A stretch of DNA of 64,000 nucleotides. Origin: Eubacteriales bacterium (GTDB lineage: Bacteria > Bacillota > Clostridia > Oscillospirales > QAKW01). The stretch is from the NCBI GenBank assembly GCA_045603925.1, contig JAZUNB010000057.1, positions 123 to 64,122 of the forward strand, written 5' to 3'. Shown here piece after piece: positions 1-64,000 of the stretch; the stretch's first letter is position 1; each line of letters begins with the position of its first letter. The notes beneath the pieces were generated by a model, which was not told the DNA's origin, did no database searches, and saw only the letters and a list, made by a program, of their open reading frames with translations. The translations under genes were made by a program, and so were the position numbers.

Positions 1-2
1 CT

Positions 3-1244
3 ACCGACTATGAGCTGTATGCCAAGTGGGAACACGCAGGCGAGTTCTCCATCAGTTATACCAAGACCGCTTGGGAAAGCAGTAACAACACAAATGTTTC
101 CACCTATACCATCACCCGTACCATCCCCGATGGTGCCGTTGCAACTGCCGCAACCCAGAACGTCTATGTCCGTACGCAAAACGGCACCGCTTACGCTACG
201 ACGGTAGATACCGCAGGACAGGATAAGTACCACTTTATCCATAGCTATGCAGTTCTTTCCTTCGGCCCCAACGATGCGGATACCAAGACCTTCGTTGTTA
301 CCGAAAAGGATGCCTCTATTGCCAACGATCCGCCCGCAAGCTGGCAGATCGGCGGCACCGCACGTAAGTACACAGTTGAGATCTATAAGATCGAAAACAC
401 CGCAGGTGGACTGGCGGGTACTGTCGGTACAAAGAGTGTAACGAGAACGATGCCCGTTGCAACAAGCTATCAGTTGTCCAAGGACTTGTTCACCAGTACC
501 ATCAATTTGACAATGGAAGATGGTTCTGCTTCTGTAACCTTTAACACGAACTTTTACGAGGTTGTGTCAACTAATAAAGTCAGGCTTGCAACTGCATTTT
601 CAAGCGTGTTCAATAACTACTGCAATAATGTCGGAGGTATGACCTACGGTTATACTCTTTCAGCTAATGTTTCCTCGTTTGAGGATAAATGGTCTGGAAT
701 GGGATCGCTGCTGTTTAGTGATTTATATCAACCTGATAGCACAACTAAACCAGCTACAGAGACTGTGGGCGTTGTTACTTTCGATGAAAGAATTGTAACG
801 AGCAATATCGAGACGGGCATGGGAATTGGTGCTGTGAGGTGCAAAGCAACAGTTCAGGATCCGAAAATTACTGTCAGACGCGTTGACACCGCAAAGCCTA
901 CCGTAAAATCTGCCGCACCCATGGCCACCACCGCATACAAGAAGGGTGATGAGGCTTACATCTCTATCATTTACAACGAGCCGATTAACTCCATCAGCGG
1001 CACACCGACCTTGACCTTGTCAAGCAAGCTCAGTCCTTATTTCGAGAGTCCGACCTACGTCAATAACGGCACCGGCACCAACACTCTCGTGTTCAAGGTG
1101 AAGGCAAAGAAGGATATCTCGGCTGATGAGATTCAGAACGTGATCAACCTGTACCTTGCCTTCCCCGTAAGCGGTGTCGGCGGAGATTTCAGTTCTAACA
1201 TCGGTACTGTTTCCGCCACCGTTAAAGACATCCTCGGCAACTGA
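3..1244 (+). CDS. large secreted repeat protein, C-terminal part (5' end lies upstream of the window)
   Basis: Frame 3 is open from base 3 into the listed ORF 450..1244 (hand translation TDYELYAKWEHAGEFSISYTKT... has no stop), so the CDS enters from upstream. It has a Calx-beta-like segment NVYVRTQNGTAYATTVDTAGQDKYHFIHSYAVLSFGPNDADTKTFVV and an Ig-like C-terminal segment. There is no anchor motif at the C terminus. Confidence 0.7.
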   Translation, partial: TDYELYAKWEHAGEFSISYTKTAWESSNNTNVSTYTITRTIPDGAVATAATQNVYVRTQNGTAYATTVDTAGQDKYHFIHSYAVLSFGPNDADTKTFVVTEKDASIANDPPASWQIGGTARKYTVEIYKIENTAGGLAGTVGTKSVTRTMPVATSYQLSKDLFTSTINLTMEDGSASVTFNTNFYEVVSTNKVRLATAFSSVFNNYCNNVGGMTYGYTLSANVSSFEDKWSGMGSLLFSDLYQPDSTTKPATETVGVVTFDERIVTSNIETGMGIGAVRCKATVQDPKITVRRVDTAKPTVKSAAPMATTAYKKGDEAYISIIYNEPINSISGTPTLTLSSKLSPYFESPTYVNNGTGTNTLVFKVKAKKDISADEIQNVINLYLAFPVSGVGGDFSSNIGTVSATVKDILGN

Positions 1245-1277
1245 TCGCAACCCCAAAATAACGCACAAAACCCAATG

Positions 1278-1306
1278 GAAGCGCCATAGGTTCTCTATGG
1301 CGCTTC
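1278..1306 (+). terminator. stem-loop after the large-protein gene
   Basis: GAAGCGCCATAG-gttct-CTATGGCGCTTC forms a 12 bp perfect stem, but only a weak T/C tract follows. Confidence 0.45.
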
Positions 1307-1328
1307 TCTCAAAAAACGGAGTGAAACT

Positions 1329-2135
1329 ATGAAAAAGCGACTATTTCGCATCCTTTGTATCGTGCTGTGCCTTGCCACACTCGGCGGCATTATAGCTATG
1401 GTGGAATATATCACACGGGATCCTATCATCATCGCTATTATTGATACGGGGATCTCGAGAGACGCCATCGACAGCGATCATATTTTAGAGGGCAAGAACT
1501 ATCTTGACCCGTCCCTTTCCACCGAGGATACCTACGGTCACGGAACGGCGGTAGCGTCGGTCATATTAAAAGAGCTTCCGCAGGCGCAGTTTGTCCCTTT
1601 GGTGAGCAATGCCTACAATAAGGGCAGAATTGAGCAGGTGGATAACGACGTATTCGCAGGGATCATACGGGATGCGGTGGACGTTTATCATTGCCAAATT
1701 ATCAATTTAAGCGTGGGGCTGATTCTTGATAAACCGTCTATTCGTGAGGCGGTTGCCTATGCAGAGGAAAAAGGTGTTTTGGTGGTTGCCTCCGCAGGAA
1801 ACGATTACGCCACCGACGGCGAGATCACCTATTATCCCGCCGCCTACGAAACCGTCCTTTCCGTAGGCTCGGTAAACAAAAAGAAAAATGAGATCTCCGA
1901 TTTCTCTCAGCGTGGCGATTGGGTGGATATTTACGCCCGTGGCGAAGAAATCACCATCAAAACGTTAAGCGGCGACAAACGGGAGAGCGAGGGCACGTCC
2001 TATTCCGCCGCCCTCGTCACCGCCCGCGCCGCCCGCCTTTTGCAAAAGAACAAAAACCTAACTCCCGCACAGCTTCGAGAAAAACTGCTGAACAAAGCCA
2101 AACAACGCGACAGCGGAATATTGGTACTAAATTGA
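1329..2135 (+). CDS. membrane-tethered S8 (subtilisin-like) serine peptidase
   Basis: Subtilase motifs occur in order: IIAIIDTGIS (Asp), YGHGTAVAS (His), ASAGND (oxyanion Asn), GTSYSAALVTARAA (Ser). There is one N-terminal hydrophobic helix ILCIVLCLATLGGIIAMV. GGAG lies 8 nt before the ATG. Confidence 0.85.
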   Translation: MKKRLFRILCIVLCLATLGGIIAMVEYITRDPIIIAIIDTGISRDAIDSDHILEGKNYLDPSLSTEDTYGHGTAVASVILKELPQAQFVPLVSNAYNKGRIEQVDNDVFAGIIRDAVDVYHCQIINLSVGLILDKPSIREAVAYAEEKGVLVVASAGNDYATDGEITYYPAAYETVLSVGSVNKKKNEISDFSQRGDWVDIYARGEEITIKTLSGDKRESEGTSYSAALVTARAARLLQKNKNLTPAQLREKLLNKAKQRDSGILVLN

Positions 2136-2170
2136 ATTTCTGAATTTATAAATCAAATTTAATTGACCAC

Positions 2171-2207
2171 ACAAATAGCAGTAGGCATAAGGCTTGCTGC
2201 TATTTGT
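2171..2207 (+). terminator. intrinsic terminator of the S8 peptidase gene
   Basis: ACAAATAGCAG...CTGCTATTTGT stem-loop followed by a T-rich tract. Confidence 0.6.
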
Positions 2208-2239
2208 ATTTAAGGACAGAAGAGTGTTGGTCCTATATT

Positions 2240-2371
2240 GACACACTCGTGTCCGGCAGCCCCATCCTCCAAAACGGCAAGCTGACCGGCGCGATGACCC
2301 ATGTGCTCATCAAGGATCCCACAAAAGGCTACGGCATTTTTATTGAGAATATGCTCTCCGCGGCAGAATAA
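2240..2371 (+). pseudogene. spoIVB: 3' remnant of the sporulation peptidase gene spoIVB (last ~40 codons only)
   Basis: The in-frame translation [43 protein letters not shown]-stop matches the recalled B. subtilis SpoIVB C terminus [41 protein letters not shown]. There is no start codon and no PDZ or His region. Upstream is the terminator of the previous gene. Confidence 0.7.
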
Positions 2372-2397
2372 AAAAGCAGGTCTTATGACCTGCTTTT
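2372..2397. terminator. bidirectional intrinsic terminator
   Basis: AAAAGCAGGTC-ttat-GACCTGCTTTT with A and T runs on both sides. It lies between the spoIVB remnant and the convergent doc gene. Confidence 0.7.
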
Positions 2398-2401
2398 ATT
2401 A

Positions 2402-2773
2402 TCAATTTTCTCGGATCCATTCTAAAAGATCCTCATAACTCATTGTCCCCGCGGCAACTGCAAGCCCGACGCGGGCCACCTCCTCTTCGGAGGGCTCGAT
2501 CCGAACACCGTTGATTTCCAAAAAGGTCAGCAATACATACATTCCGATCCGCTTATTGCCATCCACAAATGCGTGATTTGAGATCAGGGAATACCCTAAT
2601 TTTGCACCCTTTTCCTCTTTGGTGGGATACAATTCCGCTCCGCCGAAAGTGGCAAAAGCGGATTCCAATGCGCTTTCTAAAAGATCAATGTCCCGAATAT
2701 TGGGATCTCCACCGGTTTCAGCGGTAATCAACCGGTGCAGCAAAAGCACCTTTTCTTTGCTGAATTTGATCAT
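2402..2773 (-). CDS. doc: Doc (Fic-family) toxin
   Basis: Fic/Doc motif HAFVDGNKRIG; 123 aa; 4-nt overlap with the upstream antitoxin gene. Confidence 0.85.
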   Translation of the reverse strand: MIKFSKEKVLLLHRLITAETGGDPNIRDIDLLESALESAFATFGGAELYPTKEEKGAKLGYSLISNHAFVDGNKRIGMYVLLTFLEINGVRIEPSEEEVARVGLAVAAGTMSYEDLLEWIREN

Positions 2774-3012
2774 TTTGCCAACTCCTCAAAAGCACCGCGG
2801 TATTTTTTCAAGATCCGCGCCGCCACAAAATCGATCTTTTCCTCCTCAGTCATCACAATAGTGGTATCCTGCTCCAGATCCACCAGCTTATACTTGGGCT
2901 TATTATTTTTAAAGATATAAAGTTCCCCACTCTTTTCCACCATACGGGCAACCTTGGAAAAATTCTGATTGGCTTCCGAAATCGATACGATCTGATTGCT
3001 GTCGATTTTCAT
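2770..3012 (-). CDS. phd: Phd/YefM-type antitoxin
   Basis: 80 aa counted from the ATG at 3012, which is preceded by AAGGAAGG. The N terminus MKIDSNQIVSISEANQNFSKVARMVEKSGELYIFKNNKPKYKLVDLE is typical of Phd/YefM. The upstream ATG at 3036 overlaps the predicted -10 box, so I reject it. Confidence 0.8.
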   Translation of the reverse strand: MKIDSNQIVSISEANQNFSKVARMVEKSGELYIFKNNKPKYKLVDLEQDTTIVMTEEEKIDFVAARILKKYRGAFEELAK

Positions 3013-3035
3013 AAAAAGCACCTTCCTTTCACCCA

Positions 3036-3073
3036 TAGTATATACAAATTTTAGGATATTGTCAACCTAAAAT
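3036..3073 (-). promoter_or_regulatory. phd-doc promoter with an operator-like inverted repeat
   Basis: The minus strand reads TTGACA (3059-3064), a 17 nt spacer, then TATACT (3036-3041). The inverted repeat AATTTTAGG (3046-3054) / CCTAAAATT (3065-3073) brackets the -35. Confidence 0.6.
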
Positions 3074-3096
3074 TATTGGTAAAATATTCAAACAAT

Positions 3097-3131
3097 AAAA
3101 TCCGAGCGGGTCATTTGACCCGCTCGGATTT
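3097..3131. terminator. bidirectional terminator, copy 1 of a repeated hairpin
   Basis: TCCGAGCGGGTC-attt-GACCCGCTCGGA flanked by A and T runs. It is about 85% identical over ~40 nt to the hairpin at 3713-3749. Confidence 0.7.
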
Positions 3132-3344
3132 TTAAAATATATTATCATCGGGGATGTGTTCCATAATATCCTCGACCCGACATTGCAAAATATTGCAAAG
3201 CTTATCAATGGTATTGACTTCCACATTTTTATTCTTGCGAAGGCGATCCAATTGGGAGCGGTTAACATTATGATGGGTATACAGATCATATTGCGAGATC
3301 CCGCGTTTTTTCATCGTTTCCCATAAACGGTCATATTTGATCAT
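3132..3344 (-). CDS. small XRE/Cro-CI family HTH regulator
   Basis: 70 aa counted from the ATG at 3344, preceded by AAGGAGGA. The HTH segment is ISQYDLYTHHNVNRSQLDRLRKNKNVEVNTIDKLCNIL. Confidence 0.8.
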   Translation of the reverse strand: MIKYDRLWETMKKRGISQYDLYTHHNVNRSQLDRLRKNKNVEVNTIDKLCNILQCRVEDIMEHIPDDNIF

Positions 3345-3448
3345 CCGCTCTATCCTCCTTGAAAATGTCCTTGACTTTCTTTCATTATCGCTATAAAATG
3401 AAGAAAATAATAGTGTTCGTATAATGACACTTTCAATGAGGTGCATCA

Positions 3449-3712
3449 ATGTGTTTTGAAGAATATGTATACAATAGCCTGCTGGGAAATCTTCAAGTTC
3501 CCCATTCCGAAGTTAACAGCTTATTTGAAGAAGGAATGCCTTGTGAAAAATGGTATGCCGAGATGCTTGAAGCATATTCGCGGCTTTGCAAGCGGTTGGG
3601 ATCTGCGAACGAAGATGATGATGTCGAAACCATTATCTCTATGCTTTGGCGCATACAACGAGAAATCAGCCTTCATATGTATCGATATGGTGTAAAATTC
3701 AATAAAGAATAA
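3449..3712 (+). CDS. hypothetical 87-aa protein divergent from the XRE gene
   Basis: GAGGTG lies 6 nt before the ATG, a TATAAT box sits at 3419-3424, and a terminator follows directly. I recognise no family. Confidence 0.6.
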   Translation: MCFEEYVYNSLLGNLQVPHSEVNSLFEEGMPCEKWYAEMLEAYSRLCKRLGSANEDDDVETIISMLWRIQREISLHMYRYGVKFNKE

Positions 3713-3749
3713 AACCCGAGCGGGTCTAATGACCCGCTCGAGTTTGTTT
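3713..3749. terminator. bidirectional terminator, copy 2 of the repeated hairpin
   Basis: CGAGCGGGTC-taat-GACCCGCTCG with flanking A and T runs, in the same orientation as copy 1. Confidence 0.7.
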
Positions 3750-5342
3750 TTATAATTGGTCCGCGGCTTCTAAGATCCGAAGGTGATTTTCTTCAAAGAC
3801 CGCCAGATCGGTGGTATAATCATCGAAGGCGCGCATGACATTGGTGCAAAGGGCATCGGCCTTAGCTTTATCCTTTTTAGCGATAGCGAGGAGCAATTCG
3901 CAGTCCTCCAAGCCTGCCCGCATCTGCTCGGCGCGGATGCTGAGCCAGGGGCCGTTGCCGTTGCCCGGATAGGAAATATGGCTATCGCCGGTGGGCCAGA
4001 GGCGAACCCCGTCATCGGAGATGGCGCAGGTATGCTGCCGCAGATGATCCATATTTCCCTGAAAGGAGGCAAAACCCCAATGCAAAAAGCCCTTCAGGTC
4101 AAAGAGATAATTACCATAATGCAAAAGGCGGGAGCGGATCAACTCAAAATCCAAAAAGCGGTTGAGCCATTTGCCGCCGGGATGGCAGCAGGTATAATGC
4201 CAAAGTTCATCTCCAAGAGCGCGGAAGGTCTCAAATCTTTCCCGCTTTCGTTGATAATCACGGGTGGGAATGACCCAGCAATCTACACTGCCGCCAAGTT
4301 CTGTATGACAAACGGCATCCATCAAACGCATCCCCGGCATAAACTTACGCACCATCCCGCTGATGATACGGTAATCCTCAGTCTGCTCCTCGTAGGGCTC
4401 ATCCCCCACGTGCTGAACAGCCCCATCATACCAACCGTTTTTCTTCAAAAAAGCCGTCCATTGGGGTAAGAATTGAGCCAGAAAATTATAGCCTTCAGGG
4501 CTGTCGGCATAGACCTTGCGTCCTTCGGGACGGTAGAACAGCCAATATTTTCCGATTCTTACATAATTTTTCTGCGTCAGATGCCCGAATTCTAAATGCT
4601 CAAAGCCGCAATCCAGCGCAAAACGGATCATCTTTTCCATAAAGGAAAAATCAAAGGTATACTTCCCGCCCTTTTCGAAAATCTTAATGGCATCCATCCG
4701 CAGAATAATATGGGTCTGGCGGGTACGGGCCATCAAGGTGTAATATTTTTTCAGTTCCGCCAGCCATTCATCGGTATATAGTTCGAGCCCCTGATCCTTC
4801 CCTACATTTTCCGGATGATACCAATTGCTGACCGAAATATTCTTTTTCTCCGGCACCACTGCTTTATGGACAGTGATCCGAACGGGAACCGTTGCCTCTT
4901 CCTCGCCGATCTTCAATGCCAGAGATCCGGTTTCGATGCCGACCTTAGCATCCACCGGAATCTTCCAGCAAACGTAAAAGGCGCTGACCTCTTTTTCCAC
5001 TACATCACCGCCATCGTCCATTGGTTGCAGAATATCAAAGATAGGGAAAGGTGCCTTGCGGGTGGAATACTCCGGCTTAGGCTGATCCAATTCCAGCACC
5101 CGCCAAATCTCATCGTTGGAATTACGCTCGGCACATACATCCAAAAGGCGATAACATTCCAAATTCAGCGTACCCTCATAGGAAACGGTGATCTTCTCCC
5201 CCGCCTTGGTGCCCTGCACCAGGATCTGGGCCGCGGCAAAACTGCCGCGAGGGGTATGGACATCGATCCGATCCGATGCCGAAGGATAATCAACCACATC
5301 GGGATACAGCCATTCATTGGCGCTCACAACCATCGACTTCAT
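3750..5342 (-). CDS. DUF4091-like (glycoside-hydrolase-like) protein
   Basis: 530-aa cytoplasmic ORF with N terminus SANEWLYPDVVDYP, which I recall as typical of DUF4091 proteins. The family assignment is from memory only. Confidence 0.55.
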   Translation of the reverse strand: MKSMVVSANEWLYPDVVDYPSASDRIDVHTPRGSFAAAQILVQGTKAGEKITVSYEGTLNLECYRLLDVCAERNSNDEIWRVLELDQPKPEYSTRKAPFPIFDILQPMDDGGDVVEKEVSAFYVCWKIPVDAKVGIETGSLALKIGEEEATVPVRITVHKAVVPEKKNISVSNWYHPENVGKDQGLELYTDEWLAELKKYYTLMARTRQTHIILRMDAIKIFEKGGKYTFDFSFMEKMIRFALDCGFEHLEFGHLTQKNYVRIGKYWLFYRPEGRKVYADSPEGYNFLAQFLPQWTAFLKKNGWYDGAVQHVGDEPYEEQTEDYRIISGMVRKFMPGMRLMDAVCHTELGGSVDCWVIPTRDYQRKRERFETFRALGDELWHYTCCHPGGKWLNRFLDFELIRSRLLHYGNYLFDLKGFLHWGFASFQGNMDHLRQHTCAISDDGVRLWPTGDSHISYPGNGNGPWLSIRAEQMRAGLEDCELLLAIAKKDKAKADALCTNVMRAFDDYTTDLAVFEENHLRILEAADQL

Positions 5343-5446
5343 ATAACAGAACCCTCCTGCCTTTGTCCTTTTTCCTCATTTTAGAAAAAAGAGGCGATGA
5401 TGTCAATGCTGTATCTTATGATTTTATTGCGATTTCTTCGCTTTTC

Positions 5447-5475
5447 TTGACTTTGGCGCTATTCTTTCGTATAAT
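5447..5475 (+). promoter_or_regulatory. sigma-A type promoter of the acetyltransferase gene
   Basis: TTGACT (5447-5452), a 17 nt spacer, then TATAAT (5470-5475). Confidence 0.6.
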
Positions 5476-5506
5476 AAATTTATCAAGCAGTCAAAGGAGA
5501 ACACCG

Positions 5507-6043
5507 ATGTTTTCATTGATTAAAAAAATCAAGCGCAAATTAAGAGGCGGCTACTTAACCATTGATGAATGGCGCGCCATGGGCGTAAAAATCGGCGAGA
5601 ATTGCCATATTCATACCAACGATCTGGACTTTGGCCATCCCTTTCTGATTGAGATCGGGAATAATGTTACCATCAGCCATGCCCGTATTTTGACCCACGA
5701 CGGTTCCACTGTCCCCGCAGTGGGGCATAGTAAATGCGGAAAGGTCATTCTTTGCGACAATGTGTTCATCGGAACCAATGCGATCATTATGCCTAATGTT
5801 CGGATCGGGGAAAACTCCATTGTTGGCGCAGGCGCGGTGGTAACAAAGGATGTTCCCGCCAATGTTGTGGTTGCGGGAAACCCTGCCAAAATCATCTGCA
5901 CCTATGAAGAATTCAAAGCAAAAAATGAGAAGCTGATGCAGGAGGTTCCGGTCTTTAAGGTTTACCATGCCAATAAAACCGATGCAGACCGTCAGGCTAT
6001 GATCGACGCCTTAAAAGACGGCGGTTATGTTTTTGATGTATAA
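5507..6043 (+). CDS. hexapeptide-repeat (LbH) acyl/acetyltransferase
   Basis: Start chosen at the ATG at 5507, preceded by AAAGGAGA. Left-handed beta-helix repeats are visible: IGNNVTISHARI, LCDNVFIGTNAIIMPNVRIGENSIVGAGAVV, VVAGNPAKI. Confidence 0.8.
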   Translation: MFSLIKKIKRKLRGGYLTIDEWRAMGVKIGENCHIHTNDLDFGHPFLIEIGNNVTISHARILTHDGSTVPAVGHSKCGKVILCDNVFIGTNAIIMPNVRIGENSIVGAGAVVTKDVPANVVVAGNPAKIICTYEEFKAKNEKLMQEVPVFKVYHANKTDADRQAMIDALKDGGYVFDV

Positions 6044-6045
6044 CG

Positions 6046-6084
6046 AAGAGGCTGGAAAAAATCATCGATTTTTTACAGCCTCTT
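6046..6084. terminator. long bidirectional hairpin between convergent genes
   Basis: AAGAGGCTG-gAAAAAATCatcGATTTTTTa-CAGCCTCTT. A near-copy lies at 48601-48644. Confidence 0.6.
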
Positions 6085-6087
6085 TCC

Positions 6088-7218
6088 TTATTTCAACCAT
6101 TCCTCCGGCACCGCTTCGGCCATGGCGCGGTAGCCTGCGGCGCTGAGATGGAGATGATCGCCGCTATCGTATTCCGGCCGCAGGGCGGCAGGATTTTCGG
6201 GATCGCAGACCGCCTTCTCGAAATCCACAAATCCATCGATCAGATCGGTGGTGCGGATCCATTGATTATAGGCCTTGCGCAGTTCATCCCGAAAAGGTGC
6301 ATAAGTACGCCATCCCTCGATGGGCAGCAGCGTTCCCACATAAACCTTATAGCCAAAGGAGCGGGCCTGGCGGATATACCGTTTCAAACCCTCGATCAGC
6401 TCCTCGGCGGTGGGCAGATCGGTCATGGGGCGAAAGGGGTTGACCTCCGCGCCCACCGGATGGATCAGATCATTGATGCCATGCTGGATCAATACCCCAT
6501 CGGCACCGTCGGTGGGTACCTCGCGGGGAAAGCGGCGCTCCCCTTTGGGGCCATAGGATTCATAGGTCAGGCAATTATATTCCCTTAAGATCCGCGAACC
6601 GCTGATGGCGCGGCGGATCACCGTCCGCGAATACCCCTCCTTGCGGCAGCGCAGGTTCAGTTCCTCGGGCCAATTCTGGGCGGTAATGGAATCCCCGTAG
6701 CAGACCAGGGTGCGGTTGCTCTCATGGGTATAGACCGATACATTGCTCAAAAAATAGAAATTCTGCGTTTCGCGGGAGATGGCCAAGGGAATCTCTTTTT
6801 CCTCTGTCTGATCCCCCAAGGCATAGCTGCCCTTGGATAAAGGACCGTGGGTCACCACCGCCGCGCGCATCTGGGTATGATCCCCCAGATAAAAGCGCAC
6901 CTCCAGAGTGCTCTCCGCCTCCACTTTGCAAGAGAGCGCATCGGAAACCGCCCGCTCCCCTGCAGGAACGGTAACCGCCGCGGCGCCCCCGAAGGTCACC
7001 CCATAAAAGACGCCTGCCACGCAAACAGTGGTCTTGGTGATGGTAATGGGCTCGGTGCCGCAAAAATTATCATAGGTCAGCCTTAAGGCATCGCCCCCAA
7101 AGGCGGAATAGATGGGATAGCAGAGGGTAATATTTTTTCCGTAGCCCTCCGGTCGGTTCTCGGCAACAGACGCCGCATTGCCCCAAACGGAAGCCCAATG
7201 CATATTGTTTTGATTCAT
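6088..7218 (-). CDS. SGNH/GDSL-family hydrolase (esterase) with an N-terminal beta-rich domain
   Basis: Block I is VCYGDSIT and block V is DHLHLS. Start chosen at the ATG at 7218, preceded by GGAGG. Confidence 0.8.
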   Translation of the reverse strand: MNQNNMHWASVWGNAASVAENRPEGYGKNITLCYPIYSAFGGDALRLTYDNFCGTEPITITKTTVCVAGVFYGVTFGGAAAVTVPAGERAVSDALSCKVEAESTLEVRFYLGDHTQMRAAVVTHGPLSKGSYALGDQTEEKEIPLAISRETQNFYFLSNVSVYTHESNRTLVCYGDSITAQNWPEELNLRCRKEGYSRTVIRRAISGSRILREYNCLTYESYGPKGERRFPREVPTDGADGVLIQHGINDLIHPVGAEVNPFRPMTDLPTAEELIEGLKRYIRQARSFGYKVYVGTLLPIEGWRTYAPFRDELRKAYNQWIRTTDLIDGFVDFEKAVCDPENPAALRPEYDSGDHLHLSAAGYRAMAEAVPEEWLK

Positions 7219-7278
7219 TGAAATAACCTCCAAACAGAATATCTTTATTATACGATAAATGCGCAAAAAGTCCAGCCC

Positions 7279-7307
7279 TTGACAGCAAAAAACAGATGAA
7301 TTATAAT
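7279..7307 (+). promoter_or_regulatory. orphan consensus promoter
   Basis: TTGACA (7279-7284), a 17 nt spacer, then TATAAT (7302-7307). It is followed by AAGGAGG and ATG, and then by the terminator at 7345-7376. No credible downstream gene exists. Confidence 0.5.
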
Positions 7308-7344
7308 GCTGAAAAAGGAGGCGGAAAGCTTGTCAATGAAGCCT

Positions 7345-7376
7345 AAAAAAACGCGTGCTGATGCACGCGTTTTTTT
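7345..7376. terminator. bidirectional intrinsic terminator
   Basis: A6-ACGCGTGC-tgat-GCACGCGT-T6. Confidence 0.75.
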
Positions 7377-7716
7377 AAACAATATGAGAGATCAAGCGAT
7401 ACAATACATCCCAAAGAAGATAGAAGGGATAAAAGACCGCCAGAAGAACAGCAAAATCCAGCAAAAACTTCTTGATGGAAAAGCGCTTATGCTGATCGAT
7501 GATATAGAACAAAAACAGCATCACGCAGGCAAACAGGCACAGCCAGCCCACGATCACACTGGCCCGATAGTCGATGGGGCTCAGCGAGGTCTCCCCATTG
7601 GCTACCAACTGATACCAGGTTACAATGCAAAACAACCCTGCGGCGCCGAAGCCCGAGAGAATGACCGATAATAATGTTGCTTTATTCAAAAACAAGGCCT
7701 TGATCTTATCCTTCAT
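7375..7716 (-). CDS. small membrane protein (about 3 TM helices), function unknown
   Basis: 113 aa counted from the ATG at 7716, preceded by GGATGGAGG. Hydrophobic segments include LLSVILSGFGAAGLFCIVTWY and VIVGWLCLFACVMLFLFYII. Confidence 0.65.
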   Translation of the reverse strand: MKDKIKALFLNKATLLSVILSGFGAAGLFCIVTWYQLVANGETSLSPIDYRASVIVGWLCLFACVMLFLFYIIDQHKRFSIKKFLLDFAVLLAVFYPFYLLWDVLYRLISHIV

Positions 7717-7747
7717 AAGAACCTCCATCCTTTTAATAACTCTATTA

Positions 7748-7791
7748 TAGCAAATATTTTCCTTGCGGTCAATAATTACATTTGCTATAAT
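7748..7791 (+). promoter_or_regulatory. promoter of the WYL regulator gene, bracketed by an inverted repeat
   Basis: TTGCGG (7763-7768), a 17 nt spacer, then TATAAT (7786-7791). The inverted repeat is TAGCAAAT (7748-7755) / ATTTGCTA (7780-7787). Confidence 0.55.
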
Positions 7792-7810
7792 GAAACCGAG
7801 GTGATAAAAA

Positions 7811-8806
7811 ATGGCACGATCATCCAATCAACAGCAAAAACTTTTGCGGCTGCAGGAGATCTTTCTTCGCGAGACCGATGAGAGCCATGGGCTGACCATG
7901 GAGGAATTGGTGGAGCGGCTGGAGGATTTCGGCATTGCCGCCGAGCGAAAAAGCTTATATGAGAATATTGAGACCCTCAACCTCTGCGGAATGGACATTC
8001 TCAAGGAGCGCAAGGGCAATAAAACGGTCTACTATGCCGCCTCCCGCGATTTTGAAGAGGCGGAGGTGCGCCTTTTGGCCGATGCGGTAGCCTCCTCCCG
8101 TTTCATAACGGTGAAAAAGTCCGAGGAACTGCTGCGCAAGCTGACCACCCTCACCAGCCGCCATCAAGGGGCGGAGCTGCGGCGTCAGTTATATGTTGCC
8201 AGCCGGATCAAAAACATGAACGAGACCATCTATTATGTTTTGGATGAACTGAACCACGCCATTCACCGTAATTCCGCCATTGAATTCTGCTATTACGATT
8301 GGACCCTCACCGATCAGAAACTGCAAAAAACGCCCCGCCATGAGGGGCGGCTCTATACCGTTTCCCCCTGGCAGTTATTATGGCAGGATGAGCTTTATTA
8401 TCTCATTGCCTATGACCATACCTCGCAGTCCATCCGCCATTATCGGGTGGATCGTATGGGGCTCATTACCCTGACCGATCAAAAGCGACAAGGGGAGGAA
8501 GCCTTCAAGGAGATCCGCCTGGATGATTATACCTCCCGCCTCTTCAGTATGTTCGGCGGGAAGAGCGAATGGGTGCGGTTGAGATTTCCCGCTCGTTTTT
8601 TAGATGTGATGGTGGATCGCTTCGGCAAGGATCTGCGCCCCAAGCCTATGGAGGACGGAACGCTGGAGATCCATACCGAGATCATCCCCAGCCTGCCCTT
8701 TTACGGCTGGCTCTTCTCCTTGGGAAGCGAGGTAAAGCTTACCGAGCCTGCCCGGCTGGTAGAGACCTATAAAAACTACTTAAAAGAACAGCTATCTTCT
8801 TATTAA
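7811..8806 (+). CDS. HTH + WYL domain transcriptional regulator
   Basis: N-terminal winged HTH (HGLTMEELVERLEDFGIAAERKSLYENI). The WYL core is PWQLLWQDELYYLIAYDHTSQSIRHYRVDRM, followed by a C-terminal extension. Confidence 0.8.
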   Translation: MARSSNQQQKLLRLQEIFLRETDESHGLTMEELVERLEDFGIAAERKSLYENIETLNLCGMDILKERKGNKTVYYAASRDFEEAEVRLLADAVASSRFITVKKSEELLRKLTTLTSRHQGAELRRQLYVASRIKNMNETIYYVLDELNHAIHRNSAIEFCYYDWTLTDQKLQKTPRHEGRLYTVSPWQLLWQDELYYLIAYDHTSQSIRHYRVDRMGLITLTDQKRQGEEAFKEIRLDDYTSRLFSMFGGKSEWVRLRFPARFLDVMVDRFGKDLRPKPMEDGTLEIHTEIIPSLPFYGWLFSLGSEVKLTEPARLVETYKNYLKEQLSSY

Positions 8807-8810
8807 TATA

Positions 8811-8832
8811 AAGCGAGGCTTGAGCCTCGCTT
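8811..8832. terminator. hairpin between convergent genes
   Basis: AAGCGAGGC-ttga-GCCTCGCTT followed by T-rich sequence. Confidence 0.65.
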
Positions 8833-9804
8833 TTATTTTATTAATTTACAGACCGCCTTTTCCAATTGAGCAGAAAAGGGCAGCAGCAAGAAGGTGGACA
8901 ACACATTAAAGGCGGTATGAGCGGCGGCGATGCCGGCAGGAGACGCATCCTGCCCCAAGAAGGCAGGCGCTCCCAGGATCTTGATCAGCCAAAAGATCCC
9001 CAACCATACCACCGCCCCTGTACTGTTGAAAATGAGATGGGCCACTGCGGCGCGCCGCCCTCCCTTTCCTGCTCCCAGCGAGGAGAGCAGGGCGGTAACG
9101 CAGGTGCCGATGTTCTGCCCCATCACAATGGGGATCACCGCCCCATAGGGAATTCCGCCGCTCAGGGCCAGCGCCTGCAAGATCCCTACCGAGGCAGAGC
9201 TGGATTGGATCACTGCGGTCAGCGCCGCCCCTGCCAGCACGCCTAATAACGGATTGCGAAACAACACAAAAAGCTCCCGAAAGGCCGGCGTTTCTCCTAA
9301 ATCCGCCACCGCGCCGCTCATCTGCTCCATGCCGAACATCAAAATGGAAAAGCCCAAAAGGATCTGCCCGATGCTTGCCCGCTTTTGACTTTTGCCCATA
9401 AGAATCAGAAGGAGCCCCGCAAAAGCCAGAAGGGGCGCAAAAGAGGCAGGCTTTAAAAGTTTGATCCAAAAATTCCCGCTCTCGATGCCCGCAAGGCTCA
9501 ATATCCATGCCGTCACGGTCGTACCGATATTGGCGCCCATGATCACATGGATGGCCTGCCTCAGGCTCATCAGCCCTGCATGAACAAACCCCACCACCGT
9601 CACCGTCGTAGCCGAGGAGCTTTGCACCGCGGCGGTGATTGCGATGCCGGTAAAAAGACCTGCCGACTTGCGGGCGGTGATCTTACGAAGCACCTTCTCC
9701 AATCTGCCTCCTGCCCGCTGCTCCAGCGCCTTGCCCATCAGGTGCATCCCATATAAAAAGAAGCTTAAGCCCCCCAAAAATGTCAAAGCATCAAATAAAT
9801 CCAT
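8833..9804 (-). CDS. Na/Pi cotransporter family protein (short form)
   Basis: Duplicated motifs GANIGTTVTAW and GQNIGTCVTALL. Start taken at MDLFDALTFLGG (9804); the listed ORF extension runs through the ftsH terminator. Confidence 0.8.
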   Translation of the reverse strand: MDLFDALTFLGGLSFFLYGMHLMGKALEQRAGGRLEKVLRKITARKSAGLFTGIAITAAVQSSSATTVTVVGFVHAGLMSLRQAIHVIMGANIGTTVTAWILSLAGIESGNFWIKLLKPASFAPLLAFAGLLLILMGKSQKRASIGQILLGFSILMFGMEQMSGAVADLGETPAFRELFVLFRNPLLGVLAGAALTAVIQSSSASVGILQALALSGGIPYGAVIPIVMGQNIGTCVTALLSSLGAGKGGRRAAVAHLIFNSTGAVVWLGIFWLIKILGAPAFLGQDASPAGIAAAHTAFNVLSTFLLLPFSAQLEKAVCKLIK

Positions 9805-9840
9805 CCATTCACCGCCTTTGGATTTATTCTGCCCAAAAAG

Positions 9841-9870
9841 AAAACAGAGTTGCGTTGCAACTCTGTTTTT
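9841..9870. terminator. ftsH terminator
   Basis: CAGAGTTGC-gtt-GCAACTCTG flanked by A and T runs. Confidence 0.7.
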
Positions 9871-9874
9871 TATT

Positions 9875-11746
9875 TTATTCTTCGCGAGGCTCTTCTGCCG
9901 CAGGTTCTTCTGCCGCAGGCTCCTCGGCAGGAGCAGGCTCAAAGATCTTATCAAATTCGGCACCGGAGAGGTGATCCTTCTCCAGAAGGGCTTCCGCAGT
10001 AGCGCGGAGCTCTGCTTCATGCTCCCGAAGGATCTCTTCCGCCTTAGCATAGGCCTCATCGATAATGGCTTTGATCTCATCATCGATCATGGAGGCTACA
10101 TGCTCGGAATAATCCCGCTGGGTGGCAAGATCGCGGCCGATAAAGACCTCGTTGCTGTCGTTGCCGTAAAGAATGGGGCCCAGCTTCTCGCTCATACCGT
10201 ATTTAGTGACCATCTGGCGGGCGATGGCGCTGGCGCGCTGAATATCATTGGAAGCGCCGGTGGAGATATCATCCAGATACAGCTTTTCGCTGACCCGACC
10301 GCCCAAAAGGGAGACGATCTCCTCAAACATGATCTGCTTGGTGGAATAAGAGAGATCCTCCTGGGGACGATGGAGGGTATACCCCCCTGCGCGGCCGCGG
10401 GGAACGATGGAGATATCCTGCACCGGATCGGCAGTCTCCAGGAATTTGGCCACCACCGCGTGACCCGCCTCGTGGAAGGCAGTAAGGCGGCGCTCTTTTT
10501 CCACCACCTTGCGGCTCTTCTTCTCGGGGCCTGCCACGACCTTCATAATGGATTCCTCGATCTCCTCCTGCCCGATCACCGCCTTTTCGCGGCGGGCGGT
10601 CAAAAGAGCGGCTTCATTCAGCAGGTTCTCAAGATCCGCACCGGTAAAGCCGATGGTGCCCTTGGCGATATTGGCAAAATCCACATCCTCGGCAAATTTC
10701 TTGCCCTTGGCATGGACCTTCAAAATCTCTTCTCTGCCCTTTTGATCGGGGGCGCCCACATAAACCTCGCGGTCGAACCGACCGGGGCGCAGGAGGGCGG
10801 GATCCAGAATATCGGCGCGGTTGGTGGCGGCGAGAACAATGATGCCGGCATTATTGCCGAAGCCATCCATCTCCACCAGCAATTGGTTGAGGGTCTGCTC
10901 CCGCTCATCATGGCCGCCGCCGAGACCTGCGCCTCTTCTGCGGCCCACCGCATCGATCTCATCGATAAAGATGATGCAGGGATTATTCTTTTTGGCTTCA
11001 TCAAACAGCTCGCGGACGCGGGAAGCACCCACACCCACATAAAGCTCCACAAAATCGGAGCCGGAGATGGAGAAGAAGGGAACGCCCGCCTCGCCGGCTA
11101 CGGCCTTGGCAAGCAAGGTCTTACCGGTACCCGGAGGGCCCACCAGCAACACACCCTTGGGGATGCGGGCGCCCAATTCCAGATACTTGCGGGGAGATTT
11201 TAAGAAATCCACGATCTCCACCAACTCTTCCTTTTCCTCATCGGCGCCTGCCACATCGGCAAAGGTCTTCTTTTCCTTTTGCTCCTCGCCGGTCTTGATC
11301 CGCACACGGGCAAAGCCGGGAGCCTTCCCGCCGTTCATCTGGCGGCTCATGATCACAAAGAGCACCACAATACCGGCAATGGTCAGCAGAGTGGGGATCA
11401 TGCTGACCCACCAGGGAAGGGTAAAGCCTTCCTTAAAATCATAATCGGTAATAATACCGGCCTTTTGCTGATCAATGATGGTGGGCATCAGCTCCGCCTC
11501 AAACATCCCAAGGCTCAACAGCTCATGGACCACCTCACTGCCGTCTTTCAGCTTACAGGTCAGCTCGGTGCCCTCCAGATGGAAGGATTCCACCTGCTCG
11601 GTATTAAAATAATTGACCACCGCGCCATAGGATACTTTTTTCACTTCCGGTCCGCGGTTGAGCATCGAAAAGATCCCGAAGACCACCGCAAACAACATCA
11701 GGGCATAGATCAGCCCGTGAATTCGGGATCGGTTTTTATTATTCAA
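9875..11746 (-). CDS. ftsH: ATP-dependent zinc metalloprotease FtsH
   Basis: Walker [24 protein letters not shown], zinc motif HEAGH, two N-terminal TM helices. The acidic tail carries (PAAEE) repeats. Confidence 0.97.
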
Positions 11747-11772
11747 TCGTTCGTTCCTCCTAAATCAGCCGA

Positions 11773-12318
11773 TCAGCTGTATACTTCTTCCTTCAAAATG
11801 CCGACATAGGGCAGATTTCTGTATTTCTCCGAAAAATCCAATCCGTAGCCCACTATAAAAGCATCGGGGATCTCATGGCCGATATACTTGGCCTCCACAT
11901 CCACCTGACGGCGGGAGGGCTTGGAAAAGAGGGTGCAGATCTCGATGCTGGCCGGCTCTCTCTGCTTCAGCAGGTTGATGAGATTATGAAGGGTCACTCC
12001 GCTATCCAGAATATCCTCCACGATCAGAAGATCCTTGCCCTTGATATCCACATCCAGATCCTTCAGGATCTTCACGCTTCCCTTGGTCTCAGTGCCGGCA
12101 CCGTAGCTGGATACATTCATAAAATCGATCTGCAAAGGCAGGTCAACCGCCCGCATCAGATCCGCCATCACCATAATACTGCCCTTTAAAATGGAGACCA
12201 TCAGCAGGTCTTTGCCGGCATAATCCTTGGTAATGGCCGCGCCCAGCTCGCGGATCTTGGCAGAAAGCTGTTCTTCGGTATATAATACTTCTTTAATATC
12301 CTTATCTTGAACGGTCAT
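11773..12318 (-). CDS. hpt: hypoxanthine phosphoribosyltransferase
   Basis: PRPP-binding motif LLIVEDILDSGVTL, with conserved tilS-hpt-ftsH order. Confidence 0.93.
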   Translation of the reverse strand: MTVQDKDIKEVLYTEEQLSAKIRELGAAITKDYAGKDLLMVSILKGSIMVMADLMRAVDLPLQIDFMNVSSYGAGTETKGSVKILKDLDVDIKGKDLLIVEDILDSGVTLHNLINLLKQREPASIEICTLFSKPSRRQVDVEAKYIGHEIPDAFIVGYGLDFSEKYRNLPYVGILKEEVYS

Positions 12319-12320
12319 TT

Positions 12321-13601
12321 TTATTCCTCCTCCGCTATTTCAACCACCCCGCAACGGGTGGTTTTTTCCTCGCAACAGAATTCCTTTGCGGTTCCGTATC
12401 CTTCCGCCCATACGATCCGATCCTGCCCATCGGCAAGGACCCAGAGCGCATCGCGGCGGGAGCGGGGAACCCGATCGTTTTTCAAACGCTTCTGCAAGCG
12501 GGATGTTCCGCCCTTGCCCATCGGTAAAAACCGATCCCCGGGGCGCTTATGGCGAAATACCGGATCGCCATTTATTTTATCACAGTCAAATCCAAAATGT
12601 GTAAACGGACTGTGAATTTCTTCCAAATGAATCCTGAACTTTAAAGAGCCTTCGGAAACCTCGCCGCCGATGACTGCCGGTACGATCGTTTCCTCCGTAT
12701 CGGTCACAAAGAGTCCTTTTCCGTATTCCAGACGGAAATAGGTGCCCTTGGTCAGCTCCACCTGACCCGACGGGGCATCCTTTTGCAGCAGCGCCGCGAT
12801 CTCCTTAAAATGCAGGCGATCCAGCGGCTCTCCGTAGGCCCGATCCAGCACCCGCTTCAAGACCGCTTCCGGCAAAGCGGCCAGGGCTTTGGCATCATCG
12901 GTAGCCGCCTGCTCCGCCCAAAGGGAGAGGGCCTCCTCTTCCTTGGCAAGACATTGCATCGCCGCCGCAAGACCTTGGGCAAACCGCCCCTCCTCCCTGC
13001 TCTCCAGCAGGGGCAGAACCTGATGCCTGAGAAAATTCCGCAGATACGCAGTATCCTCATTGGTGGCATCGGTCACAAAGGGCAGTTGATGCTCCTCGGC
13101 ATAGGCGATAATGGCATCCTTTTCCATCTCCAAAAGGGGACGCAGATAACCGCCTCTTCGGGGCTTCATCCCCGAAAGACCGCTGCTGCCGCTTCCCCGA
13201 TAGAGATTGATGAAAAAGGTCTCCAGCTGATCCTCCCGATGATGGGCGGTGGCAACAAACCGCCGCTCGCCGTCTGCAAGGGGATCCAAAAAGCCGTATC
13301 TTAAGGCGCGGGCGCCCTCTTCGGGGCTCAAGCCCTCCAGATGAGCATCCCCTTCAAATTCCAGCAGGGGGATCTGCCATTCTCGGCAAAGGCGGCGGCA
13401 AAAGGCCTGATCCTCTGCCGCTTCGGGGCGCAGACCATGGTTTACATGGGCGGCCTGCAGGGTAAACTGCCGCTCCTTCATATTTTTCATCAGATGCAAC
13501 AGAGTGACGGAATCCATTCCGCCGGAAAGGGCCACGGTAACAGTGGCATCCTTCGGCAGAGCGAAGGCTTCCATTGTTTTGGCAAAACGCTGCTCCATCA
13601 T
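12321..13601 (-). CDS. tilS: tRNA(Ile)-lysidine synthase
   Basis: PP-loop SGGMDS near the N terminus, located upstream of hpt. Confidence 0.9.
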   Translation of the reverse strand: MMEQRFAKTMEAFALPKDATVTVALSGGMDSVTLLHLMKNMKERQFTLQAAHVNHGLRPEAAEDQAFCRRLCREWQIPLLEFEGDAHLEGLSPEEGARALRYGFLDPLADGERRFVATAHHREDQLETFFINLYRGSGSSGLSGMKPRRGGYLRPLLEMEKDAIIAYAEEHQLPFVTDATNEDTAYLRNFLRHQVLPLLESREEGRFAQGLAAAMQCLAKEEEALSLWAEQAATDDAKALAALPEAVLKRVLDRAYGEPLDRLHFKEIAALLQKDAPSGQVELTKGTYFRLEYGKGLFVTDTEETIVPAVIGGEVSEGSLKFRIHLEEIHSPFTHFGFDCDKINGDPVFRHKRPGDRFLPMGKGGTSRLQKRLKNDRVPRSRRDALWVLADGQDRIVWAEGYGTAKEFCCEEKTTRCGVVEIAEEE

Positions 13602-14956
13602 ACGGGCGGAGCCTCATCCGGCAGGGGGATGGCATCTTTCTTGGCTTTATAGTTGCCGAATTTGGTAAGGGTATTGTTCCAGGAAAGGTAAACCGTTTCG
13701 GTAGGACCGTGGCGGTTTTTGGCGATGATCAATTCGATCTTATTGGGATTGGCGGTCTCTTTATTATAGATCGCATCGTTATAAAGGAACAGAATGGCAT
13801 CGGCATCCTGCTCGATAGAGCCCGATTCTCTCAGATCCGAGGGCATGGGGCGATGATCCCCTTCCCGCTTCTCCGAGGCGCGGGACAGCTGGGATAAGCA
13901 CAGTACGGGAACATTGAATTCCTTGGCCAGAAGCTTCATGCCGCGGGAGATCTCCGAAACAGCCTCCTGACGGCTGTTGGTACGGATATCCGAGCTCATC
14001 AGCTGCAGATAGTCCACGATCACCAGATCCAGATCGGGCAGGCGGCGCAGCTTGGCCTTCATCTGCCCGACGGTGATGCCGGGGGAATCATCTAAATACA
14101 CCTTGGTATTGGAAAGGGTGGAGGCCGACTGACCCAGCCGCACCCATTCATTGGAGGTCAGCTCACCGGTACGGAACTTTTTATTATCCACACCGCTATG
14201 GCTGGCCAGCAAACGGTTTGCCAGCTGCTCATTGCTCATTTCCAGAGAGAAGATGGCAACGGTCTTGCCCTGCAGACCGATATTCTGGGCAATATTCAGC
14301 GCCAGCGAGGTCTTGCCCAAGCCGGGGCGGGCGGCCAGCAGAATGAGATCGCTCTTGCCAAGGCCCGAAAGGACACGGTCCAGATCGCGGAAATTGGTCT
14401 GCAGGCCTGCAAAGGCATCCCGATCCTGAGCGATCTTGGAAACATTCATAAAGCTTTCCTGCAAAGCGCTCTTCAATTCCACCATGGCGGTATTGGTCTG
14501 CTGATTCCGGATCTCAAAGATCTTGGCCTCCGCCATATCCAGAATGGTCTGGGTCTCTTCATTCTGGGCATAGCAAGCGTCGGTGATCTCCTCGCAAATG
14601 GAGATCAGGCGGCGCAGATTGGCTTTTTCCGCAACAATTTTCGCATAGACCGGCACATTCTTGGTGCTGGGCACCGAAGAGGCCATATCATAAAGCAATT
14701 GCTTTGCCTCTGCCTCTTCATAGATGCCGGCGGCGATGACCTGGTTCAGAACCGTCACAAAATCGATCTGCGCATCGGCCAGATTCATCTTTAAGATCTC
14801 GCTATAGACCTTTCCGTATTTTTCCACATAGAAGTGCTCCGGCTTCAGAATGGAGACGATCTCTTCCAGGCATTTGGCATCCACCATCACAGCGCCCAAA
14901 ATGCTCTGCTCGGCTTCTAAACTATGGGGAACGCGTTTCAGATCTTCAAATTCCAC
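13598..14956 (-). CDS. dnaB: replicative DNA helicase
   Basis: N terminus VPHSLEAEQSILGA and Walker A ARPGLGKTSLAL; follows rplI as in Bacillus. Confidence 0.96.
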   Translation of the reverse strand: MEFEDLKRVPHSLEAEQSILGAVMVDAKCLEEIVSILKPEHFYVEKYGKVYSEILKMNLADAQIDFVTVLNQVIAAGIYEEAEAKQLLYDMASSVPSTKNVPVYAKIVAEKANLRRLISICEEITDACYAQNEETQTILDMAEAKIFEIRNQQTNTAMVELKSALQESFMNVSKIAQDRDAFAGLQTNFRDLDRVLSGLGKSDLILLAARPGLGKTSLALNIAQNIGLQGKTVAIFSLEMSNEQLANRLLASHSGVDNKKFRTGELTSNEWVRLGQSASTLSNTKVYLDDSPGITVGQMKAKLRRLPDLDLVIVDYLQLMSSDIRTNSRQEAVSEISRGMKLLAKEFNVPVLCLSQLSRASEKREGDHRPMPSDLRESGSIEQDADAILFLYNDAIYNKETANPNKIELIIAKNRHGPTETVYLSWNNTLTKFGNYKAKKDAIPLPDEAPPV

Positions 14957-14972
14957 GCGATAGCCCTCCTTC

Positions 14973-15416
14973 TTACTCTTTTTCTACACTCACATTGACC
15001 TTGGCGGCAATCCCGGTATACAGCTTCACCGTTACCCCATAGGTACCGAAGTTTTTGATGGTATCCACCACCAGTTTTTTCTTATCCACAGCAATGCCGC
15101 TCTCTTTTTCGATCAGCGCGGCGATCTCCTTGCCGGTTACGGCACCGAAAAGCTTGCCGCTCTCGCCGCCCTTGGCTTTGAGCACAAAGGTCTTACCGTC
15201 TAATTTTTCTTTATTCTCCTTGGCGGCGGCGGTATCCACATCGATCTTATGCTGCGCGGCGGCCGCCTTGCCGGCAAAGTCATTTTGCACCTGGGCGTTT
15301 ACAGGGGTAGCAAGCCCCTTGGCGATGAGGAAGTTTCTGCCGTAGCCGTCGGCCACATTGACCGTATCGCCCTTCTTACCCTGGCCCTTTACATCCTGCA
15401 ATAAAATTACCTTCAT
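14973..15416 (-). CDS. rplI: 50S ribosomal protein L9
   Basis: [30 protein letters not shown]. Confidence 0.96.
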
Positions 15417-17407
15417 TTTTTGTTCTCCTTCTCTTCCCGACGGATGATGGCGATCAACTGCTCGCGAACCTCCTCCAGGGACTGTTCTTTGATCTGGGCG
15501 CCTGCGGAGCTGCGGTGACCGCCGCCCCCCATCTGCTCCAGAATGGTTTGCACATTATAATTCGCGTCGCTTCTTCCCGAGATATGGATCTCCTCCCCTT
15601 CCCGATACAAAACAAACGCGCCGCTGATCTCCGACATATTCAACAGCTCATCCGCCGCCTTGGCGGCAATGATCTTAATACCGTCGAAGGGAGCATCCTC
15701 CCAGGCGGAGACCGCAATATGATCGGTGACCATCTCGGCCTTGCCGATGATCTCGATCTGCTTGCGATAGGAATTGAGGTCGTTTTTGAAATATCCGCGG
15801 ATCTCTTGGGGATCGGCGCCTGCCTTACGCAGATTGGCCGCCGCCTCAAAGGTACGGGGGCCGGTGCGCTCGGTAAAGTTTTTGGTATCCAGAATGATAC
15901 CCGCCAAAAGAACCTGCGCCTCCATTTTGGAAAGGCGGCAGTTTTTAATATTTTCGGTCAGCTCGGTCACCATCTCGCTGCAGGAGGAGGCACCCGGCTC
16001 ATGGAAGTTCAGAACCGTATCCTTCACCGCCCCCTCCACCGCTCTGCGGTGATGGTCGATGACTGCCACCTGACGGAACATCTTCAAGACCTTTTCGCTC
16101 TCAATATACTCCATATCATGAGTATCCACAATGATCAGCAGGGCATCCTCGGCCTGAGAGCGGGTCATATCGGCAATATCCATCAGGATCTCGGAATAAT
16201 CGGTCTCCTTCAGGCGATCCAGAATATCCTGGCAAAGGTTTTCCTCGGGGTTATAAAGGATATACGGCTTTTTACCCAGGGTGGACACCATCTTGGCCAT
16301 GCCCACCGAGGCGCCGATGCAATCCAGATCGGCAAATTTATGACCCATAATATAGACGGCCTCGGCGCGGGCGATCTGCACCTGCAGAGAATCCGCCACC
16401 AGCCTTACCTTTACCCGCTTACGGCGGGCGCCGGATTCGGAATTGCCGCCGTAGAATTCAAAGCGGTCGGTCTCGGTATTGGTCAGCGCCGCCTGGTCGC
16501 CCCCGCGGGAGAGGGCCAGATCCAGAGCATTACGGGCGGCCTCATCGGTCTTTAAAAGATCTCCGTCTCCATAGCCGATACCGATGGAAAGGGTAGCATG
16601 AAGAGTATCCTCAATGCGGATATCCTTGATCTCCGAGAGGATCTTGAATTTACTCTCCTTCAGAGTCTCCAGATACCGCCGCTCAAAGATCATCATATAT
16701 TTATCGGTCTCGGGCTTTTGCACAATGCCGTTGACCCGCCGCGCCAGCTGGCGGATACGGACATCCACACGGTTGACGAAATTGTTCTTTTGCAAAGAGG
16801 TTACATTCTCGGGGATCTCATCATAGGAATCCAGCAGAATATATGCCACGCAAAGGGCATCCCCTTTGAGCTTCTTGATCTGCTCATGGAGGGTATGGTT
16901 ATCCATCCAGTAGACTGCATAGAAATGGTCCTTGCCCTCTTCTCCCTGGCTCAGAATGTAGACTGTATATTTTTTATCGGCAAAGGTGATATCGTATTTT
17001 CCGCTCTGATGCTTCTTCACCTTCTCAAAGGAGATGTTCTTATTGATGGCGCGCACCTTCTGGCCGAAGATCTCCTGAATATTCCCGTCTGCCAGCACCT
17101 GATGAAACAGCTCATTGTACCAGATGATCTCCCCCTTATCGTTCAGGAGGGTAATGGGCATGGGAAAATTGGTGAGATTTTCGCGGGTGGCCTCATCCAG
17201 ATAGGAGGTGATGTTTTGCAGATAGGAATAAAGATGGCGGTTCCGCTGCCCCATCAATACCAGGCTATAGACGATAAACAGCACCGAAAACAGCAATTCC
17301 GCAAGCCCCAGCCAAAGATGCACCGTCATGGTGATGAGGGAAAAGGCGGCCAGCATACAGAAAAAGCCGATCTCTAAATTTGTCAGATGGACTTTAATGG
17401 ATTTCAA
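15413..17407 (-). CDS. gdpP: c-di-AMP phosphodiesterase GdpP (DHH/DHHA1)
   Basis: Two N-terminal TM helices, DHH motif VIDHH, DHHA1 motif GGGGH. Synteny is yybS-gdpP-rplI-dnaB. Confidence 0.9.
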
Positions 17408-17422
17408 AGGAAATTCCTCCCA

Positions 17423-18448
17423 TTATTTTTTCTGAATATTCACAGAAATGAAGATCGGCAGGGTGGCGATCCACCAGCCGATATAAAGCAGGATCGTATA
17501 GGGGCTCAGCAGCATTCCGCCGCCCACGGTAAAATAGGCTACCAAAAACAGCCCGCCGATCAAAAGCTTCCGTAAAAGGGGCGGCAGCTGCTTTCTTCTC
17601 AGATACTGTAGCAGATAATAAAGGGCGGAAAACACAAAGAGGAAGCCGAAAAGATCAAAGGTGGCGGCAAGGTTTTGCCCCGCCGTCCCGCCAACCAGAA
17701 GCAGTAAGATATAGCCGCCCATATAGAGCCAGCTGAGCCTCCGATTGGGAATCAGGGGGCGCCAGCTGCCCAGCATTCTTCCGCGGCCTTCCTTGCCCGC
17801 CTTATGATCCGCCGACCAGACGCACCAGAAAAAGAGCCCGAAAAAGCCTTGCACCGCCGAGGTGACCATCGAGAAGGCCAGGGTCGATAAATTGGCGCGG
17901 CAGATCGCAAGATAACCGTTCATCTGCTCCTGCATCTCTCCCTGATACATGGCGTTGCTCATCCATTCCATTTGGTTGAGGAGCATGGCGACAAAGGTCT
18001 CCAGCCGCTGATCGATTCCGTCAAAGCCCCAAAAACCGAAGCGCAACCGATGAAAGAGCAGGATCCCGCCCAACGCCAGCGCTCCTGCCAGGGGCAAAGC
18101 CCGCATAGCCAGCGGCTTGATCCGCGGGTGCAACGGCCAGATCAGCGAGACAGCCAGAGGAATGGCGCAGCAGGCCGACCAGACCAAAACCGCCGCCGAA
18201 AGGTTGCGGCTGAAAAGATAGACCGCGCCGAAGCCTGCCAGCATCCCCAGCCATACCCATTTGGTCCCCAGCCGCCGAAGAGCCGCGGTAAAAAAAGGAG
18301 CGGTCAACAGCAGATAGAAGGGCATTAGCAGAGAGACCTGCAGCAGGCTGCTGCTGCGATACTGATCTCCCGCCAATGCAAGGATCAGAATACAAAACAG
18401 CAGATTCAGTGCTCCGAAGAGCGCGCTTTTTCCATTGGATCTATTCAT
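17423..18448 (-). CDS. yybS: YybS-family (DUF2232) polytopic membrane protein
   Basis: Multi-TM protein in the conserved position upstream of gdpP. Confidence 0.75.
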   Translation of the reverse strand: MNRSNGKSALFGALNLLFCILILALAGDQYRSSSLLQVSLLMPFYLLLTAPFFTAALRRLGTKWVWLGMLAGFGAVYLFSRNLSAAVLVWSACCAIPLAVSLIWPLHPRIKPLAMRALPLAGALALGGILLFHRLRFGFWGFDGIDQRLETFVAMLLNQMEWMSNAMYQGEMQEQMNGYLAICRANLSTLAFSMVTSAVQGFFGLFFWCVWSADHKAGKEGRGRMLGSWRPLIPNRRLSWLYMGGYILLLLVGGTAGQNLAATFDLFGFLFVFSALYYLLQYLRRKQLPPLLRKLLIGGLFLVAYFTVGGGMLLSPYTILLYIGWWIATLPIFISVNIQKK

Positions 18449-18894
18449 TTCAGTTGTTCGTTTTCCTTGGCGATAATGGCGTTGACCCGCCGCTCATGGC
18501 GGCCGCCTGCCTCAAACTCCGCAGAGAAATATTCCTCCACGATCTTCAGCCCCAGCTCGATGCCCAGAACGCGGGCACCCATGCAAAGGACATTACTGTT
18601 ATTATGCACCACCGTCATCTTGGCGGAATAGCAGTCGCCGCACACCGATGCGCGGATGCCCCGCACCTTATTGGCGGCCATGCTCATACCGATCCCGGTT
18701 CCGCAGACCAGAATGCCCTTCTCTGCCTCACCCGAGGCTACCGCCTCGGCAACACCGAAGGCGGCATCGGTATAATCACAGCCGTCTACGGTTCCGTCAA
18801 AGAGGATCTTATTTGCAAGACCCATTTCATTCAGTTTTTCGCTGATGAGCGGCAACCATTCGGTGCCTGCTTTGTCACAACCCAATACGATCAT
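18445..18894 (-). CDS. rpiB: ribose-5-phosphate isomerase B (RpiB/LacA/LacB family)
   Basis: Start at MIVLGCDKAG (18894). Active-site region GILVCGTGIGMSMAANKVRGIRA. Confidence 0.88.
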   Translation of the reverse strand: MIVLGCDKAGTEWLPLISEKLNEMGLANKILFDGTVDGCDYTDAAFGVAEAVASGEAEKGILVCGTGIGMSMAANKVRGIRASVCGDCYSAKMTVVHNNSNVLCMGARVLGIELGLKIVEEYFSAEFEAGGRHERRVNAIIAKENEQLK

Positions 18895-19568
18895 TTTTCT
18901 TGTACCTTTCTCATTTGGTATTCGCGCTCCGCTTGAGAGAGCCGAAAATAGGCGGGCACCAATTCCTCCGGCGGCCGCGCCTCCAAAAAGGCGGCCGCGC
19001 GGGCGATCCCGCGCCCTTTTATATAATTTTGCGAACCGAGAAGGATCTCTTCTCCGTCTGCAAGATCGCTCAACAGATAAGCACCGTCTCCCAAAAGAAC
19101 GGCAGGCCTCCCCAGAGCCCGGATCTGCGCCGCCGCCTCCTCCACCGAGCAAGCCTGATCGGCGATCACCGCCTGCGGCTGACCCCCCTCAAAGGAATAG
19201 CCTCCCAGATAGACCTGGCGGCATCGGGCGTCCAGCACCGAAACGGCGACTCTTCCGCTCTCCGCCTCGTTAAAGGCCAGCGCCATTAAGGTAGGAACCG
19301 CGATACAGGGGCGCTCCAGCGCCAGGCCCTTGGCAAGGGCACAGCCGATCCGAAGACCGGTAAAGGAGCCGGGGCCGTTGGTGGCCGCAAAGGCATCCAT
19401 CTCCCCGATGGAAAGCCCCGCTTTCTTCAAGGTCTCATCCACCAGAGGCAGAAGGGTCTGGCTATGGGTCAGCCCCTCATCGGAGAAGCCCTCCGCCAGG
19501 ATCCGATCCCCTTCGCTCACCGCCACCGCGGCGGTCTTACCCGTACTGTCGATACTCAATAATCTCAT
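18891..19568 (-). CDS. tsaB: tRNA t6A biosynthesis protein TsaB
   Basis: Start at MRLLSIDSTGK (19568), overlapping the tsaE stop. Motif NGPGSFTGLRIG. Confidence 0.88.
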   Translation of the reverse strand: MRLLSIDSTGKTAAVAVSEGDRILAEGFSDEGLTHSQTLLPLVDETLKKAGLSIGEMDAFAATNGPGSFTGLRIGCALAKGLALERPCIAVPTLMALAFNEAESGRVAVSVLDARCRQVYLGGYSFEGGQPQAVIADQACSVEEAAAQIRALGRPAVLLGDGAYLLSDLADGEEILLGSQNYIKGRGIARAAAFLEARPPEELVPAYFRLSQAEREYQMRKVQEK

Positions 19569-19990
19569 GCTTTGTTCTCCACTCGGATCCTGCGCTCCCC
19601 CTCGGCAGCTCCGTGGGTGATCTCGATCCGCCAATGATCGGGAGGCAACGCCTCCTCCATATGCTCGCTCCATTCAATAAGCATCAGCCCGTTTTCCAGA
19701 TAATCGTAATAACCGGTACTGAACAGGCTATCCAACCCATCCACCCGATACATATCGAAATGATAAACGGGGAACGACCCGCTCATATATTCATGGACCA
19801 TGGCGTAGGTGGGGCTGGTGACCTCATCGGTAAGGCCCAGCGCCTCGCAGAGCCCGCGGATAAAGGTGGTCTTTCCTGCCCCCAGATCGCCATAGAAGGC
19901 GAGGGTCTCTTTCCCTTTCAATTGCGCCGCCACCTCACGGGCTGCGGCTGCGGTATCCGAAAGGCTGCGGCAAAGATATGTTTTTTCCAT
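19565..19990 (-). CDS. tsaE: tRNA t6A biosynthesis ATPase TsaE
   Basis: P-loop GDLGAGKTTFIRG; 141 aa. Confidence 0.9.
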   Translation of the reverse strand: MEKTYLCRSLSDTAAAAREVAAQLKGKETLAFYGDLGAGKTTFIRGLCEALGLTDEVTSPTYAMVHEYMSGSFPVYHFDMYRVDGLDSLFSTGYYDYLENGLMLIEWSEHMEEALPPDHWRIEITHGAAEGERRIRVENKA

Positions 19991-20068
19991 TCCTGCCCCT
20001 TTTAATTATACATAATAATAGAAGTATTGGATATTATATCATAGTCCTATACAATTTGCAAGTTGTCC

Positions 20069-20097
20069 TTGCAAAAAATTCCCTGCTTTGGTATACT
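20069..20097 (+). promoter_or_regulatory. promoter of the SEDS gene
   Basis: TTGCAA (20069-20074), a 17 nt spacer, then TATACT (20092-20097). Confidence 0.5.
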
Positions 20098-20136
20098 GAA
20101 AAAAATAAGTGATTTTTGAGGAGAGGAGGGATCGCC

Positions 20137-21258
20137 ATGGGCGAGCAGATCAAGCTGTTTCTGCGCCATGTTTTTCGGCGGGTGGATTGGATCTTGGCGG
20201 CATTGGTCATTGTTTCCTGCGCCTTCGGGCTGATCCTGATCTCTTCGGCCACCGCTACCTTCGGCTCCCATAAAAACCTCATTGTTCAAACAGGGGGCAT
20301 TTGCCTGGGGCTCTTGATGTGCCTGGTGCTGGTGACTCTGGAGCATCGCAACCTTGCCCGCTTTTCCATCCTCATCTATATCCTCTGCATCGGCCTTCTG
20401 GTCTTTACCCTCCTCTTCGGCATTGAGGTCATGGGCAATAAGAATTGGATCCGTTTAGGGCCCATCAATGTGCAACCCTCAGAGTTTGTGAAGATCGGGT
20501 TTATCCTTACCTTTTCTCTGCATCTTTCCAAGGTGCGGCACTATATCAATAACCTGCGCGCCCTCATTCCCTTAGGGCTCCATTTCGGCGTCATCGCCGT
20601 TTTGGTGATGATGGGGGGCGACCTCGGTACCACCCTGGTCTTCATCTTCATCTTTTTAGGAATGCTGATCGCCGCAGGCATCCATTGGGGCTACCTTTTG
20701 GGCGGGGTGGCGCTGGTCGGCATCGGAGCCCCCTTTGTGTTTGATCGGCTGGCCACCTATCAGCAGATGCGGATCCTGGCCGTTTATGACCCCTCCTTAG
20801 ATCCTCTGGGCTATGGCTATCATACCATTCAAAGTAAGATCGCCCTCGGCAGCGGCGGGCTGACCGGCTCGGGGCTTTATAACGGCATCCAGACCCAGTA
20901 CAGTATCCTGCCGGAAAAGCAGACCGACTTTATCTTCTCGGTCTGCGGCGAGGAATTGGGCTTTCTCGGTTGCTTCCTGATCATCCTGCTGGAGGCCGCC
21001 ATCATCATCCGCCTGCTTTATGTAGCTAAAAATGCAGTGGATCATATGGGCTGCTTTATCTGCGTGGGTCTTGCGGCCATGCTCTTTGCCCAGGCGGCGG
21101 AAAACATCGGCATGTGCCTGGGCCTGCTGCCGGTCATCGGGCTGACTCTCCCCTTCTTCAGCTACGGCGGCTCTTCGGTACTTGCCCTTTGTATGAGTAT
21201 GGGCTTGGCGATGTCTGTCAATGCCGATCGCATGAAGCACGGCTTCTTCAAAAAATAA
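20137..21258 (+). CDS. FtsW/RodA/SpoVE (SEDS) family peptidoglycan polymerase
   Basis: Polytopic protein with C-terminal motif LPFFSYGGSS. The ATG at 20137 is preceded by GGAGAGGAGGG. Confidence 0.88.
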   Translation: MGEQIKLFLRHVFRRVDWILAALVIVSCAFGLILISSATATFGSHKNLIVQTGGICLGLLMCLVLVTLEHRNLARFSILIYILCIGLLVFTLLFGIEVMGNKNWIRLGPINVQPSEFVKIGFILTFSLHLSKVRHYINNLRALIPLGLHFGVIAVLVMMGGDLGTTLVFIFIFLGMLIAAGIHWGYLLGGVALVGIGAPFVFDRLATYQQMRILAVYDPSLDPLGYGYHTIQSKIALGSGGLTGSGLYNGIQTQYSILPEKQTDFIFSVCGEELGFLGCFLIILLEAAIIIRLLYVAKNAVDHMGCFICVGLAAMLFAQAAENIGMCLGLLPVIGLTLPFFSYGGSSVLALCMSMGLAMSVNADRMKHGFFKK

Positions 21259-21259
21259 A

Positions 21260-21288
21260 AAAAAGGCGTGCTGCTGCACGCCGTTTTT
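21260..21288. terminator. bidirectional terminator
   Basis: A-run, GGCGTGC-tgct-GCACGCC, T-run. Confidence 0.7.
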
Positions 21289-21971
21289 CAATGCTCTTCT
21301 TTCAAAAGTTTAATACCTTCTAACATTTTGTAGGTCTTCTCCGTAGGATACGCCACAAAGCGGTTAATGGGGGTTCCCATGGAGGAAAAACGCTCCTCAT
21401 ATTCGGTCATAATATTGGGGGTATCGGTGCTGTGAAGATCATAGGTCAGTTCCTCCAGTCGGAAGCCCAGCTCGGTAAACTCCTCCACCGAGAAATCGAA
21501 GAGGGGGCGGTTATCGGTCTTGAAGCAGATCTTGCCCTCCTTCTTCAGAAGGGGCAGATAAGCCGCCACCATCCGCCGATGGGTCAGGCGGCGCTTGGCA
21601 TAGCGGGCCTTGGGCCAGGGATCGGAAAAGTTGAGATACAGGATATCGATACACTCCTTGGGAAAGCACTCGGTCAGCTCCGCCGCATCCAGGCAGAAAA
21701 AGCGGATATTATGCAATTCTTTATTCTTGGCCTTTTCCATGGCCATCACCAGGCAATCGATGACCCGCTCGATGGAGATATACTGCCGCTGGGGGTTCTG
21801 CTCCGCCAGGGTTACAATAAACCGCCCCTTGCCGGAACCGATCTCCATATCCAGCGGTTTTTCGGCATCGAAGAATTCTCCGAAGCGCTCCAAAAGACCT
21901 TCAGTCTCCAGGGTATAATCGGCGCAACGATCAAACCGCGCGCCGGCATTTTTCTTTTTTCTTAAACGCAT
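21288..21971 (-). CDS. trmB: tRNA (guanine-N7)-methyltransferase
   Basis: SAM motif EIGSGKGRFI and FSDPWPK. Confidence 0.9.
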   Translation of the reverse strand: MRLRKKKNAGARFDRCADYTLETEGLLERFGEFFDAEKPLDMEIGSGKGRFIVTLAEQNPQRQYISIERVIDCLVMAMEKAKNKELHNIRFFCLDAAELTECFPKECIDILYLNFSDPWPKARYAKRRLTHRRMVAAYLPLLKKEGKICFKTDNRPLFDFSVEEFTELGFRLEELTYDLHSTDTPNIMTEYEERFSSMGTPINRFVAYPTEKTYKMLEGIKLLKEEH

Positions 21972-22058
21972 CTTTTTCCCTCATTCAATGTTTTTCTTTA
22001 TTTTAACGGGTTTTCTCGGGATTTGCAAGCATAGAATGAGGAAAAAGGAGGTTTTTTC

Positions 22059-22661
22059 ATGGCCGATGTTTATTTATCTCCCTCGGTACGCCATTTTAAT
22101 CGGGGCTACGGCACCTACGGAACCGAGGAGGAGCGTATGAACCTGATCGCCGATATCATTGAGCTGACGCTGACCCGCAGCGGGCTTCTCACCGCCCGCA
22201 ACAACCCCGAATATGACCTGACGGCGGTGGTGGCCGATGCCAACGCCAAGGGGGCGGATGTTTATGTGGCATTGCGCTCCATTCCCTGTGAATACGGCAC
22301 CCGCGGCGCCCGCGTTTACTACTATCGGGAGGGCTCCAACGGCCAGCGGCTGGCGGAGGATATTTACAGTGAGCTCTCTGCCGTTACCCCGGTGGTGGAT
22401 CGGGGGGTGGAAGACGGCAGCGGCGCCTTCGGAGGCCTGGGCTACTATGAGCTCAGGCGCACCCGCGCCCCTGCCGTGATCGTGGAGATCGGGTGCCACA
22501 GCGACCCCCAAGATGCCGACTTTATCATCACCCATACCTATGAGATCGGTGTTGCCATTGCAAAGGGGATCTTAAGCTACTTCGGCGTCCCTTATGAGGA
22601 GGCTTCCCCGGAGGAACAGCAGCGTCTTCAAGATGAATATAATTCAATATATTTTGAATAA
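22059..22661 (+). CDS. Amidase_3-like N-acetylmuramoyl-L-alanine amidase homologue (possibly inactive)
   Basis: YLSPS...EEERMNLIAD...VYVALRSIP...RTRAPAVIVEIGCHSD matches the LSPS-type amidase_3 layout, but the expected HSN motif reads RSI. Confidence 0.65.
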   Translation: MADVYLSPSVRHFNRGYGTYGTEEERMNLIADIIELTLTRSGLLTARNNPEYDLTAVVADANAKGADVYVALRSIPCEYGTRGARVYYYREGSNGQRLAEDIYSELSAVTPVVDRGVEDGSGAFGGLGYYELRRTRAPAVIVEIGCHSDPQDADFIITHTYEIGVAIAKGILSYFGVPYEEASPEEQQRLQDEYNSIYFE

Positions 22662-22786
22662 TATTCATCATTCGTTTTGTCGCTCCCTCTTGCATAAAAC
22701 CGATGCATAAAAGGGTTTTATGCATTCTTTTCAACATTATTTTAAAGAAAAAGGGAGTTTTTTTGAAAAAAATGTGAATTTTCCTA

Positions 22787-22815
22787 TTGACAAAGCGAAT
22801 ATTATGCATTATACT
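22787..22815 (+). promoter_or_regulatory. promoter of the amino-acid ABC operon
   Basis: TTGACA (22787-22792), a 17 nt spacer, then TATACT (22810-22815). Confidence 0.55.
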
Positions 22816-22857
22816 GTATCCACAATCCCAAAAATCAAATGAAAAGAGGATAAAAAA

Positions 22858-23616
22858 ATGAAAAAAATTCTTTGTGCTGTATTGGCAGTTGCCATGCTGC
22901 TGACTCTGGCCGCTTGCGGCGCCCCTGCCAACGATAATCAGTTGGTTATGGCTACCAACGCCAACTTCCCTCCCTATGAGTATATGGAAGGCGAAGAGTA
23001 TGCCGGCATCGATATCGAGCTGGCCGGTAAGATCGCCGAGAAGCTGGGCAAAGAGCTGGTGATCGAGAATGTGGAATTCGGTTCCATCGTTACCGGCGTG
23101 CAGTCCGGTAAGTATGATGTGGGTATTGCCGGTATGACTGTGACCGACGAGCGCAAGGAGCAGGTAAACTTCTCTGATTCCTATGCTACCGGCGTGCAGG
23201 TCGTTATCGTTAAGGAAGGCTCCGCCATCACCGATCTGGACGCTCTGTCCGGTGAGACTGTGATGATCGGCGTTCAGCAGGATACCACCGGTCATATCTA
23301 CGCTGGCGATACCGTTGAAAACGGTGGCTACGGCGAAGATCATGTTACCCCCTTCCTGAACGGTGCCGATGCGGTAAACGCTCTGGTTGCCGGCAGTGTG
23401 GACGCTGTGATCATCGATCAGGAGCCCGCCAAGGCATTTGTTGCTGAGAACGAAGGTCTGAAGATCCTGGAAGCCGAGTGGGCTGTTGAGGATTACGCCA
23501 TCGCCATCAACAAGGATGACACCCAGTTGCTGGCCGACATCAACAAGGCTCTGGCTGAGCTGAAGGCAGACGGTACTGTAGATGCCATCATCGGCAAGTA
23601 CATCAAGGCTGAGTAA
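22858..23616 (+). CDS. polar amino acid ABC transporter substrate-binding lipoprotein
   Basis: Lipobox LTLAACG and a family-3 SBP core (FPPYEY, DVGIAGMTVTDERK). Confidence 0.88.
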   Translation: MKKILCAVLAVAMLLTLAACGAPANDNQLVMATNANFPPYEYMEGEEYAGIDIELAGKIAEKLGKELVIENVEFGSIVTGVQSGKYDVGIAGMTVTDERKEQVNFSDSYATGVQVVIVKEGSAITDLDALSGETVMIGVQQDTTGHIYAGDTVENGGYGEDHVTPFLNGADAVNALVAGSVDAVIIDQEPAKAFVAENEGLKILEAEWAVEDYAIAINKDDTQLLADINKALAELKADGTVDAIIGKYIKAE

Positions 23617-23680
23617 TTAAAATGAATATTCGGGGTGCCTTCCCGGCACCCCGATTTTTCGCTGTGAAAGGACCGATATT

Positions 23681-24436
23681 TTGGATAGTATAAAAGCTTG
23701 GTTTATAAATCTCTGGTCGGAGTTTTCCGCCGATTTTTATAAAAACTTCATTAAAAGCGACCGCTGGTATTCCATGCTCAAGGGCTTGGGCGCTACCCTG
23801 CAGATCACCTTTTTCGCCTTGCTCATCGGCCTGGTGCTGGGTATCCTGGTGGCGGCGGTGCGCTCTACTTACGATAAAAACCAGGAAACCATGCGAAAAA
23901 GAGGCGGCGCCGGTTGGAAGGTACTGAAATTTTTCAACGGTGTCTGCAATGTTTACCTGACGGTGATCCGCGGAACCCCTGTTGTGGTGCAGTTGATGAT
24001 CTTTTTCTTTGTGATCTTCGCCGGCTCCCGCAACGGCATCGGCGTTGCCATGCTGGCCTTCGGTGTCAATTCCGGCGCGTATGTGGCGGAGATCTTCCGA
24101 AGCGGCATCCTTGCGGTGGATAACGGGCAGTTTGAAGCAGGCCGCTCTTTGGGCTTCAACTATTTTCAGACCATGCTCTTTGTCATCATCCCCCAGGCCT
24201 TCAAGGCTGTATTGCCCACCCTTTGCAATGAGTTCATCGTTTTGCTGAAGGAGACCTCGGTTGCAGGCTATGTGGGCGTTATCGACCTGACCAAGGCGGG
24301 CGATATTATCCGCGGGCGCACCTTCTCCCCCTTTATGCCCCTGATCGCCGTTGCCATTGTCTATCTGGTTATGGTGATGATCCTCACCTCTTTGGTGCGG
24401 AGACTCGAGAGGAGGTTGCGTAAGAGTGAGCGATAA
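23681..24436 (+). CDS. amino acid ABC transporter permease
   Basis: His/Glu/Gln/Arg-opine family signature region [16 protein letters not shown]; 5 TM; TTG start. Confidence 0.85.
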
Positions 24437-25166
24437 GATCATTGAAGTCATCGGCTTGAAAAAGCATTATAACGGCGGTGCCATCAAGGCCCTCAACGGC
24501 ATCGATGTAACCATCGACCGCGGCGAAGTGGTGGTGGTCATCGGCCCCTCCGGCTCCGGTAAATCCACCTTTTTGCGTTCTTTGAACCTTCTGGAGGATC
24601 CCACCGAAGGGCAGATCATTATGAACGGCACCGATATTGCCGATAAGAATTCCAATATTAATCTCCATCGGCAGAAGATGGGAATGGTGTTTCAGCACTT
24701 TAACCTCTTCCCCCATATGACCATTCTGAAGAATATGACCATCGCCCCCATCAAGCTGAAAAAGATCCCCAAGGCCGAGGCAGAGGCCAAGGCGCTGGAG
24801 CTTTTGAAGCGGGTCGGGCTGGAGGATCGGGCAGGCGCCTATCCCAGCCAGCTTTCCGGCGGGCAGAAGCAGCGGGTGGCTATTGTGCGCGCCCTTTGTA
24901 TGGATCCCGATGTGATGCTCTTTGATGAGCCTACCTCGGCGCTGGATCCTGAGATGGTCGGCGAAGTTTTGGAGGTTATGAAAGAACTGGCCAAGGAAGG
25001 CATGACCATGGTGGTGGTTACCCATGAAATGGGCTTTGCCAAGGAGGTTGCCGATCGGGTGCTCTTTATTGATGAAGGTGTGATCCAGGAGCAAGGTACT
25101 CCCGCCGAGATCTTCGAGCATCCCCAAAATCCCCGCACTCAAAGCTTTCTTTCGAAGGTATTATAA
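24426..25166 (+). CDS. amino acid ABC transporter ATP-binding protein
   Basis: Walker [10 protein letters not shown], signature [11 protein letters not shown], Walker [12 protein letters not shown]. Confidence 0.93.
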
Positions 25167-25170
25167 AACC

Positions 25171-25200
25171 AAAGGCAAGCGAAATTCGCTTGCCTTTTTT
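25171..25200 (+). terminator. ABC operon terminator
   Basis: AAGGCAAGCGAA-a-TTCGCTTGCCTT followed by T6. Confidence 0.75.
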
Positions 25201-25270
25201 CTTGTTAGAAGGTATACTTTAATTTAGAAGGATATAAAGGTTTAAGCAGAAGGATATAAAGGAGACCATT

Positions 25271-26287
25271 ATGCGTTTTTTAGCTACTGCTGATCTTCAT
25301 TTAAAAGAATATACCGATCTGCCCCTTTTGGAGCGGATCCTTTCGGCCGCCCGGGAGCAGCATTGCGATGCCCTGCTTCTGGGCGGGGATCTTCTGGATT
25401 CCCCCTTCCCCCCGTTGGAGCTGGAAAGCGGCATTCTTGCCCTTCTGGCAGGCTGGGAAAAGCCTGTTTTTATGGTGGCGGGCAACCATGATCCCCTGGC
25501 GGTCACCGCATTTTATCAAAAACTGCCCGCCAATGTGACCCTCTTTCCCGAGGGGATGACCGCCTATACCCTGGGCGAGAACCTTCGGATCTATGGCTAT
25601 TCGGCCCTGCGGGAGCAGGAGAACCGCCGCCCCTTAGAGGGCTTTTCGGTGCCTGCGGGAGAGACCGCCCTGCTTTTAGGTCACGGGCATTTCGAGGGCG
25701 CGGATTTTCAGCCGGTGCGCCCCGAGGAGCTGGGAGCCAGCGGGCTGAAGCTGGCGATCTTGGGGCATATCCATAAAGGTGAGCAGCGGCAGATCGGCGC
25801 CACCCGTCTTTTGGTGCCGGGAATTCCCGAAGGCCGCGGCTGGGATGAGACCGGCGAAAAATTTGTATATCTTATTGATCTTGCCCCCGGGCAGGCGGTG
25901 GTGGTCGAGCCCCTTTCGGTGGCCACCCGCCTTTATCGGGAGGTGCGGGTGGATCTTACCGACTGCGCCGATACCGCCCAGATCCTTGCCCGTATGGAAT
26001 CCTTCGATCCCCCTGCCGATACCCTGATCCGTCTGATCCTCACCGGCGCGCCCTCGGAAAGCCCGTCCATTGCCATGAAGCTCTATACCGAGCAGACCGG
26101 CCGCGAGGTTTTGGATGAGACCGAGCCGCCCCTCTCCATAGAAGAGTTGATGGAGCAAAAGACCCTGCAGGGCGCTTTTGCGCGCCGCGCCATGGCAGAG
26201 ATCGACCAAGCCTCCCTTGCAGAAAGACCTGCTTTGGAGGAGGCCTTGAAATTAGGCCTGAAGGCATTAAAGGAGGCGCGGTTATGA
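25271..26287 (+). CDS. SbcD/Mre11-like metallophosphoesterase (YhaO-like)
   Basis: Calcineurin-like motifs DLHL, GGDLLD, GNHD, GHGH, LGHIH. Confidence 0.82.
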   Translation: MRFLATADLHLKEYTDLPLLERILSAAREQHCDALLLGGDLLDSPFPPLELESGILALLAGWEKPVFMVAGNHDPLAVTAFYQKLPANVTLFPEGMTAYTLGENLRIYGYSALREQENRRPLEGFSVPAGETALLLGHGHFEGADFQPVRPEELGASGLKLAILGHIHKGEQRQIGATRLLVPGIPEGRGWDETGEKFVYLIDLAPGQAVVVEPLSVATRLYREVRVDLTDCADTAQILARMESFDPPADTLIRLILTGAPSESPSIAMKLYTEQTGREVLDETEPPLSIEELMEQKTLQGAFARRAMAEIDQASLAERPALEEALKLGLKALKEARL

Positions 26288-28338
26288 GATTTTTAAATAT
26301 TTATGTCGCCTCCTTCGGCAAATTAAAAGACTTTACTTTAGAACCTCGAGAGGGGCTCAATTGCTATACCCATCCCAATGAATTCGGAAAAACCACCCTC
26401 ATTCATTTTCTCTTCTTTATGCTCTATGGCTATGATGCCAAGCGACTGAAGAGTTACTTTCCCTGGAGCGGGGAGCCCATGGCAGGCGCCCTTCTTCTGG
26501 AGCTGGACGGCAAGCGCTGGCAGATCGAGCGGGTGCATCCCCAAAAGGGCGCGGAGAAGCGCAAGATCTTCTCCCCCGATACCGGCGAGGAGCTGGCCCT
26601 TCCCGCCAAGGGGCAGCCGGGCCCTTATTTCTTAAAGATCGACGGTGAGACCTTTCTGCGCACCTTCTGCATCCGTCAGGGGGATCTGCTCTTCGCCCGT
26701 ACCGACGGGCTGGATCTGGCGCTGAAAAATATGGCCGCCACCGGCGATGAAAATGTTTCCTTCTCCCAGGCGGAGGCGTGGCTCCATAAGCAGCATACCC
26801 GCTATATGTATCGCGGTAAGACCCAAGGCCCTCTGCTGGATCTCCGAAAAGAATTGGAGCAGGCCCGCCTGCGCCTTTCGGAGGTGCGGCGGCTGGTGGA
26901 GGAGCGGCTTCATGCCAAGGAGGAATGGGATCGGCTGGAAAAGGAGCAGACCCTGAAGACCCAAGAACTTGCCGTATTGAGGGAGCAATTAGACCAAGCC
27001 ACCCGAAGCGATGCCTTGAAAAAATGGACCCAACTGAAGAAACTGCGGGAGCAGGCGCCGATGGAGCCCCCCGCAGTCAGCCAAGAAGATCTTGGCGTAT
27101 TGGAGCAGGCCTTTGCCGAGGCGGAGCGAGCCCAAAGAGCCGAGGCAGATGCCTCCTCGGAGACCCGCCATTGCCAGGCCCAGTGGGAACTGCTGAGCGC
27201 CTCTCTGGAGCAATTCGGCTTCAGCGCCATGACCGCCCGCCAGATTGAGAGCCTGCAAAAAGACCCCAAGGGCGGAAATCTCGCCGCCGCGGCTTTGGGG
27301 CTTCTCGGCCTTTTGGCGGCAGCAGGCAGTTTTTTCCTCTCTTCCTGGTTGCTGCTCCTCGGTGCCGTCCTTTTGGCGGCGGCAGGAATCCTCTTTTTTG
27401 CCGAGAAGGGAAAACGGGATCATATCTTACGAACCAACGGCGCGGTAAGCACTGCCCAATTGCTGGAAAAATGGGCGCAATATCAAGAGCTTCTCCGCCG
27501 AAGAGAACAGCAGGATCTTCTGCGAAAGAAAGCGGCGGAACAGCAGGAAATGCTCCACCGAAAGACCGCAGAGGCCCAAGAGCATTTAGAGCAATTAAAG
27601 ACCCGCCATCGGATCCTCAATGGGGAGGAACTGCAAAATGCCCGTATCCAATGGGGTGTTTATGAGCAGAGCCTTGCCCGCAAGGGGGATCTTCGGGAGC
27701 AACTGCTTTTAGAGGGCAAGACCGAAGAAGAGCTGCGGCAATTGGCCGAAGGAGCCACCCTCCTTCAGGAGACGGCAGAGGAGGCCCGCCAACGCCTCAG
27801 CGCCGCCCAAGAGCAGATCCACCGCCTGCAGCAGCAAAAAGAAGCTTTGAATACCGCTGATCTTGCCGCCCTTTGGGACGAGCAGGCAACCCTTCGGGAG
27901 GCGATCGCCCAAAAGGAGCAGACTGTTGCCCTTTGGGAGCGGGAATTTGCCGCCGTTCAGCAGGCTCTTACCTGGCTGAAGGCCGCCAACGAAGAGATGA
28001 ACACCCGATTTGCCCCCAGGCTTTGCACCCTGGCGGGAGAGCATCTTCGGCAGCTGACCGAAGGAAAATATGAAACCTTGACCCTGGATGAGCAATATAC
28101 CATCCAATTGAGCACCAGAGAGGGAACCTTCCCTCTCTCCCAATTCTCCCAAGGCACCCGCGATGCGGTCTATTTCGCTTTTCGGCTGGCGGTGGGCGGT
28201 CTTTTGAGCGAGGTGCCCCTGCCCATGGTATTGGACGATCCCTTTGTGAATCTGGATGAAGAGCGCTTTGCCGCCGCCCAAGACCTCTTGAAAAAGGCGG
28301 CCGAGAGCAGGCAGATCCTCTATTTCACCTGCCGCTGA
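26284..28338 (+). CDS. SbcC/Rad50-like AAA ATPase with coiled coil and a central membrane hairpin (YhaN-like)
   Basis: P-loop PNEFGKTT, long heptad-rich Q/E/L/R region, hydrophobic hairpin at residues ~332-373, signature-like FSQGTRDAVYFAFRLA, Walker B MVLDDPFVNLDE. It overlaps the upstream gene by 4 nt. Confidence 0.8.
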   Translation: MRFLNIYVASFGKLKDFTLEPREGLNCYTHPNEFGKTTLIHFLFFMLYGYDAKRLKSYFPWSGEPMAGALLLELDGKRWQIERVHPQKGAEKRKIFSPDTGEELALPAKGQPGPYFLKIDGETFLRTFCIRQGDLLFARTDGLDLALKNMAATGDENVSFSQAEAWLHKQHTRYMYRGKTQGPLLDLRKELEQARLRLSEVRRLVEERLHAKEEWDRLEKEQTLKTQELAVLREQLDQATRSDALKKWTQLKKLREQAPMEPPAVSQEDLGVLEQAFAEAERAQRAEADASSETRHCQAQWELLSASLEQFGFSAMTARQIESLQKDPKGGNLAAAALGLLGLLAAAGSFFLSSWLLLLGAVLLAAAGILFFAEKGKRDHILRTNGAVSTAQLLEKWAQYQELLRRREQQDLLRKKAAEQQEMLHRKTAEAQEHLEQLKTRHRILNGEELQNARIQWGVYEQSLARKGDLREQLLLEGKTEEELRQLAEGATLLQETAEEARQRLSAAQEQIHRLQQQKEALNTADLAALWDEQATLREAIAQKEQTVALWEREFAAVQQALTWLKAANEEMNTRFAPRLCTLAGEHLRQLTEGKYETLTLDEQYTIQLSTREGTFPLSQFSQGTRDAVYFAFRLAVGGLLSEVPLPMVLDDPFVNLDEERFAAAQDLLKKAAESRQILYFTCR

Positions 28339-28412
28339 GAAAAAACTATTGTATTTTTTATTAAAATATAGTATACTATCAATAACTATGGTTCTTAAAG
28401 GAGGCATTCCCG

Positions 28413-28760
28413 ATGACGATCAATAACCATAACGGTACGATCAATATTACGGAAACCGTATTTGCCAATATCGTTGGCAGTGTGGCCAATTCCTGCTACG
28501 GAGTGGTGGGCATGGCCGCCAAGTCTGCCGGAGACGGTATTGTTTCCCTTTTGAAAAAAGATCATTATGAAAAGGGTGTAAAGATCCTGCCTGCAGAGGA
28601 TGGGATCATTGTGGAGATGCATATTGTGGTGCTCTACGGCGTCAATCTGCCTGCCGTTACCCGCAGCATTTCCAAGGAAGTAAAATATATGGTTGAGCAG
28701 ATGACCGGCTTTACCGTAAAGAAGGTCAATATCTGCATCGACGGTATGAAAGCCAACTAA
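28413..28760 (+). CDS. Asp23/Gls24 family envelope stress protein
   Basis: 115 aa with TVFANIVGSVANSCYGVVGM, located upstream of the DAK2 protein as in yloU-yloV. Confidence 0.85.
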   Translation: MTINNHNGTINITETVFANIVGSVANSCYGVVGMAAKSAGDGIVSLLKKDHYEKGVKILPAEDGIIVEMHIVVLYGVNLPAVTRSISKEVKYMVEQMTGFTVKKVNICIDGMKAN

Positions 28761-28773
28761 GGAGTATCGCAAT

Positions 28774-30411
28774 ATGATTACAGGTAAACAGTATTGCGAG
28801 ATGATCATCTCCGGATGCAATCATATCAGCAATCAGAAAGCAGCCATTAATGCGCTGAATGTCTTCCCCGTTCCCGATGGAGACACCGGCACCAATATGA
28901 CCCTGACCATTACTGCCGCCGCCCGCGAGCTGAAGGCCATGGGCGATTGCACTGTTTCGGAAGCGTCCGACCGCGCCGCAGGCGCCATGCTCAAGGGCGC
29001 AAGAGGCAACAGCGGCGTCATTCTTTCCCTGCTCTTCCGCGGAATTTCCAAGGGCTTTAAGGGCAAGGAGACCGCCACCGCCCGTGATTTCTCCGTGGCT
29101 ATGGCTGAGGGTGTGAAAGCCGCTTACCGCGCGGTCATGAAGCCCACTGAGGGTACTGTACTTACCGTATCCCGCGTGGCGGCCGAGCGGTTGGCAACCT
29201 TTGTGGAAAAAGGCGAGGTCTCTTTTGAAGAAGCCTTGACCTATTATGTGGAGCAGGCCAACGCTGTTTTGGCGGAGACCCCCGAGATGCTTCCCCAGCT
29301 GAAGCAGGCAGGAGTGGTCGATGCCGGCGGTAAGGGCTTCTGCGTGGTCATGGAGGGTGCGCTCTCCGCTCTGAAGGGTCAGCCCATTGAGCCTCAGGAG
29401 GAGCAGACCGCCATCAACATCAACGATCCCATTGTGGACGAGATGGCCATGCGGGAAGAGGATATTAAATTCACCTACTGCACCGAGTATATCGTCACCG
29501 TGGATGAGACTGCCAAGAAGGATAACCCTGCGGATCTCCGCAGTTATCTGGAGTCCATCGGCGATAGCGTGGTCTGCGTGCCCGACAATGATATTATCAA
29601 GGTTCATGTCCATACCAACCATCCCGGCCGCGCCATTGAAGAGGCCCTACGCTACGGTTCCTTGGTCAACCTGAAGATCGATAATATGAAGGAAGAGTTC
29701 CGCGAGCGGCAAAAGAATCAGCCTGCGGAGCCTGCCGTTGCCGCCCCCACCAAGAAATACGGTTTTGTTTCGGTGGTAGCAGGCGATGGGCTTGCCTCTC
29801 TCTTTAAGGATCTGGGTGTGGATACCGTTGTGGAAGGCGGTCAGACCATGAACCCCTCCACCGAGGATATCCTTTCGGCCATCAATAAGACCCCTGCCGA
29901 GATCGTTTTTGTAATGCCCAATAATAAAAATATCATTATGGCCGCCGAGGCCGCCAAGGAGCTCTCCGAGGAGAAGCAGGTGGTGGTGATCCCCAGCAAG
30001 ACCGCGCCCCAGGGCGTTACCGCGATGCTGGGCTTTGATGAGAGTATGACCACTGAGGAGATCGAGGCCGCCATGACCGAGCAGCTTTCCATGGTGCAGA
30101 CCGCCCAGGTCACCTATGCCGCAAGAGATTCGGTCTTCGATGATCGCGAGATCAAGGAAGGGCAGTTCTTAGGCCTTCTGGAGACCAAGGTCGCCTTTGT
30201 GGAAGACGAAATGGAGGTTGTTGTCCGTAAGCTTTTCGAAAAGATGGCGGAAAACGGCGGCAGCTATGTCAATGTCTATTACGGCGAGGGTGTCAGCGAA
30301 GAGGATGCCAACGCCATCACCGCTCAGATCCAAGAGCAGATGCCCGATGCCGAGGTTGTTTGCCTCCCCGGCGGGCAGCCTATTTATCACTATATCTTCA
30401 GTGTAGAATAA
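28774..30411 (+). CDS. yloV: DAK2 domain fusion protein YloV
   Basis: N-terminal Dak2 motif VFPVPDGDTGTNM and C-terminal DegV-like/YloV region. Confidence 0.88.
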   Translation: MITGKQYCEMIISGCNHISNQKAAINALNVFPVPDGDTGTNMTLTITAAARELKAMGDCTVSEASDRAAGAMLKGARGNSGVILSLLFRGISKGFKGKETATARDFSVAMAEGVKAAYRAVMKPTEGTVLTVSRVAAERLATFVEKGEVSFEEALTYYVEQANAVLAETPEMLPQLKQAGVVDAGGKGFCVVMEGALSALKGQPIEPQEEQTAININDPIVDEMAMREEDIKFTYCTEYIVTVDETAKKDNPADLRSYLESIGDSVVCVPDNDIIKVHVHTNHPGRAIEEALRYGSLVNLKIDNMKEEFRERQKNQPAEPAVAAPTKKYGFVSVVAGDGLASLFKDLGVDTVVEGGQTMNPSTEDILSAINKTPAEIVFVMPNNKNIIMAAEAAKELSEEKQVVVIPSKTAPQGVTAMLGFDESMTTEEIEAAMTEQLSMVQTAQVTYAARDSVFDDREIKEGQFLGLLETKVAFVEDEMEVVVRKLFEKMAENGGSYVNVYYGEGVSEEDANAITAQIQEQMPDAEVVCLPGGQPIYHYIFSVE

Positions 30412-30443
30412 GACCGCTGAAAACGGCGCAGACCGTTGAAAAT

Positions 30444-30476
30444 AAAAAAAGACCCCCCTTGGGGGGTCTTTTTTTA
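30444..30476. terminator. bidirectional terminator
   Basis: A7-GACCCCCC-tt-GGGGGGTC-T7, between convergent yloV and the adhesin gene. Confidence 0.8.
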
Positions 30477-33400
30477 TTCGTTTTCTGCCTTTTTCTTTTT
30501 GAAATACAATCCGATCAAGCCGCCGTTGATCACCAGCAAGGCCAACAGCAACCCAAAGGTGCTCTCCCCGCCGGTATAGGGGCTGGTGGGTGCAACCTCA
30601 TTGGGCTTGGGCTCGGGCTGAGGCTCGGGCTGGGGTGCGGGCTCGGGATCGGGAGTAGGCTCGGGATCGGGAGCAGGAACCGGCTCGGGCTTCTCAACGG
30701 GGGTCACCACCGCATTGGTCTTCACCTCATTGGCGCCCTCCAGCGCAGTTGCCTGGTTTTGGACAGTGACATCGCTTTCCGTTACCTTCACCTTGAAGGA
30801 GACGGTCTCGCTCTCCCCTGCCGAAAGATTCAGACTCCAGGTGATCTTACCGTCGGCATAAACGCCGCCGTGATCGGCAGAGCCTTCCACATAAGCGGTA
30901 TACTGCGGAATGGTATCGGTCACCGTTACCTCTGCGGCAAAATCATCGCTGTTGGTATAGGTGATCTTATAAAGCAGCTCATCGCCTTTTTTCACCTTCT
31001 TACCGTCGATGCTGACGGTAGGCTCGGCGGAAGCAAAGACCTCCTTCTTCACCAGATCCTCTTCCACAGGATTCTTCACAGCATTGGTATGGTATTCATT
31101 TTCGCCCTCCAGCACCGTTGCACTGTTTTCAACAGTCACCTTGGCTTCGGTCACCTTCACTTTAAAGCTGACCGTTACGGTTGCATCCGGTGCAACACCC
31201 GGCAGGGTCCAGGTGATCTTGCCGTCGGCATAAACGCCGCCGTGATCGGCAGAACCTTCCACATAGGAGGTGTACTGCGGGATGGCATCGGTTACAGTGA
31301 CATCCACCGGCACACTGTCGAAATTGGTATAGGAGATCTGATAAAGGAGAATATCATTCACCTCAACAGTCTTGCCCTCAATGGAAACAGTGGGTTCTGC
31401 CGAGGTATATACCTCTTTCTTGGTGATCACGCTGTGATGGGCATTGCGGAAGATCAGATCCGCTCTTCCCTTCTCGCCGGTGATCACGGTGCGGCTCTCA
31501 TCGATATACAACTGCCCTGCACCGTTGTCCACCACATAAAGGGTAACGGTATAAACATTCACATCCCAGCGGATGAGGCCCCAAAGAGCATTCTTCTTTT
31601 CGCGGATCTTCAGCACATAGGTGCCCGCGGTCTTAAACTCCAGCGTATCAAAGACCACATTTCCGTCGGGATCATTCTGCTTGGTCTGCTTTTCATTGCC
31701 GTCTACGCTCAACACAAAATCGAAGGCCTTCATCGCCTCGCCCTCATAGAGCTTCTTTGCCTTGGGCGTATAATAGGCGGGCTTGGGCTCATAGGAATTG
31801 GTGAAATTCAGCGCCTCAACCGTGGCGATCCGTACATTGGCGGCATCGGTCACAATGCGAACACCGCTTTCCTTGGCGCTCACCTTGGGAATCAGATTTC
31901 CTGCGCCGTCATCCTCCATCTGAACGGTGATATGATATTGGGTCGCGGTATCATAGGTAATTCCCCGATCGGCCGCACCGCTCTTCTCCAGGATCACATA
32001 ATAATGAGTTCCTTCCGTCGTATAGGTCTCTGCGCCGAAGGTAAAGCTGCCGTCGGCGGCATTGGTGGTCTGATCCAGGGGGCTCTTATTGCCGATGGCA
32101 AAATCCGCCTCTGTTTCATATAACTCAAAGGTAAAGACCTTATCGGGGCCGGCCACTGCGCTCCAATCGCCGTTCAGCGTCTTTTGACCGTTGAAGGTGA
32201 CCTGCGCCGCGCCGTGCGTATAGGTGTTTTCAAAGGCAACGGGAACATTCTGATAATCCGCACGGGCACTGAGAGTACCGTCGCCGTTATCGGTCACCGT
32301 TACCACTACGGTAAAGGCCGCATCCTCATCATAAGCCACTCCGGGAGCATTGCCGGGAACCTCCACCACCGCATAGGTATGAACGCCCGGGGCGGTATAG
32401 CGGATGGGCTCAAACTGAATGGTGCCGTCTGCCAGGCTATGGCCTCTGGCCGCCACATTACCGCCCTCCAGCACCAGGAAGTCAAACATTCCGTCGGTCA
32501 TAGCCAGAGGCGCGCGGGTAGCGCTGTTGATATAAGACTTCTCGCCCACCAGGGTAATGGAGGTCTCCTCCACCGAATAGGTATTGGTAAAGACCGCCTT
32601 ATCAGCATTGCCCATACCGGGGCGATACATTGTTACCTGCCCGCTCAACTGACCGTTGCCGGGATCGGTAATATTTACGGTAATATGATACTCACCGGCA
32701 TCATATCCGATTCCGCCTGCCTTATGGGAGAGATCCTCCTTCAAAACGAAGTAGCGGATGCCTTCCTCCCCGTCCTCATAATGCAGTGCCATCTTGAAAT
32801 CGCCTGCGCCGGAGACGGTCGCGGTTCTGACAGGGATGGAATCAACGATCTCAAAGCGCTCATTGGCGGCAAACAACCGGAAGGTGAAATCTTGATTGGT
32901 CACCGCCGACCAGTCGCCCCGCAATTCCTTTGCGCCGTTGATCTCCACATCTACCGCCTTTGCGCTGTAGGAATTGAGGATCTGAAGGGTTGCGGCATTG
33001 GAGGAGGGGGTCACGATCAGCACGCCGTTTTCATGGCGGACCGTTACGGTAACGGTATAAACATTGGGATCATGCGTCACGCCGCCCTTCCCGCTATGGA
33101 GTTCTTTTACATAATAGGTATAGGTCTTCTCGGCGTAATCAACGCCCAGATCGGCAGGGGTATAGGAAATGGGAGAGAAGGAGAAGGTTCCGTCTGCCCG
33201 ATTGCTTACTGCTTCGATCCGATCGGTGCAGGAAGCATCCCGATAAAGACCGATGGTGAATTCTCCTGCCGCAAGGCTTCTGCCTGCCAGCTTCTTTTCG
33301 CCGCCGATGGTAACCTCACCAAAGCCGGTCACGGTATAGGTGTTGACAAAATCTGCGGCGTTGACCGAAGCCATCTCGCCCAGCTTATGGATCACTGTCC

Positions 33401-36400
33401 GGGCCGAGAGCCCCCCCGCACCGTTATCGGTAACGGTTACGGTGATATGGTATTCGGCGTTATCATAGGTAACACCGTTCCATACATATCTTCCGCTTTC
33501 GGGATCCAAAACCGCCCCTGCGGGGATCACCTCGGTCCATTGATAGTGATAGATCCCCACCTGCTCAAAGGTCAACCGAACCGTATCGCTCTGCCCCGAA
33601 GCGACGGGATAAACCGCGCTCCAGGCATTGGCATCGGTCAGCGGGCGGAAAGCGCCGTCGGTACGAACCAGCTTGGTATCAAAAAGCGCGCCGCTTGCCC
33701 CCAGTCCGTTGAGGGTCTTGGAATAACCGAGCTCCACCTGAACGGGAGCGAGCCGATACTCATTGGTAAACTGCGCGGTATAGACCCCGTTTACGGGATT
33801 CACCGTTGCGCCGCTGTTCAGCTCCACCAAGGTGCGGTCGGTGATGGCAAGATCACTGCCGTTGGGTGCGGTCACAACCGTATAAAGGTATACCGCAGGA
33901 TCATAATACATTCCGTTCAGCAGATATTTTCCGCTTGCTCCGTCCAAAACTGCCCCTGCGGGAATGTCTTCGATCACTTTATAGGAATGGGTGCCCGGTG
34001 TATTCAGGAAAATATTAAAGGTCGCATCCCCCAGAGCGGAGGCGGTTACGGTGGTGCCGACGGTCCCTGCCGCCACATTTCCCGCACCGTCGCTGGGATA
34101 CATCGTAAAGCTGAAGGAGGGCAGAGGAATATCGGCTTTTGCGGGATCATGGAGAGTCTTATGAACCTGCAGGGTGGTTGCGGTGGAATTCAGCTCATAA
34201 ATATTCTCAAAGACTGCCGCCACCGAAATGCCGCTGATCTGCTCGGGATCATTGGCGGTATACTGCGGAGTGGCGCTTACATGGGCCTCCTCCTGCACCG
34301 CGATCTCCAGCACACCGTCCATATCCTCATCGGTCACAATGACCGCAAATAGCGCCTGCATGGTGGAATAATCCATTCCGGGAGTATCGATCCCTGCGGG
34401 CAGCTGCTCCGAGGGCTTTACTTCGATGACCCGCAGATAATAGGTGCCCGTATCCTCGAAGGTCAAGGTAAACGCCCCCTGCTTGGCGGCATTGGCGCCG
34501 ACCTTCAGGTATTCATTGCCGTTGCTGTCGGAAATATCGGAATAGGTTCCGTCCGGCAGAAGCATCTGCAAAACAAAGGCGAATTCTTCATTGCCGCTGT
34601 AGGGAGTATTGGCGGTCAGAACCTTGGTCACATCCAAAGTCACCGGCACCGAAACGGGTACAAAGGTATCGGGATAGCGGTTATCAAACTCCGCGCGACT
34701 CTCGGTATTGGCCGTAACGGTACCCCTTGCGGCGGTGGCGTTTTGATCGCCGTTGATGTTGTCCAGCTTAAAGCCCTGAAGGGCATCCTCGGTCACCGTA
34801 TAGGCCGTTCCTGCGGGAATGCTGTGAACGGTGATGGATTCATCATTCTTCAATCGGATGGGCTCGCCGCTCTCATAAGTAAGGAAGCCATTGGCATCTA
34901 CTGCAACGCGGGTATTTTCATTGGTAAGGAAGGTATCCCCCGCCTTGATCTTTTCGCCCGAAAGCTGCACACGGAAAGTGAATTCCTTGGTAGCCATGGC
35001 GGCAGGATCGGAGGGGAGATTATGAAGGATCTCTTTTCCGATCAGAAGATCACCGTATTGATTTGGGGCATTGGTGATCACCACCGGAACCATCTGGGTA
35101 TTGGCCGCCCCATAGGCGGGGATCACCGCAGAGGCGGGGGCGTTCACAGCCTGCGCCTGCCCTGCCACCGTTATGCCCACCACCGAATAATCACCGCCGA
35201 TCTGCTCGGCGATCTGCACTCGGGTACCTACCGGAATTCCGGAGATATAGGCCGTTACATCGGCGGGCATGGTAACGGTAAAGCGATGGTTGGCCATAGC
35301 CGACATGGTTACATTGGGAAGGGCATCCCCGTTGGCATCCGTAAGGATGGGTGCCGCGGCAGCACCCGCGGGAAGGTTGGAAAGGGTGATCTCGAAGGTA
35401 TAGGCATTGGCATCGGTGATGGTGCCCTGCACTTCCTTCCTGAGGGTAATGCCGGTGGCGGGCGCTACCTTAAAGGTACCGTTATTGCCCAAGAAAGCAT
35501 AAACATCCTGCTTGGTGCCGTTTTCAAAAACAGCGGGGAAATCGGAATAGGGCAAGGTATCGGTGGTATTCTCGGCCTTATCATTCTTAAAGCGGTGCAC
35601 CTCACTGAAGATGGTTCCCGCAGGGATATACCACTGATCGGTTGTCCGGTCATACTGCGCCTTGGTGCGCAAGGTCTCTTCGGCGATGGGCATTGTTACG
35701 GTCTGCCGCGCCGTCTGATTATAGATATACCGATGATGGTAATAGGTACCGCTCGGTCGGTTGGCACCGCCCACAGGATTTCCATTGGCATCCAGAACGG
35801 GAGTATCCTCGGTGTAGTAATAGCGGCTGTTGTCTGCGGCGGGATGGAAATGAGATTCCGCCACCATGGCCGATTCCACCTCATCGGCATCGGGGATTCC
35901 GTTTTGGTTGCGGTCATTGCCGATGGCCCATTCATTGGTATAGAAGGAAACGGTACCGTCGGCATTACGGTGAATATGACCGCCTTTGGCCAGATGCTCG
36001 GCGATCTTTTGCTCCAGATTTACCGAATTAATATCGTTGCGCAGGCCCACCTCAAAGACCAGCTGCATGGGAAGAGCAGTCTCCTGACTGAATTTTTCCA
36101 CAACATCGGGCTGATCCTCCTTCAGCGTCACCTTATACTCCACCGTGGGAAGCAGGGACGCGGGGATCTTAAAGAAGACCGTCTGGTGCAGGGTAGCAAG
36201 ATCGGTACGGATCAATACCACCACATGCATCATATCGCTGTCGCCGTTCACGCCCAGATAACCGTAGGAACGGTTGGCGTAAACCGCGCCGTTGGGTGCA
36301 TCGGTATAGCCGGACTCTTTGTCCCAGAAGCCCACATAGTTTCCGTTGGCATCGGCGTACCAGCCGATATAATTGCTCCAATGATCCTCATCGGCATAGT

Positions 36401-38126
36401 AAAGCTGCTGATCCTGATAGGCATAGCCGATCAACTGCTGCGCCTGAGAGGAGGTCAGACCGGGGATCCGCTCCTTCACGGTACGAACCAGCTCATCACC
36501 GCGGGCATTGGGGGCATCTACTGTCCCCAGCGCGCCTTCGTTCATGCTTTTGGCCACGCCCTTGCCGGTATATAGAACGGTTCCGCCGTTGCCGTCGCTC
36601 ATCAGCACGCCCTTCATATCAGATACATGCATCAGCTCGCCCAGCTCATCCTCAAAGGTTACATAACCGGAATAGTTGGCGTTGCCGCCTTCAACCAGAG
36701 TGGCATAGGACTCGGCCTTCAGCTCAATCTCTCCGGTGATCTTGGTAAAGGAATCGATCAGACTCTGGGCATCGTTGGCATAATAATAAGTATCCACATA
36801 ATTCATGGCCTCTGCAGCCGCCTCGCGGCGAACGCTCAGCCCGCCCTGCCCGGAAATAACCGTCACATTCTCGCCGTTTGCGGCGGCAAGATAATTATTC
36901 CAATAGCCCACCAGGGTCTCATTGGAGCCGGCGGGATACAGGGTGTTGGTTGCTGCCTGGTTGTTTTCGGTACCGAGACCTAAGGTCAGGAAAAGAATAT
37001 CCTTCTGATCGGCATCGGTCTCCTGATAATGGGCCGCCACCCGCCCTCTCACATAAGCGGCAGTCAGCTGGGTGAGGAAGGTAATACGATCGTTGGTAGC
37101 GGTTCCGTCACCGGTGTTGGAATTGCCGATGGCGGTATAATCGGTGGTCGCAATGGTAGGGGCGCCATCGGTCATCAGCACCAATACGGGCAGTCGCTCG
37201 GCACCCGCCTGCACCTTCCCTTCGGGAACAGTGGTGTCGGTTACTGCCAGAAATTGATTCATCGCCTGATAAAGACCGTTTTGGATGTAGGTGCCGCCGT
37301 TGGCCCGCTTGGAGCTATCGGTCACCGCCGCGCCCGCCTCGGTCTTAAGACCATCCTTCACCGATACATGAATAGCGGCGGAAGAATCCACATAGGTCGC
37401 CTGACCGTTGGCTTGCCACCGTCTGGTTCCCCAATTATAGGTATAAAGGGTGGAGGTGGTGGTGGCGGCATCCACCGAGAGATATTCCTGATTAACACCG
37501 CTGTAACGCCCCAGGGGCAACACAACGGTTGCGGTTTGCGGGGTGGCCGCCTGATTGCTTTCGGCATTGCCGGAATACAGCACAACGCCCACACGGTTAT
37601 TGGTATTCTGCGCCATCAGCTTATCGATGGTGGCGTTGGTGGCCTCGATCATCGCGTTGATCAGCGACATATCGATTCCGTTGGCAGTGAGGTAATTATT
37701 GCCGTAACGCACCGTTCCCACCTCATAGGTATTATCGACCATGGAGCCCGATAGATCCAATACCAGCATGGTATCGGTAGGCGAAGAGGTATGGCCGGTA
37801 ATGGAAAGGTTGGAGGCAATGGCGGAAAGGGCAACCAGAAAATTCTTACTGTCCTTCAGCGCAACTCCCGGCAGCTCAGATGTGGCGCCGGTATAGACCG
37901 ATTTATCGGTCCAGACACCGCCTGCAAACTCGGTATCCATCTTATTGGGGCCGAAATAATTCTCCCAATTGACGGTCGAGGGGTCGGCTTTCTTACTGCC
38001 TGCCACAATATTCAGCGTCTGCTCCGCTGCAACATTCAGCGTCATGGCAGGCATAGAAGAGAGGATCATGGCAATGCAAAGTACAACGCTCAGGATCCGA
38101 TGGGTGATTTTTCTTTTTGCGGTCAT
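30474..38126 (-). CDS. 2550-aa sortase-anchored surface adhesin (vWA domain, Spy0128-like isopeptide repeats, DUF11-like repeats)
   Basis: Signal peptide MTAKRKITHRILSVVLCIAMILSSMPAMTLNVAAEQ. vWA MIDAS motif VLDLSGSM plus LVLMTDGAPT. At least eight repeats of the pilin isopeptide-linkage type (e.g. FTFELYETEADF...GTHYYVILEKSGAADRGITYDTATQYHITVQMEDDGAGNLIP). Two tandem ~120-aa DUF11-like repeats and a PEP-rich linker. The C terminus has SPYTG, a hydrophobic helix, then KKKKAENE. AAGGAGGG lies before the ATG. Confidence 0.9.
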   Translation of the reverse strand: MTAKRKITHRILSVVLCIAMILSSMPAMTLNVAAEQTLNIVAGSKKADPSTVNWENYFGPNKMDTEFAGGVWTDKSVYTGATSELPGVALKDSKNFLVALSAIASNLSITGHTSSPTDTMLVLDLSGSMVDNTYEVGTVRYGNNYLTANGIDMSLINAMIEATNATIDKLMAQNTNNRVGVVLYSGNAESNQAATPQTATVVLPLGRYSGVNQEYLSVDAATTTSTLYTYNWGTRRWQANGQATYVDSSAAIHVSVKDGLKTEAGAAVTDSSKRANGGTYIQNGLYQAMNQFLAVTDTTVPEGKVQAGAERLPVLVLMTDGAPTIATTDYTAIGNSNTGDGTATNDRITFLTQLTAAYVRGRVAAHYQETDADQKDILFLTLGLGTENNQAATNTLYPAGSNETLVGYWNNYLAAANGENVTVISGQGGLSVRREAAAEAMNYVDTYYYANDAQSLIDSFTKITGEIELKAESYATLVEGGNANYSGYVTFEDELGELMHVSDMKGVLMSDGNGGTVLYTGKGVAKSMNEGALGTVDAPNARGDELVRTVKERIPGLTSSQAQQLIGYAYQDQQLYYADEDHWSNYIGWYADANGNYVGFWDKESGYTDAPNGAVYANRSYGYLGVNGDSDMMHVVVLIRTDLATLHQTVFFKIPASLLPTVEYKVTLKEDQPDVVEKFSQETALPMQLVFEVGLRNDINSVNLEQKIAEHLAKGGHIHRNADGTVSFYTNEWAIGNDRNQNGIPDADEVESAMVAESHFHPAADNSRYYYTEDTPVLDANGNPVGGANRPSGTYYHHRYIYNQTARQTVTMPIAEETLRTKAQYDRTTDQWYIPAGTIFSEVHRFKNDKAENTTDTLPYSDFPAVFENGTKQDVYAFLGNNGTFKVAPATGITLRKEVQGTITDANAYTFEITLSNLPAGAAAAPILTDANGDALPNVTMSAMANHRFTVTMPADVTAYISGIPVGTRVQIAEQIGGDYSVVGITVAGQAQAVNAPASAVIPAYGAANTQMVPVVITNAPNQYGDLLIGKEILHNLPSDPAAMATKEFTFRVQLSGEKIKAGDTFLTNENTRVAVDANGFLTYESGEPIRLKNDESITVHSIPAGTAYTVTEDALQGFKLDNINGDQNATAARGTVTANTESRAEFDNRYPDTFVPVSVPVTLDVTKVLTANTPYSGNEEFAFVLQMLLPDGTYSDISDSNGNEYLKVGANAAKQGAFTLTFEDTGTYYLRVIEVKPSEQLPAGIDTPGMDYSTMQALFAVIVTDEDMDGVLEIAVQEEAHVSATPQYTANDPEQISGISVAAVFENIYELNSTATTLQVHKTLHDPAKADIPLPSFSFTMYPSDGAGNVAAGTVGTTVTASALGDATFNIFLNTPGTHSYKVIEDIPAGAVLDGASGKYLLNGMYYDPAVYLYTVVTAPNGSDLAITDRTLVELNSGATVNPVNGVYTAQFTNEYRLAPVQVELGYSKTLNGLGASGALFDTKLVRTDGAFRPLTDANAWSAVYPVASGQSDTVRLTFEQVGIYHYQWTEVIPAGAVLDPESGRYVWNGVTYDNAEYHITVTVTDNGAGGLSARTVIHKLGEMASVNAADFVNTYTVTGFGEVTIGGEKKLAGRSLAAGEFTIGLYRDASCTDRIEAVSNRADGTFSFSPISYTPADLGVDYAEKTYTYYVKELHSGKGGVTHDPNVYTVTVTVRHENGVLIVTPSSNAATLQILNSYSAKAVDVEINGAKELRGDWSAVTNQDFTFRLFAANERFEIVDSIPVRTATVSGAGDFKMALHYEDGEEGIRYFVLKEDLSHKAGGIGYDAGEYHITVNITDPGNGQLSGQVTMYRPGMGNADKAVFTNTYSVEETSITLVGEKSYINSATRAPLAMTDGMFDFLVLEGGNVAARGHSLADGTIQFEPIRYTAPGVHTYAVVEVPGNAPGVAYDEDAAFTVVVTVTDNGDGTLSARADYQNVPVAFENTYTHGAAQVTFNGQKTLNGDWSAVAGPDKVFTFELYETEADFAIGNKSPLDQTTNAADGSFTFGAETYTTEGTHYYVILEKSGAADRGITYDTATQYHITVQMEDDGAGNLIPKVSAKESGVRIVTDAANVRIATVEALNFTNSYEPKPAYYTPKAKKLYEGEAMKAFDFVLSVDGNEKQTKQNDPDGNVVFDTLEFKTAGTYVLKIREKKNALWGLIRWDVNVYTVTLYVVDNGAGQLYIDESRTVITGEKGRADLIFRNAHHSVITKKEVYTSAEPTVSIEGKTVEVNDILLYQISYTNFDSVPVDVTVTDAIPQYTSYVEGSADHGGVYADGKITWTLPGVAPDATVTVSFKVKVTEAKVTVENSATVLEGENEYHTNAVKNPVEEDLVKKEVFASAEPTVSIDGKKVKKGDELLYKITYTNSDDFAAEVTVTDTIPQYTAYVEGSADHGGVYADGKITWSLNLSAGESETVSFKVKVTESDVTVQNQATALEGANEVKTNAVVTPVEKPEPVPAPDPEPTPDPEPAPQPEPQPEPKPNEVAPTSPYTGGESTFGLLLALLVINGGLIGLYFKKKKAENE
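30603..30692 (-). repeat. proline-rich (PEP/PAP) linker-coding low-complexity DNA
   Basis: Encodes KPEPVPAPDPEPTPDPEPAPQPEPQPEPKP. The DNA consists of iterated GGCTCGGG-like units. Confidence 0.8.
30693..31421 (-). repeat. tandem duplication of a ~120-codon DUF11-like module inside the adhesin gene
   Basis: Unit 1 spans 31050-31421 (KKEVYTSAEPTVSIEGK...). Unit 2 spans 30693-31049 (KKEVFASAEPTVSIDGK...). Long identical stretches include YVEGSADHGGVYADGKITW. Confidence 0.85.
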
Positions 38127-38166
38127 GATGAACCCTCCTTATCGATTTCATTGGTTGATATATCGT

Positions 38167-38901
38167 TTAATGACCGGTCTTGAGCTTTACTCCATGAAGA
38201 ATGGATTCAAAGATCAATTCATTGGTCTCATCAACATAGTTTTTAAAGTCATTGAGTACCCGCCTGCTTAAAGCGCGGTAGTTCAGATGCAGTACCTTGC
38301 GCACCTTTTCCTCGCGGGTCTCCCGCGGTACATTATAAAGCATCATCACCGCGTGAAGTGCGGCGGCGATGCGCGCCTCCAGCGGTGCCTGCTCCTTGGT
38401 GGTCATAAGCGTACCGTATTCGATGCCCGAGACCAGCATCTCCGCTGTTAAAAACTGCTCCTCGCTCCAGCCCTCGCAATAGTCCTGATAGACCTCCTTG
38501 GAGCGCTCCTTATCGTTCTTACGAACGATCTCCAGACACATGGGGCTGGAATAGATCGAAAGAAACAGATCCTTTGCGATCTCACTTTCCTCACTCATGG
38601 CCGCCATGGTTGCCAGCTCCATACAGACCGCCAAAAGCGAGGTCTTCCCCCGACTGACCGTCTCCTCCACAGTCTTGCCCTGAAAAGAGCAGAGCATCTC
38701 TACCAGCACCGCCAGCATATGCTCCTTGGTGGGGAAATAAAAGGTCACATTTCCCGGGCTCATATCCAACTCCTGACAAATCATTTTAATGGTAGTATTG
38801 GTATAGCCCGTATCCAGAAAATGCTTGGTTGCAACCCGAATGATCTCCAGCTTGGTCAGGGCATGTTTATCAATTCTCGCCACTGCTTGATCCTCCTGCA
38901 T
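38167..38901 (-). CDS. TetR/AcrR family transcriptional regulator
   Basis: N-terminal HTH IIRVATKHFLDTGYTNTTIKMICQELDMSPGNVTFYFPTKEHML. It lies 40 nt upstream of, and co-directional with, the adhesin gene. Confidence 0.88.
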   Translation of the reverse strand: MQEDQAVARIDKHALTKLEIIRVATKHFLDTGYTNTTIKMICQELDMSPGNVTFYFPTKEHMLAVLVEMLCSFQGKTVEETVSRGKTSLLAVCMELATMAAMSEESEIAKDLFLSIYSSPMCLEIVRKNDKERSKEVYQDYCEGWSEEQFLTAEMLVSGIEYGTLMTTKEQAPLEARIAAALHAVMMLYNVPRETREEKVRKVLHLNYRALSRRVLNDFKNYVDETNELIFESILHGVKLKTGH

Positions 38902-38917
38902 CGTTATTTACAACTTA

Positions 38918-38946
38918 ATTATAGTACGCGTACTAATTTTTGTCAA
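38918..38946 (-). promoter_or_regulatory. tetR-adhesin promoter with a perfect 14-nt palindromic operator
   Basis: The minus strand reads TTGACA (38941-38946), a 17 nt spacer, then TATAAT (38918-38923). The palindrome TAGTACGCGTACTA (38922-38935) fills the spacer and overlaps the -10. Confidence 0.65.
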
Positions 38947-38976
38947 CATATTTTTAAATAAACGGATACAAATTTT

Positions 38977-39003
38977 AAGCCGCCTGCTTTTTGCAGGCGG
39001 CTT
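38977..39003 (-). terminator. hairpin after spo0A
   Basis: AAGCCGCCTGC-ttttt-GCAGGCGGCTT, with only a modest T tract on the minus strand. Confidence 0.5.
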
Positions 39004-39006
39004 CTC

Positions 39007-39786
39007 TTAACAGACCAGGCGGCGATCCAGGCGGATCCGCTCGGTCAGCATGGAAATAAATTCTCCGTTGGTGGGCTTTCCCTTTGAGCTTTTTACCGTA
39101 AATCCGAAGATGGAATTTAAGGTATCGATATCCCCGCGGCTCCAGGCCACTTCAATGGCATGGCGGATGGCGCGCTCCACCCGCGAGGCGGTGGTATGAT
39201 TATTTTTGGCGATGGTAGGATAAAGCTCCTTGGTAATGGCCTTGAGCATAGCGCGGTCCTCCAGCGCCAGCAAAATACTGTCCCGTATGTAATCATAGCC
39301 GCGGATATGGGCGGGAACTCCCACCTCATGCATCAGATCGGCCACATACCGCTCCAGCTCAAAGCGGGCAGGATCGACCTCCTCTTCCCCTGCGCGCTTG
39401 CGCTCCAGGATGGCATAAAACCGATCCTTCACAAACTGATAATCCAGCGGCAATAATAAAAACAGATCGCCACCGGCCTCCATGACCAGCTGAGCCAGCC
39501 GATCATTGGGCACCGAGGAGACCACAGCCATAACCGTATTTTTCCGATAGCCGATCTCTTTTAACGCTGTAATGATCTCATCACAGCTCCTGCCGGGCAA
39601 AAAGCTATCCATCAGCACCACATCCGGTTGCATCTCGGTAATGACCCGCACTGCCTCCGGTCCGCTGCTGCATACGCCCAATACATCCATCCCCAAAGCG
39701 CCGAACCGCTCTCGGTTGACGCGGGCTGCCTCTCCATCGGTCTGCAGTAATACCAATGTCATTTTTTCAAAACTCTCTTTCTGCAT
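39007..39786 (-). CDS. spo0A: Spo0A-family response regulator with a divergent receiver domain
   Basis: The C-terminal Spo0A_C domain is near-consensus: VGVPAHIRGYDYIRDSI, ITKELYPTIAKNNHTTASRVERAIRHAIEVAWSRGDIDTLNSIFGFT, KGKPTNGEFISML. GAGGAGG lies 8 nt before the ATG. Confidence 0.88.
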   Translation of the reverse strand: MQKESFEKMTLVLLQTDGEAARVNRERFGALGMDVLGVCSSGPEAVRVITEMQPDVVLMDSFLPGRSCDEIITALKEIGYRKNTVMAVVSSVPNDRLAQLVMEAGGDLFLLLPLDYQFVKDRFYAILERKRAGEEEVDPARFELERYVADLMHEVGVPAHIRGYDYIRDSILLALEDRAMLKAITKELYPTIAKNNHTTASRVERAIRHAIEVAWSRGDIDTLNSIFGFTVKSSKGKPTNGEFISMLTERIRLDRRLVC

Positions 39787-39961
39787 TTAAATTTCCTCCT
39801 CATTGAGGGGATCCGAAGCATCGGTCAGAAGCAAAACCGATTTCTTTTCGCCCCTTTTTTCCAAATGATACCAAATTTATTGCAAAGAAGATGTCGGTTT
39901 CTGTCTGGGAATCAAATTTTTTCGGGGCGGACATCAACCGAGCGGGGCGATCTTTTGCATC

Positions 39962-40054
39962 GAGCACCATTTGTGCTCATTATACACGATGCGTGCTCAT
40001 CTGTCAAGAACCTTTCAAAATAAACTTGACGAACGAGCACATATTGTGTATAAT
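39962..40054 (+). promoter_or_regulatory. promoter and repeated GAGCAC/GTGCTC operator half-sites of the LexA-like repressor gene
   Basis: TTGACG (40026-40031), a 17 nt spacer, then TATAAT (40049-40054) with TG extension. The palindrome is GAGCAC-N5-GTGCTC (39962-39978). There is an extra GTGCTC at 39993-39998 and GAGCAC-N5-GTGTAT at 40035-40051 overlapping the -10. Confidence 0.55.
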
Positions 40055-40078
40055 CATTCTGTGAAATGAGGTGTTTAA

Positions 40079-40702
40079 ATGGATTTATTTTCGGAACGCT
40101 TAAAAAAACTGCGGGCGGAGCATCGCCTTTCCCAGGCAGAGCTTGCCAAGACCCTGGGGATCTCCAAGAGCAGTATCAATATGTATGAACGGGGCGAGCG
40201 GGAGCCGGGCTTTGAAACGGTGCGGGCGCTGGCAGAGCAATTCGGTGTCGATATTGATTATCTGCTGGGTGCCTCCCACCACCGCACCAAGGCGGAATGG
40301 ATGAGCAGCCAAAACCGCCTGCGGTTGCCGATCCTGGGAGAGATCGCCTGCGGTCAGCCCATCTTCGCCAATGAGGAAAAGACCGAATATATCGAGGCCG
40401 ATCCCGCCATCCGCGCCGATTTCTGCCTGCGGGCCAAGGGGGACAGTATGGTGGGCGCCCGTATTTTAGACGGGGATCTGGTCTTCATCCGCAAGCAGGA
40501 TACCGTTGCCAACGGAGAGATCGCCGCGGTGGTCATTGAAGATACCGCCACCCTGAAGCGGGTCTATTACTACCCCGAGGAAGGAACCCTCTCCCTCCAC
40601 GCGGAGAATCCCCTTTACCCACCCCTCATATATAATAAGGAAGAACTCAACCAAATCCATATCCTCGGCAAGGCGGTCTTCTTCCAAAGCCCCTTAAAAT
40701 AA
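40079..40702 (+). CDS. LexA-like repressor (XRE-type HTH + S24 peptidase domain)
   Basis: HTH LSQAELAKTLGISKSSINMYERGEREP. The S24 domain carries GDSM (Ser) and TLKRV (Lys). The C-terminal half is collinear with B. subtilis LexA as recalled. Confidence 0.82.
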   Translation: MDLFSERLKKLRAEHRLSQAELAKTLGISKSSINMYERGEREPGFETVRALAEQFGVDIDYLLGASHHRTKAEWMSSQNRLRLPILGEIACGQPIFANEEKTEYIEADPAIRADFCLRAKGDSMVGARILDGDLVFIRKQDTVANGEIAAVVIEDTATLKRVYYYPEEGTLSLHAENPLYPPLIYNKEELNQIHILGKAVFFQSPLK

Positions 40703-40708
40703 ATTGTG

Positions 40709-40737
40709 TTGACAAATATGGGATTTAATGATAACAT
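40709..40737 (+). promoter_or_regulatory. promoter of the riboswitch-nhaC transcript
   Basis: TTGACA (40709-40714), a 17 nt spacer, then TAACAT (40732-40737) preceded by TGn. Confidence 0.5.
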
Positions 40738-40747
40738 CAATATGTTA

Positions 40748-40956
40748 TAGATAGAGGCGCAGGTCTCATCAGTAGCCCCACCGTTTCCGGGAATTGCGGC
40801 GGGGGGAAAGGGAGAACTGCCGAAGCGAACTGTTTTTTGCCCGAAAAAACTGCCGCTGGGCCGCCGCAGAAGATGCGTCGGACTGTCACAGATTCTGTGG
40901 AGTGCTGTCGAAACTTTGTATTAAAAAGGATCGCGCCTCAGGGCGCGTCTTTTTAT
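40748..40956 (+). promoter_or_regulatory. lysine riboswitch (L-box) with terminator expression platform
   Basis: Conserved L-box blocks occur in order: AGAGGCGC, AGTA, GGGGAAAGGG, TGCCGAAG, CTGGG, GGACTGTCAC, TGGAGTGCT. The terminator GATCGCGCC-tca-GGGCGCGTC plus T5 follows at 40928-40956. Confidence 0.85.
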
Positions 40957-40971
40957 TATAGGAGGATTTTT

Positions 40972-42588
40972 ATGAACCTGAAGAAAATTTTACCCAAGCT
41001 GCTGATCGTGGTGTTTGTGGTGGCCTTCGGCTTCCTTTGCGCATTCACCGGCGATGTAACAGCCCCCAACGCGACCCTCTGGTCGCTCTATCCCCCGGTG
41101 ATCGCCATCGGCCTGGCCCTCATTACCAAGGAAGTGTATTCTTCTTTGTTTGTGGGTATTCTGGCAGGCGGTCTCTTGGCCACCAGCTTTAACCCCATCC
41201 ATACCATCGATGCAGTGGTCAGCGAAGGCCTGATCTCCGCTGTTTCCGGTACCGCCGGCATCTTCATCTTCCTGGTATTGCTGGGTGTCATCGTTGCCAT
41301 GCTCAATAAGGCGGGCGGCTCCAAGGCCTTCGGCGACTGGGCAGCCAAGCATGTGAAGACCAAGGTGGGCGCCTCTTTGGCCACCTTCGCCTTCGGTGTT
41401 TTGATCTTTATCGATGATTACTTCAACTGTCTGACGGTCGGTGCTGTCATGCGGCCGGTAACCGATAAGGTGAAAATGTCCCGTTCCAAGCTGGCATATC
41501 TCATCGATGCCACCGCCGCGCCGGTCTGTATGATCGCGCCCATTTCCTCTTGGGCAGCCGCTGTTGCTTCCTATGCAGGGGACGGTCAGGGTATCGGCCT
41601 TTTCTGCCGCGCCATTCCCTATAACATCTATTCGCTGATGACCTTTGTGTTTATCATCACCATCACCCTGATGAAATTCGATTACGGCCCCATGAAGCTT
41701 CATGAGAAGAACGCCGAAAACGGCGATCTCTTCACCGGCGGCGAGCTCTCTGCCAACAATGAAGAAGAGCCCAGCACCGGCAAGGCCAAGGTGATCGATC
41801 TGGTACTGCCCATCCTGATCCTCATTGCCGTCTGCGTCTTCGCCCTCTTCTATGTGGGCCGTTGCATGGGTGAGGAATGGGTATTCGCCTCTGCCAACTA
41901 TGATGCCTCTCTTGGCTTCATCGATGCCTTCTCCAATACCGATGCTACCGTCGGTCTGCCTTGGGGCGGTCTCATTGCGCTGATCGCAGTGATCATCTAT
42001 TTTGTTGCCCGCCGCCTTCTGACCTTCAAGGAAGCCATGGAATGCATTCCCAAAGGCTTTATCGCCATGGTCCCTGCCATCCTGATCCTGACTATGGCTA
42101 CCACCTTAAAGAATATGACCGGCCTTCTGGAATCCGATGTCTTTGTGGATAACGCGCTGGCCAATGCCGGAATGCTCAACAACTTCCTGCCCGCCATCAT
42201 CTTCCTGGCCGCCTGCGGTATTGCCTTCTCCACCGGTACCTCCTGGGGTACCTTCGGTATCCTGATCCCCATCGTGCTCACCGCCTTCGGCGTGGAGACC
42301 GAGATGGGTATCATCTGTATGTCTGCTTGCCTGGCCGGTTCGGTTTGCGGCGACCATTGCTCCCCCATTTCCGATACCACCATTATGTCTTCCGCAGGCG
42401 CACGCTGCGACCATATCAACCATGTGTCCACCCAGCTGCCCTATGCGCTGACGGTTGCAGGCATTTCTCTGGCAGGCTATCTGCTGGCCGGCTTTGTGCA
42501 GAATGTTTACATTGTGTTGGCCTTCTCCATCGTTGCGACTGTCTGCACTCTGTTTGTTATCAAAACCCTCAACAAAAACAAAGCATAA
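40972..42588 (+). CDS. NhaC-family transporter (probable lysine transporter)
   Basis: Polytopic, 538 aa from the ATG at 40972, preceded by AGGAGG. The listed ORF extension covers the riboswitch and is rejected. Confidence 0.8.
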   Translation: MNLKKILPKLLIVVFVVAFGFLCAFTGDVTAPNATLWSLYPPVIAIGLALITKEVYSSLFVGILAGGLLATSFNPIHTIDAVVSEGLISAVSGTAGIFIFLVLLGVIVAMLNKAGGSKAFGDWAAKHVKTKVGASLATFAFGVLIFIDDYFNCLTVGAVMRPVTDKVKMSRSKLAYLIDATAAPVCMIAPISSWAAAVASYAGDGQGIGLFCRAIPYNIYSLMTFVFIITITLMKFDYGPMKLHEKNAENGDLFTGGELSANNEEEPSTGKAKVIDLVLPILILIAVCVFALFYVGRCMGEEWVFASANYDASLGFIDAFSNTDATVGLPWGGLIALIAVIIYFVARRLLTFKEAMECIPKGFIAMVPAILILTMATTLKNMTGLLESDVFVDNALANAGMLNNFLPAIIFLAACGIAFSTGTSWGTFGILIPIVLTAFGVETEMGIICMSACLAGSVCGDHCSPISDTTIMSSAGARCDHINHVSTQLPYALTVAGISLAGYLLAGFVQNVYIVLAFSIVATVCTLFVIKTLNKNKA

Positions 42589-42592
42589 ATCT

Positions 42593-42622
42593 AAAAGGAG
42601 AACGAAATTCGTTCTCCTTTTT
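42593..42622 (+). terminator. nhaC terminator
   Basis: GGAGAACGAA-a-TTCGTTCTCC followed by T5. Confidence 0.75.
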
Positions 42623-42716
42623 CTTTCCCCACTCGGTCCAGACGCTTCAAAAGAGATGCAGAAGGGCTTTTCTCCCCTGTTCGGCTGTATGCGATACGCC
42701 GAATAGGGGAAAAAGG

Positions 42717-42757
42717 TCTAAAAAAAAGGAGAACAGAAATCTGTTCTCCTTTTTTTG
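42717..42757. terminator. bidirectional terminator (rubrerythrin side)
   Basis: A8-GGAGAACAG-aaat-CTGTTCTCC-T7. The stem sequence is related to the hairpin at 42593. Confidence 0.75.
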
Positions 42758-42787
42758 ATCTGCGCTCTTTTCAAGCGTCAAGGAAAA

Positions 42788-43321
42788 TCAATAATTTTCC
42801 TTCCGCACCTCGAAGTAGCTCTTGGGATGGGCGCATACAGGGCAAACCTCGGGGGCCTTCTTGCCCATCACAAGGTGACCGCAGTTGCGGCATTCCCACA
42901 TAGTCTCTTCGGCCTTCTCAAAGACCTTCTGCATCTCCACATTGCTGAGGAGGGCGCGATAACGCTCTTCATGAGTCTTTTCGATGGCGGCAACCGCGCG
43001 GAACTGATAAGCCAGCTTGGTGAAGCCCTCTTCTTCAGCTTCCTTGGCAAAGGTATCATACATATCGGTCCACTCATAGTTCTCGCCCTCGGCGGCGGCC
43101 AGCAGGTTTGCGGCGGTATCGCCCAGCTCACCCAGAGCCTTGTACCACAGCTTGGCTTGCTCCTTCTCGTTATCGGCGGTCTTCTGGAAAATGGCCGCGA
43201 TCTGCTCATAGCCTTCCTTCTTGGCAACGGAGGCGAAATAAGTATACTTATTCCGCGCCTGGCTTTCGCCGGCAAATGCAGTCATCAGATTTTTTTCGGT
43301 TTTGCTTCCTTTGAGTTCCAT
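42788..43321 (-). CDS. rbr: rubrerythrin
   Basis: Ferritin-like di-iron N domain and a C-terminal rubredoxin motif CRNCGH...CPVCAHP. Confidence 0.93.
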
Positions 43322-43350
43322 AGTTGTTTCTCCTTTATAAATTATATTTT

Positions 43351-43710
43351 TTATTCAGCACAGTTGGGGCAGATGCAATGAAGGGTCACTTCATAATCGC
43401 TGATGGGAAAGCCCATCCGCTGCTCCATTTCTTCTTTCAGCCCTTCGGAAGGGTGATCGATGATCTTTCCGCAGTTCTCGCAAAGGAGATGCACATGGGG
43501 GTTTTGAGTCTTATCGTAATGATCCTTATGGTCACAAAAGACCACCCGCTTGATCTCGCCTTGCTCTGCCAGCCAGATCAGGCTGTTATAAACCGTTGCC
43601 AGAACAATGCCCGGCATCTCGGCCTTTGCCTTCTGAAAGATCTGATCTGCGGTCAGATGCTCCTTGGAGTCCCGAATGATCTTCAGGACCAGCGCCCGTT
43701 GCTTGGTCAT
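43351..43710 (-). CDS. perR: Fur-family peroxide regulator (PerR-like)
   Basis: Fur-family layout with [11 protein letters not shown]...ATVYNSL HTH and CxxC pairs CENCG / CPNC. It sits upstream of rbr, with PerR-type boxes in its promoter. Confidence 0.7.
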
Positions 43711-43727
43711 AGGGGCTCCCTCCTTTT

Positions 43728-43797
43728 TTAGAATTATTCTATCATCATTATAACAAAAACAAAAAAATTGTCAATATGTTTTTTAGAAAAATTCTAA
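43728..43797 (-). promoter_or_regulatory. perR-rbr promoter with two Fur/PerR-type palindromes
   Basis: The minus strand reads TTGACA (43769-43774), a 16 nt spacer, then TATAAT (43747-43752). The boxes are TTAGAATTATTCTAT (43728-43742, 7-1-7) and TTAGAAAAATTCTAA (43783-43797). Confidence 0.6.
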
Positions 43798-43831
43798 AAA
43801 ATTATCAGCCGCCCTGTTTTGGGCGGCTGAT
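43795..43831 (-). terminator. htpG terminator
   Basis: ATCAGCCGCCC-tgtttt-GGGCGGCTGAT, with a T-run on the minus strand. Confidence 0.7.
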
Positions 43832-43836
43832 ATGCT

Positions 43837-45687
43837 TTATTTCTCCAGCAATTTCCAGATATTATTGGCATATTCCACCGGATTTTCAAGAGGCAGACCC
43901 TCGATCAGCAACGCCTGATCCAGCAATACTGCCGCCAGAAGAGCAAGGCGCTCCTCATCGGCCGCCTCCAATTGGGCAAAGAGCGAATGGTTGGGATTGA
44001 TCTCCAGAACCTTTTCCGCCTTAGCCATCTGCCCCTCGGGAGAGGCAGAGAGCACCTTTTCCATCTCCAGCGAAAGGGCGCCGCGGGTGGAAAGGCAGGC
44101 GGGATGGCTGACCAAGCGGTTGGTGGTCCTCACATCCGCCACCTTGCCCCCAAGGGCTTCTTTCAGCTTCCCCATCAGTTCGGGATATTGCTCCTCGGAT
44201 TCTTCCTCATTCTCAAATCCCAGATCGGCGTCGGTAATGTTCTTGAACTCTTTTTCGCCATAAGTGCCCAGCATCTTGATGGCGAATTCATCCACATCCT
44301 CGGTGAAATACAGCAGCTCATAACCCTTGGCCAAAACTCCTTCGGCGGCGGGCAAAAGGCGGATCTTTTCTTTGGTCTCGCCGGTGCCGTAATAGATATA
44401 TTTCTGCTCCTCGGGCATCCGATCGATATATTCCCGAAGGGTGGTATACTCCTCCTCTTTGGAGGAGCGGAAGAGGATCAGATCCTGCAGTACATCCTTA
44501 TTCATCCCCCAATCGCTGTATAACCCGTATTTCAGAGTTCGGCCGAAGGCATCAAAGAATTTGGCGTAAGCCGCCCGATCCTTCTTACAAAGAGCGGCCA
44601 GCTCCTTTTGAATGGTCTTGGTAAGATTTTTGGAGATGGCCTTCAACTGATGATCCTGCTGCAGCAGCTCCCGGGAGATATTGAGGGAGAGATCGGCGGA
44701 ATCCACCAAGCCCTGCACAAAGCCGAAATAATCGGGCAGAAGATCGGCGCACTTTTCCATGATCATGACCCCGTTGGAATAAAGAGCCAGGCCCTTTTTG
44801 AAATCCTTGGTATAGAAATCATAGGGCACCGCGCCGGGGATAAAGAGCAGTGCGGTATAGGTCAGGTTGCCCTCCACATTGGTATGGATGGTCTTGACCG
44901 GCTCATCAAAGCCATAGCGCTGAGCATGATAGAAGCCTTTATAATCCTCCTCGGTCAGCTCCTTTTTGGCGCGCTTCCATAAGGGCACGCGGCTGTTGAG
45001 GGTCTCGGTTTCGGTATACTGCTCGTATTCCTCGCTGTCCTCTTTCTTGCGGGACTTGGTCAGCTCCATCACAATGGGATATTTGATAAAATCGGAATAC
45101 TTTTTCACAAGATCGGTCAGACGATACTGTTCCAAAAACGCATCATAGCGATCATTTTCGGTATTCTCTTTAATATGAAGAACGATCTCTGTACCGGTCT
45201 CTTCCTTTTGGGCAGGCTCTATGGTATAACCGTCGCTGCCCTTGGAGCTCCAGCGCCAGGCCTCCTCGCTGCCCTCTTTTTTCGAGGTGACCTCCACCTC
45301 ATCGGCCACCATAAAGGCGGAATAGAAGCCCACACCGAACTGACCGATGATGTCCACACCCTCTTTTTCCTCTGCATCGGCCTTAAACTTAAAGGAGCCG
45401 CTTTCGGCGATGGTGCCCAGATTCTTTTCCAGCTCCTCCTTATTCATTCCGATGCCGTGATCGGTAACGGTAAGGGTGCGCTTCACCTTATCGGCCTCCA
45501 GGCGGATCTGATACCGCTCCCGATCGGGGGCGCCGCCGCTGACCAGGGCATTATAATAGCTCTTATCCGAAGCATCGGAGGCATTGGAGATCAGCTCCCG
45601 CAGGAAGATCTCCTTTTGAGTATAGATCGAGTTGATCATCAGGTCCAAAAGACGCTTGGACTCTGCTTTAAATTGCTTTTTAGCCAC
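43837..45687 (-). CDS. htpG: molecular chaperone HtpG (Hsp90)
   Basis: N terminus [34 protein letters not shown]; GTG start preceded by AGAAGG. Confidence 0.95.
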
Positions 45688-45712
45688 AGTAGAACCTTCT
45701 TTTTATCAAATT

Positions 45713-45739
45713 TTAGCACTCTTGACTTTCGAGTGCTAA
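45713..45739. promoter_or_regulatory. CIRCE operator (HrcA binding site) upstream of htpG
   Basis: TTAGCACTC-ttgactttc-GAGTGCTAA is a perfect match to the consensus TTAGCACTC-N9-GAGTGCTAA. Confidence 0.9.
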
Positions 45740-45742
45740 TTC

Positions 45743-45771
45743 AGTGTACCGCTTTTTCCACGATTTGTCAA
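45743..45771 (-). promoter_or_regulatory. htpG promoter
   Basis: The minus strand reads TTGACA (45766-45771), a 17 nt spacer, then TACACT (45743-45748). The predicted start site falls inside CIRCE. Confidence 0.6.
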
Positions 45772-45870
45772 GAGCAAAAGCGTGAACGATTTGTTAATTC
45801 GCCCCCGACGCATTGAAAAGAGGAAAAAAATGTGATAAGATAATGGTATCATAACAATCGGAGCGTATCT

Positions 45871-46872
45871 ATGCAATATAAAGACCAAGCGTTCCATGGC
45901 GGGTTTCTGCCGGAGCGCGACCCTGTTTATAAAACCAAACAGCGGCAGAACCTTGCCCGCATCGGCTATGCCATGCTCGCCTTTTTGCTGTTGAGCGGCG
46001 CGGTGCAGGCAGCCATGCTGGCGGCGGTGGAATGGTTGGCGCCTGCCTTCTATGAAACCGAGACCTTTGAATGGCTGCTGGCCATTCTTCCCAGCTACGG
46101 AGTGGGGCTTCCCTTCTTCTTTCTCTTTTTGGCGGGGATGCCCAAAAAAGTCCCCCAAAAGCAAGGGCTCTCCAAGGAAGAGGGGCTGATGTATCTGAGC
46201 ATCGCCTTTTTACTGATGCTGGTGGGCAATTTCCTATCGGTAACGCTGATGGGGATGCTGGAATCCCTGCGGGGAACCGAGATCCCCAATGCCCTGGAGG
46301 GGTATCTGGAGGAATATTCCCCGCTGATGTCCTTTGTCACCATGGTGATTCTGGCGCCTATCTTCGAAGAGCTGATGTTCCGCAAATTGGTTATGGACCG
46401 CCTGCTCCCCTATAGCGAGACTCTGGCGGTGGTAACAGGCGGTCTCTTCTTCGGCCTGGTCCACGGAAATTTTTATCAATTCTTCTATGCCACCTTTTTG
46501 GGGATGCTTTTCGGGCTGGTCTATCTGAAAACGGGAAGGCTGCGCTATTCCATCCTTCTCCATGCCATCATCAATTTCACCGGCTCCACCGTTGCCACCT
46601 TTATGGCAGAGGCCACCGCCGAGGATGCTATGCTGGAAAGCTCCATCAACCCTTGGGTCACCGTCAGCGGCGTTTATTCCACCGCTATGATGCTGCTGGC
46701 CCTCTGCGGGCTGATCTTTTTGATCCGCAAGCGCAAAAGCTTCCGCCTCTCCAAAACCGGCGAGCAGTACCTCACCCTGGGTACCCAATTCAAGCTTGCC
46801 TGGGGAAATGCGGGCACTATTGTATTCTGCTTTATTTGCGCTATTTTGTTTGTAATGAGTTTATTTATATAA
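45871..46872 (+). CDS. CPBP-family intramembrane glutamic endopeptidase
   Basis: Motifs APIFEELMFRKL and FGLVHGN; polytopic. Confidence 0.85.
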   Translation: MQYKDQAFHGGFLPERDPVYKTKQRQNLARIGYAMLAFLLLSGAVQAAMLAAVEWLAPAFYETETFEWLLAILPSYGVGLPFFFLFLAGMPKKVPQKQGLSKEEGLMYLSIAFLLMLVGNFLSVTLMGMLESLRGTEIPNALEGYLEEYSPLMSFVTMVILAPIFEELMFRKLVMDRLLPYSETLAVVTGGLFFGLVHGNFYQFFYATFLGMLFGLVYLKTGRLRYSILLHAIINFTGSTVATFMAEATAEDAMLESSINPWVTVSGVYSTAMMLLALCGLIFLIRKRKSFRLSKTGEQYLTLGTQFKLAWGNAGTIVFCFICAILFVMSLFI

Positions 46873-46884
46873 GGAGTAAAAATT

Positions 46885-47355
46885 ATGGTAGAGATCAAAA
46901 TTCAAAACAGCGGCACCATCAAATTGGAGCTTTATCCCGAGAAGGCGCCTAAAACCGTTGCCAACTTTGAGAAGCTGGTCCAAGAAGGGTTTTACGACGG
47001 TCTGACCTTCCATCGGGTCATCAGCGGCTTTATGATCCAGGGCGGCGACCCCACCGGTACCGGTATGGGCGGCAGCGAGGAGACCATCCCCGGTGAGTTT
47101 ATGGCAAACGGATTTCCCAATCCCATCCGCCACGAGCGGGGCGTCATCTCAATGGCCCGCACCAATGACCCCAACTCCGCCAGCAGCCAATTCTTCATTA
47201 TGCATGAAGACGGCTTCTTCTTAGACGGCAACTACGCCGCCTTCGGCAAGGTCGTTGAGGGTATGGAAGAGGTGGATAAGATCGCCGCAGTGGCCACCAA
47301 CGCCATGGATATGCCTCTGGAGCGCCAGATCATCGAATCGATTAAACTTGTATAA
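46885..47355 (+). CDS. ppiB: peptidyl-prolyl cis-trans isomerase (cyclophilin type)
   Basis: FHRVISGFMIQGGDPTGTGMGG. Confidence 0.93.
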   Translation: MVEIKIQNSGTIKLELYPEKAPKTVANFEKLVQEGFYDGLTFHRVISGFMIQGGDPTGTGMGGSEETIPGEFMANGFPNPIRHERGVISMARTNDPNSASSQFFIMHEDGFFLDGNYAAFGKVVEGMEEVDKIAAVATNAMDMPLERQIIESIKLV

Positions 47356-47389
47356 AAAAACCGCGGGACCTTGGTTCCGCGGATTTTTT
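47354..47389 (+). terminator. ppiB terminator
   Basis: CCGCGGGACC-tt-GGTTCCGCGG followed by a T-run. Confidence 0.7.
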
Positions 47390-47491
47390 ATGCAAAAATG
47401 CCAAAAAACGATGTGTTCCAAAAACCGTTCTTCTGTTTTGTGCAGATCGACAGCGGAATGTTACAGTTTCTTTACAGTTTGCCTCCATTCG

Positions 47492-47520
47492 TTGACAGTC
47501 CCTTGGATTTTCCTTAAAAT
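47492..47520 (+). promoter_or_regulatory. promoter of the lipoprotein gene
   Basis: TTGACA (47492-47497), a 17 nt spacer, then TAAAAT (47515-47520). Confidence 0.55.
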
Positions 47521-47565
47521 ATAAGTAGAAAGAACCATACCACCCACCGAAAGGAGGCTTTCCTT

Positions 47566-48567
47566 ATGAAACAACGGATCATTCTTTTGATGCTGGTCGC
47601 CGCCTGCATCCTCACCTGCGGCTGCAAGCAGGAAACCGATGATTTTGAGACCTTGCCCAATGCCGCCCTCGGCGCCCTTCCCCAAGAGGCCCCCGAAACA
47701 GAGATCGAGGAGGGCCCCAAAGAAGAACCCGCCGCGCCCACCCATCATAACGATCTGTTTCTTTCTTTTGAAAAAAAGGAAAACGGGGAAATCATCACCA
47801 CCCATTATGATTTCCATCAGCCTATGCCAAGAAGAACAAAGCCTGAGGTTGATTATATCTCACCCCCTTCTACCTACGATGAAGTAATGGATCGTATGGA
47901 AAAGAAGCAAGGCATTCTTGTGGCAGGGTATGCCTATGGGATCCGGGAGGGTCATTATAAACCGGATGCCGCCATCGATGAAGATACTTGGCAAATCGAA
48001 AGCGGCACAACCCGAACCCGTTTTAAGATCCAACATATATACTATGGTCAATGCCAAAGCGACGAGATCATTGTGGCTGAAAACTATGTGTTGCGGGAAG
48101 AAAACAGTAAGATCGTTTTCTTTTGCGCTTCCGGCGAAACAACCCATTTAAAGGATGATCGGTTGGTTTTACTGTATCTGATCCCCTATGGGAAGGAGCC
48201 CAATACATATTACCCCGTCTATAGAGAAGAATTAACCCTGGGCGAAGGTTATAACGACTTTGAGCGAGAAACCTATATTCGCCAATTGTGCGGATTTTAT
48301 CAAGGGGACCCGGCTATGTACCAATTTCCCGAAGGGCGTAAAGAAACCATATACATTCTTTTGGAAGACGGAACCTTTGCAGAAGAGACCACCTATGTTT
48401 CGGGTGCGGCAAAACCGCCTGAAATTAAATCCGACAATGAGATTTTAGAGGACTTGCTGAAAAAAGAAAACCGCGAAACAATGATGATTCGCACCGCATT
48501 GGAACATAAGGTGGCGATCTACCCGGAAGGGCATATCAAAAACCCCATAAAACAAAATGAAACATGA
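47566..48567 (+). CDS. putative lipoprotein, function unknown
   Basis: Signal peptide MKQRIILLMLVAACILTCGC and AGGAGG before the ATG. I recognise no family. Confidence 0.6.
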   Translation: MKQRIILLMLVAACILTCGCKQETDDFETLPNAALGALPQEAPETEIEEGPKEEPAAPTHHNDLFLSFEKKENGEIITTHYDFHQPMPRRTKPEVDYISPPSTYDEVMDRMEKKQGILVAGYAYGIREGHYKPDAAIDEDTWQIESGTTRTRFKIQHIYYGQCQSDEIIVAENYVLREENSKIVFFCASGETTHLKDDRLVLLYLIPYGKEPNTYYPVYREELTLGEGYNDFERETYIRQLCGFYQGDPAMYQFPEGRKETIYILLEDGTFAEETTYVSGAAKPPEIKSDNEILEDLLKKENRETMMIRTALEHKVAIYPEGHIKNPIKQNET

Positions 48568-48600
48568 TCTCTTTTTCCCCCAAAGGCATTCGATCAATCA

Positions 48601-48644
48601 AAAAAGGCTGTAAAAAAATCAATGATTTTTTACAGCCTTTTTTA
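48601..48644. terminator. long bidirectional hairpin
   Basis: AAAAAGGCTGTAAAAAAATC-aatg-ATTTTTTACAGCCTTTTTT, a near-copy of the hairpin at 6046-6084. Confidence 0.7.
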
Positions 48645-48647
48645 CTT

Positions 48648-51047
48648 TTATTTGATTTCGTCTAAATGCCAGATGTCTTCGGCGTATTCGCGGACCGCGC
48701 GGTCGGAGGCGAAGATGCCGGACTTGGCGATATTGATCAGCGACATCCGATTCCATTTCATGGGATCCTGATAGGTCTCATTGATCTTGGCCTGGGCCTC
48801 CTTATAGGCATTGAAATCTGCCAATACCATATAGGGATCGGGGCCGATGAGGTAACGGACGATGGACTCGAAGTTCTTGCCCGCAACCCCTTCCTTCAGA
48901 ATGGAATCCAGAAGATCCCGCATATGAGGATCGTTGCGATAAAGCTGATCGGCATGGTAGCCATCCCGCTTCCAGGCATTGACCTCGGGAGTGGTGAGGC
49001 CGAAGAGGAACATATTCTCATCGCCCACCTGCTGATGGATCTCCACATTGGCGCCATCCAGAGTACCGATGGTGAGGGCGCCGTTGATCATAAACTTCAT
49101 ATTACCGGTACCGCTGGCCTCTTTACCGGCCAGAGAGATCTGCTCGCTGACATCGGCGGCGGGCATCAGGATCTCGGCCAGAGAGACCTTATAATCGGCA
49201 AGGAAGACCACCTTCAGCATATCGCCCACATCGGGATCATTATTGATCATATCGCCCAGAGCGCAGATGAAGCGGATAATTTCTTTTGCCATTACATAGC
49301 CTGCAGAGGCCTTGGCACCGAAGATATAGGTATGGGGATAGATCTTCAGTCCCTCATACTTGATGCGGCGATAGAGATCATAGATATGCAGGGCGCAGAG
49401 CAGCTGGCGCTTATACTCATGCAACCGCTTGGCCTGCACATCAAAGATGGAATCGGGATTCACCTTGATGCCGCAGGAATCCTCAATATACTTGGCAAGG
49501 CGCAGTTTATTCTGCCGCTTGATGGCGGGAAGGCGCTCCAGCACCTTGGGATCATCGGCAAAGGCCATCAGCTTCTCCAGCTCGGCGCCGTTTTTCACAA
49601 ACCCATCGCCGATCAACTCCTTGATCAGATCGGTCAGCCAGGGGTTGGACTCGCAGAGCCAGCGGCGATGCACGATACCGTTGGTCACATTGGTGAGCTT
49701 GCCGGGGAAAATATCATGATAATCCTTAAAGAGATCGGTCTTGAGAATATCGCTGTGGAGAGCGGAAACACCGTTGACGCTATAGCAGCAGGCCACGCAG
49801 AGGTTGGCCATCCGCACCATTCCATCGCCGATGACCGCCAGCTGATCGATAACGCCCCGCTTTTCGGGATGGTCATTATAAACCATCTCGCAGAAACGGC
49901 GGTTGATCTCCTGCACAATAGTATAAATACGGGGCAGTCTGCCGGAGAAGAGATCAATGGACCATTTCTCCAGCGCCTCGCTCATAACGGTATGGTTGGT
50001 ATAGGCCAGAGTATGGCAGGTGATCTCCCAGGCGGCATCCCAATCGTAGCCGTGATCGTCCATCAAAAGGCGCATCAGCTCGGGAACGCAGAGGGCGGGA
50101 TGGGTATCGTTGATATGCACCACCACTTTATCAGCCAGGTTATCCAAAGTGCCGTATTTCTTCAGATGCTCGGCAAGGATATTCTGCAAGGATGCGCTGA
50201 CAAAGAAATATTGCTGGCGCAGGCGCAGACTTTTACCTTCCTCATGATCATCAGCGGGATAGAGCACGCGGGAGATGGCTTCTGCTTTGGCATCTCCCTC
50301 GCAGCTCTTGAGGTATTCACCCCGGGAGAAGAGGGACATATCAAAGTTATCCAGACTCTTGGCGCCCCAAAGACGCAGTTTATTAACGATCTTGGAATCA
50401 TAACCGGAAATCAAAAGATCATAGGGAACGGCGAGAACCTTATAATAATTCTTATGAACGGTCTTCAGGCCGTCGCTGCTCCAGAGCTCTTCCACTTCAC
50501 CGTCGAAATGAATCTCCTGGGCCTCATCGGGGCGGGGAACCAGCCAGCCGCCGCCCAGCTCCAGCCAGTTATCGGGGAATTCCATCTGCCAGCCATCAAT
50601 GATGACCTGCTTAAAGATGCCGAACTCATAGCGGATGGAAAAGCCGGTGGCAGGATAGTTGCAGGCGGTAAGGGAATCCAGATAGCAAGCCGCCAGACGG
50701 CCGAGACCGCCGTTGCCGAGGCCTGCATCGGGCTCCATCTCATAAAGGGCATCCAGATCGGTATTCATCTCCTTGAGCACTGCGCGGACATCCTCTTCGA
50801 TCCCCATATTATAGAGATTGTTCTTGAGGGAGCGGCCGATCAGGAACTCCATGGACATATAGTAGACCTGCTTTGCCTCCTGCTTCTTCATTTCTTTCTT
50901 GGCAGTACGGCGGCGATTCTGCAGCTCCTGCAAAACAAAGCTGACCACACCCTCATACATCTGCCGGTTGGTGGCGTCCTCCGCATCGCAAGCGAACTTT
51001 TTCGCGAGGACCGCCTGAATCTGTTCTTTGATTTCCGTTTGGGTCAT
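48648..51047 (-). CDS. glgP: glycogen/maltodextrin phosphorylase
   Basis: PLP-lysine region EASGTGNMKFMINGA; 799 aa. Confidence 0.95.
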   Translation of the reverse strand: MTQTEIKEQIQAVLAKKFACDAEDATNRQMYEGVVSFVLQELQNRRRTAKKEMKKQEAKQVYYMSMEFLIGRSLKNNLYNMGIEEDVRAVLKEMNTDLDALYEMEPDAGLGNGGLGRLAACYLDSLTACNYPATGFSIRYEFGIFKQVIIDGWQMEFPDNWLELGGGWLVPRPDEAQEIHFDGEVEELWSSDGLKTVHKNYYKVLAVPYDLLISGYDSKIVNKLRLWGAKSLDNFDMSLFSRGEYLKSCEGDAKAEAISRVLYPADDHEEGKSLRLRQQYFFVSASLQNILAEHLKKYGTLDNLADKVVVHINDTHPALCVPELMRLLMDDHGYDWDAAWEITCHTLAYTNHTVMSEALEKWSIDLFSGRLPRIYTIVQEINRRFCEMVYNDHPEKRGVIDQLAVIGDGMVRMANLCVACCYSVNGVSALHSDILKTDLFKDYHDIFPGKLTNVTNGIVHRRWLCESNPWLTDLIKELIGDGFVKNGAELEKLMAFADDPKVLERLPAIKRQNKLRLAKYIEDSCGIKVNPDSIFDVQAKRLHEYKRQLLCALHIYDLYRRIKYEGLKIYPHTYIFGAKASAGYVMAKEIIRFICALGDMINNDPDVGDMLKVVFLADYKVSLAEILMPAADVSEQISLAGKEASGTGNMKFMINGALTIGTLDGANVEIHQQVGDENMFLFGLTTPEVNAWKRDGYHADQLYRNDPHMRDLLDSILKEGVAGKNFESIVRYLIGPDPYMVLADFNAYKEAQAKINETYQDPMKWNRMSLINIAKSGIFASDRAVREYAEDIWHLDEIK

Positions 51048-51065
51048 GTGTTTCTCCTTGTTGAA

Positions 51066-52484
51066 TTATATTCCTTTGTAAAGATCCTGATAGGCCTTTA
51101 CGCTGGGACCCCAACTGTAGTCCCCCGCCATGGCATTGGCGCGGGCGCAGTCGAAATGGGTCTTATCTCCGAAGAGCTCCATGGCGCGCCAGAGCGCGTG
51201 GGAGAGATCCTCCGGATGAAAGCTTTGGAAGGTGATGCCCCGCCCGCTCTTTTCCTCGGGATTATAGGGGATCACAGTATCGGCGAGACCGCCGGTGGTA
51301 TGAACGATGGGCAAGGTGCCGTAGCGCATGGCGATCATCTGGGCCAGGCCGCAGGGCTCAAACTCGCTGGGCATCATAAAGAAATCGCAGCCTGCATAGA
51401 TCCGCTGGGCCAGAGCACCGTCAAAAGCCAGGCAGGCCCGCAGGTTTTCGGGATGGCGGTCGGCGCAGTCTCTTAAGAACTGCTCATAGACCGCATCACC
51501 GGTCCCCAATACCACCACCTGAACCTTTTGATCCGCCAGCCAGTCCAGCTTCTCCTTCACCAGCTCCATGCCCTTCTGATGGGTCAGACGGGTCACCATC
51601 CCGAAGAGGGGAACCTCATCGGTCTCGGGCAGACCCAGCTCCTTCTGGAGGGCTTTTTTATTCTCCACCTTGAATTTCAAGGTATCCATCGTATAGTTGC
51701 GGGCGATCCGCGGATCGGTCTCGGGATCGAAGAGATCGGTATCAATGCCGTTGAGAATGCCCGATACCTTATAGGAGCGGGCCTGCAGAATATGCTCCAG
51801 CCCGCAGGATTTGGGCGGACTCATGATCTCCTCGGCATAGCGCTTGGAAACGGTGGTCACCCGATCGGAGCACTCAATGGCGCCCTTCATCAGGTTGATG
51901 CAGTTATCATAATAGAGCAGGGGCTTTACCTGCTCGTCCAAGCCGAATACATTCCCCAGAATATAGGGATCATACTTGCCCTGGAACTCGATGTTATGAA
52001 TGGTAAAGACCGTACGGATGTTTTCATATCCGGGGCGCTCCCGGAATTGGGTATCCAGCAGGACCGGCACCAAAGCGGTATGCCAATCGTTGCAATGGAG
52101 CACATCGGGGAAGAAATCGATCAGCGGCAGGCATTCCAGAATCCCGCGGGAGAAGAAGGCAAACCGCTCACCGTCATCATAAGCCCCATAGGTCTCGGGA
52201 CGGTTGAAATAATACTCATTATCCAGAAGATAATAGGTCACCCCGTCTACCTTGGCCTCAAAGATGCCGCAATATTGGCTGCGCCAGGAATTATAGAAAT
52301 AAAAATGGGTACGGTAGGTACATTGCGCCTTCAAGCTTTCGGCGATGGCGCCGTAATAAGGCATAATGACCCTTACATCATCGCCTGCGCGGCAAAGGGC
52401 CTTGGGCAAAGCCCCCGCCACATCGCCGAGCCCCCCTACTTTAATAAAGGGAGCGGCCTCGCTGGCAGCATATAAGATCTTCAT
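51066..52484 (-). CDS. glgA: glycogen synthase
   Basis: N terminus MKILYAASEAAPFIKVGGLGDVAG. Confidence 0.95.
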   Translation of the reverse strand: MKILYAASEAAPFIKVGGLGDVAGALPKALCRAGDDVRVIMPYYGAIAESLKAQCTYRTHFYFYNSWRSQYCGIFEAKVDGVTYYLLDNEYYFNRPETYGAYDDGERFAFFSRGILECLPLIDFFPDVLHCNDWHTALVPVLLDTQFRERPGYENIRTVFTIHNIEFQGKYDPYILGNVFGLDEQVKPLLYYDNCINLMKGAIECSDRVTTVSKRYAEEIMSPPKSCGLEHILQARSYKVSGILNGIDTDLFDPETDPRIARNYTMDTLKFKVENKKALQKELGLPETDEVPLFGMVTRLTHQKGMELVKEKLDWLADQKVQVVVLGTGDAVYEQFLRDCADRHPENLRACLAFDGALAQRIYAGCDFFMMPSEFEPCGLAQMIAMRYGTLPIVHTTGGLADTVIPYNPEEKSGRGITFQSFHPEDLSHALWRAMELFGDKTHFDCARANAMAGDYSWGPSVKAYQDLYKGI

Positions 52485-53599
52485 ACTGTTTTACCCTTTC
52501 CGATCACAAAGGGAAGCTTTACGGCACCCCGCAACTCATTCCCCTCGGTTACCTTCACATTCTTATCGGTGATCACACGGCTGACGCGGGCATCCTTCCC
52601 CACCTTGGTATTCTGCATCAGGATGGAATTCTCTACCACTGCGCCTTCCTCTACGGTTACCCCGCGGAACAGTACCGAATTGCGAACGGTGCCCTTAATG
52701 GTGCAACCGTCTGCGATCAAGCTGTTTTCCACCTCGGCATTATAGTCGTAGAAGGTGGGCACCGAGTCCTTCACCTTGGTATAGACAGGGCGCTCGGGAG
52801 CAAAGAGATCCTTTTTGAGCTCCGGATTTAGCATATCCATACTTGCGGAGAAATAATCCTCCACTCCCCGCATAATGCGGGCATAGCTGTCATGGCGGTA
52901 ACCATAGATCTTACGGGAGCCCAGATTCATCTGGATCAACTCCCTATTCATATTAGTATAATCGTTATTATCGGCTTCGTCAAGAAATTCCAGCAAATCT
53001 TTTCTTCCCATAATGTATGCGCCGATGGCAAAGGGGTGGCTCTTCTCACAGGGCTCATGGAGATAAGATACGCCCGATACCGTTCCGTCTTTTTCAAGCT
53101 CCAGGATCATCTCCCCGACTCCGGCGGGAATCTCACTGTAGGCGATGGTCAGATAAGCATCGTTTTTCCGATGCTCCTCCATCATGGCGGAAAGGTCGAT
53201 ATTGGCAACCGTACCGCCGAAGGTCATCACCACCAGATCATGCTTACTGTCCTTAATAAAGCCCTTGATGGAACGCAAAGCATCCAACCGACCTCTGGCA
53301 AAGATGCTATGGCTTTCGGGACGGGAAAGGGGAGTCAGCATGGTAATACCGCCGCGACGACGGTTGAGATCCCATTCGGCACCGCTGTCCAGATGATGGA
53401 TCAGAGAACCGAAGTTTTCCTTGGCAATAACACCGATATCTTTAATTCCAGCATTTACCATATCGGAAAGGGTAAAGTCGATGAGGCGGAACCGTCCGCC
53501 AAAGGGAACAGAAGCCGGGGTACGCACCTTGGTCAGCTCCGATTTTTGCTCTAAAGCAGAAAAATAATGGTCACAAAATACAATTCCTAATGCGCTCAT
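52481..53599 (-). CDS. glgD: glucose-1-phosphate adenylyltransferase subunit GlgD
   Basis: GlgC paralogue lacking the GGxGxRL motif, placed between glgC and glgA as in Firmicutes. Confidence 0.85.
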   Translation of the reverse strand: MSALGIVFCDHYFSALEQKSELTKVRTPASVPFGGRFRLIDFTLSDMVNAGIKDIGVIAKENFGSLIHHLDSGAEWDLNRRRGGITMLTPLSRPESHSIFARGRLDALRSIKGFIKDSKHDLVVMTFGGTVANIDLSAMMEEHRKNDAYLTIAYSEIPAGVGEMILELEKDGTVSGVSYLHEPCEKSHPFAIGAYIMGRKDLLEFLDEADNNDYTNMNRELIQMNLGSRKIYGYRHDSYARIMRGVEDYFSASMDMLNPELKKDLFAPERPVYTKVKDSVPTFYDYNAEVENSLIADGCTIKGTVRNSVLFRGVTVEEGAVVENSILMQNTKVGKDARVSRVITDKNVKVTEGNELRGAVKLPFVIGKGKTV

Positions 53600-53601
53600 G
53601 A

Positions 53602-54816
53602 TTACAGTTCCTCCCTTCCGGTATTGGGCTTGATCATTTCATTGGGGGCAACCACCTGGCCGGCCTTCACGACCGCGCCGGAGCCGATTACGGCAATGCC
53701 CCATTCGCCTTCATAATTCTCAGGCTCGGCGCCGATGACCGCGCCGTCTTCGATCACCGCATCGGCGGCGATAATGGCATATTTGATGGTGCAATTCTTC
53801 CCGATCTTTGCATCCTGCATCACCACTGCGGAATTGAGGGTGGTCCCCTCCTCAATGGAGACGCCCGAGAAGAGCACACTGTACCAAAGGTCACAGCCTG
53901 TCAGCGAGCAGTTTTCGGTCACCAGCGATTCCCCGATCTTGACCCCCTTGCCGATATACTGGGGCATCAGGTTATGGTCATGGCGGGCATAGATCCGCCA
54001 GGAGGGGTCGGAGAGATTCAAGGGGATGCGGGGATTGAGCAGATCCATATTGGCTTCCCAGAGGGATTCAATGGTACCCACATCCTTCCAGTAACCGTCA
54101 AAGGGATAGGCAAACATCCGCTCACCGGCATTCAGCATCTTGGGCAATACATCCTTGCCGAAATCCTTGGAGCTTTCGGGATCCTTCTCATCCTCGATGA
54201 GATAATGGCGCAGCTTTTCCCAGGTAAAGATATAAATACCCATGGAAGCCCGATCGGACTTGGGCTTGGCGGGCTTCTCCTCAAATTCATAGATCTTATC
54301 GTTCTCATCGGCATTCACAATACCGAAGCGGCTGGCCTCCTCGATGGGCACCTGCAGAGTGGCGATGGTGGCATCGGCATGATTGGCCTTATGGAAATCC
54401 AGCATCTTGCTGTAGTCCATCTTATAAACATGGTCGCCCGAGAGGATCAATACATATTCCGGCTGATACTTCTCAATAAACTCAATGTTCTGATAGATGG
54501 CATTGGCGGTACCGGCATACCATTCTCCGCCCTTGACCGAAGCATAGGGAGGCAGGATATGTACACCGCCGTTCATCCGATCCAGATCCCAGGGCTGACC
54601 GTTGCCGATATAGGAATGGAGCTCTAAAGGTCTGTATTGGGTCAATACACCCACCGTATCAATGCCGGAATTGGTGCAGTTGGACAGCGGAAAATCGATG
54701 ATCCGATACTTTCCGCCGAAGGGGACGGCAGGCTTTGCCATCTCCTGAGTCAATACATAAAGGCGGCTGCCCTGACCGCCTGCCAGCAGCATGGCCAGCA
54801 TTTCTTTTCTTTTCAT
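53602..54816 (-). CDS. glgC: glucose-1-phosphate adenylyltransferase
   Basis: [20 protein letters not shown], and C-terminal LbH repeats. Confidence 0.94.
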
Positions 54817-55041
54817 ATCTGCTCCTTTCTTTTTTGCCTAAGGCGCGCAAAAAAGTGTTATATTAATACATACTAATATTATACTCCTTTTATGTAAAAA
54901 AGGAACCAACATTTTGTCGTTTCACAGCAAAATCCATTATTTGCATAAAAACTGCCTCCCGTTTTTGGTTATTTTGCACAAATTGTTTGTTCGTTTTTAT
55001 TCAAAATTGGCATATATTCCAAAACAACTTTTTCTCAAGAC

Positions 55042-55070
55042 TTGACGAAAGGGCGAAAAAAGCATATTAT
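55042..55070 (+). promoter_or_regulatory. promoter placed for a leaderless GH13 mRNA
   Basis: TTGACG (55042-55047), a 17 nt spacer, then TATTAT (55065-55070). The ATG at 55077 lies 7 nt after the -10, and there is no SD. Confidence 0.5.
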
Positions 55071-55076
55071 TATAGT

Positions 55077-56897
55077 ATGGTATACTTTAACAGCAGAGAA
55101 ATTGAATACAAGGAGCCCTTCGGCGCCCTGCGGGCGGGAGACCCCTTGCGGCTGCGGGTGGTTCTGGAGGGGGAGCCCTCCTGCCGGCATATCCATGCAG
55201 TCTTCCGCTATGAAGACGGTACCGACATCTTAAAGATTCTGGAGCGGCAGGGCAAGAGCGATTGCTTTGAGGGCACCTTCACCTTAGAGAAGGCAGGCCT
55301 TTGCTTTTACCGCTTTGAGCTGGAAAAAGAGGATGGCACCTATCTCTTCATCGGTACGGCAGACGGAGTCCATGCCGCCATCGGCGACTGGCTGCCCGAA
55401 TGGCGGCTGACGGTCTATGAGCGGGATTTTGAGACCCCCGAAGAATTGGCGGGCGGCATCTGGTATCAGATCTTTCCCGACCGCTTCTGCAAAAAAGAAG
55501 GAGTTGCCGTGGGAGAGATCCGCGGCAAGCGGATCTACCACGATAAATGGGACGAGCGCCCCTTATTCACCCAGGACCGCCCCGATTTTGCCGGCAACGA
55601 CTTTTTCGGCGGCAACCTGCCCGGCATCACCGAAAAGCTTCCCTACCTCAAGGAATTGGGGGTAGATCTTTTATACCTCAACCCCATTTTTGAGAGCGGC
55701 GAAAACCATCGCTACAGCACCGCGGATTACGAAAAGATCGACCCTCTTTTGGGCACCAACGAGGATTTTGAGATCCTCTGCAAGGAGGCAAAAAAGCTGG
55801 GCATCCGCGTTGTTTTAGACGGTGTTTTTTCCCACACGGGAGCCAACAGCCGCTATTTCAATAAAGAGGGGCTGTACCCCGATCCGGGTGCTTATCAGAG
55901 CCCCGACTCCCCCTATTACCATTGGTATGATTTCAAGGACTATCCCGACCGCTATGATTGCTGGTGGGGCTTTGAGACCCTGCCCTGCGTCAATGAGCTT
56001 TCCCCTGATTTTATGGACTATATCAGCGGCGAGGAAGGGATTGCCAAAAAATGGATGGACAAGGGAGCCTACGGCTGGCGCCTGGATGTTGCCGACGAAC
56101 TGCCCGACGGATTTCTGGAGGCCTTCCGCAAGCGGGTAAAGGCCACCGATCCCCAAAGCATCATCATCGGGGAGGTCTGGGAAAACGCAGTGGAAAAGGT
56201 CAGCTACGGCGCCCGCCGCAAATTCCTTTTGGGCAACCAATGCGACACGGTGATGAACTACCCCTGGCTCAATGCCATTCTGGCCCTTTTAAAGACCAAG
56301 GATACCCGCAAATTCTATAGCCGCGTTATGGAGCTGATGGAGGGCTATCCCCCGCCGGCCCTTCAATGCCTGATGAATATTCTGTCCACCCACGATACCC
56401 CGCGGTTCCTCAACCGCCTGGCGGTAGACAGTATTCCCCCGCGAGCCGCCCAGGCGGATAATTATCTTACGGAGGAGCAGCGGAAAACAGCGCTTGCTTT
56501 AATGAAAAAGGCTGCCATCCTGCAGTTCACCCTGCCGGGGATCCCCTGCATCTTCTATGGGGATGAGATCGGTATGGAGGGCTACGGCGATCTCTATTGC
56601 CGCGGCACCTATCCCTGGGGCGGCGGCGAGCAGGAGCTTTTAGCCTTCTATCGGAAGCTTGGCAACCTGCGGTTGCGCTTCCGCGAGGCCTTTAAGGGCG
56701 ACTGTATCTTCCGCAGCTGTAAAGACGGGAAATTAGTATTGGAGCGGGGAGATACCATCCGCCTGGCCATGAATTTTTCCGACGGTCCCATGGCGGTGGA
56801 GGGAACCCCCTTGCTGACCGAGGGCGCCGCCGAAGGCTTTCTCCTGCCGGGGGGCTTCGGCTGGTATCAGCTTTCCTTTATAAAGCATAACTTTTAG
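55077..56897 (+). CDS. GH13 alpha-glycosidase (neopullulanase/cyclomaltodextrinase-like)
   Basis: GH13 regions I-IV are present: LDGVFSHTG, GWRLDVADE, IIGEVWE, ILSTHDTPR. Confidence 0.88.
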   Translation: MVYFNSREIEYKEPFGALRAGDPLRLRVVLEGEPSCRHIHAVFRYEDGTDILKILERQGKSDCFEGTFTLEKAGLCFYRFELEKEDGTYLFIGTADGVHAAIGDWLPEWRLTVYERDFETPEELAGGIWYQIFPDRFCKKEGVAVGEIRGKRIYHDKWDERPLFTQDRPDFAGNDFFGGNLPGITEKLPYLKELGVDLLYLNPIFESGENHRYSTADYEKIDPLLGTNEDFEILCKEAKKLGIRVVLDGVFSHTGANSRYFNKEGLYPDPGAYQSPDSPYYHWYDFKDYPDRYDCWWGFETLPCVNELSPDFMDYISGEEGIAKKWMDKGAYGWRLDVADELPDGFLEAFRKRVKATDPQSIIIGEVWENAVEKVSYGARRKFLLGNQCDTVMNYPWLNAILALLKTKDTRKFYSRVMELMEGYPPPALQCLMNILSTHDTPRFLNRLAVDSIPPRAAQADNYLTEEQRKTALALMKKAAILQFTLPGIPCIFYGDEIGMEGYGDLYCRGTYPWGGGEQELLAFYRKLGNLRLRFREAFKGDCIFRSCKDGKLVLERGDTIRLAMNFSDGPMAVEGTPLLTEGAAEGFLLPGGFGWYQLSFIKHNF

Positions 56898-56926
56898 TTG
56901 ACAATAGTATATTAAAGTAGTATACT
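56898..56926 (+). promoter_or_regulatory. promoter of the DUF47-pit operon
   Basis: TTGACA (56898-56903), a 17 nt spacer, then TATACT (56921-56926). The inverted repeat AATAGTATA/TATACTATT is embedded. Confidence 0.6.
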
Positions 56927-56961
56927 ATTCGAATAAAATAATTCATTTGGAGGGATTACAA

Positions 56962-57609
56962 ATGTTCAAGAAAAACGATGTTAGCGCTCTGATCATGGAG
57001 CAGCTGAAGGATGTGGAAGGGTGCCTGATCAATTTTGAGAATTATATGCGCGCCGCCGCCACTCCCGAGACCGCCCAGGAGACCTTGAAGTCTCTGGCTG
57101 AGGGTGTGTTCCAGATGGAGGGCGCCGCCGACCGTTCTCTGGCCGCTATGATCGAATCCTTGGGAAACGGCTCCATGCTGCCTTCCACCAAAGAGGATCT
57201 GATCAATATTGCCACCAGCTGTGATAAGATCGCCAATAAGTGCGAGCATCTGGCCATGATGATGACGGTGCAGAACTTCCGCTTCCCCGCTCAGTATCTG
57301 GAAGATATCAATAAGATCCTCACCATCACCCATGAAGAGTTTGAGGTGCTGGAAAAGGCCATTAAGCGTCTGTTCGCCAAGTTCGGCGAGCTGCTGAAGG
57401 ACCACAGCATTCTTTATGAAGTCCGCGAGCTGGAATCTCAGGTGGATAAGATCGAGCTGAAGCTTTATGCCAATATCTTTGCCCTGGATCTGGATCTGGC
57501 TCATCAGACCCAGATCGCCAATTTCGTGGATCTGCTTTGCGACCTTTCCGATATTATCGAAAATATCGCCGACAACATTCAGATTATGTTGATCACCAGA
57601 AAGGCGTAA
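56962..57609 (+). CDS. DUF47 (PhoU-like) phosphate transport regulator
   Basis: 215-aa helical protein immediately upstream of PiT; GGAGGG before the ATG at 56962. Confidence 0.75.
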   Translation: MFKKNDVSALIMEQLKDVEGCLINFENYMRAAATPETAQETLKSLAEGVFQMEGAADRSLAAMIESLGNGSMLPSTKEDLINIATSCDKIANKCEHLAMMMTVQNFRFPAQYLEDINKILTITHEEFEVLEKAIKRLFAKFGELLKDHSILYEVRELESQVDKIELKLYANIFALDLDLAHQTQIANFVDLLCDLSDIIENIADNIQIMLITRKA

Positions 57610-57625
57610 AGGACGGTAAAGAAAA

Positions 57626-58693
57626 ATGTGGATGTATTTATTACTTGCCGCCGGTATCTTTATGGGCTGGTCTCTGGGCACCAATGATGCGGCAAACGCT
57701 TTCGGTACCGCGGTAGCCACCCGCGTGGTGAAATACCGCACCGCCGTTACGATCATCGCCGTCCTGGTGATGGTGGGCGCCTTCTTAAACGGTGCCAACA
57801 ATATTGACAAGCTGGCTTCTCTTTCTGCCAACAATGCAGTGTCCTCCTCCGCCGAGGAGGTGCAGGAGGCCATCGCCAACGGAACCCTGGGCGCCATGAA
57901 GCTGAAATCGGCCTTGAAGGCCTTCATCATCTTCACCTGTGCGGCTGTAACCGTTTTTATCATGAGCTATCTGAAGTTCCCTGTTTCCGCTAACCAATCC
58001 ATTGTGGGCGCGGTGATCGGCTGGGGTCTCTGCTATGCGGATTATTCCAATCCCATCGTATTGAAGTCCAACCTGACGGAGCTTCTGGAGTTTGCCTCCA
58101 CCTGGCTGCTCTGCCCCCTGGGCGCGGCCATTATCTCCTTTGTTCTGGTCTTCTTTACCAAACGGTTTATTGAAGACCGACTGACCACCTTGGGCAGCTA
58201 CGATACCATCATCAAGATCGGCTATCTGGTTGCCGGCGCCTTTGCTTCCTACAGCATCGGGCAAAACAGCTCCGCCAGCGTGACCGCGTTCTATTACGAT
58301 CCCACCGGTCTTGGCGCCAACCTTTTGACCAATGCAAGAGTAGCCGCCGTTTTGGGCGGTGCCGCCATTGCACTGGGTGTACTTACTTATTCCAAGAAGG
58401 TTATGATGACCGTCGGCACCAGCATCGCCGATATCAGCCAGGTAGACGGCTTTGTGGTCATCATCGCCATGTCCCTGACCATCATCATCATGGGTAAGTG
58501 GATGGGGATCCCCGTTTCCACCTCTCAGGCGGTGGTCGGCGCAGTAATGGGCGCAGGCCTGGTGAAGGGCATCAAGCATGTTCGCTTCGGCGTATTCAAG
58601 AATATCGCCATTGCCTGGGTCAGCTCCCCTGTTTCCGCAGGCTTGCTTACCTATCTGGTTGCTCTGGTAACCAAGGGCTACTTCGGCGCATAA
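57626..58693 (+). CDS. pit: inorganic phosphate transporter, PiT family
   Basis: GTNDAANAFGTAV signature; polytopic. Confidence 0.92.
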   Translation: MWMYLLLAAGIFMGWSLGTNDAANAFGTAVATRVVKYRTAVTIIAVLVMVGAFLNGANNIDKLASLSANNAVSSSAEEVQEAIANGTLGAMKLKSALKAFIIFTCAAVTVFIMSYLKFPVSANQSIVGAVIGWGLCYADYSNPIVLKSNLTELLEFASTWLLCPLGAAIISFVLVFFTKRFIEDRLTTLGSYDTIIKIGYLVAGAFASYSIGQNSSASVTAFYYDPTGLGANLLTNARVAAVLGGAAIALGVLTYSKKVMMTVGTSIADISQVDGFVVIIAMSLTIIIMGKWMGIPVSTSQAVVGAVMGAGLVKGIKHVRFGVFKNIAIAWVSSPVSAGLLTYLVALVTKGYFGA

Positions 58694-58710
58694 GCTCCAT
58701 ATAAAAAACA

Positions 58711-58744
58711 AAAAATACGGAAGGCTCAGCCTTCCGTATTTTTT
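58711..58744. terminator. bidirectional terminator at the left edge of the AT-rich islet
   Basis: A-run, ATACGGAAGG-ctcag-CCTTCCGTAT, T-run. Confidence 0.8.
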
Positions 58745-59669
58745 ATGCCACAAATCCTTTTCGCATCAGATTCCAAAAGTTATTGCTTACCGTCATACCG
58801 GTATAGAAAACATACTCGCCATTTGTTTCAACAATAAAACGGTCTGTTGCGGGAAGAAATATGATCCTATTAGTCACAACACTCTTCTGATCTTTTTCAA
58901 AAGGAATAATGAGTTCTATTGGAGAATCATAATAATAAACTGCATACCATTCATTCGCTCTGGGCATTTCCTCATTAGAACTGTATGAATAAAATGAAGA
59001 AATCAATCTTCGCTCATTTGCTCGAACCAAGTTGTCAAACAGTTCATGCTTAGGCGTTATAACAATCTTTTCCCCTTTTTCATCCAATTGTAGCCAAATT
59101 TCTGTCGGCATTTCGAAAAAATTTGTTTTCTCTTCTACATCCTTTACTAACGATGAATCAGTAAGTAACGACTCTGCATATTCAATCAGCTCAATATTTA
59201 CATCAAGTCCCGTATAGATGACAGAGGGTTGCTCATTGATCACAAATTCAAAGCTACCATCTCCTGTTAAAATAAAGGATATGTTCCGCGCTGAAACAAT
59301 CGCATCTTCCAATCGCATTGGAACAGCCACCGAAACAATATCATCATAGCAATACCTCAAAATAATTTCCTCGGAATCGACTCCGACTTCATACACATAA
59401 TTACCCTGATAATAATGCGTTCTCACATCTCGTGCCCGATTGAGCTTTACCAATTCATCATATTGCGAATCGGTTTGTAGCAATGTAATCATTTTTCCTT
59501 TCGAAAAAAGTTCTATGCGATCCGGGGAATCAAATATCCCTACATTTTCGTATGCATTGATTGTTGGTGAATTACTCAAAAAGTAGTAAAGCAAATATGC
59601 ACCAGTAATACCAATGATCAATATGATTCCAATACACAGGTATTTTATATTTTTTTTATTCGAGCTCAT
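58743..59669 (-). CDS. membrane-anchored protein of unknown function with an internal duplication (islet gene 3)
   Basis: N-terminal anchor IKYLCIGIILIIGITGAYLLYYFL and GGAG 7 nt before the ATG. Its two halves align (e.g. SFEFVINEQPSVIYTGLDVN vs RFIVETNGEYVFYTGMTVS). Codon usage is AT-rich. Confidence 0.7.
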   Translation of the reverse strand: MSSNKKNIKYLCIGIILIIGITGAYLLYYFLSNSPTINAYENVGIFDSPDRIELFSKGKMITLLQTDSQYDELVKLNRARDVRTHYYQGNYVYEVGVDSEEIILRYCYDDIVSVAVPMRLEDAIVSARNISFILTGDGSFEFVINEQPSVIYTGLDVNIELIEYAESLLTDSSLVKDVEEKTNFFEMPTEIWLQLDEKGEKIVITPKHELFDNLVRANERRLISSFYSYSSNEEMPRANEWYAVYYYDSPIELIIPFEKDQKSVVTNRIIFLPATDRFIVETNGEYVFYTGMTVSNNFWNLMRKGFVA

Positions 59670-60465
59670 AAATATACTCCTGCATCATAGTTGTACCATC
59701 TGTTTTTCTTACTACAACAGAAAGTGCAAGATGGTATTTTCCAGCATCATTTTTTCTCAACCATGTATTATTCTCAACACGATAAGAATCGACTTCACTC
59801 TCATCATAAATAGAATAAATATGTTTCGCAACATATATTTCTATACTTTTTTCAGTCACTCCCTTGACCAAAGAATGATCAAAAGAATTAATAATTCCAT
59901 CTACCGGTGCACGACTATACATAATCTTTCCGTCTTTATTTACCGTCACACTACAAATATCCGCATAGATAAAATCTGTATCGCCTACTTTTAAAGAATA
60001 ACGAACATTATACGCCTCTTTTGCCTCATAATATTTACAAAAGTCAAATACATATCCGTTTAATTCTCCATAGAATTCAGCTATATGTGCATCGGCAATT
60101 TTTTTAGCCTGCTCCTCTGTAATTGCTGCATTTTTGGTTTTGAGGAAAGAATCGTTCGCTATATATGCGGTCAGTTTTCCCTCTTGATTAATCCAATATT
60201 CTTCATTTTCTGAAGCATAGATATCTGTATATGTATTCCGAGTAATTTGTTCTGTTTGTTTATAAGTCACCACTCTCTGTTCTTTACTTGGCAAGATTAC
60301 AGTTTTTGTTTTCAACGCATCCGCTCTTTTATATATTTCTTTAACTTCTATTGGGACTGCGCTCGAAACATCACTCATCGGAAACATTGCAAAAGTAGTG
60401 ACACTAAGTATCAAAGATAAAGCCAAAACAGCGCTCAATATAATCACAATCTTTCTTTGCTTCAT
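59656..60465 (-). CDS. signal/anchor-bearing protein of unknown function (islet gene 2)
   Basis: N-terminal hydrophobic segment IVIILSAVLALSLILSVTTFA and GGAAGGAGA before the ATG. The segment ITEEQAKKIADAHIAEFYG is reminiscent of PepSY-like domains (weak). Confidence 0.7.
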   Translation of the reverse strand: MKQRKIVIILSAVLALSLILSVTTFAMFPMSDVSSAVPIEVKEIYKRADALKTKTVILPSKEQRVVTYKQTEQITRNTYTDIYASENEEYWINQEGKLTAYIANDSFLKTKNAAITEEQAKKIADAHIAEFYGELNGYVFDFCKYYEAKEAYNVRYSLKVGDTDFIYADICSVTVNKDGKIMYSRAPVDGIINSFDHSLVKGVTEKSIEIYVAKHIYSIYDESEVDSYRVENNTWLRKNDAGKYHLALSVVVRKTDGTTMMQEYIYELE

Positions 60466-60481
60466 AAACAGGTTCTCCTTC

Positions 60482-61564
60482 CTAGTAATTATAGCCTAAA
60501 TTCAAGGCCTCCATACGGCTTGTTCCAACATATCTGTTAGCGAGACAGTCCGCATAACCCGGGCGGTTTTGCTCAATATATAAATCCGCTCTATTCATCG
60601 CATTTTCTGCATTTATTCCATTCGAACTATACTGAAAAAACTTACCTACCCATTCATTTGTCGAAGTTGTATAAATTGTTTCTTTCCACCCTACTGCAGC
60701 AAATGCTCCTTTATTTCGTGCTACATCAACTAAATTACCGTAGGTGGAATTAGTAATCCCAGTAGAACATGCCACAAACATTATTAATTTTACTTGTGAT
60801 AATTGAGATGAGGTATAATTAGAAAGCGCAACGGTGGAAGACGAATTATTTGCATACAAACTACTCTGATTTCCATTTGAGTCATATAAAAAATAAATTC
60901 CTCCATATTCATATCCATGCCCTCTCAAAACAGTGATATCAGAGGACGGAATAGAACTATAGACTACAGATGCATTATTGTGCAAATACTCGCCGGCATC
61001 AAACCCAACACTCCAAAGATAAGGCAAAGAGTAATCAGCTGTAGGTGTATTATCATTACCAGGAGAGCTGCTAGTTGAGGTGAAAATTCGCACAGTCCGA
61101 TAATCATATCGTTTCGCTCTTAACAAATATTGAGAAGAAGATGTCCCGGATACGGTATACACACGGATATAGTATGTCACCCCCGCCTTAACATTCGCTT
61201 TAATCTGTTCGTGTAGCCCTACACCTCGTTCGGAATATGCAATACACGAAAACGCCTCGTCACCGATATACAGTTCCATATCATAATCACAATTTGAAGG
61301 TATATCGCCTAACCAAAAAGTAACCATGCCTCCGGTTGAAAATGTCACTTTCCACCAATCTTCATCTGTTCCGCTAGATATCGTACCGTAATTATTATTA
61401 TCATCTGCGGTTAAATCGGCCGTCAAAGCGGTATTGTTGCTTTCACTCTCGGTTACATTTGCTGCGCTTACCTTTGGTATCGGTGCAATTGGTAACGCCA
61501 AAAACACCAACACCATAGAGACAACCACTGCCGTTTTTTTATACATTTTTTGTATTCTTTTCAT
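60482..61564 (-). CDS. secreted PPC-domain protein with a C-terminal caspase-like (clan CD-like) His/Cys domain (islet gene 1)
   Basis: The ATG at 61564 is preceded by AAGGAG. The signal peptide ends PKVSA-AN. The PPC (pre-peptidase C-terminal) pattern is ESNNTALTADL...GTISSGTDEDWWKVTF...DYDMELY...AGVTYYIRVY...YLLRA. The C-terminal domain has ITVLRGHG (His codon 60917-60919) and LIMFVACSTG (Cys codon 60767-60769). Confidence 0.7.
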   Translation of the reverse strand: MKRIQKMYKKTAVVVSMVLVFLALPIAPIPKVSAANVTESESNNTALTADLTADDNNNYGTISSGTDEDWWKVTFSTGGMVTFWLGDIPSNCDYDMELYIGDEAFSCIAYSERGVGLHEQIKANVKAGVTYYIRVYTVSGTSSSQYLLRAKRYDYRTVRIFTSTSSSPGNDNTPTADYSLPYLWSVGFDAGEYLHNNASVVYSSIPSSDITVLRGHGYEYGGIYFLYDSNGNQSSLYANNSSSTVALSNYTSSQLSQVKLIMFVACSTGITNSTYGNLVDVARNKGAFAAVGWKETIYTTSTNEWVGKFFQYSSNGINAENAMNRADLYIEQNRPGYADCLANRYVGTSRMEALNLGYNY

Positions 61565-61598
61565 TTCTTTACTCCTTAAAATTAACACGAAGCCCCAT

Positions 61599-61637
61599 AA
61601 AAAGCGTGCAGAACCAATCTATTCGGTCCTGCACGCT
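61599..61637 (-). terminator. intrinsic terminator/attenuator directly upstream of islet gene 1
   Basis: The minus strand reads AGCGTGCAGGACC-gaatagatt-GGTTCTGCACGCT (13 bp with one G-U pair), followed by TTTTTAT. Confidence 0.65.
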
Positions 61638-61728
61638 ACTTGAATAATATAATTCTCTCCATATTAAAAAAACAAATCCAGAAGCGCCATAACCGACTAG
61701 TATTCCCTCTAACACCAACCATCGTCAT
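61636..61728 (-). CDS. candidate 30-codon leader micro-ORF
   Basis: The minus strand reads AAAGGAGAGA-ATG, encoding MTMVGVRGNTSRLWRFWICFFNMERIILFK. The TAG stop (61636-61638) lies inside the 5' arm of the terminator. It is too short for the supplied ORF track. Confidence 0.3.
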   Translation of the reverse strand: MTMVGVRGNTSRLWRFWICFFNMERIILFK

Positions 61729-61892
61729 TCTCTCCTTTCTTGATCATCCTTCCAACTAAATTTATCATATCATGCTTTGTTTTAAAAATCTATTCGCACC
61801 ATTCACAAAATATCAAAACCGTTTTTAGATAAAAAAACAAAATCTCTTTTTTTGACACAAAACTATTGTATATTCCCCCACACCTATGGTAA

Positions 61893-61936
61893 AATAATAA
61901 AAGAGCGCATCGAATGTTTAACAAAAGTTCGAAGCG
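61893..61936. terminator. bidirectional terminator at the right edge of the islet
   Basis: AAAAGAGCGCaTCGAA-loop-TTCGAaGCGCTCTTTTTT. Confidence 0.7.
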
Positions 61937-61943
61937 CTCTTTT

Positions 61944-63467
61944 TTATTCATCCATTCCCAAAAAGCGGGTATTGTAATAAACCGATTTTTTCTGCAGCTC
62001 CTCATTGAGGGACTCAAAGCCGAATCGCTCGGTGAGGGTCTGCTCCTTGGAGAAGAGGTTGGTGCCCAGCCCCAATCGCTCCCCCTCGATCTCAACGCCC
62101 ATGGCGGCAAGAGTTGTGGGGAACAGGTCATAAACACCGAAAGAGCGGTTTTTAGTCTCCGCAGGCTCCGCCGCCGCATTAATCATGCAGTTATAAACGG
62201 TGCGGGTATAGTTTTCATCGATCTCTTCCAAAAATTCGGGATCCATGGTGAGATGATCCCCGCTGAGAACAACGGTGGTATTCTCATAGAAGGGCTGCTC
62301 TTGGATCCATTCGATCAAGGCCGCCACCTGCTTTGCCGAGCAGGAGAGCACATTGGCATATTGCTCCTCATACTTGCTCTCGCAAAGGGCGCATTCATAG
62401 CCATCGGGGAAATGAGTATCGGCGGTCAACATGGTGAAATTGAAAGGCTCCGATCCTGCCGCCAGGCGGGTCAGTTCCTCCTTAGCAAAGGCAAAGAGCT
62501 TTTCATCCTCAAAGCCCCACCATTCCCGATAATCCTCGGGCAGGCGCCCCTGCTCCTTTAGGGAGTTGATGTCCACGATCTCATAATTTCCGTGCTCGGT
62601 GAAATAAGATTCCCGATCGGCAAATTCCGCATCACTGCCCACCAAGAGGGTCTGATGATACCCCTCCTTTTCCAGCAGCTCGCCGATGGTGACTACCCCC
62701 GGCAGATAGGAATCCTCACCGCCGTAGTTTTTCGCGGTCAGCGGCACCTTCACCACAAGCCCCGAAGTCTGGGCCACCATGGCCGCCGCGGTCCAGGTAG
62801 TTCCCCCGAAGGAAAGGGCGCCGCCCAGATCCTCATCATGGGAGAAATTGATGTTCTCTTCCGCCAGGGCGGAAAGCTCGGGAATAAAATCAGCGGTGAT
62901 CTGCCCGCCGGCTTCCGGCTCGGCAAAGGTATTTTCCATAGACTCCAAAAAGATATAGATCAGATTGCGCTTGGTTTCGGGGAAGCGGAGCGCTACCTCA
63001 TTGGGATCGGCATAATGGGTCTTGATGAAATCCGATTCGGTGCGGGAGGCGCCGATATAGCCGAATACATTCAGCTGGGTGATAAACAGCACCAGCGCCA
63101 CCGCCAGATTAAAGATCGAAAAAGGAAGCGCGCTCTTTTTAAACCGGCCGCAAGCCTTTGTTTTGCAATAAGCGAGATAACGGTGTTTTTCTTGAAATTT
63201 TTTCTGCAATTGACCCGATAATAAATAATAGAGGAAGATCTCGGCGCCGGTCAGCACCACTCCGAAGAGCCCTACCCGAATACCGGCACTGCCCATCAGG
63301 TTGATATTGGTTCCTGCGGCAGAGGTCTTCATCTGATAAAGGATCTGATCCAGAGAAACGCAATCATATTTACTCAGCAGCCAGACCGTCCAGAGCAACA
63401 GAAAATTGCCCAGCAACAAAATAATATGAGCCGCCAAAACAGACTTGCGGATCTTTCGTTTTTTCAT
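61944..63467 (-). CDS. LTA synthase family (sulfatase-domain) membrane protein
   Basis: N-terminal TM helices followed by an extracellular sulfatase domain, with NLIYIFLESMENTF and TADTHFP motifs. Confidence 0.82.
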   Translation of the reverse strand: MKKRKIRKSVLAAHIILLLGNFLLLWTVWLLSKYDCVSLDQILYQMKTSAAGTNINLMGSAGIRVGLFGVVLTGAEIFLYYLLSGQLQKKFQEKHRYLAYCKTKACGRFKKSALPFSIFNLAVALVLFITQLNVFGYIGASRTESDFIKTHYADPNEVALRFPETKRNLIYIFLESMENTFAEPEAGGQITADFIPELSALAEENINFSHDEDLGGALSFGGTTWTAAAMVAQTSGLVVKVPLTAKNYGGEDSYLPGVVTIGELLEKEGYHQTLLVGSDAEFADRESYFTEHGNYEIVDINSLKEQGRLPEDYREWWGFEDEKLFAFAKEELTRLAAGSEPFNFTMLTADTHFPDGYECALCESKYEEQYANVLSCSAKQVAALIEWIQEQPFYENTTVVLSGDHLTMDPEFLEEIDENYTRTVYNCMINAAAEPAETKNRSFGVYDLFPTTLAAMGVEIEGERLGLGTNLFSKEQTLTERFGFESLNEELQKKSVYYNTRFLGMDE

Positions 63468-63650
63468 TCATCGATCAGCCTCCTTTCGCTATACTATTTT
63501 ATTCTTTGTAACACCGTTCGTCAATATCTTTTAAAAATTTCATAATTTGCTCACATTCAAATAAAATGTAAATTTTTTAAACTTTTAATTGACGGATAAA
63601 TACTTTATAGGTAAAATATTACTGTATTTTTTGAGAAAGGAGGATCCCCC

Positions 63651-64000
63651 ATGAAACGATCTGCCATCAGATGCTGGCTGTTTTCTGCGCTTTTATTGGT
63701 GATCATCCTTTCTTTTTCTTTTGGGCTGGCGGTGCTCAGCGAGGCCTCCGCCCAGGAGACCTTTGAGCGGTTTACCGATTTTTGGGAATCGGAGATCGCA
63801 GGGCTGGTCTTTACCAATCTCACCCTTCTTTTGGGGCTTTTGATCTTCGCTCTCTATCTGCTGACCACCAAGCTTTCGGTGGCCATCGGTCTGGTGGGGA
63901 TCCCCTATTACGCCTGCCATCTGATCAATGCCTTTAAGATCACCTTCCGCAATGAGCCCTTTTACCCCTGGGACATTTCTCTGGCAGGAGAGGCGGCCAC
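63651..64000 (+). CDS. polytopic membrane protein, probably a second LTA synthase family protein (3' end outside the window)
   Basis: GGAGGA before the ATG at 63651. The frame stays open to the window end (hand translation MKRSAIRCWLFSALLLVIILSF...RNEPFYPWDISLAGEAA). The TM-rich N terminus resembles that of its neighbour. Confidence 0.6.
   Translation, partial: MKRSAIRCWLFSALLLVIILSFSFGLAVLSEASAQETFERFTDFWESEIAGLVFTNLTLLLGLLIFALYLLTTKLSVAIGLVGIPYYACHLINAFKITFRNEPFYPWDISLAGEAA

Follow-up and report, generated by a model that had tools for sequence, protein, structure and literature searches.

Is the AT-rich stretch between the pit and ltaS genes a foreign insert, and what might the three genes on it do together? 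The original prediction, made from the letters of the window (the whole stretch of DNA that was analysed, 64,000 nucleotides), had read it as a foreign, self-contained extracytoplasmic module and as the best candidate in it for an undescribed system.

An AT-rich insertion between pit and ltaS

The islet, its flanking genes and the hairpins at its borders were placed as follows.

57626-58693, plus strand: pit, PHO4-family phosphate transporter, left flank, native composition
58708-58746, unstranded: terminator hairpin 3' of pit, ancestral and bidirectional, homologous to the single hairpin of relatives L007, L008 and L010
58747-61943, unstranded: AT-rich islet, 3197 bp, borders set by comparison with the empty pit-ltaS junction of relatives
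61899-61943, minus strand: ltaS terminator hairpin, right after the ltaS stop, missing from the empty sites
61944-63467, minus strand: LtaS-like Sulfatase-family membrane protein (N-terminal membrane region; 'ltaS'), right flank, native composition

The G+C content of the islet was 36.3% (0.363) versus 0.5245 in the remainder of the window (z = -6.6; 556 other 3.2-kb windows had a mean of 0.526, a standard deviation of 0.025 and a minimum of 0.451), in line with the earlier estimate of about one third against over half. The three minus-strand genes had GC3 values of 0.333, 0.259 and 0.330, more than 4.5 standard deviations under those of native genes (0.637 +/- 0.066, minimum 0.483; 40 other ORFs of at least 150 aa), and since it is the synonymous sites that are shifted, the difference in composition is not an amino-acid effect. 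In two related species (L008 and L010), in which Pit was 88% and 83% and LtaS 85% and 71% identical to the proteins of the window, respectively, pit and ltaS are convergent and directly adjacent at an otherwise syntenic junction, about 45-55 nt apart with one common hairpin between them, and the islet is therefore an insertion. Codon-level composition and an empty junction in relatives had both been named in advance as checks on foreign origin, and both came out in its favour. That the trio was instead ancestral at pit-ltaS and was deleted in the relatives is most improbable: the empty sites are two only, and the closest relative (L007) is uninformative, its contig running on into unrelated sequence and stopping 105 bp beyond the pit terminator, but the depth of the GC3 shift, the same compact single-hairpin junction in two separate species and the homologous trios in entirely different neighbourhoods all argue against such a history. 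The islet is a real, horizontally acquired insert.

An 8-mer, TTTTTTAT, stands at either junction of the islet, and the empty site has a single copy of it. The 8-mer was the only repeat found at the junctions, with no terminal inverted repeats or long direct repeats at the islet, no integrase or transposase among the window ORFs and no tRNA within the window, as the reading by eye had noted; searches for phage, plasmid and IMG/VR homologues of the islet found none. The pit terminator hairpin now terminates gene C too, the stop codon of which lies inside the T/A run of the hairpin, and the hairpin at 61899-61943, being missing from the empty sites, was either brought with the insert or arose after insertion. 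The islet has a promoter-like site, a leader and terminators of its own and recurs as a unit in unrelated contexts, which supports its being self-contained.

A secreted protein with PPC and CHAT/caspase-like domains

The three genes were found as tightly packed as had been described, with a 16-nt gap between A and B and a 14-nt overlap between B and C.

60482-61564, minus strand: gene A, 360 aa, ATG preceded by an AAGGAG Shine-Dalgarno site
59656-60465, minus strand: gene B, 269 aa, DUF4901 (YcdB/YcdC repeat) ectodomain, one N-terminal hydrophobic segment
58743-59669, minus strand: gene C, 308 aa, single N-terminal TM helix and two tandem domains of about 130 aa

For gene A, the longest ORF would begin at GTG 61588, and the ATG with the Shine-Dalgarno site was taken instead. 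Each of the three products carries one hydrophobic segment, at its N-terminus, which supports a predicted extracytoplasmic location for all of them, as proposed at the outset. In A this segment is followed by VSA/A and was recognised as a Sec-type signal peptide (..KVSA/AN..). The AF2 model of A (pLDDT 84.5, pTM 0.83) combined a PPC/collagen-binding-type domain (residues ~35-155) with a compact CHAT/caspase-fold domain (~175-345); A lacks a propeptide.

The N-terminal domain was matched by Foldseek to the collagen-binding domains of ColG/ColH (1nqd, 4hpk and 3jqw; target-normalised TM 0.75-0.83, E 5e-8 to 4e-6), and AF2 and Foldseek together place the beta-sandwich fold of ColG s3b and ColH s3 in it. 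By sequence, Pfam PPC (PF04151) reached 21.9 bits on the window protein, under the gathering threshold of 25.9, and matched seven of the ten A-family members at E <= 0.1 (best 4e-7). Acidic positions of the domain (E-x-E-x-N-N ... D-D ... D-x-D) were invariant among the A homologues and may resemble the Ca2+ site of the ColG structures. PPC modules of the A type (35-44% identity) were also found fused to Peptidase_C39_2, Peptidase_M23 and DUF3289.

For the C-terminal domain, the best Foldseek match in the PDB was SAVED-CHAT (8tl0, E 6e-9), followed by Csx29, DdvA, separase, caspase-1/-4/-11 and CED-3 (E 5e-5 to 6e-4). A sequence search of the PDB with gene A gave no match (E 1.5), and Pfam CHAT (PF12770), covering the Cys strand and the following helices, scored 18.7 bits, under its gathering threshold of 24 (E <= 0.1 in 3 of 10 family members, best 9e-5). 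A dyad of His216 and Cys266 was kept in nine of ten homologues, both residues being missing together from the tenth (P0010). In the AF2 model, strand 208-214 leads into G-H216-G and strand 260-264 into A-C266, which is where clan CD peptidases carry the dyad, His then Cys: on loops L3/L4, each following one of two neighbouring strands of the central sheet (PMC4357240). As modelled, the C-terminal domain of A fits clan CD in the order of the dyad, in its placement and in fold. The first gene had been called a secreted PPC-domain/caspase-like protein, and the signal peptide, both folds and the conserved dyad bear this out.

Gene linkage and the two membrane-anchored proteins

Gene B matched Pfam DUF4901 (PF16244) with 32.8 bits (gathering threshold 27; E 9e-8), and just 3 of 12 B-family members did so at E <= 0.01. 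PepSY (PF03413) gave no match in gene B at E <= 1 and none at E <= 0.01 in the 12 family members, hhalign of B against a PepSY-like neighbour returned a probability of 1.8%, and B showed no detectable relation to staphostatin, propeptide-like inhibitors or any inhibitor family. B was invariably found downstream of A, at eight distinct loci and in the window, with a spacing of 12-53 nt (window, L004, L088, L005, L006, L001 (twice), L002/L003 and L092-96). Pairwise identities of A and B correlated (r = 0.92), with B diverging faster (mean 29% versus 42%), and in tandem paralogous A-B cassettes each A has its own B. L005 carries an additional B copy.

The ~130-aa domain of gene C, and the family that it defines, are undescribed and not in Pfam. 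The sole credible fold match of C in the PDB, and a weak one, was YycH (9a5d_B, E 7e-5, probability 1.0; 2fgt, probability 0.9), with a whole-chain TM of just 0.30 and a large rmsd; other matches were noise. Pfam YycH/YycI gave no match in 23 C-family members, C had no PDB sequence match, and no kinase, of walRK type or other, was seen beside any locus. The C-family gene overlapped the 3' end of the B-family gene by 14-17 nt at seven of seven loci. At L089, a B-C pair is present with no A immediately upstream, which implies that B and C can function in some way without A beside them, and the gene order supports a linkage of C to B rather than to A.

Of the two proteins that the original prediction had described as membrane-anchored and without a family, both thus keep their predicted anchor; B was assigned to DUF4901, and C stayed without a family in sequence, with the YycH-like fold match. 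Recurrence of the trio in other genomes had also been named as a check. The trio did recur, on two other contigs (L004 and L088), but the loci support the A-B pair, not the trio, as the conserved core.

A conserved leader

Between the ltaS stop (61944) and the start of A lie 379 nt, in which a leader with a micro-ORF and an attenuator-like terminator had been recognised by eye. Both elements were recovered.

61764-61772, minus strand: extended -10-like promoter element TGATATGAT, upstream of the sORF, consensus match only
61636-61728 (alternative start 61722), minus strand: leader sORF of 28-30 codons, Shine-Dalgarno site GAAAGGAGAG at 61730-61739, TAG stop overlapping the base of the terminator stem
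61598-61637, minus strand: intrinsic-terminator-like hairpin of 15 bp (-24.9 kcal/mol) with T-tract, about 35 nt upstream of the A start, arms conserved in L004 and L088

Further sigma-70-like matches to consensus were present at 61893-61865 and 61816-61787. The hairpin arms were near-invariant among the window, L004 and L088, the proteins of which are about 53% identical. The L004 leader has the same layout, a 29-codon sORF with its TAA abutting the hairpin, so that the stop abuts the stem at both loci with upstream DNA; the L088 contig begins inside the hairpin. The leader peptides of the window and L004 have no sequence in common, an alternative antiterminator pairing was predicted in the window and was not evident in L004, and Rfam gave no family for the leader. 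Judged from sequence comparison, the predicted layout (a sORF preceded by a Shine-Dalgarno site, then an intrinsic terminator upstream of the operon) is conserved in homologous loci.

Recurrence and rarity

The homologous trios stand in neighbourhoods wholly different from pit-ltaS, and each cassette sampled was AT-richer than the DNA of its host. The A, B and C families are tiny, with 10-25 relatives among billions of proteins, and the records of these relatives name ruminant and other herbivore guts. In the literature searched, no names or publications were found for the operon or its families, which agrees with its earlier description as a candidate undescribed system. The operon is very rare and unnamed, and encodes a putative secreted caspase-like protease and two predicted membrane-anchored partners.

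A proposed role and its alternatives

In the reading that we prefer, and to which we give about even chances, the islet is a mobile operon encoding a secreted clan-CD protease together with a co-diverging, membrane-anchored partner that protects or tethers it. What the analysis shows is that the islet was inserted and differs in composition, which folds its domains take, that the dyad is kept, how the genes are linked and that the leader is conserved; catalysis, binding of A by B, the B-C complex and the attenuation logic are inferred steps. A would be exported by Sec and, on removal of the signal peptide, become a two-domain enzyme, in which the collagenase-type PPC domain would be the binding part that directs A to its substrate and the catalytic part a minimal CHAT/caspase-fold (clan CD) cysteine endopeptidase using His216 and Cys266. 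B, single-pass and at the outer face of the producer membrane, would be the cognate partner that binds A and holds it tethered and/or inactive, keeping the producer surface safe until A is released. C, probably coupled translationally to B, would be a single-pass protein of YycH-like type and may associate with B in the membrane as a complex. The leader sORF would gate transcription into A: with its stop codon against the intrinsic terminator, a ribosome that terminates or pauses there would cover the 5' arm of the hairpin and permit read-through. Each element of the original interpretation that could be checked was borne out, and the inhibitor, immunity or activator role that it offered for the membrane partners is putative. 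Candidate targets of A are food or host protein, or the surface of competitor cells.

A narrower form of this reading, not in conflict with it, would make the operon an interbacterial weapon, with A as a Sec-secreted protease toxin (bacteriolysin-like or of 'Tox-Caspase' type) aimed by its PPC domain at the competitor surface and B, with C in some lineages, as surface-anchored immunity. Sec-exported caspase-fold C-terminal toxin domains have been described among polymorphic toxins (PMC3482391), and the occurrence of the PPC module on other enzymatic heads, the tandem A-B cassettes and the extra B copy in L005, the faster divergence of a B that still tracks A, the homologue minus both catalytic residues and the AT-richness of all cassettes would suit such a role. 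We nevertheless regard it as unlikely, as no recognised polymorphic-toxin trafficking or pre-toxin domain was found with Pfam or NCBIfam, PADLOC and immunity families gave no match, and the B-C pair of L089 stands without A. Its fullest version, an unrecognised class of mobile Sec-dependent weapon of gut Clostridia that combines a CHAT-like protease toxin, a swappable PPC-type module, a two-part co-evolving membrane immunity (DUF4901 and YycH-like) and a leader-peptide attenuator switch, is likewise improbable in our judgement.

The YycH likeness of C raises another alternative, since YycH is an accessory protein of the WalK kinase (PMC7355866, PMC5013275): B and C may act together in the membrane as a YycH/YycI-like sensor-accessory complex and modulate a kinase or anti-sigma factor, with extracellular A cleaving B or C as a switch. 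The CHAT-containing anti-sigma factor DdvA (8rot) is among the fold matches of A, ECF sigma and anti-sigma-like genes neighbour both the L088 trio and the L089 B-C pair, and that pair does without A; yet neither the window islet nor its L004 counterpart has a kinase, sigma or anti-sigma gene within it or next to it, a cassette moving without its regulator would need a resident one to plug into, and the likeness to YycH is weak and finds no echo in sequence. We therefore consider envelope signalling quite unlikely. Slightly more doubtful still is that A is non-hydrolytic in vivo, a clan-CD-type transpeptidase or mere binding protein, the trio then being structural or adhesive parts of the surface with no enzyme-partner logic. 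Some clan CD enzymes do work as transpeptidases, the CHAT sequence scores are sub-threshold and P0010 shows a scaffold persisting without the dyad; against this, the dyad is otherwise kept and was lost solely as a pair, and the fact that A and B are strictly adjacent and co-diverge points to a specific functional pair.

The solved CHAT proteins matched by A belong to cytoplasmic defence or CRISPR-associated systems, or are an anti-sigma factor. If the preferred model of a protease with a membrane-anchored partner is true, A would be an extracellular, minimal CHAT/caspase protease with a dedicated surface-anchored partner system, and the operon would offer a first way into the function of two families without a known role, DUF4901 and the C family, and would be one more small cassette, readily transferred, with which uncultured gut Clostridia process proteins or compete. 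In practice, work is limited by the extreme rarity of the families and by hosts that are uncultured; the leader, a compact conserved case of a stop codon abutting a terminator, is amenable to reporters.

Comparison with known systems

With CHAT and other clan CD peptidases (SAVED-CHAT 8tl0, Csx29 TPR-CHAT, separase, caspases), A shares the caspase-like fold and the His-then-Cys dyad, but it is predicted to be Sec-secreted, with a small catalytic domain (~170-200 aa) and an N-terminal PPC domain, whereas the matched CHAT proteins are not Sec-exported and carry TPR, SAVED or other sensor modules that are missing from A. Its N-terminal domain has the fold of the ColG/ColH PPC domains; in A, however, this domain is N-terminal to the enzyme, right after the signal peptide, and is joined to a predicted cysteine peptidase, not to an M9/M4 metallopeptidase. 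In Tox-Caspase modules (PMC3482391), too, a secreted protein ends in a caspase-fold domain, and A resembles them further in an N-terminal module common to other enzymatic heads and in a small partner gene immediately downstream. It differs from them in having no RHS, LXG, PAAR or other trafficking or pre-toxin domains and in a B that matches no known Imm family, and its toxicity is putative. Gene C, like YycH/YycI, is predicted to be single-pass and N-terminally anchored with repeated alpha/beta ectodomains, and like yycH-yycI it stands in tandem with the gene of another single-pass protein, here B, but it has neither sequence similarity to them nor an adjacent walRK-type kinase.

Secreted enzymes with cognate protective or chaperone partner genes include staphopain-staphostatin, SpeB-Spi and SleB-YpeB. 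As in these, the gene for A is directly followed by that of its putative partner, with which it co-diverges, and YpeB, the partner of SleB, is extracytoplasmic and anchored at its N-terminus, as B is predicted to be; the islet differs in that B belongs to DUF4901, with binding or inhibition putative, and in the third gene, C, attached to B. Leader-peptide attenuators of Firmicutes include the tet(M) leader of Tn916 and the erm/bmrCD-type leaders, which share with the islet leader a short sORF preceded by a Shine-Dalgarno site and then an intrinsic terminator before the structural genes. The islet leader departs from them in that no conserved antiterminator was found and the peptide is not conserved, and in a stop codon that abuts the stem.

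An AT-rich operon inserted between pit and ltaS

The islet between pit and ltaS (58747-61943, 3197 bp) has a G+C content of 0.363, compared with 0.5245 in the remainder of the window (z = -6.6; the minimum among the other 3.2-kb windows of the 64-kb stretch is 0.451). GC3 values for the three genes were 0.333, 0.259 and 0.330, against 0.637 +/- 0.066 (minimum 0.483) for 40 other ORFs in the window, and since the trio lies far under the native ORFs, the compositional shift is located at synonymous sites. The AT-richness that the original prediction had estimated by eye thus held for both G+C and codon composition, as did its gene layout, the ORF coordinates giving a 16-nt gap between A and B and a 14-nt overlap between B and C.

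Genes of the islet and its flanks
Left flank: Pit, PHO4-family, with a PhoU_div gene before pit
58743-59669, minus strand: gene C
59656-60465, minus strand: gene B
60482-61564, minus strand: gene A, starting with ATG behind an AAGGAG site
61944-63467, right flank: LtaS-like Sulfatase-family membrane protein

The window contains no tRNA, no ORF was recognised as an integrase or transposase, and no terminal inverted or direct repeats beyond chance surround the islet except the octamer TTTTTTAT, in agreement with what had been noticed by eye. Rfam searches of the islet and leader returned chance-level matches only, and NCBIfam and PADLOC searches gave no match.

The Pit protein of the window, which has no exact match on record, was scanned against species-representative genomes, yielding 80 loci, all from uncultured Clostridia/Eubacteriales MAGs and, where a source was recorded, mostly from ruminant or other herbivore gut samples. 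GH13-PhoU-Pit synteny was common to 4 of the 80, at 74-92% nucleotide identity with the window. In loci L008 and L010 (Pit 88% and 83%, LtaS 85% and 71% identity, respectively), pit and ltaS are convergent and ~45-55 nt apart, with a single bidirectional terminator hairpin between them. The hairpin beside pit in the window (58708-58746) is the homologue of this junction hairpin, and 3.2 kb separate it from the ltaS stop. The empty junctions identify the islet as an insertion, as its supposed foreign origin implied. Both islet junctions carry the octamer TTTTTTAT, of which the empty site has a single copy. It could be a target duplication or microhomology, but as its sequence is equally that of a plain terminator T-run, it counts for little.

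In L007, the closest relative (92% nucleotide identity, Pit 99%), the pit hairpin of the window is likewise present, followed by 105 bp of unrelated GC-rich sequence up to the contig end, which makes this locus uninformative on the presence of the islet. This sequence (L007 10090-10197) contains a hairpin (GGTGTCGAA..TTCGACACC) and neither islet nor ltaS; part of it was found again in two further loci (L080 and L084), pointing to a possible small repeat element. More distant relatives carry other genes after pit, making its 3' end a synteny break-point, and the site after the pit terminator may be a hotspot. Searches for a carrier (A profile against IMG/VR, A against phage and plasmid records) revealed no carrier or vector, the sole match being a weak, PPC-only one to a Clostridium estertheticum plasmid.

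Two other features of the window were recorded. A second AT-rich patch (2400-3750, G+C ~0.39) is probably another small acquired module, with the following genes:

2402-2773, minus strand: Fic/Doc toxin
2770-3036, minus strand: Phd/YefM antitoxin
3132-3449, minus strand: Cro/C1-type HTH gene

The minus-strand ORF at 30474-38126 encodes a giant protein of 2550 aa in which seven FctA/Spy0128-like isopeptide domains occur together with DUF11 and LRR_adjacent; it belongs to the pilin or adhesin-like surface proteins.

Predicted structures and relationships of the three proteins

Each of the three proteins has one hydrophobic segment, at its N-terminus. That of A, with a Lys/Arg-rich start, a hydrophobic core and ..KVSA/AN.., reads by inspection as a Sec signal peptide, directly after which the PPC domain begins, leaving no propeptide. 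Mature A would span residues ~35-360, and the ectodomains of B and C residues ~30-269 and ~35-308, respectively. Pfam matches of A were sub-threshold (PPC, E 3e-4; CHAT, E 1e-3), and among ten homologues PPC was matched in seven and CHAT in three. An AlphaFold2 model built from a ten-sequence alignment was confident (pLDDT 84.5, pTM 0.83), and its two domains were matched separately by Foldseek against the PDB. The N-terminal domain is PPC-like by fold, its matches being the ColG and ColH collagen-binding domains (TM ~0.8); the C-terminal domain matched SAVED-CHAT 8tl0 (E 6e-9), followed by Csx29, DdvA (a CHAT-containing anti-sigma factor), separase and caspases. In the model, the strands at 208-214 and 260-264 lead into His216 and Cys266, respectively, a placement characteristic of clan CD (PMC4357240). 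An invariant Asp280 lies close to the Cys, making Arg and Lys candidate P1 residues. Both residues are kept in 9 of the 10 homologues and both are lost in the tenth, P0010, a joint loss that is expected of a catalytic pair; this 360-aa protein (..ANDGWSG.., ..LLNPFSG..), the only family member without the His, is likely a pseudo-enzyme. Modelled fold and dyad together suggest that A works like a clan-CD peptidase. The secreted PPC/caspase-like protein of the original prediction was thereby recovered. A, which falls under the Pfam CHAT threshold, was classed not as a CHAT member but as founding a new family of CHAT-like proteins that are compact and secreted. The family is tiny, with 16 matches in a search of 5.8 billion cluster representatives, and the best of the full-length relatives shows 44% identity. 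The A-type PPC variant (E-S-E-S-N-N-T ... D-V-D-W-W ... F-W-L-G) is also fused to Peptidase_C39_2, DUF3289 and Peptidase_M23 in the unnamed metagenome proteins P0012, P0014 and P0016, respectively.

Protein B is a member of DUF4901 (YcdB/YcdC repeat) by its Pfam profile match (32.8 bits, threshold 27). It showed no link to PepSY in Pfam searches or profile comparison, so that a PepSY assignment was not supported, nor to any solved structure by sequence search; profile searches of A, B and C against PDB sequences gave nothing significant. Distant paralogy of B and C was rejected (hhalign probability 10%).

Protein C had no relative in a word-indexed search, and an exhaustive HMMER scan of 1.84 billion representatives recovered 25. 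Among these, four are two-domain proteins of full length (35-44% identity) and two are remoter forms with both domains; the single-domain, TM-anchored members, about 17 in number, measure ~165-190 aa. In the confident AF2 model (pLDDT 87.7) a TM helix is joined to a duplicated alpha/beta domain, for which YycH was the sole credible PDB match (9a5d_B, E 7e-5; 2fgt, probability 0.9), with a whole-chain TM of 0.30 and no sequence support in PDB or Pfam searches. The conserved positions of the family are not catalytic in character. C represents an undescribed family whose fold resembles YycH weakly. The possibility that C is a conserved ~310-aa partner in A-B loci was rejected, the ~310-325-aa genes there being B-family. 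B and C had originally been described as membrane-anchored proteins fitting no family; the single N-terminal segments agree with the former, but B was placed in DUF4901. HMM and structure searches thus led to CHAT/PPC folds for A, DUF4901 for B and, weakly, YycH for C, with no named families for the trio, and no source supplied a name for any family member.

Gene order and linkage across loci

Every recovered A gene is followed by a B-family gene 12-53 nt downstream (window, L004, L088, L005, L006, L001 with two tandem cassettes, L002/L003 and L092-96), and every recovered C-family gene overlaps the end of a B-family gene by 14-17 nt (window, L004, L088, L087, L091, L090 and L089). The full trio, proposed at the outset as a self-contained module, recurs in L004 (an NCBI MAG; A 52%, B 40% and C 38% identity to the window) and L088 (54%, 40% and 35%), and L089 holds a B-C pair without A upstream. 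This fixed order makes B the hub, with A-B as the widespread core and C as an accessory that goes with B. The pairwise identities of A correlate with those of B (r = 0.92), B diverging faster than A (mean identity 29% versus 42%), and the tandem paralogous cassettes of L001 each have their own B. The first 1390 bp of L001 1-3833 (B gene and leader) are identical to 2443-3833, reflecting either a recent tandem cassette duplication or an assembly repeat.

The cassette has a lower G+C than its surroundings at every locus (for example, 0.385 versus 0.48-0.53 in L004, 0.376 versus 0.486 in L001 and 0.365 versus 0.454 in L088), and none of the other contexts resembles that of the window. The operon is mobile and compositionally foreign.

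ECF sigma and anti-sigma-like genes adjoin the trio in L088 (2968-4486) and the A-less pair in L089 (529-1751); the anti-sigma-like protein has a sub-threshold PepSY match in the former and DUF4367 in the latter. A small ORF upstream of B-C in L089 (1950-2090) encodes a product like a signal peptide plus short hydrophobic peptide (..MMLSTTPLQASA/YVICWIISIGA; by eye, start codon ambiguous). The trio adjoins a Sulfatase/LtaS-type gene both in L004 (7852-9702) and in the window (61944-63467); these genes are not close homologues and differ in orientation, so that synteny was rejected and the adjacency is probably coincidence.

The operon leader

The predicted AT-rich leader with a micro-ORF and an attenuator-like terminator was found as follows.

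Features of the leader, in order of transcription
61943-61899, minus strand: ltaS terminator hairpin
Minus strand: sigma-70-like matches, including an extended -10 (TGATATGAT) at 61772-61764
61739-61730, minus strand: strong Shine-Dalgarno (SD) site
61728/61722 to 61636, minus strand: short ORF (sORF) of 28-30 codons
61637-61603, minus strand: 15-bp hairpin (-24.9 kcal/mol), with a T-tract
61564, minus strand: ATG of A with its ribosome-binding site, after the leader hairpin

The stop codon of the sORF contributes its final two bases to the foot of the hairpin. Read from sequence, the L004 leader has the same plan (SD site, 29-codon sORF, TAA abutting the hairpin), and the L088 contig starts inside the same hairpin. 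The arms are near-invariant in the three loci (CGTGC.G..CC ... GG.TC.GCACG, then T-rich) despite proteins only about 53% identical, and the leader peptides are unlike each other. In the window, the 5' arm can also pair with sORF codons ~10-16, an alternative that is not clear in L004. A metagenome scan for CGTGCRGRRCC..GGYYCYGCACG returned at least 120 generic palindromes, none encoding A, B or C, and was discarded as too unspecific.

The A-B-only loci are without this hairpin. Their cassettes (L001 1230-1290 and 3675-3735; L002 5965-6060) share another leader element, AGAAAGAGGTGAGTCCYGTGGGA, that opens a GTG sORF; read by eye, the sORF encodes a Cys-rich 28-mer in L002 (MGNEEIIQQICKAVPFCGVGLCLPCKSA) and is cut to 8 codons in L001.

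Proposed function and alternatives

The first gene of the operon encodes an exported protein in which a PPC domain of the binding type is joined to a caspase/CHAT fold with the conserved His and Cys. Two single-pass extracytoplasmic proteins follow in fixed order, and the operon is preceded by an sORF-terminator leader that is itself conserved. We propose that A would be released from the cell, with activity as a clan-CD endopeptidase. B would bind A at the membrane surface and restrain or tether it, protecting the producer; A itself has no propeptide for such a role. C might join B in the membrane in the manner of YycH-YycI (PMC7355866, PMC5013275). A ribosome ending or pausing at the sORF stop could mask the 5' arm of the terminator, allowing read-through into A. 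We regard this general model, of an exported protease with membrane partners and an sORF-gated leader, as evenly poised between plausible and doubtful.

The target of A could be a dietary or host protein or the surface of a competitor, and several points lean towards the last. The A-type PPC module is also carried by proteins with Peptidase_C39_2, M23 or DUF3289 heads, cassettes occur in arrays, the partner diverges fast and one A homologue appears catalytically dead; Sec-exported caspase-fold toxin domains provide a precedent (PMC3482391). As a specific reading, a conflict role with A aimed at a competitor's surface nevertheless seems to us unlikely. More improbable still is a signalling role, in which B-C would form a sensor-accessory complex and A the triggering protease, support for which is confined to the YycH-like fold of C, the ECF sigma/anti-sigma genes adjoining two loci and the B-C pair lacking A.

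Comparison with known systems

Nothing relevant on DUF4901, YcdB/YcdC or secreted PPC-CHAT proteins was found in the literature, and in the literature and databases searched no paper or database name covers the A, B or C families. On present evidence the operon is a sound, well-delimited experimental candidate and no categorically new mechanism. What is new is the particular combination, not the enzyme-partner or attenuator logic: the CHAT-like domain is minimal and secreted, B is the hub of the gene order, the families are extremely rare and the cassettes stay AT-rich in GC-richer hosts. Leader-peptide attenuators are already familiar, as is the pairing of an enzyme with a cognate partner in staphopain-staphostatin, SpeB-Spi and SleB-YpeB, which the proposed logic of A and B resembles. 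The C fold weakly resembles the WalK accessory protein YycH (TM 0.30, without sequence support), and the CHAT-like domain of A is under the Pfam threshold, compact and secreted.
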